A stretch of 15,759 bases of DNA from Candidatus Methanomethylicia archaeon (GCA_029259155.1 JAPDJI010000047.1:1-15759), one strand, 5' to 3'; counted from the first letter of the stretch, positions 1-15,759 are shown. Notes: generated by a model not told the origin, from the letters alone. Numbers and translations are program-made.

Positions 1-99
1 CTCAACGCTCTTAAACTCTCCTTGGCTTTCCTCCACCCTACGCTTGATTTCATCGTATAGCTTACGAGGAATAGTTATGGACACCCTCTCCTCCGACAT
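1..99 (-). CDS. Ribbon-helix-helix (CopG-like) protein, N-terminal part; runs off the left edge
   Basis: Not in ORF track. ATG at 99 preceded by TTAGGTA. Hand translation MSEERVSITIPRKLYDEIKRRVEESQGEFKSVE aligns with TTVSIPVVLYNKIKELIRDTGFTSVS of the 1621-1875 protein (RHH strand-helix-turn pattern). Lies 38 nt downstream of cysC on the same strand. Confidence 0.85.
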   Translation of the reverse strand, partial: MSEERVSITIPRKLYDEIKRRVEESQGEFKSVE

Positions 100-137
100 T
101 ACCTAAGGCCCCCTAGAAATAGCTGGTTGCATAGCTA

Positions 138-695
138 TTAAGCCTTAGCCTCAATCAACAACGGTTCAAGCACAGCTAGCACTCTATTGACGCTTTCCTC
201 CACGGATTCATGCTCGGTATCCACCGTCACCTCAGGGGTTAAAGGGGGCTCATAGGGATCGTCCAGCCCCGTCATGTGTTTAACCTCACCGGCTAAAGCT
301 TTCCTATAGAGGCCTTTAGGATCCCTCTTCATACAGGTCTCTAGACTACATTTAACGTAAACCTCAATGAACCTTAACCCCTCCTCCTCCACGATGGATC
401 GAACCTCCCCTCTAACATCACGGTAAGGCGACACAAAGCTGCAAAGCACCACCACACCGTTCCTAGCGAGCAGGCGAGCTACCCAAGCCACCCTTAAGAG
501 ATGAACCCTACGCTGCTCCTTCGTAAAACCTGCATCGGGGTTGATGGTTCTCCTAACCCAGTCCCCGTCAAGCAGCTCCACCCTAAAACCCTTTGAACGA
601 AGGTCTTCAGCCACCCTACTAGCCACCACAGTCTTACCGCTAGCTGGCAGTCCAGTAAACCAGACAACGGGTGCCCTATCCAAGATTAATGTCAA
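138..695 (-). CDS. cysC: Adenylyl-sulfate (APS) kinase
   Basis: P-loop WFTGLPASGKT, LLDGD, SFVSPY, RDPKGLY and TGLDDPYEPP are characteristic APS kinase motifs; TTG start. Confidence 0.96.
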   Translation of the reverse strand: MTLILDRAPVVWFTGLPASGKTVVASRVAEDLRSKGFRVELLDGDWVRRTINPDAGFTKEQRRVHLLRVAWVARLLARNGVVVLCSFVSPYRDVRGEVRSIVEEEGLRFIEVYVKCSLETCMKRDPKGLYRKALAGEVKHMTGLDDPYEPPLTPEVTVDTEHESVEESVNRVLAVLEPLLIEAKA

Positions 696-727
696 GCCTA
701 GGCCCCAATAACCTTAACCTAGACCCA

Positions 728-764
728 CCTTAAAGCTTGACGACTACGACAGGAAAGCTTAAAT
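728..764. promoter_or_regulatory. Back-to-back archaeal BRE/TATA promoters for cysC (-) and the tauE-RHH-sat operon (+)
   Basis: Plus strand GGAAAG-CTTAAAT at 752-764, about 40 nt before the tauE start. Minus strand CAAG-CTTTAAGG at 739-728, about 33 nt before the cysC start. Confidence 0.55.
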
Positions 765-781
765 CCAAGTTGCGGCGGCCG

Positions 782-800
782 ATTTAATTACATTTAATTA
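782..800. repeat. Tandem direct repeat ATTTAATTA x2 (10-bp period), candidate operator
   Basis: ATTTAATTA at 782-790 and 792-800, immediately before the tauE start in otherwise ~50% GC sequence. The repeat is seen directly; the operator role is inference. Confidence 0.45.
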
Positions 801-803
801 AAA

Positions 804-1583
804 GTGATGTTAATGGGGTTAGAGCCCGCTGTTGCTCTGCTCGGGGTCTTCGTAGGCCTACTAGTTGGCTCGCTTGGGGTCGGTGGAGGAGCCATAACCA
901 CTCCTACCCTAATCCTGCTGGGCGTAGCCCCCATCAACGCTGTGGGCACCGACCTCCTTTTCGTTCTTCCCTCAAAGCTGTTCGCCACCTTGCTGTATCA
1001 TCGAAGAGGCGAGGTGGACGTAACAAGCATTAAGAAACTGTTGATGGGTGGAATCCCCGCCATAATCTTATCCTACATCCTACTTGTCACTTACATGAGA
1101 GGCGTAGGGATCGAAGGCGTCAACAACGCGATTAGGCTTCTATTAGGCGTCCTTCTCATAGCTGTCTCCTTCACCCACTTAGCCAAGATAGTCCTTGAAA
1201 AAGAAGCGGCTAAACACCATAACCTTCCTCCCTTAAGCCTAGAACTAGTAGGCTTCATTGCCAGCGCCCTCCTATTCTTCACCTCTGTGGGGAGCGGGGT
1301 GATAGTTATGGCAGTTCTTCTTCACCTCTTTTCCTCCTCTCCTAGAAAGGCTGTTGGAACCACTCTTGCCTACAGCTTAACCGTCACCTCCATCACAACC
1401 GTCTTCTACGCAGGCCTAGAAGCTATAGATCTAAGGCTAACTGCAATCCTGCTTCTAACCGGCCTGCCAGGGATCTACCTGGGCTTCAAGGCTATCAAAG
1501 CGGTCCCTAGAAAACCTCTCATTGCTATGGTAGCTGTGAGCATTCTCCTCCTCGGGTCTTCACTACTGTTCCTTGGAGGTTAA
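804..1583 (+). CDS. TauE/SafE (TSUP) family sulfite exporter-like permease
   Basis: About 8 hydrophobic segments with internal duplication of the family motifs GSLGVGGGAITTPTL...AVGTDL and TSVGSGVIVM...AVGTTL. Start may be GTG 804, ATG 807 or ATG 813. Confidence 0.9.
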   Translation: MMLMGLEPAVALLGVFVGLLVGSLGVGGGAITTPTLILLGVAPINAVGTDLLFVLPSKLFATLLYHRRGEVDVTSIKKLLMGGIPAIILSYILLVTYMRGVGIEGVNNAIRLLLGVLLIAVSFTHLAKIVLEKEAAKHHNLPPLSLELVGFIASALLFFTSVGSGVIVMAVLLHLFSSSPRKAVGTTLAYSLTVTSITTVFYAGLEAIDLRLTAILLLTGLPGIYLGFKAIKAVPRKPLIAMVAVSILLLGSSLLFLGG

Positions 1584-1620
1584 GGACCATGTATAGACAA
1601 ACTTTTATGAGGTGGTGGCG

Positions 1621-1875
1621 ATGAAGGTCACAGGTCAAACCGACATGAACGATGAGAGGAAAGGGAGATACACCACGGTGTCCATACCCGTCGTCCTCTA
1701 CAATAAGATAAAGGAGCTGATCAGAGACACAGGCTTCACCAGCGTATCTCAGTACGTCGCTTATATACTGAGAGAGGTCGTCGCTGCACACGAGGAAGCT
1801 AAGATGGCTGAACCCTTCACTGAAGAGGATAAGAGAAGGATCATCGATAGGCTGAGGAAGCTAGGTTACCTATGA
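1621..1875 (+). CDS. Ribbon-helix-helix (CopG-like) protein with acidic C-terminal tail ending RLRKLGYL
   Basis: YTTVSIPVVLYNKIKELIRDTGFTSVSQYVAYILRE fits the RHH pattern. GAGGTGG RBS at 1609-1615 favours ATG 1621 (ATG 1645 is an alternative). Stop is 1 nt before the sat start. Confidence 0.85.
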   Translation: MKVTGQTDMNDERKGRYTTVSIPVVLYNKIKELIRDTGFTSVSQYVAYILREVVAAHEEAKMAEPFTEEDKRRIIDRLRKLGYL

Positions 1876-1876
1876 G

Positions 1877-3034
1877 GTGGTAAACGTGGTGTCTAGGCCT
1901 CACGGAGGACGCCTCATTAACCGAGCTGTCACAGGCCGCAGGAAAGAAGCCTTAATCGAAGAGGCAAGCCAGCTACCTAAGGTGGAAGTCACCTTCGAGA
2001 CGGCCGTAGACATAGAAAACATAGCCTACGGGGTGTTAAGCCCTCTTGAAGGCTTCCTAAACCAGGAAGACTACCTACACGTGCTTCAGGACATGAGGCT
2101 GAGCAACGACACCCCTTGGACCATACCTATAACGCTCGACGTAGACCCTGAGGAGGTGGCAGGCGTCGAGGAAGGAGACGACTTAACATTAACTTACCTC
2201 GGCAAGCCGTTGGCCATAGTGAAGGTGGAGGAGATCTACGGCTGGGACAAGAAGGAACACGCCTCAAAGATCTACAAAACCTTAGACCCAGCCCACCCAG
2301 GCGTCGAGGAGACTTTTCGACGCAAGGAGCTCTTCATAGCTGGCCCTCTAGACCTGATAGGCGAGGTACCCAACCCCTACGAAAAATACACCTTACGCCC
2401 CATAGAAACCAGGATACTCTTCCGCGAGAAAGGCTGGAGGTCCATAGCAGCCTTCCAGACACGCAACGCCCCTCACCGAGGCCACGAATATGTCCAGAAA
2501 GCAGCCCTCACCTTCGTCGACGGACTCTTCATAAACCCGCTCATAGGTAGGAAGAAGCGAGGTGACTTCAAAGACCAAGTAATCCTAGAGGCTTACGAAG
2601 CTCTCATCAAGCACTACTACCCTAAGGAGGTCGTCGTCTTAGCCATACTGAGGACGGAGATGCGCTACGCAGGGCCTCGCGAAGCCATACACCACGCCAT
2701 TATGAGGAAGAACTTTGGCTGCACCCACTTCATCATCGGCAGGGACCATGCAGGTGTGGGGAACTACTACGGCCCCTACGAGGCCTGGGAGATCTTCAAG
2801 GAGTTCCCCGACCTAGGAATAACTCCGCTTTTCATAAGGGAAGCCTTTTACTGTAAGCGCTGCGACGACATGGTAAACGAAAAAATCTGTCCGCATAGCG
2901 ACCGGGATAGGCTTTACATGAGCGGGACCAAGATAAGAGAGCTACTTTCAAGAGGAGAAAGCCCTCCAGAGTACATGATGAGGCCTGAGGTTGCAGAGGC
3001 CATACTGAGACACGGATCCCCCTTCATAGAGTGA
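1877..3034 (+). CDS. sat: Sulfate adenylyltransferase (ATP sulfurylase, Sat type)
   Basis: PHGG, SPLEGF, FQTRNAPHRGHE, MRYAGPREA, GRDHAGVG, zinc site CKRC-x8-CPH, SGTKIR, MRPEV. Confidence 0.97.
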   Translation: MVNVVSRPHGGRLINRAVTGRRKEALIEEASQLPKVEVTFETAVDIENIAYGVLSPLEGFLNQEDYLHVLQDMRLSNDTPWTIPITLDVDPEEVAGVEEGDDLTLTYLGKPLAIVKVEEIYGWDKKEHASKIYKTLDPAHPGVEETFRRKELFIAGPLDLIGEVPNPYEKYTLRPIETRILFREKGWRSIAAFQTRNAPHRGHEYVQKAALTFVDGLFINPLIGRKKRGDFKDQVILEAYEALIKHYYPKEVVVLAILRTEMRYAGPREAIHHAIMRKNFGCTHFIIGRDHAGVGNYYGPYEAWEIFKEFPDLGITPLFIREAFYCKRCDDMVNEKICPHSDRDRLYMSGTKIRELLSRGESPPEYMMRPEVAEAILRHGSPFIE

Positions 3035-3040
3035 AAAGCC

Positions 3041-4384
3041 ATGAGGAAGCTGCTCGTTATAGGCCTAGACTCAGCGCCTCCCTCCATCCTCTACGACCAG
3101 AAAACACTGAACGAGCTACCCAACCTAGCCAGCCTCATAGGAGACGCCGCGAGGTACGAGCTAGTCAGCTGCCACCCGCCCATAACCATCCCGGCCTGGG
3201 CAGTCATGGTAACCGGCAAAACGCCAGGCGAACTGGGGCTCTACGGTTTTCGCCACCGTAAACCGGGGAGTTATACCGAGATTTACATAGCAAGCTCCCA
3301 TAGCGTAAAGGATCCTACCCTATGGGACTTCGTAGCTAAGAAAGGCGGTGAAAGTCTAGTCGTAGGTATACCTCCTTCCTATCCGCCAAAACCCTTGAAG
3401 GGATGGTTGATAACAGACTTCATGACCCCCAGCTCCGCTAAGCAGTACACGTGGCCTCCTGGCCTCAAACACGAGATAACAAGCCTATTCGGCGACTACG
3501 TATTCGACGCCGAGTTCAGGACACTCGATAGAGATAGGCTGGTGAAGGATCTATGGAACATGACTAAACAGCACTTCAAGGTTCTAAGACACCTCTTATC
3601 CAGCAAGCCTTGGAGCTTCGCCATGTTCGTTGAGATAGGCGTCGACAGGGTACAGCACGCTTTCTGGGGGTACATGGACCCCACCCACCGGAAATACCAG
3701 CCAGGCAACCCCTATGAACAAGTAGTCCGAAACTACTACAAGCTAATAGACGAAGAAATAGGAGAACTTCTGAAAACTATTCCGCGTGACGCCGTGATAA
3801 TCACGGTTTCAGACCATGGAGCTAAACCTATGAAAGGAGCCCTCTGCATTAATCAATGGCTAGCTGAGCAGGGATACCTAAAACTCGAGGAACAACCAGC
3901 CAATCCGGGCATCGATCTAGGTAAGCTCAAGGTAGACTGGTCGAAAACCATAGCGTGGGGGTGGGGAGGCTACTATGCTCGAATCTTCCTAAACGTAAAG
4001 GGGAGAGAGCCCAACGGAGTAATAGATCCAAGCGACTACGAATACTATAGAGACCTGTTGATCGAGGAGCTCAAACGCATAAAAGGCCCCAGCGGCGAAC
4101 CGTGGAACACCAAGGCCTACAGGCCTGAAGAGCTCTATCCAACATGTCGAGGCGACAAGCCAGACCTCATAGTCTACTTCGACAACCTATACTGGCGGAG
4201 CGCAGGAACCCTAGGCTGGCCTTCAAACTACCTACCTGAAAACGATACCGGCCCAGACGACGCCGTACACGACTGGATCGGCGTCTTCGCTATCAAGGAC
4301 CCTGAAAAAACAGTAAGCCAAGGAGACAAAGGAAGAATCCGCATAGAAGACTCCTTCAACCAAATGAAATCATTCATAACCTAA
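3041..4384 (+). CDS. AlkP-superfamily phosphodiesterase/nucleotide pyrophosphatase-like protein (COG3379-like), cytoplasmic
   Basis: Metal and nucleophile motifs IGLDS, PPITIPAW (Thr nucleophile), DRVQH, SDHG and a C-terminal H (AVHD). No signal peptide. Starts 6 nt after sat. Confidence 0.88.
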   Translation: MRKLLVIGLDSAPPSILYDQKTLNELPNLASLIGDAARYELVSCHPPITIPAWAVMVTGKTPGELGLYGFRHRKPGSYTEIYIASSHSVKDPTLWDFVAKKGGESLVVGIPPSYPPKPLKGWLITDFMTPSSAKQYTWPPGLKHEITSLFGDYVFDAEFRTLDRDRLVKDLWNMTKQHFKVLRHLLSSKPWSFAMFVEIGVDRVQHAFWGYMDPTHRKYQPGNPYEQVVRNYYKLIDEEIGELLKTIPRDAVIITVSDHGAKPMKGALCINQWLAEQGYLKLEEQPANPGIDLGKLKVDWSKTIAWGWGGYYARIFLNVKGREPNGVIDPSDYEYYRDLLIEELKRIKGPSGEPWNTKAYRPEELYPTCRGDKPDLIVYFDNLYWRSAGTLGWPSNYLPENDTGPDDAVHDWIGVFAIKDPEKTVSQGDKGRIRIEDSFNQMKSFIT

Positions 4385-4878
4385 ACAACAGGTCGAAAAG
4401 CCACATAACACCATTTTTATCAACGAAAAAGCTTGCAGTTAAAAGAAGGGAAGATGAAGATGTTCATGACGAGCGAGCCTAACATAGGCATGAAACCGTA
4501 GAGCCTAATCGAGCTTCCCTTCATTAAACGGACTGGACTTGATAGTGAGGTTACTGGGGACGATGGCTAGACGTATAAAAGCTAAGTGCTCAGGGAGTAG
4601 TATTAAGGCAAAACGCATCATAGGTTGCTATTAGAGTGAAGCTTGGGCTCAGAGGGGCCAGCTCTACATAAACCTACCACAAAAACAATGATTCGAACCG
4701 AGCCAAATCAGAGATTAACCCCCGAGTACGCCTCCTGATTCGGGGTTAGCGCCATATTTTCTACGATGTTCAGGAGCCTCCAGGCTACATCAAGCCTTCA
4801 AGAAACAATATTTGAACGCTGAAAGAGCTGAAGGCTTCCACCTGCAACAACCCCATGCTACCTCACGCAAACCTAGCC

Positions 4879-5211
4879 TTACAGGAGCTTTACCCAATAT
4901 GTTGAGGCGTCTTGAACAACGATGCTCCTCCTCTTAGCCTCCTCAAACTCTACAGGCGTATAGGCCAGGATCTCAAAGGATACGTCCCTCGGGGCCAGAG
5001 CTCTAACCATAGCGATCCTCTTAGCCAGCTCGACCCCCTCGAAATCATCGGACACCACTATTAAGTCCACATCACTATCCTCGAGCCAATCACCCTTAGC
5101 GTAACTCCCATAAAGATAGACCTCTACGCCCCTATACCTTCGCGCAACATTCTCGAGTAGGACGTTTATAGCTCGCTTGACCCTCTCAGGCAGGTTTAAG
5201 TTTTCTCTCAA
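4879..5211 (-). CDS. Minimal nucleotidyltransferase (MNT) antitoxin, copy 1
   Basis: YLYGSYAKGDWLEDSDVDLIVV matches GS-x10-DxD; overlaps the end of the upstream HEPN gene. Confidence 0.92.
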   Translation of the reverse strand: MRENLNLPERVKRAINVLLENVARRYRGVEVYLYGSYAKGDWLEDSDVDLIVVSDDFEGVELAKRIAMVRALAPRDVSFEILAYTPVEFEEAKRRSIVVQDASTYWVKLL

Positions 5212-5584
5212 CAGCTTTAACTACCCCTTCAGCTATGCTTACCGCCCTCTCAGCTTGGACACGCCCAATACTTAGCGAAGGCCTTCTCAAACCTGCATTC
5301 GGGTACCTAGCAAGCACGTAGTAAGCTGAAAGCTCACTTAGCCCCTGGCTAACCTCCTTAGGCAGTTCAAGTAAACCCTCGACTTCACCGTAAAGCACTG
5401 TAAGATCATATACGTGAGGCGGCCTCTTCCTAAGCAACCCTATCATAAAGGCTTTGAAACCTTTCTCAGCGGCCTGCTGAGCTATGAAACAAGCCCAATT
5501 AAAGCTCCCTGCACGTAAAGCTTCCCTGGCATGTTTCAGGTCTGCTAGAGCCTCCTCGAGCCAATCGTAGGCCTCAGCTCTAAC
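5186..5584 (-). CDS. HEPN domain protein (COG2250-like), copy 1; no canonical N-terminal start, possibly a pseudogene
   Basis: The frame stays open upstream of the ORF-track ATG (5446): VRAEAYDWLEEALADLKHAREALRAGSFNWACFIAQQAAEKGFKAF-MIG..., containing the conserved AQQAAEK and later YYVLARYPNA. In-frame stop at 5611-5609, with no ATG/GTG/TTG in frame between there and 5446. Confidence 0.8.
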   Translation of the reverse strand, partial: VRAEAYDWLEEALADLKHAREALRAGSFNWACFIAQQAAEKGFKAFMIGLLRKRPPHVYDLTVLYGEVEGLLELPKEVSQGLSELSAYYVLARYPNAGLRRPSLSIGRVQAERAVSIAEGVVKAVERKLKPA

Positions 5585-5625
5585 ACCAAAAAAATAACCC
5601 CTATTGACTTAACGGTCTTCACCAA

Positions 5626-5633
5626 GATATAAA
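5626..5633 (-). promoter_or_regulatory. TATA box of HEPN-MNT pair 1
   Basis: TTTATATC on the minus strand about 40 nt upstream of the HEPN N-terminus; SD-like AGGGGT at 5602-5597. Confidence 0.5.
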
Positions 5634-5982
5634 GAGAGCGGCTATGCATATCTCCGTTAAGGGTACGAGGTAGTTAACGCTTGAGATCAACGCCTCATCT
5701 TCATTACCGCAGCCCTCCTTCAATAATCCCTCATAAAACATTACAAAATCATTAATCGGGGCATCAGGACATGTCTAACTACCTAAAAACGTTAATGTTG
5801 TGACCAGCGGCGTCTTTGTGAAAACCACCATGATGGAGCCGTCCTAGAGGCGGGGCGAGAACTCATGAGCGATAGAACGTAACTGACTCCGATAGGCTGT
5901 GAAGAAGGCTAGGAGGTCAAGCGTAGAGCTACTAAGGGATGTGTAACGGAGGCTAGCCTAGGTGATAAAGTCCTCGTTTCTT

Positions 5983-6306
5983 CTATGCGATGCGCCTCCA
6001 GTACTTAGAAGCATCGATGAGAACGGCACTTCTTCCCACTTTCTCCTTGAGCTCCTCTGGGGTTAACGGTATAACCTCTACGTGAGGCCTAACCTTCTCC
6101 TTCCACTGAACCTCCTCTACTAGCTCAAGCCTCTCCATGAAAGACATTTCCTTAAAGCCCCTTGAAACCACCACCAAGTCCACATCACTACTCCTCAGCC
6201 AATCACCCCTAACGCTACTGCCGAAGACATAGGCCTCCTCTACGCGTATTCTTCTTGATAAAGCTTCAAGGAGGCGCCTTACCGCTAGCTCAGCCTCCTG
6301 CCGCAT
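5983..6306 (-). CDS. Minimal nucleotidyltransferase (MNT) antitoxin, copy 2
   Basis: YVFGSSVRGDWLRSSDVDLVVVS (GS-x10-DxD); shares TPxE and DASxYW with copy 1; 22-nt overlap with its HEPN gene. Confidence 0.92.
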   Translation of the reverse strand: MRQEAELAVRRLLEALSRRIRVEEAYVFGSSVRGDWLRSSDVDLVVVSRGFKEMSFMERLELVEEVQWKEKVRPHVEVIPLTPEELKEKVGRSAVLIDASKYWRRIA

Positions 6307-6689
6307 TCCTCCACCACCCTCACAGCGATTTTAAAAGCTCTCCTAGCTTCCACCTCGTCGACCGACTCGCTAGGTAAGCCATTAGCCGCATCGGGGTAGC
6401 GCGTGACCGTATAATACTTGTTTAAAACGTATAGTTGGTCTTCAACCTCCTCCGGCAGGTGAAAACCAGCTTCCTTCAAACCTAAGTATAGCTCCGTGAC
6501 GGTATGTATCTTCGGAGGCTCCTCCCTCCTGACAGCGAAGTATAATGCTTTAAACACTTTTTCAACAGCCTGCTGGGCATAAAAAGCAGCCCTAAACCAC
6601 CTCCTCCTAGACAAGGCATCCTCTGCATCAACTAGATCCTCCTGAGCCGCCTTAAACCAAAGCAAAACTTCCCTACGCAAGCTGACCAA
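6285..6689 (-). CDS. HEPN domain protein (COG2250-like), copy 2
   Basis: W..A..DL..A, FYAQQAVEKVFKA, PPKIH, YYTVTRYPDA. Confidence 0.92.
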   Translation of the reverse strand: MVSLRREVLLWFKAAQEDLVDAEDALSRRRWFRAAFYAQQAVEKVFKALYFAVRREEPPKIHTVTELYLGLKEAGFHLPEEVEDQLYVLNKYYTVTRYPDAANGLPSESVDEVEARRAFKIAVRVVEECGRRLS

Positions 6690-6705
6690 GTCTAATGGGT
6701 GAAGG

Positions 6706-6716
6706 GATATAATAAG
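6706..6716 (-). promoter_or_regulatory. TATA box of HEPN-MNT pair 2 (probably leaderless transcript)
   Basis: CTTATTATATC on the minus strand, 17-27 nt upstream of TTG 6689. Confidence 0.5.
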
Positions 6717-7341
6717 CCTAACGAAAATACAAAGATGCGAGAGACCGCTGGAACCCTAAGGCGTTTTCCTAGTATTCCATGTTCTTAAAGCCACGTAGAG
6801 TAGGCGGCTACAGTCTTCAACGCAGGGATGGGCTGATAGGCCTAAAACACTTTAGATCATCACTTTGCGAAGGTTACGCATATAACGACACCGTGAACCG
6901 TATCGGCGAGCTCAAAGGCATTAAACCCATGCACCGTATTCGTTATGAAGCTGGTAGTAACCTTAACCCTCACCTATCCACAAGTAGACTCCTTACCTAT
7001 CTTAGCAAGACCTGAACAGTTAGCTGGGACAATAGCTTTCCACGCACCTAAAAGGTCGCTAAACCCAACGGATCTCCTAGGAGAAACAACTCTTCCCCGA
7101 TCACCCGATCACGTTAAGAATGATGTTTATCAGTGAACGTGACTGCATAGGAAGGTTGTTCAGAGAGCTCCTCATCAACCTAGCGCGCGCGGATATGCTG
7201 GACAGTGCCAACATTAGCAGCAAGACTGATGTTGAAGCTGTAAAGGTTGGTCGGACGCCGTGTCCTCTCTACTTCAAGGTAGAGAGACCTGAGATTAAAA
7301 ATGCTATCATATAAATTAGATAAAAACGGGGCTTAGGGGCT

Positions 7342-7836
7342 TTATCCGCTAACCACGTTGAAGCCTACCGTCTCATCCGCAGCGTAAGGAGCCCAATCGG
7401 CACCTATTACGCTTATCCAGCCGTTCCACACCATGGCCTTGGCCTTATAGGGACCTAGTGGTGCGTCCAGTGATAACATACCAGCTCCTGAATAGCTCTT
7501 AGTCTCCTCCTGGCTTATGGTGACCTCAGCGGAAGTCAAGATAATCATCCTGTCTGATGGGTCATCTATCCTTACGAGACCTAGGAAGGTTACAGTCGGA
7601 TCAGCGTCGTAGTTTAAGGGGAAGTTTACCGTAACTATGACGTTAACCATCTCCCCTCTTATGAAGCTGGTTTTGGAAGCGCCGCTGGTATCGGCTGTCC
7701 TAACGTCAGTTATCGTTAACCAGTATGAGTCCTGCGCGAGCACGACAGTAGTAGCACCAATCATTATTGCGAGCATTATCAACCCGAGTATAATTAACCC
7801 GCGTTTTCTAATGATAGTCGAGTTCAACTTCAGCAC
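7342..7836 (-). CDS. Secreted single Ig/MG-like beta-sandwich protein
   Basis: Signal peptide RKRGLIILGLIMLAIMIGATTVVLA|Q, then SFIRGEMVNV...DP...APLGPYKA...FNVV, a divergent version of the module in the neighbouring genes. No C-terminal anchor. Confidence 0.85.
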   Translation of the reverse strand: MLKLNSTIIRKRGLIILGLIMLAIMIGATTVVLAQDSYWLTITDVRTADTSGASKTSFIRGEMVNVIVTVNFPLNYDADPTVTFLGLVRIDDPSDRMIILTSAEVTISQEETKSYSGAGMLSLDAPLGPYKAKAMVWNGWISVIGADWAPYAADETVGFNVVSG

Positions 7837-7866
7837 CCTTGCTAGGCTTGTATCGCTATACTATGG

Positions 7867-7882
7867 TATATTAAGTTTTCCG
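7867..7882 (-). promoter_or_regulatory. Near-consensus BRE-TATA promoter for the 7342-7836 gene
   Basis: Minus strand CGGAAAAC-TTAATATA, 30 nt upstream of GTG 7836, with an A-rich tract further upstream. Confidence 0.65.
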
Positions 7883-7912
7883 CTACTGCGATTTAATTTT
7901 TAATTTCTCTCC

Positions 7913-8299
7913 TTAACCCTGCTCTGAGACGTTAAACAAAGCAGTAGAATAAGCTCCTCCTCCAGCTATATGAATTGTATAATTACCTGTGGGGACGTTA
8001 GTCGGGAGTGTAAAACTGCTTTGAAACTGTCCGTTTCTTACTTCTACTTGGTCAACCCAGATGATGATGTTTCCTGGGCCTCTCACCTCGATGCCTATTG
8101 GGCTTCCCTCAGGGATTCCTTCAACGCTACCAGTTATTGTCACAGCGTCGCCTGGATGATAGGAGGCTTTATCGGTTGATATATGTATAGCAACGTTGAT
8201 TGAAGGCTGCTGGCTCGGCGAAGGTATGGTCAAGTAGAGGACGAGGCCCGCCACGATCAACAAAACAATGATCGCGATGCCGACCGTCTCCAGCCTCAA
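7913..8299 (-). CDS. Membrane-anchored single MG2-like (macroglobulin/Ig-like) domain protein
   Basis: N-terminal hydrophobic helix VGIAIIVLLIVAGLVLYL with no basic n-region or AxA cleavage site, linker PSPSQQPS, then STDKASYHPGDAVTITG (TDKxxYxPG[DE]xV MG2-type signature)...WVDQV...GQFQSSFTLP...TGNYTI. Confidence 0.85.
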   Translation of the reverse strand: MRLETVGIAIIVLLIVAGLVLYLTIPSPSQQPSINVAIHISTDKASYHPGDAVTITGSVEGIPEGSPIGIEVRGPGNIIIWVDQVEVRNGQFQSSFTLPTNVPTGNYTIHIAGGGAYSTALFNVSEQG

Positions 8300-8330
8300 G
8301 ATAAATCCCGTCTACGGCTATCTTCTCTCT

Positions 8331-8372
8331 GAATATTTTAAATTTACGACGTCGAGGATACAATCTTATATA
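8331..8372. promoter_or_regulatory. Divergent promoter pair between the small MG genes and the large surface protein
   Basis: Plus strand CTTATATA at 8365-8372, 40 nt before TTG 8412. Minus strand TTTAAAATA at 8343-8335, about 35 nt before TTG 8299. Confidence 0.5.
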
Positions 8373-8411
8373 GGAAGAGTAAAGAGTAATCTTTCGCAAG
8401 GTGGAGAAGAG

Positions 8412-11400
8412 TTGAAATTGAGCAAGCTTTACTCTAGTGAAATAAAACGTTTCACCGCGCTTCTAATGATATTAATGATTACCTTTTCAACAACGGCTAT
8501 CTTAGTGGTTAAAGGTCAACAAACGGTCGTCACGGTTCAGACAGATGCAACAAGCTATACACTTGGAGAGTTAGTTACGGTTACAGGGATGGTTAGAAGC
8601 AACGGTAACCCCGTGGCAGGTGAACCTGTCGGTATCATGGTTTTAGGGCCCAACGAAGAGGTTATATGGGTAGATCAGGTAACCACCGACGAATCGGGAC
8701 AATACCTCTCAAGCTTTAGACTTCCACATACGGCACCTACAGGCACATATAACGTCAGCGTCTCTTCAGCCAACGTATTTAACTCGACGACTTTCCAAGT
8801 AACTGCTGGAACATACTCCATTACGGTGGACACTGATAGAGACGCCTACGTGGCTGGCGAGATGGTTACGGTAAACGGCTACGTATACATTGACGGCGTA
8901 GGCGTTCCAGGCGTGAGCGTAGGCATAATGGTGCTCGATCCTCAAAATAGGACCGTATGGGTAGACCAGGTCTCAACCGATGCTCAAGGCAGGTATGAGT
9001 CGTCCTTCAGGTTGCAGGATGGAGCGGCTACAGGCACGTATAACGTAACGGTCGCTTCTCTAGGCGCCTATGCAGAAACCACTTTCAATGTGGTCGAACC
9101 TACAAGGGTCAACGTAACCATATACGTCTACAATACTGCAACGGGCGACCCTATACCTAATGCTAGCGTTACGTTATGGGACCACTTTACGGCTCAATGG
9201 CTAAACGGCACGACGACAAACTCTACAGGCGTAGCGGTGATGGAGACGTGGGGGCACATACGCTTCGACGTGGTGGTCTATAAGACAGGCTACGGCACCG
9301 TGGTTGAAGGTAGACAGCAGGGCTACTTGGTAAGTGATAATAGTGGACAAGGCTACTTGGGCGAGCAGTACTTATCGTTCGGGCTTACCACTGTAGGTGT
9401 CGGAATACTCGAAGGCTACATTACCCAGGCGACTGACAACACCCCTCTCGAAAACGCCGAGGTAAGCATACTCTTCAAGCATAACGGTAAGCAATACTGG
9501 GCCAACTCGACGCGAACCGATAGTAGTGGACACTACTTCATTCGTGTGAACGTAGGGGAATGGAAAGTATGGGTAGACCGCAAGATATGGATCGACGAGA
9601 TCCAAGACTGGAGCTTAACTCACATGGGCACTTACTTCGAGATAGTTGTGTCCGCGGGAGGGTCGTTGACGAAGAGTATCGGGTTATGGCCAAGAGGCCT
9701 TGTAACCCTCAACAGCTTAACGGTCAGCGACGAGGGCTCCGTTACATCCTTCTACGTGCTTCTGGTAAACGACACCTATGGAGGCATGCTCTTCGTAGAC
9801 GAGTTGCTGGTGACAGAGCTACCTATCAATGTTACCATTCCGGCTATACAAGGCTGGCTAGTGGTCATAGCTCCTCCGCCCGCCTTCATGGTCTACAGCT
9901 ACTACCTAAACTGGAGCGACACCGACCCATCGAACCCCGTTAAGGTTAACGTGACACTAACCCGCTTCGAGCACCTGATATGGAGCTACCCAAGCGATGC
10001 GGAAAACGATAGGTTGCCGGGTCGCATGACTGTGGTTGTCCACGTTGAGTCCTACGAGATGATCGGTGGCGAACCAGCACCTACAGGGCCAGTAGACCCT
10101 GCTGAAGGCTCGAGTGTGGGGGTCTACACGATGATCGATAGAGGTTACGGAACCCCAACGATATGGAACAGCTACGGTGTAGCTATAAGGACAGGAGTAG
10201 GCGCCTTCTACCGAACCCTAGAACTTGGGGAAGCTGAGCCAGGCTACTACCCATGTATGGTAGCAGTCAGAAACGCTACAGGCCACTTCATAGATGTAGG
10301 CTACTTCTACTACAACATCTTCCCGTACCAGCTTCAGTGCATAGGGGCTAAAGGTAAATATCAGCCTAGCGAACACGTCGTCTTCAAGTTCCTCGTCTAC
10401 GGCAGCCAAGGCTATATCGATGACGCCAACGTACTATACACTGTATACGACGGACAATGGAGATTCGTGACAGGAGGCTACGCGTCGAGAGGGACCGAGA
10501 CCTTCGGTATACACAGCAGAACCGTCACAGCATATACGGTAAACATCACTGCGGGGACGCTAGACGTAGGCTACTACCACTTAATCGTTGATGTGGAGAA
10601 CGGTAAGGAGAGATCCTTCGACTTCTGGATCATCGATCATCCGACCGTGGCCTTCAAGGGTCATGTGATGAACTATACTATCTTAGACCTGTTCTCACCT
10701 GAGCATGGCAGCTACGTTATAATGGCTAACGCTACAGGCCACTTCGATACACGACTACCTGCAGGAACCTACTCAGCTTGGTTCCACTTCGACGATAAGG
10801 CCACGCCCGGCATAGACGCGCGCGACAACAGCATGACGTTGACGCTCGGCTCCGACGTATACTTCCCCATAGGCTTCCCTGAATACGAGTGGCGGCCTGT
10901 CGTACCTGCCTTCGAAGTTAACGGCACAGTCTTCCACGACGTTGATGGAGATGGAATTAGAGACCCAGGCGAACCGGTGATACCGGGGGTCAGTATAAGA
11001 GCTCAAAGCTCAAGAGGCGTTGAAGTCGAGTGGCGAATGTCGGAGCCTGACGGCTCCTTCGCGATGCTCTTGGCGACAGGGGACATATATAGGATCATAG
11101 CTGGGATAGGCACCTACTGGCAACGCACTGTCCCAGAGGTAGGTTTAGGGCTAAGTGCAGGCGATCTCATTAGCATCGACGTTCCCTTAGAGAGGTTAGC
11201 TTCAGGCATCATAACAGGCTACGTCATGTTGGACAACGGCACGCTTCTAACCACTGCTCAACTACACTTCATGGACAGGTTCTGGACGTGGCTGGGTAGC
11301 GCTTCAACGAACAGCACTGGAGGCTACTACTTTGAGGCGCCCGCTGACACGACGCTTAACATATGGGTCGACCCAGGCGTCCCAGGCGTCATGGGCAAGC

Positions 11401-13616
11401 CGATAACAGACGTGACGGTAGGCGTAAACGCGACGCTGGTACTAAACATCACCCTCTACAGGTCCTGTAGGGTTACTGGACAAGCAAATACCCAGGTTCA
11501 GATATTGCTGCTCGACGAAAATCTCACACGTGTCTGGTGGGATATGTGGTCGGACTACGATGGATCCTTTGACCTCGAAGTACCCGTCAACGTCAGATAC
11601 ATCCTCCTATGGGCCTGGAACTACGTCCCGGCCAACGTCACCGTCGACCTGTCAGCTGGTGGCACAGTAGATTTAGGCACCATAACGTTAACTGAGTGCA
11701 GCGACCAAGTAGACATAAACATCCATCCTAGAGGATGGGAGTGGACATGGATGGTGGGAGAAACCGTAGACTTCATAACGGAGCTGTACGAGGTGACAAC
11801 ATGGGAGCCGCTCCAAAACGCTTATATCAAGTTCTGGGTCTGGTACTGGGATAACGGCACGCTGATTCGCCAAGGCTTCTTAAACGAGACCACTCCGGGG
11901 GTCTATGAAGGAAACTTCACGGCTCCTTACAGCGGCCACTACAGAGTGATTGTCAACGCCAGCATACCAGCGTTGGGCAACGTCTGGTATACTGCTTCAG
12001 ACTTCTGGGTGAGCGCCTCGGATAAACGGCTATATCTCATAAACGCTAGCGGAGACTATGCTTTAAGCGATGTACAGGCTGGTGGAGCCGCCATCTACGT
12101 AACCTTAAACAGCACGACAACAGGCTCCGGCGTAGAAAACTACCCTGTATGGTTCGAGGTGAGGAGCTTCGACCCAGATACATGGTACATGGAGACGGTG
12201 TATCCGAGAACCGCCGCTGAGGACCTTGGTGGAGGGCTATACAAGGTTACCATTCCATCGACCCTAAGCGCTGGGAGCTACACGGTTGACATCTACGCTG
12301 GCGAGTGGGAGACCTCGACTCAAGCCTTCTTCAGGATAGTTGAAACCCCGCTTGACAGAGCCGGCATCTATGGCTGGGTAACCAGAAGCCCGGAGCCTGT
12401 GAGAGGCGCGATCGTGGAGGCATGGGTTGAAGGACTACCATACCTATACGTTACCAGGACCGATCCGAGCGGCTTCTATAACCTGAGCGTACCTGTCATG
12501 CAGGCTTACCACGTCCACGTATACTTCGACAACGCGACGACCAGTGGACTAGACTATACGAGCATACCTGAATGGAGAAGGGTTGAGGTGAGGCTGCTCA
12601 ACGTGCTCAACAACGTGACCCTAGCAAGGACGGAGCTCGTAGAGCTCGTAATCGTCGATCAGAACGACAACCCGGTACCGGCGGACGTATTGGTCTGGGA
12701 TAGGACGAGCACCCCGGTCAGGCTAGTGATGTGGGCGTACACGTGGAAAGGGCCAGGACTATTCTCGGAGAAACTGAAGGAAGGACTCTACACGTTCGAA
12801 ATACGCCCCATAGAGAGCTGGAGCTTCGGCTACTTCTTCAAGCCGGCTACCGCTATAAGCGCAGATCCTCCAACTCCTGATAGATTCGAGGTGACAATGC
12901 CCTACACTGACTTATGGAGCGACTGGCAGATCATCTCAGTATGGGGCGACGTAGACCCGTGGAGAGCTAAGCCAGGTGAGAGCATCACGATAAGCATACC
13001 ATTAAGCATGCTTCAAGGACTAGCCGACGACCCAGCCGACTACCTAGCAAACCACACCACCAACTTCCTCGAAGTATTCAGGTGGGTCCCAGGCACCATG
13101 CCTGAGGGGTACATGTTCAACATTACTTCATGGGAGCTCGTACAGGGCGAGGAAGGTTCAGAGGACACCCTGCGCACCACGTTCAACATACCTTCAAACT
13201 TCGACGCAGGCGACTACGGCATAAGGATATATTTCATCGACGAGGCGCAGAAGATCTTAGTCTCAGCGGAGATGGGCTTCCTCATAGCTGAGGTGGACAT
13301 AGGCTTCGCCGTGGTCCCATGGACTGTCGAGCGCGGAGGCAACGTCATGGCAGCTGTCCTAATACTCGGAGACCAGGGACCCGTCACTGGAGCTGACGTG
13401 GCCATCGAGGTATACAACGAGACATGGAGCCTCGTCTCCGTCATACCCGCTAGCGAGGTTGCTGCTGGGATATACGCTGCCAACTACACGGTGCCTGCTA
13501 ACTACGGTGCTGGGTGGTGGACGATGAAGGCCATCGTTACAATAGAAGGCAGAGAAGCTGTGGCTTACCAGGGCTTCTACGTCTCAGGCGGTGAAGGCGA
13601 AGGTTATCCGCTTTAA
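8412..13616 (+). CDS. Large (~1734 aa) secreted multidomain surface glycoprotein with MG-like, carboxypeptidase-regulatory/Cna-B-like and SdrD-B-like modules
   Basis: Start moved from the ORF-track 8268 to TTG 8412 (GGTGGAG RBS, upstream TATA, removes the overlap with the divergent gene). Signal peptide KRFTALLMILMITFSTTAILVVKG. Repeated GxIxGxV...TxxxGxY modules and NGTVFHDVDGDGIRDPGEPVIPGV. About 37 N-x-S/T sequons by hand count. No C-terminal TM. Confidence 0.9.
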   Translation: MKLSKLYSSEIKRFTALLMILMITFSTTAILVVKGQQTVVTVQTDATSYTLGELVTVTGMVRSNGNPVAGEPVGIMVLGPNEEVIWVDQVTTDESGQYLSSFRLPHTAPTGTYNVSVSSANVFNSTTFQVTAGTYSITVDTDRDAYVAGEMVTVNGYVYIDGVGVPGVSVGIMVLDPQNRTVWVDQVSTDAQGRYESSFRLQDGAATGTYNVTVASLGAYAETTFNVVEPTRVNVTIYVYNTATGDPIPNASVTLWDHFTAQWLNGTTTNSTGVAVMETWGHIRFDVVVYKTGYGTVVEGRQQGYLVSDNSGQGYLGEQYLSFGLTTVGVGILEGYITQATDNTPLENAEVSILFKHNGKQYWANSTRTDSSGHYFIRVNVGEWKVWVDRKIWIDEIQDWSLTHMGTYFEIVVSAGGSLTKSIGLWPRGLVTLNSLTVSDEGSVTSFYVLLVNDTYGGMLFVDELLVTELPINVTIPAIQGWLVVIAPPPAFMVYSYYLNWSDTDPSNPVKVNVTLTRFEHLIWSYPSDAENDRLPGRMTVVVHVESYEMIGGEPAPTGPVDPAEGSSVGVYTMIDRGYGTPTIWNSYGVAIRTGVGAFYRTLELGEAEPGYYPCMVAVRNATGHFIDVGYFYYNIFPYQLQCIGAKGKYQPSEHVVFKFLVYGSQGYIDDANVLYTVYDGQWRFVTGGYASRGTETFGIHSRTVTAYTVNITAGTLDVGYYHLIVDVENGKERSFDFWIIDHPTVAFKGHVMNYTILDLFSPEHGSYVIMANATGHFDTRLPAGTYSAWFHFDDKATPGIDARDNSMTLTLGSDVYFPIGFPEYEWRPVVPAFEVNGTVFHDVDGDGIRDPGEPVIPGVSIRAQSSRGVEVEWRMSEPDGSFAMLLATGDIYRIIAGIGTYWQRTVPEVGLGLSAGDLISIDVPLERLASGIITGYVMLDNGTLLTTAQLHFMDRFWTWLGSASTNSTGGYYFEAPADTTLNIWVDPGVPGVMGKPITDVTVGVNATLVLNITLYRSCRVTGQANTQVQILLLDENLTRVWWDMWSDYDGSFDLEVPVNVRYILLWAWNYVPANVTVDLSAGGTVDLGTITLTECSDQVDINIHPRGWEWTWMVGETVDFITELYEVTTWEPLQNAYIKFWVWYWDNGTLIRQGFLNETTPGVYEGNFTAPYSGHYRVIVNASIPALGNVWYTASDFWVSASDKRLYLINASGDYALSDVQAGGAAIYVTLNSTTTGSGVENYPVWFEVRSFDPDTWYMETVYPRTAAEDLGGGLYKVTIPSTLSAGSYTVDIYAGEWETSTQAFFRIVETPLDRAGIYGWVTRSPEPVRGAIVEAWVEGLPYLYVTRTDPSGFYNLSVPVMQAYHVHVYFDNATTSGLDYTSIPEWRRVEVRLLNVLNNVTLARTELVELVIVDQNDNPVPADVLVWDRTSTPVRLVMWAYTWKGPGLFSEKLKEGLYTFEIRPIESWSFGYFFKPATAISADPPTPDRFEVTMPYTDLWSDWQIISVWGDVDPWRAKPGESITISIPLSMLQGLADDPADYLANHTTNFLEVFRWVPGTMPEGYMFNITSWELVQGEEGSEDTLRTTFNIPSNFDAGDYGIRIYFIDEAQKILVSAEMGFLIAEVDIGFAVVPWTVERGGNVMAAVLILGDQGPVTGADVAIEVYNETWSLVSVIPASEVAAGIYAANYTVPANYGAGWWTMKAIVTIEGREAVAYQGFYVSGGEGEGYPL
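8529..9095 (+). repeat. Two tandem 97-aa (291-nt period) MG-like modules
   Basis: TVQTDATSYTLGELVTVTG..VGIMVLGP..WVDQVTTD..GQYLSSFRL..TGTYNV vs TVDTDRDAYVAGEMVTVNG..VGIMVLDP..WVDQVSTD..GRYESSFRL..TGTYNV. Confidence 0.9.
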
Positions 13617-13632
13617 GCCACCATAAGAACCC

Positions 13633-13667
13633 TTTTATATTTTATATCCCTCTTAATTTCTTTTTAA
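13633..13667 (+). terminator. T-rich archaeal terminator after the large surface gene, possibly also the TATA for the radical SAM gene
   Basis: TTTTATATTTTTATAT...TTAATTTCTTTTTAA starting about 16 nt after the stop. Confidence 0.5.
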
Positions 13668-13679
13668 TCTACGCGAGGT

Positions 13680-14756
13680 TTGAACAGCATGGGGGTGAGC
13701 GTTAACCTCAACGCTGCCAAGGCCTTACTGAAGAACGCTCTTCGCCCAGGCATCGTTAAGGTCAACATAGCGGTGACCTACGCGTGTAATTATAGATGTA
13801 AAACCTGCAACATCTGGCGTTTATACCTGGACAAACCTGAGCTGAAATCCATGGAGCTCTCCTATAAGGAACACGAAGAACTCTATAGGGAAAACCGTGA
13901 TGTCGTTTGGCTGAGCTTTACTGGCGGCGAACCATTTCTTAGAGAAGACTTCGATGACATAGTTACCTCAGCGGTGGAAAACATCCGTGGATTAAAGCTT
14001 ATCAACGTAGCCACCAACGGATCCATGCCCGTGAAGGTTGAACGCCTCGTTGAAAAAGTTCTAAGCGCGCGCCCTGACCTCTTACTCTTCGTCGAGGTGA
14101 GCTTAGATGGCTGCGAAAAGCTACATAACTATGTGAGAGGTTTTCCTCAAGCCTATCGAAACTCCCTTGAAACCTTTAGGAGGTTGCGCAGGTTAAAAGC
14201 GGAGGGATTAAACGTCAGGTTCGAGTATACATTGTCTAGGTTCAACGCGGGCTTACTCAGGAAGCTCCTAGAAGACCTTAATAGCCAAGGCCTACATGTC
14301 TCCGTGGATGACTTCGTGGTCACCTTGGCTCATAACTCACCTTACTACAACAACGAGGAGATGGGCAGTATAGCTCCTCCTATGGATAAAGCTATTGATG
14401 AGCTCTCATGGATCTCCAGCAAGCTCTCTAAGCGAAGCTTACTTAACTTGGTGCCCTTAATTTACCTTAAGCTTAGCTCAAGGTTCTTTAAGGGCTGGAG
14501 GCCTCCATGCGTGGCTGGATCACACTCATGTTTCATAGATCCTTTCGGCAGGGTCTACCCATGCATAACGGTTAGGTACGAGCTCGCGGACCTGAGGAGG
14601 GACGGCTTTAACTTAAAGCAAGCTTTCTCGGGCCCTAGAGCCAGGTTTTTCAGGGAGAACCTCAGGCCTAGGTGTCCAACCTGCTGGACCCCCTGTGAAG
14701 CTTATCAAAGCATCGTGTTTAAACCATTAGGTTTCCTTCCATACCTTCTCAGTTAA
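13680..14756 (+). CDS. Radical SAM protein with C-terminal SPASM/twitch domain
   Basis: CNYRCKTC (CxxxCxxC), FTGGEPFLR, TNG, SLDG; C-terminal CVAG...IDPFGRVYPC...CPTCWTPC. GAGGT RBS before TTG (ATG 13689 is an alternative start). Confidence 0.93.
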   Translation: MNSMGVSVNLNAAKALLKNALRPGIVKVNIAVTYACNYRCKTCNIWRLYLDKPELKSMELSYKEHEELYRENRDVVWLSFTGGEPFLREDFDDIVTSAVENIRGLKLINVATNGSMPVKVERLVEKVLSARPDLLLFVEVSLDGCEKLHNYVRGFPQAYRNSLETFRRLRRLKAEGLNVRFEYTLSRFNAGLLRKLLEDLNSQGLHVSVDDFVVTLAHNSPYYNNEEMGSIAPPMDKAIDELSWISSKLSKRSLLNLVPLIYLKLSSRFFKGWRPPCVAGSHSCFIDPFGRVYPCITVRYELADLRRDGFNLKQAFSGPRARFFRENLRPRCPTCWTPCEAYQSIVFKPLGFLPYLLS

Positions 14757-14774
14757 GGGTTTGAGAGGGTTTAC

Positions 14775-15759
14775 ATGGAGTTAAACGGGGAACGCCTAGC
14801 TTCCAGGCTAGCGTTTTCAACTGTGACTATAGCGGCAATGATAGGTTCCTGGCTAACCATCATATATCACTATCCAGACTGGCTCTCAGTATACGAAGAC
14901 CTACTACAGCTTTTAGAGGAGCCGTTGATGTCTCCAACCTTTCCAGTTCCGCTAGGCTTACCGCTCATCATAATCGCCTTCATCCAGGCCTTCCTAATAG
15001 GCGCAGCTTTAATGAGGCTTTCAGACGGCTTTCATCATGACTACTCGCTTAGGTTAGCCGCCTCGCTTGGCTTAGGGCTCGGGATATGTGGAGCTGCAAC
15101 AACCATCCTAGGCATCCTTCAACTCATGACTCCTTTCAACCTGAGGGTCGCCACCTTGACCATAGTTGCCGCCTGCCTCTCCTTCAGCTTCTACGCTAAG
15201 CGCGTGTCTCCTCGCAGCTTCCTGGCTGAGGTAGTTGGAATGTTGGTTCCACGGAGGAGGATGTTGACGGAGACCTCCTCGTTAAAGTACACGCCTTTCA
15301 TAGCGTTGACCCTCTTAATCTTCTATTCAGGGTTGATGGAACCTATCCTTCACTGGGACGCGACGGTGTATCATGCAGTTATCGCGAAGCTCCTGCTGTC
15401 GGAGGGAGGTTTCCCATACCTTGTAGGTTCATCTCACGGCCTTGAACTAAGCTCCAACTACCCTCCCTTAGCCTCAGCTATCGGGGCTTACTTCTATGCC
15501 CAGGTAGGGGTGATGGATGATTTTTACTTTAGGCTCATATCCCCTTTAGCGTCCCTGCTGACCTTGATATGTATATATGAGCTTGGCGTTTTTCTTAAAG
15601 GCCCGAGGCTAGGCTTCCTAGCTTCCTTCATCGCGTTGTCCACCCCCCTCTTCATACTGTACTCGATCTATGAGACCAACTACATGCTCCTAGCCTTCTA
15701 CTCCTCAGCCACGATGCTCTTCGCTCTTCACGGCTTATCGAGAGGTGGGCGAGGACCCT
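14775..15759 (+). CDS. GT-C fold membrane glycosyltransferase (ArnT/PMT-like, GT39/GT83 type); runs off the right edge
   Basis: Not in ORF track. Open from ATG 14775 to the window end (328 codons): MELNGERLASRLAF...; many TM helices; external-loop motif EPILHWDATVYHAVIAK followed by NYPPL, then RLISPL..IYELG and ALSTPLF. Confidence 0.85.
   Translation, partial: MELNGERLASRLAFSTVTIAAMIGSWLTIIYHYPDWLSVYEDLLQLLEEPLMSPTFPVPLGLPLIIIAFIQAFLIGAALMRLSDGFHHDYSLRLAASLGLGLGICGAATTILGILQLMTPFNLRVATLTIVAACLSFSFYAKRVSPRSFLAEVVGMLVPRRRMLTETSSLKYTPFIALTLLIFYSGLMEPILHWDATVYHAVIAKLLLSEGGFPYLVGSSHGLELSSNYPPLASAIGAYFYAQVGVMDDFYFRLISPLASLLTLICIYELGVFLKGPRLGFLASFIALSTPLFILYSIYETNYMLLAFYSSATMLFALHGLSRGGRGP

Follow-up and report, generated by a model that had tools for sequence, protein, structure and literature searches.

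MG2-type surface proteins at one locus of a Candidatus Methanomethylicia archaeon: a possible local version of an envelope cassette conserved in Thermoproteota

In a hot-sediment Candidatus Methanomethylicia archaeon, three adjacent genes may well be a copy, rearranged and lineage-specific, of an envelope cassette that is conserved in Thermoproteota and composed of MG2-type Ig-like modules. We favour this reading tentatively, at a little under even confidence, and it includes the proposal that the trio forms an accessory complex in which a giant protein is tethered by its small neighbours. The window analysed here is a stretch of 15,759 nucleotides (GCA_029259155.1 JAPDJI010000047.1:1-15759) from a 94%-complete genome of 1.55 Mb. 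The three open reading frames named in an earlier sequence-only reading are present, at 7342-7836 (minus strand, 164 aa), 7913-8299 (minus strand, 128 aa) and 8268-13616 (plus strand). The likely true start of the last is TTG 8412, which has GGTGGAG in front and gives a protein of 1,734 aa; this agrees with the length of its database copy, P0005. The 128-aa gene and the giant gene start on opposite strands, 112 bp apart, and the interval has TATA-like stretches. Downstream of the 128-aa gene, after a further 76 bp, comes the 164-aa gene with a separate TATA-like stretch, so that the description of the trio as transcribed from one divergent promoter region holds only in part. The features of the locus are as follows.

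7342..7836, minus strand: gene of the 164-aa protein (P0001); a start at TTG 7827, which the database copy P0004 has, would give 161 aa
7837..7912, minus strand: spacer of 76 bp separating the two small genes; its TATA-like A/T stretch may be a separate promoter of the 164-aa gene
7913..8299, minus strand: gene of the 128-aa protein (P0002), with an N-terminal hydrophobic segment, a linker and a single MG2
8300..8411, no strand: divergent intergenic interval of 112 bp, the presumed promoter region; it contains two TATA-like stretches rich in A/T, and GGTGGAG precedes the TTG
8412..13616, plus strand: giant protein, 1,734 aa, with hydrophobic residues 13-36, 37 NxS/T sequons, pI 4.4 and 4 Cys
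8523..8807, plus strand: giant, MG2 module 1 (A2 HMM i-E 1e-30)
8814..9107, plus strand: giant, MG2 module 2 (A2 HMM i-E 7e-32)
9111..9575, plus strand: giant, bMG3-like stretch, then the first CarboxypepD_reg-like beta-sandwich (Pfam)
10926..11456, plus strand: giant, SdrD_B-like and CarboxypepD_reg-like beta-sandwiches
12120..12542, plus strand: giant, weak MG2-like stretch (A2 HMM i-E 0.0032) and CarboxypepD_reg-like domain
13365..13550, plus strand: giant, C-terminal stretch weakly resembling MG2 (Pfam E 1.2e-4, short of the cut-off)

Pfam MG2 (PF01835) matched the 128-aa protein at 39 bits and the giant at 108.3 bits over two stretches, both above the gathering threshold of 32.8. By BLASTP, the 128-aa protein was identical to repeat 1 of the giant at 38/92 positions (41%, E 5e-18) and to repeat 2 at 36/94 (38%, E 2e-13). 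The parallel noticed earlier between the 128-aa domain and the two N-terminal repeats of the giant is therefore one between clear MG2 paralogues, and the motif quoted for it corresponds to the invariant columns of our module alignment A2 (T, D, Y, P, G, G, Y, F). A strong MG2 module occurs in only 3 of the 1,904 ORFs of at least 100 aa in this genome, and two of the three are these divergent neighbours; the sharing of the module thus exceeds chance. Each protein of the trio has one hydrophobic segment, which is N-terminal. In the 128-aa protein it covers residues 1-30 by hydropathy and is followed by a Pro/Ser linker (PSPSQQPS) and the MG2 at residues 36-127. Profile A2 matched A2ML1, A2M, YfhM, complement C3 and TEP at E 1e-8 to 1e-5, and the N-terminal domain of SlaB (8qox_B) at E 0.0098.

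The 164-aa protein has a hydrophobic helix at about residues 14-35 that ends VLA/QD, followed by a divergent MG2-like beta-sandwich. It matched 0 Pfam families, and pairwise comparisons were not significant either, with a best E of 0.05 against the giant and of 1.4 against the 128-aa protein. At the profile level, hhalign aligned its family (A1) with the MG2 modules (A2) over 87 columns with a probability of 95.3% and E 2.4e-8, which agrees with its earlier description as a more divergent copy of the module and points to a remote relationship. The AF2 model (pLDDT 76.5) consists of a long N-terminal helix and a beta-sandwich, and its fold matches include the MG2 of complement C3 (Z 11.4, 17% identity), tied with GH2, Wzt and other Ig-like domains; the resemblance to the carbohydrate-binding domain of Wzt has TM 0.55-0.62 and Z 11.8. 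By profile and model, the protein is a predicted remote MG2-like beta-sandwich behind an N-terminal hydrophobic helix. The family is unannotated and has 228 cluster representatives at E<=1e-3 among 1.84 billion. A single-protein query found it in 7 of 40 relatives, and a profile search in 15 of 61 other genomes of the class and 33 of 400 other genomes of the phylum, with no match in the closest relatives (3 genomes of the same family and 11 of the same order). The N-termini of the family members in relatives look like signal anchors (REIVIEI..KRL with a TM) or like A-x-A signal peptides.

The giant is encoded by the largest ORF of the genome. Its 37 sequons compare with 10.9 +/- 3.1 in 2,000 shuffles, and its sequon density ranks fifth among 1,018 ORFs of at least 200 aa. 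No hydrophobic segment other than the N-terminal one and no C-terminal TM was found, and the protein ends in VSGGEGEGYPL; the absence of a C-terminal TM and of a PGF/PEF-CTERM-like tail agrees with the earlier reading. Archaeosortase (PF09721) was likewise not found in the 94%-complete genome, and the giant has no TM of a C-terminal sorting signal. It has no C[GL]EQ thioester motif, no TED or A2M Pfam domain and no coiled-coil-type region seen by eye in its sequence. Full-length homologues were absent from 40 relatives, where every match fell within query residues 45-344, and phmmer against all PDB chain sequences, which according to the published papers include SlaA (7ZCX), gave 0 matches at E<=0.1. 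To judge from its sequence, the giant is a lineage-specific chain of beta-sandwich domains, predicted to be heavily N-glycosylatable and to lack a C-terminal anchor.

In other Thermoproteota genomes, we examined 25 loci that carry a stand-alone member of the 164-aa family, with flanks of +/-1.5 kb. A separate MG2 ORF adjoins the family gene in 24 of them; a GT-C-type membrane protein is encoded in 11/25 and a small (<200 aa) MG2 ORF in 7/25. The order GT-C, small N-anchored MG2, 164-aa family and MG2-headed protein of about 430 aa is found at two loci (L091, L092), and variants of it at five others (L089, L090, L093, L094, L095). The three kinds of gene hence co-occur in other genomes of the phylum, and the synteny of the trio across archaea, proposed earlier as a check, was found in this broader form. 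The large member in these relatives, of about 430 aa, has a C-terminal TM in all 12 complete cases (5/5 in relatives of the class, 7/7 in other classes). Its profile (A5) has SlaB (8qox_B) as the best PDB match, at E 1.4e-6, with the MG2 head aligned to SlaB residues 17-120. A tree built from MG2 modules places the 128-aa protein next to those of the giant, at a support of 89/76, which is not strong, rather than among the small N-anchored MG2 proteins found elsewhere; it is thus only a putative orthologue of the latter. In other classes, the flanks of the cassette encode GT2, GT4, UDP-GlcNAc 2-epimerase-like and nucleotidyltransferase genes, as assigned by eye from the first residues only.

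The cassette's membrane protein, of about 570 aa, had no Pfam or NCBIfam match. Its AF2 model (pLDDT 77.3, pTM 0.84) has a GT-C fold, and Foldseek matched it to STT3, PglB, ArnT and AglB at E 2.9e-6 to 1.5e-3, with AftD, DPY19 and ALG12 as further matches. Its invariant columns include D218 and R250. The GT-C partner of the present genome lies outside the window on contig C24, where its neighbour is a remnant (92 aa) of a 164-aa family member, and this counts against reading the trio as a copy of the cassette. A PMT_2 GT-C gene runs from 14775 to the contig end, and PAPS-synthesis genes are on the same contig. The PMT_2 fragment was unrelated to the cassette GT-C by hhalign.

The trio could also be the main S-layer, with the giant as a SlaA-like canopy and the small proteins as membrane anchors. 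The giant is SlaA-like in general features (>1,400 aa, signal-type N-terminus, no TM, beta-rich, sequon-rich, largest ORF; PMC10903991), and the N-terminal SlaB domain is a relative of its module. However, it has neither a full-length homologue in the 40 relatives nor a PDB match, whereas a 1,609-aa protein encoded on contig C3 has homologues in 16 of the 40, with ORFs of about 1,400-1,520 aa. With its signal peptide, its 40 sequons, and a C-terminal TM and basic tail (final residues VVRA), this protein fits the C-anchored, Ig-rich type of S-layer protein proposed across Thermoproteota (bioRxiv 10.64898/2026.08.21.746120). The two distributions make the C3 protein the likelier main S-layer protein. 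The earlier suggestion of an S-layer built on the giant is therefore rather improbable, and we read the trio as an accessory envelope module. The label 'non-SlaAB' was not accurate either, because the module is akin to the N-terminal domain of SlaB and the large protein of the cassette is SlaB-like. A lesser but real chance goes to three surface proteins, adhesins or decorations, that act independently; they would be paralogues from a local duplication of the module, and neighbours by descent rather than by function. The grouping of the 128-aa MG2 with the two modules of the giant is expected after such a duplication; multi-Ig surface proteins are common in these genomes and the giant is lineage-specific. 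The linkage of the 164-aa family to MG2-headed genes in 24/25 loci extends over several classes, however, and duplication alone is unlikely to maintain this arrangement.

A glycan-handling system, in which the GT-C protein moves a lipid-linked glycan and the MG2-type proteins are its dedicated substrates or accessory subunits that bind glycans, with only the protein parts together in the window, appears unlikely. It would agree with the GT-C fold, the sugar-pathway-type flanking ORFs in other classes, the resemblance of the 164-aa model to Wzt, and the PMT_2 and PAPS-synthesis genes on the contig. Against it, the fold matches of the 164-aa protein are tied among many Ig-like domains, the genome's GT-C partner is on another contig and the PMT_2 fragment is unrelated to it. 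In our assessment the weakest reading is a VARTIG-like or complement-like (TEP/alpha-2-macroglobulin) module of conflict or self-recognition, which we regard as very unlikely. MG2 is a domain of alpha-2-macroglobulins, C3 and TEPs, and VARTIG loci pair a large Ig/TEP-like protein with small partial homologues (PMC8416519). The giant lacks the thioester motif and the TED and A2M domains, however, and the small genes match the N-terminal rather than the C-terminal part of the large protein. Contigs of two other runs differ from the locus at 13 of 5,425 and 18 of 6,616 bases, so the locus is not hypervariable, and no long DNA repeats able to drive cassette exchange were found in it. A locus for a filament, with the 164-aa protein as a subunit of the type IV pilin kind (helix and Ig-like head behind a class III signal peptide), is barely credible. 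The helix and beta-sandwich of the model speak for it, as does the N-terminus RKRG/LIIL, which we take to fit the site pattern of prepilin peptidase. The family members in relatives have no G/A at this site, their N-termini being of the anchor and signal-peptide types described above, and the window contains no pilus ATPase, platform or peptidase gene.

We return to the trio as a local copy of the cassette. Sec would export all three proteins; the 128-aa protein would be kept in the membrane as a short N-anchored stub, and the 164-aa protein and the giant would be freed from their signal peptides. The giant would be N-glycosylated, and its MG2 head may contact the small MG2-type proteins, a 901-aa C-anchored MG2-headed protein encoded on contig C36, or both, so that it is retained at the surface. 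The result would be an accessory surface complex rather than the main S-layer, a role for which the C3 protein is the likelier candidate. Such tethering would parallel SlaB and Saci1846, which hold SlaA and whose N-terminal Ig-like domains are predicted to contact it (PMC12207459; PMC10903991). Module-module tethering of the giant is a plausible proposal. The 20-residue hydrophobic segment of the giant could, however, stay uncleaved and anchor the giant itself. Further points against the cassette reading are that the exact trio with an anchorless giant was seen only in this organism's own population and, in part, in one 59%-identical partial homologue, and that the 164-aa family was not found in the 3 same-family and 11 same-order genomes. 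Since the large protein of the relatives anchors itself, conserved linkage alone does not imply tethering.

To our knowledge, how the outer layer is attached to the membrane in Thermoproteota is largely unknown outside Sulfolobales, Nitrososphaerota and Pyrobaculum. The cassette (SlaB-like stalk, two small MG2-type proteins and GT-C) offers concrete candidates for layer attachment or for dedicated surface glycosylation. A bolder proposal, to which we give a low probability, is that an undescribed phylum-wide cassette serves, in Thermoproteota other than Sulfolobales, to build or glycosylate the apparatus by which the outer layer is fastened to the membrane. Its four parts would be an STT3-like GT-C that has no large external domain, a SlaB-like stalk with an MG2 head, and two further proteins, one MG2 and N-anchored, the other MG2-like and exported. 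Here the stalk would be replaced by an anchorless, canopy-like glycoprotein of 1,734 aa held by small anchors, a division of labour of the SlaA/SlaB type evolved from SlaB-type modules alone. The 164-aa family, with about 230 cluster representatives and no Pfam model, would receive its first functional context, and the anchorless giant would be a natural experiment on the cassette's large member after loss of its own anchor. If the trio represents only paralogous surface decorations, the outcome is an ordinary improvement of annotation.

The modules of the 128-aa protein and the giant are true members of the MG2 family (PF01835), as in alpha-2-macroglobulin, complement C3 and TEP. Unlike these, the trio has no thioester, TED, bait or receptor-binding domains, and its proteins are not protease-trapping macroglobulins. 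The VARTIG module (Makarova et al. 2021, PMC8416519) is similar in having a large signal-peptide TEP-like Ig protein with small homologous neighbours. It is restricted to Thermococcales, and there the small genes are downstream and homologous to the hypervariable C-terminal Ig domain; in the trio they match the N-terminal head, are upstream and divergent, and the locus is not hypervariable. FlaF/ArlF-type monotopic proteins are described as small; a single N-terminal TM helix carries an extracellular beta-sandwich, which binds a large protein of the S-layer (PMC4425475). The likeness of the 128-aa protein to them is one of proposed working principle only, and no archaellum genes are near the trio in the window. 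PySLP-type 'colossal' S-layer proteins, as described in the preprint (bioRxiv 10.64898/2026.08.21.746120), resemble the giant in being very large, rich in Ig-like domains and exported (predicted for the giant) in hyperthermophilic Thermoproteota. Their C-terminal TM helix comes with a membrane-proximal beta-hairpin and with a basic tail whose last residue is Lys, whereas the giant has no C-terminal TM and ends GEGYPL; the C3 protein is alike in its C-terminal TM and basic tail but ends VVRA, not in Lys.

The closest comparison is with SlaA/SlaB (and Saci1846) of Sulfolobales (PDB 7ZCX, 8QOX). The giant has no detectable sequence similarity to SlaA (0 PDB matches, E<=0.1). Unlike SlaB, the putative local anchors are N-anchored single-domain stubs with no coiled coil, and the giant and the 128-aa protein have no C-terminal TM. 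Here the canopy-like and anchor-like proteins have one common module, and a better candidate for the main S-layer, the C3 protein, is encoded elsewhere in the genome. What the two systems have in common is a large, anchorless, beta-rich and sequon-rich protein, with export and glycosylation predicted here, that is encoded beside smaller proteins with Ig-like domains, putative anchors in the trio. The MG2 module of the trio resembles the first SlaB domain weakly but specifically (E 0.0098), and the protein of about 430 aa in other genomes is collinear with SlaB in its signal peptide, MG2-like head, Ig domains, coiled coil and TM. What would be new here is the trio as a local form of this conserved cassette.

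Three surface-protein genes around an MG2 module lie together in the window, which is the entire contig C25 (15,759 bases) of an archaeal genome bin of 1.55 Mb that is 94% complete:

7342-7836, minus strand: P0001 ORF, 164 aa
7913-8299, minus strand: P0002 ORF, 128 aa
8268-13616, plus strand: ORF of the giant protein, as found

The giant most likely starts at the TTG at 8412, which is preceded by GGTGGAG and gives 1,734 aa, the length of its database copy, P0005. With this start, P0002 and the giant are divergent genes separated by a spacer of 112 bp, and P0001 follows P0002 after 76 bp. A scan for sigma-70 promoters and intrinsic terminators, whose consensus is not applicable to archaea, gave counts equal to the shuffle expectation.

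Pfam detected MG2 (PF01835) in P0002 (39 bits against a cut-off of 32.8) and at two places in the giant (108 bits). The first and second MG2 modules of the giant are 41% (E 5e-18) and 38% (E 2e-13) identical to P0002, which bears out the sequence-only reading that the 128-aa protein parallels the two N-terminal repeats of the giant. P0001, which had been described as a more divergent copy, has no Pfam match and no significant pairwise match to the giant or P0002, and its probable kinship with MG2 comes from a profile comparison. Profile-profile alignment of its family (8 sequences) with the MG2 module (9 sequences) gave a probability of 95.3% and an E-value of 2.4e-8, and its AF2 model (pLDDT 76.5) consists of an N-terminal helix and a beta-sandwich. 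In Foldseek and VIA-align comparisons the model was tied among many Ig-like domains, including GH2 (Z 13.1), the Wzt carbohydrate-binding domain (Z 11.8) and C3 MG2 (Z 11.4), the last having the highest identity, 17%. Judged from these sequence comparisons, the module shared by P0002 and the giant, and probably by P0001, is real and beyond chance. Pfam also found bMG3, five CarboxypepD_reg stretches and SdrD_B in the giant, and the extra matches in a tiled scan of the protein were all beta-sandwich, with no enzyme domain. NCBIfam gave nothing for the three proteins except a sub-threshold transthyretin-type match in the giant. The giant was also considered as a macroglobulin, a reading rejected by the absence of both the thioester motif and the TED domain.

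Besides P0002 and the giant, only one protein in the whole genome has a strong MG2 module, making three in all; it is 901 aa long and encoded on contig C36. In a tree of short MG2 domains P0002 grouped with the giant's own modules (89/76 support), apart from the small N-anchored MG2 proteins of other genomes. P0002 may have arisen by local duplication, in which case it would not be their ortholog. No DNA repeats longer than 31 nt were found between the small genes and the giant, so there is no sign of recent gene conversion.

A word-indexed homologue search with P0001 recovered only its own copy, 98% identical. The family was found in 7 of 40 relatives with the single protein as query, and a search with the family profile detected it in 15 of the 61 other class genomes and in 33 of 400 others from the phylum; the closest relatives, of the same family and the same order, gave no match. 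Among 1.84 billion cluster representatives there were 228 matches at E<=1e-3, of which 90 reached E<=1e-10 and 11 reached E<=1e-30; the matches are mostly stand-alone proteins of 140-200 aa. Linkage was counted with custom HMMs at 25 loci with a stand-alone family member and a flank of +/-1.5 kb. A separate MG2 ORF was present at 24 of these, the sole miss being truncated by a contig end; five of the 25-locus genomes had supplied sequences to the MG2 HMM and are not independent. A polytopic membrane protein of about 570 aa was present at 11/25 loci and a small MG2 ORF (<200 aa) at 7/25. Longer flanks in two genomes of another class gave the order membrane protein, N-anchored MG2 protein of 155-160 aa, P0001-type protein of 165-171 aa and MG2-headed protein of 428-437 aa, and variants of this four-gene order occur in five further genomes. 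Putative sugar-pathway ORFs, judged by eye from their first residues alone, stand beside several cassettes. Read along their strand, the small genes of the window keep this order, P0002 ahead of P0001, whereas the large MG2-headed gene is divergent and not downstream. In several relatives (L060, L065, L066, L067, L082 and L085) the P0001-type domain is the C-terminus of an upstream ORF of >600 aa and an MG2-headed ORF follows directly, so the two modules also exist in a fused or tandem large-protein form.

In the relatives, the large cassette protein starts with a signal peptide and an MG2 head, followed by a poly-Pro linker, Ig-like domains and, in some lineages, a coiled coil; behind these come a C-terminal TM and a basic tail. 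This TM is present in 5/5 complete proteins from class relatives and 7/7 from other classes. Unusually, the giant is about four times longer than these counterparts and lacks their C-terminal anchor. It has no full-length homologue in 40 relatives, where every match is confined to the MG2 head, and a large protein database held one partial homologue at 59% identity (source name 'Thermoprotei archaeon') and one at 23%. Synteny of the trio, put up for checking in the sequence-only reading, holds more broadly, for the three kinds of gene.

The polytopic membrane protein of the cassette had no Pfam or NCBIfam match, and neither its family profile nor that of P0001 significantly matched PDB sequences. 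Its language-model neighbours are GT-C families, and its AF2 model (11-sequence alignment, pLDDT 77.3, pTM 0.84) matches STT3, PglB, ArnT, AglB and other GT-C enzymes. The canonical STT3/AglB of this genome is separate, on contig C8. Cassette parts in this genome are spread across three contigs, C24, C36 and the window. P0001, P0002 and the giant are together in the window. On C24 a 554-aa membrane protein of the cassette GT-C family adjoins a 92-aa P0001-family remnant (C24:4051-7948, L046), which suggests a second cassette copy, decayed or split. The 901-aa protein on C36 is the genome's best match to the profile of the large cassette protein (E 2.5e-49); it carries a C-terminal TM, and its tail ends in KAKK.

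The other genes of the window are:

138-695, minus strand: APS kinase
804-1583: TauE/SafE exporter
1877-3034: ATP sulfurylase
3041-4384: alkaline-phosphatase-superfamily 'Phosphodiest' protein
4879-5446 and 5983-6689: two HEPN / minimal nucleotidyltransferase pairs side by side, resembling toxin-antitoxin systems
13680-14756: radical SAM/SPASM enzyme, directly downstream of the giant
within 13680-15759: PMT_2-type GT-C membrane protein, after the radical SAM/SPASM gene, truncated by the contig end

The first four form a PAPS-synthesis set (138-4384), and the HEPN pairs lie between these sulfur genes and the trio. In three genomes of another family of the class (L040, L042 and L045), ORFs resembling ATP sulfurylase, Phosphodiest and APS kinase by their first residues are also found near an MG2 cassette, with a DHH/DHHA1 protein in between that is Pfam-confirmed in L040 only. 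This proximity may point to sulfated glycans at the surface, or be no more than conservation of gene order. A comparable HEPN / minimal nucleotidyltransferase pair is present on C24, near the cassette GT-C gene. The radical SAM/SPASM enzyme matches no specific NCBIfam family at cut-off, and hhalign found no relation between the PMT_2 fragment and the cassette GT-C family.

The locus is nearly unchanged in contigs from four other metagenome runs. A 9,049-nt contig from another run spans 6700-13315 with 18 differences, and an other-run contig over 8452-13876 has 13; a metagenome scan with the giant returned only one contig, identical and 7,948 nt long. Several samples thus have a complete trio that is not hypervariable, which argues against a VARTIG-like reading (PMC8416519). 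In low-depth contigs of two runs (X2 and X5), 165-170 bases of the giant's C-terminal part are missing, from 13116/13121 to 13287. An in-frame deletion in a related strain may account for this gap, or else the assembly was affected by a repeat. The near-identical locus came from DNA runs only, with no RNA run among its listed sources.

P0001, P0002 and the giant have one N-terminal hydrophobic segment apiece. The giant has no second one, in agreement with the sequence-only description of a protein of about 1700 aa with no TM. Its segment would be cleaved between VVKG and QQTVVTVQTD, where relatives carry A-x-A sites just ahead of the first MG2 strand. Cleavage of P0001 would fall between VLA and QD, by resemblance to the ASA/QS junction of family members from other classes. 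No comparable site follows the hydrophobic segment of P0002, where there is a Pro/Ser linker, and this protein is probably uncleaved. N-anchored cassette members (L040-L045, L091-L095) share a cytoplasmic motif ahead of the TM helix, REIVIE(I/L)...KRL, on the small MG2 protein in some lineages and on the P0001-family protein in others; it is absent from P0002 of the window. The giant, the largest ORF in the genome, has 37 NxS/T sequons against 10.9 +/- 3.1 in shuffles and ranks fifth in sequon density among 1,018 ORFs.

The suggestion that the trio forms the organism's main S-layer is made unlikely by a 1,609-aa protein on contig C3 (C3:3040-7869, L068). That protein combines a signal peptide and 40 sequons with a C-terminal TM and a basic tail, and Pfam detects almost nothing in it. 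Its homologues, ORFs of about 1,400-1,520 aa, occur in 16 of 40 relatives and span five families. This protein is the likeliest main S-layer protein of the lineage, and the trio is read as an accessory envelope module because the giant is not conserved in the same way. C-anchored Ig-rich S-layer proteins have been proposed across Thermoproteota, and the C3:3040-7869 protein agrees with this proposal, although the tails described in that preprint end in Lys and its own does not (10.64898/2026.08.21.746120).

None of the ingredients is new in itself: MG2 domains, SlaB-like stalks and giant surface proteins rich in Ig domains have been described before. In the literature consulted, seen in part, we found no description of a conserved linkage between the P0001 family, small N-anchored MG2 proteins, SlaB-like proteins with an MG2 head and GT-C enzymes; arCOG entries in the supplements of PMC8416519, PMC5898192 and the 2026 preprint may include these families. 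As an accessory component, the giant would, after export and glycosylation, stay at the cell surface by way of its MG2 head, with P0002, P0001 or the C36 protein as its holder. The large cassette protein of relatives is self-anchored, so linkage is no proof of tethering. Complex prediction with the P0002 MG2 domain, the P0001 ectodomain and the two-MG2 head of the giant, run without controls, scored 0.00 in both runs with the verdict 'no answer', which counts neither for nor against contact. The best PDB match of the large-cassette-protein profile (6 sequences) is SlaB of S. acidocaldarius (8qox_B, E 1.4e-6, a score that coiled-coil composition may inflate). SlaB residues 17-120 align with the MG2 head and residues 387-473 with the coiled coil and TM. 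Against the MG2 profile alone SlaB scored E 0.0098, below macroglobulin, C3 and TEP family chains and above every other protein. In Sulfolobus, SlaB and Saci1846 tether SlaA, which has no anchor, and their N-terminal Ig-like domains are predicted to contact it (PMC12207459, PMC10903991). We propose tethering of the giant through its MG2 head by analogy with this system, and because this head is the sole part common to all cassette members.
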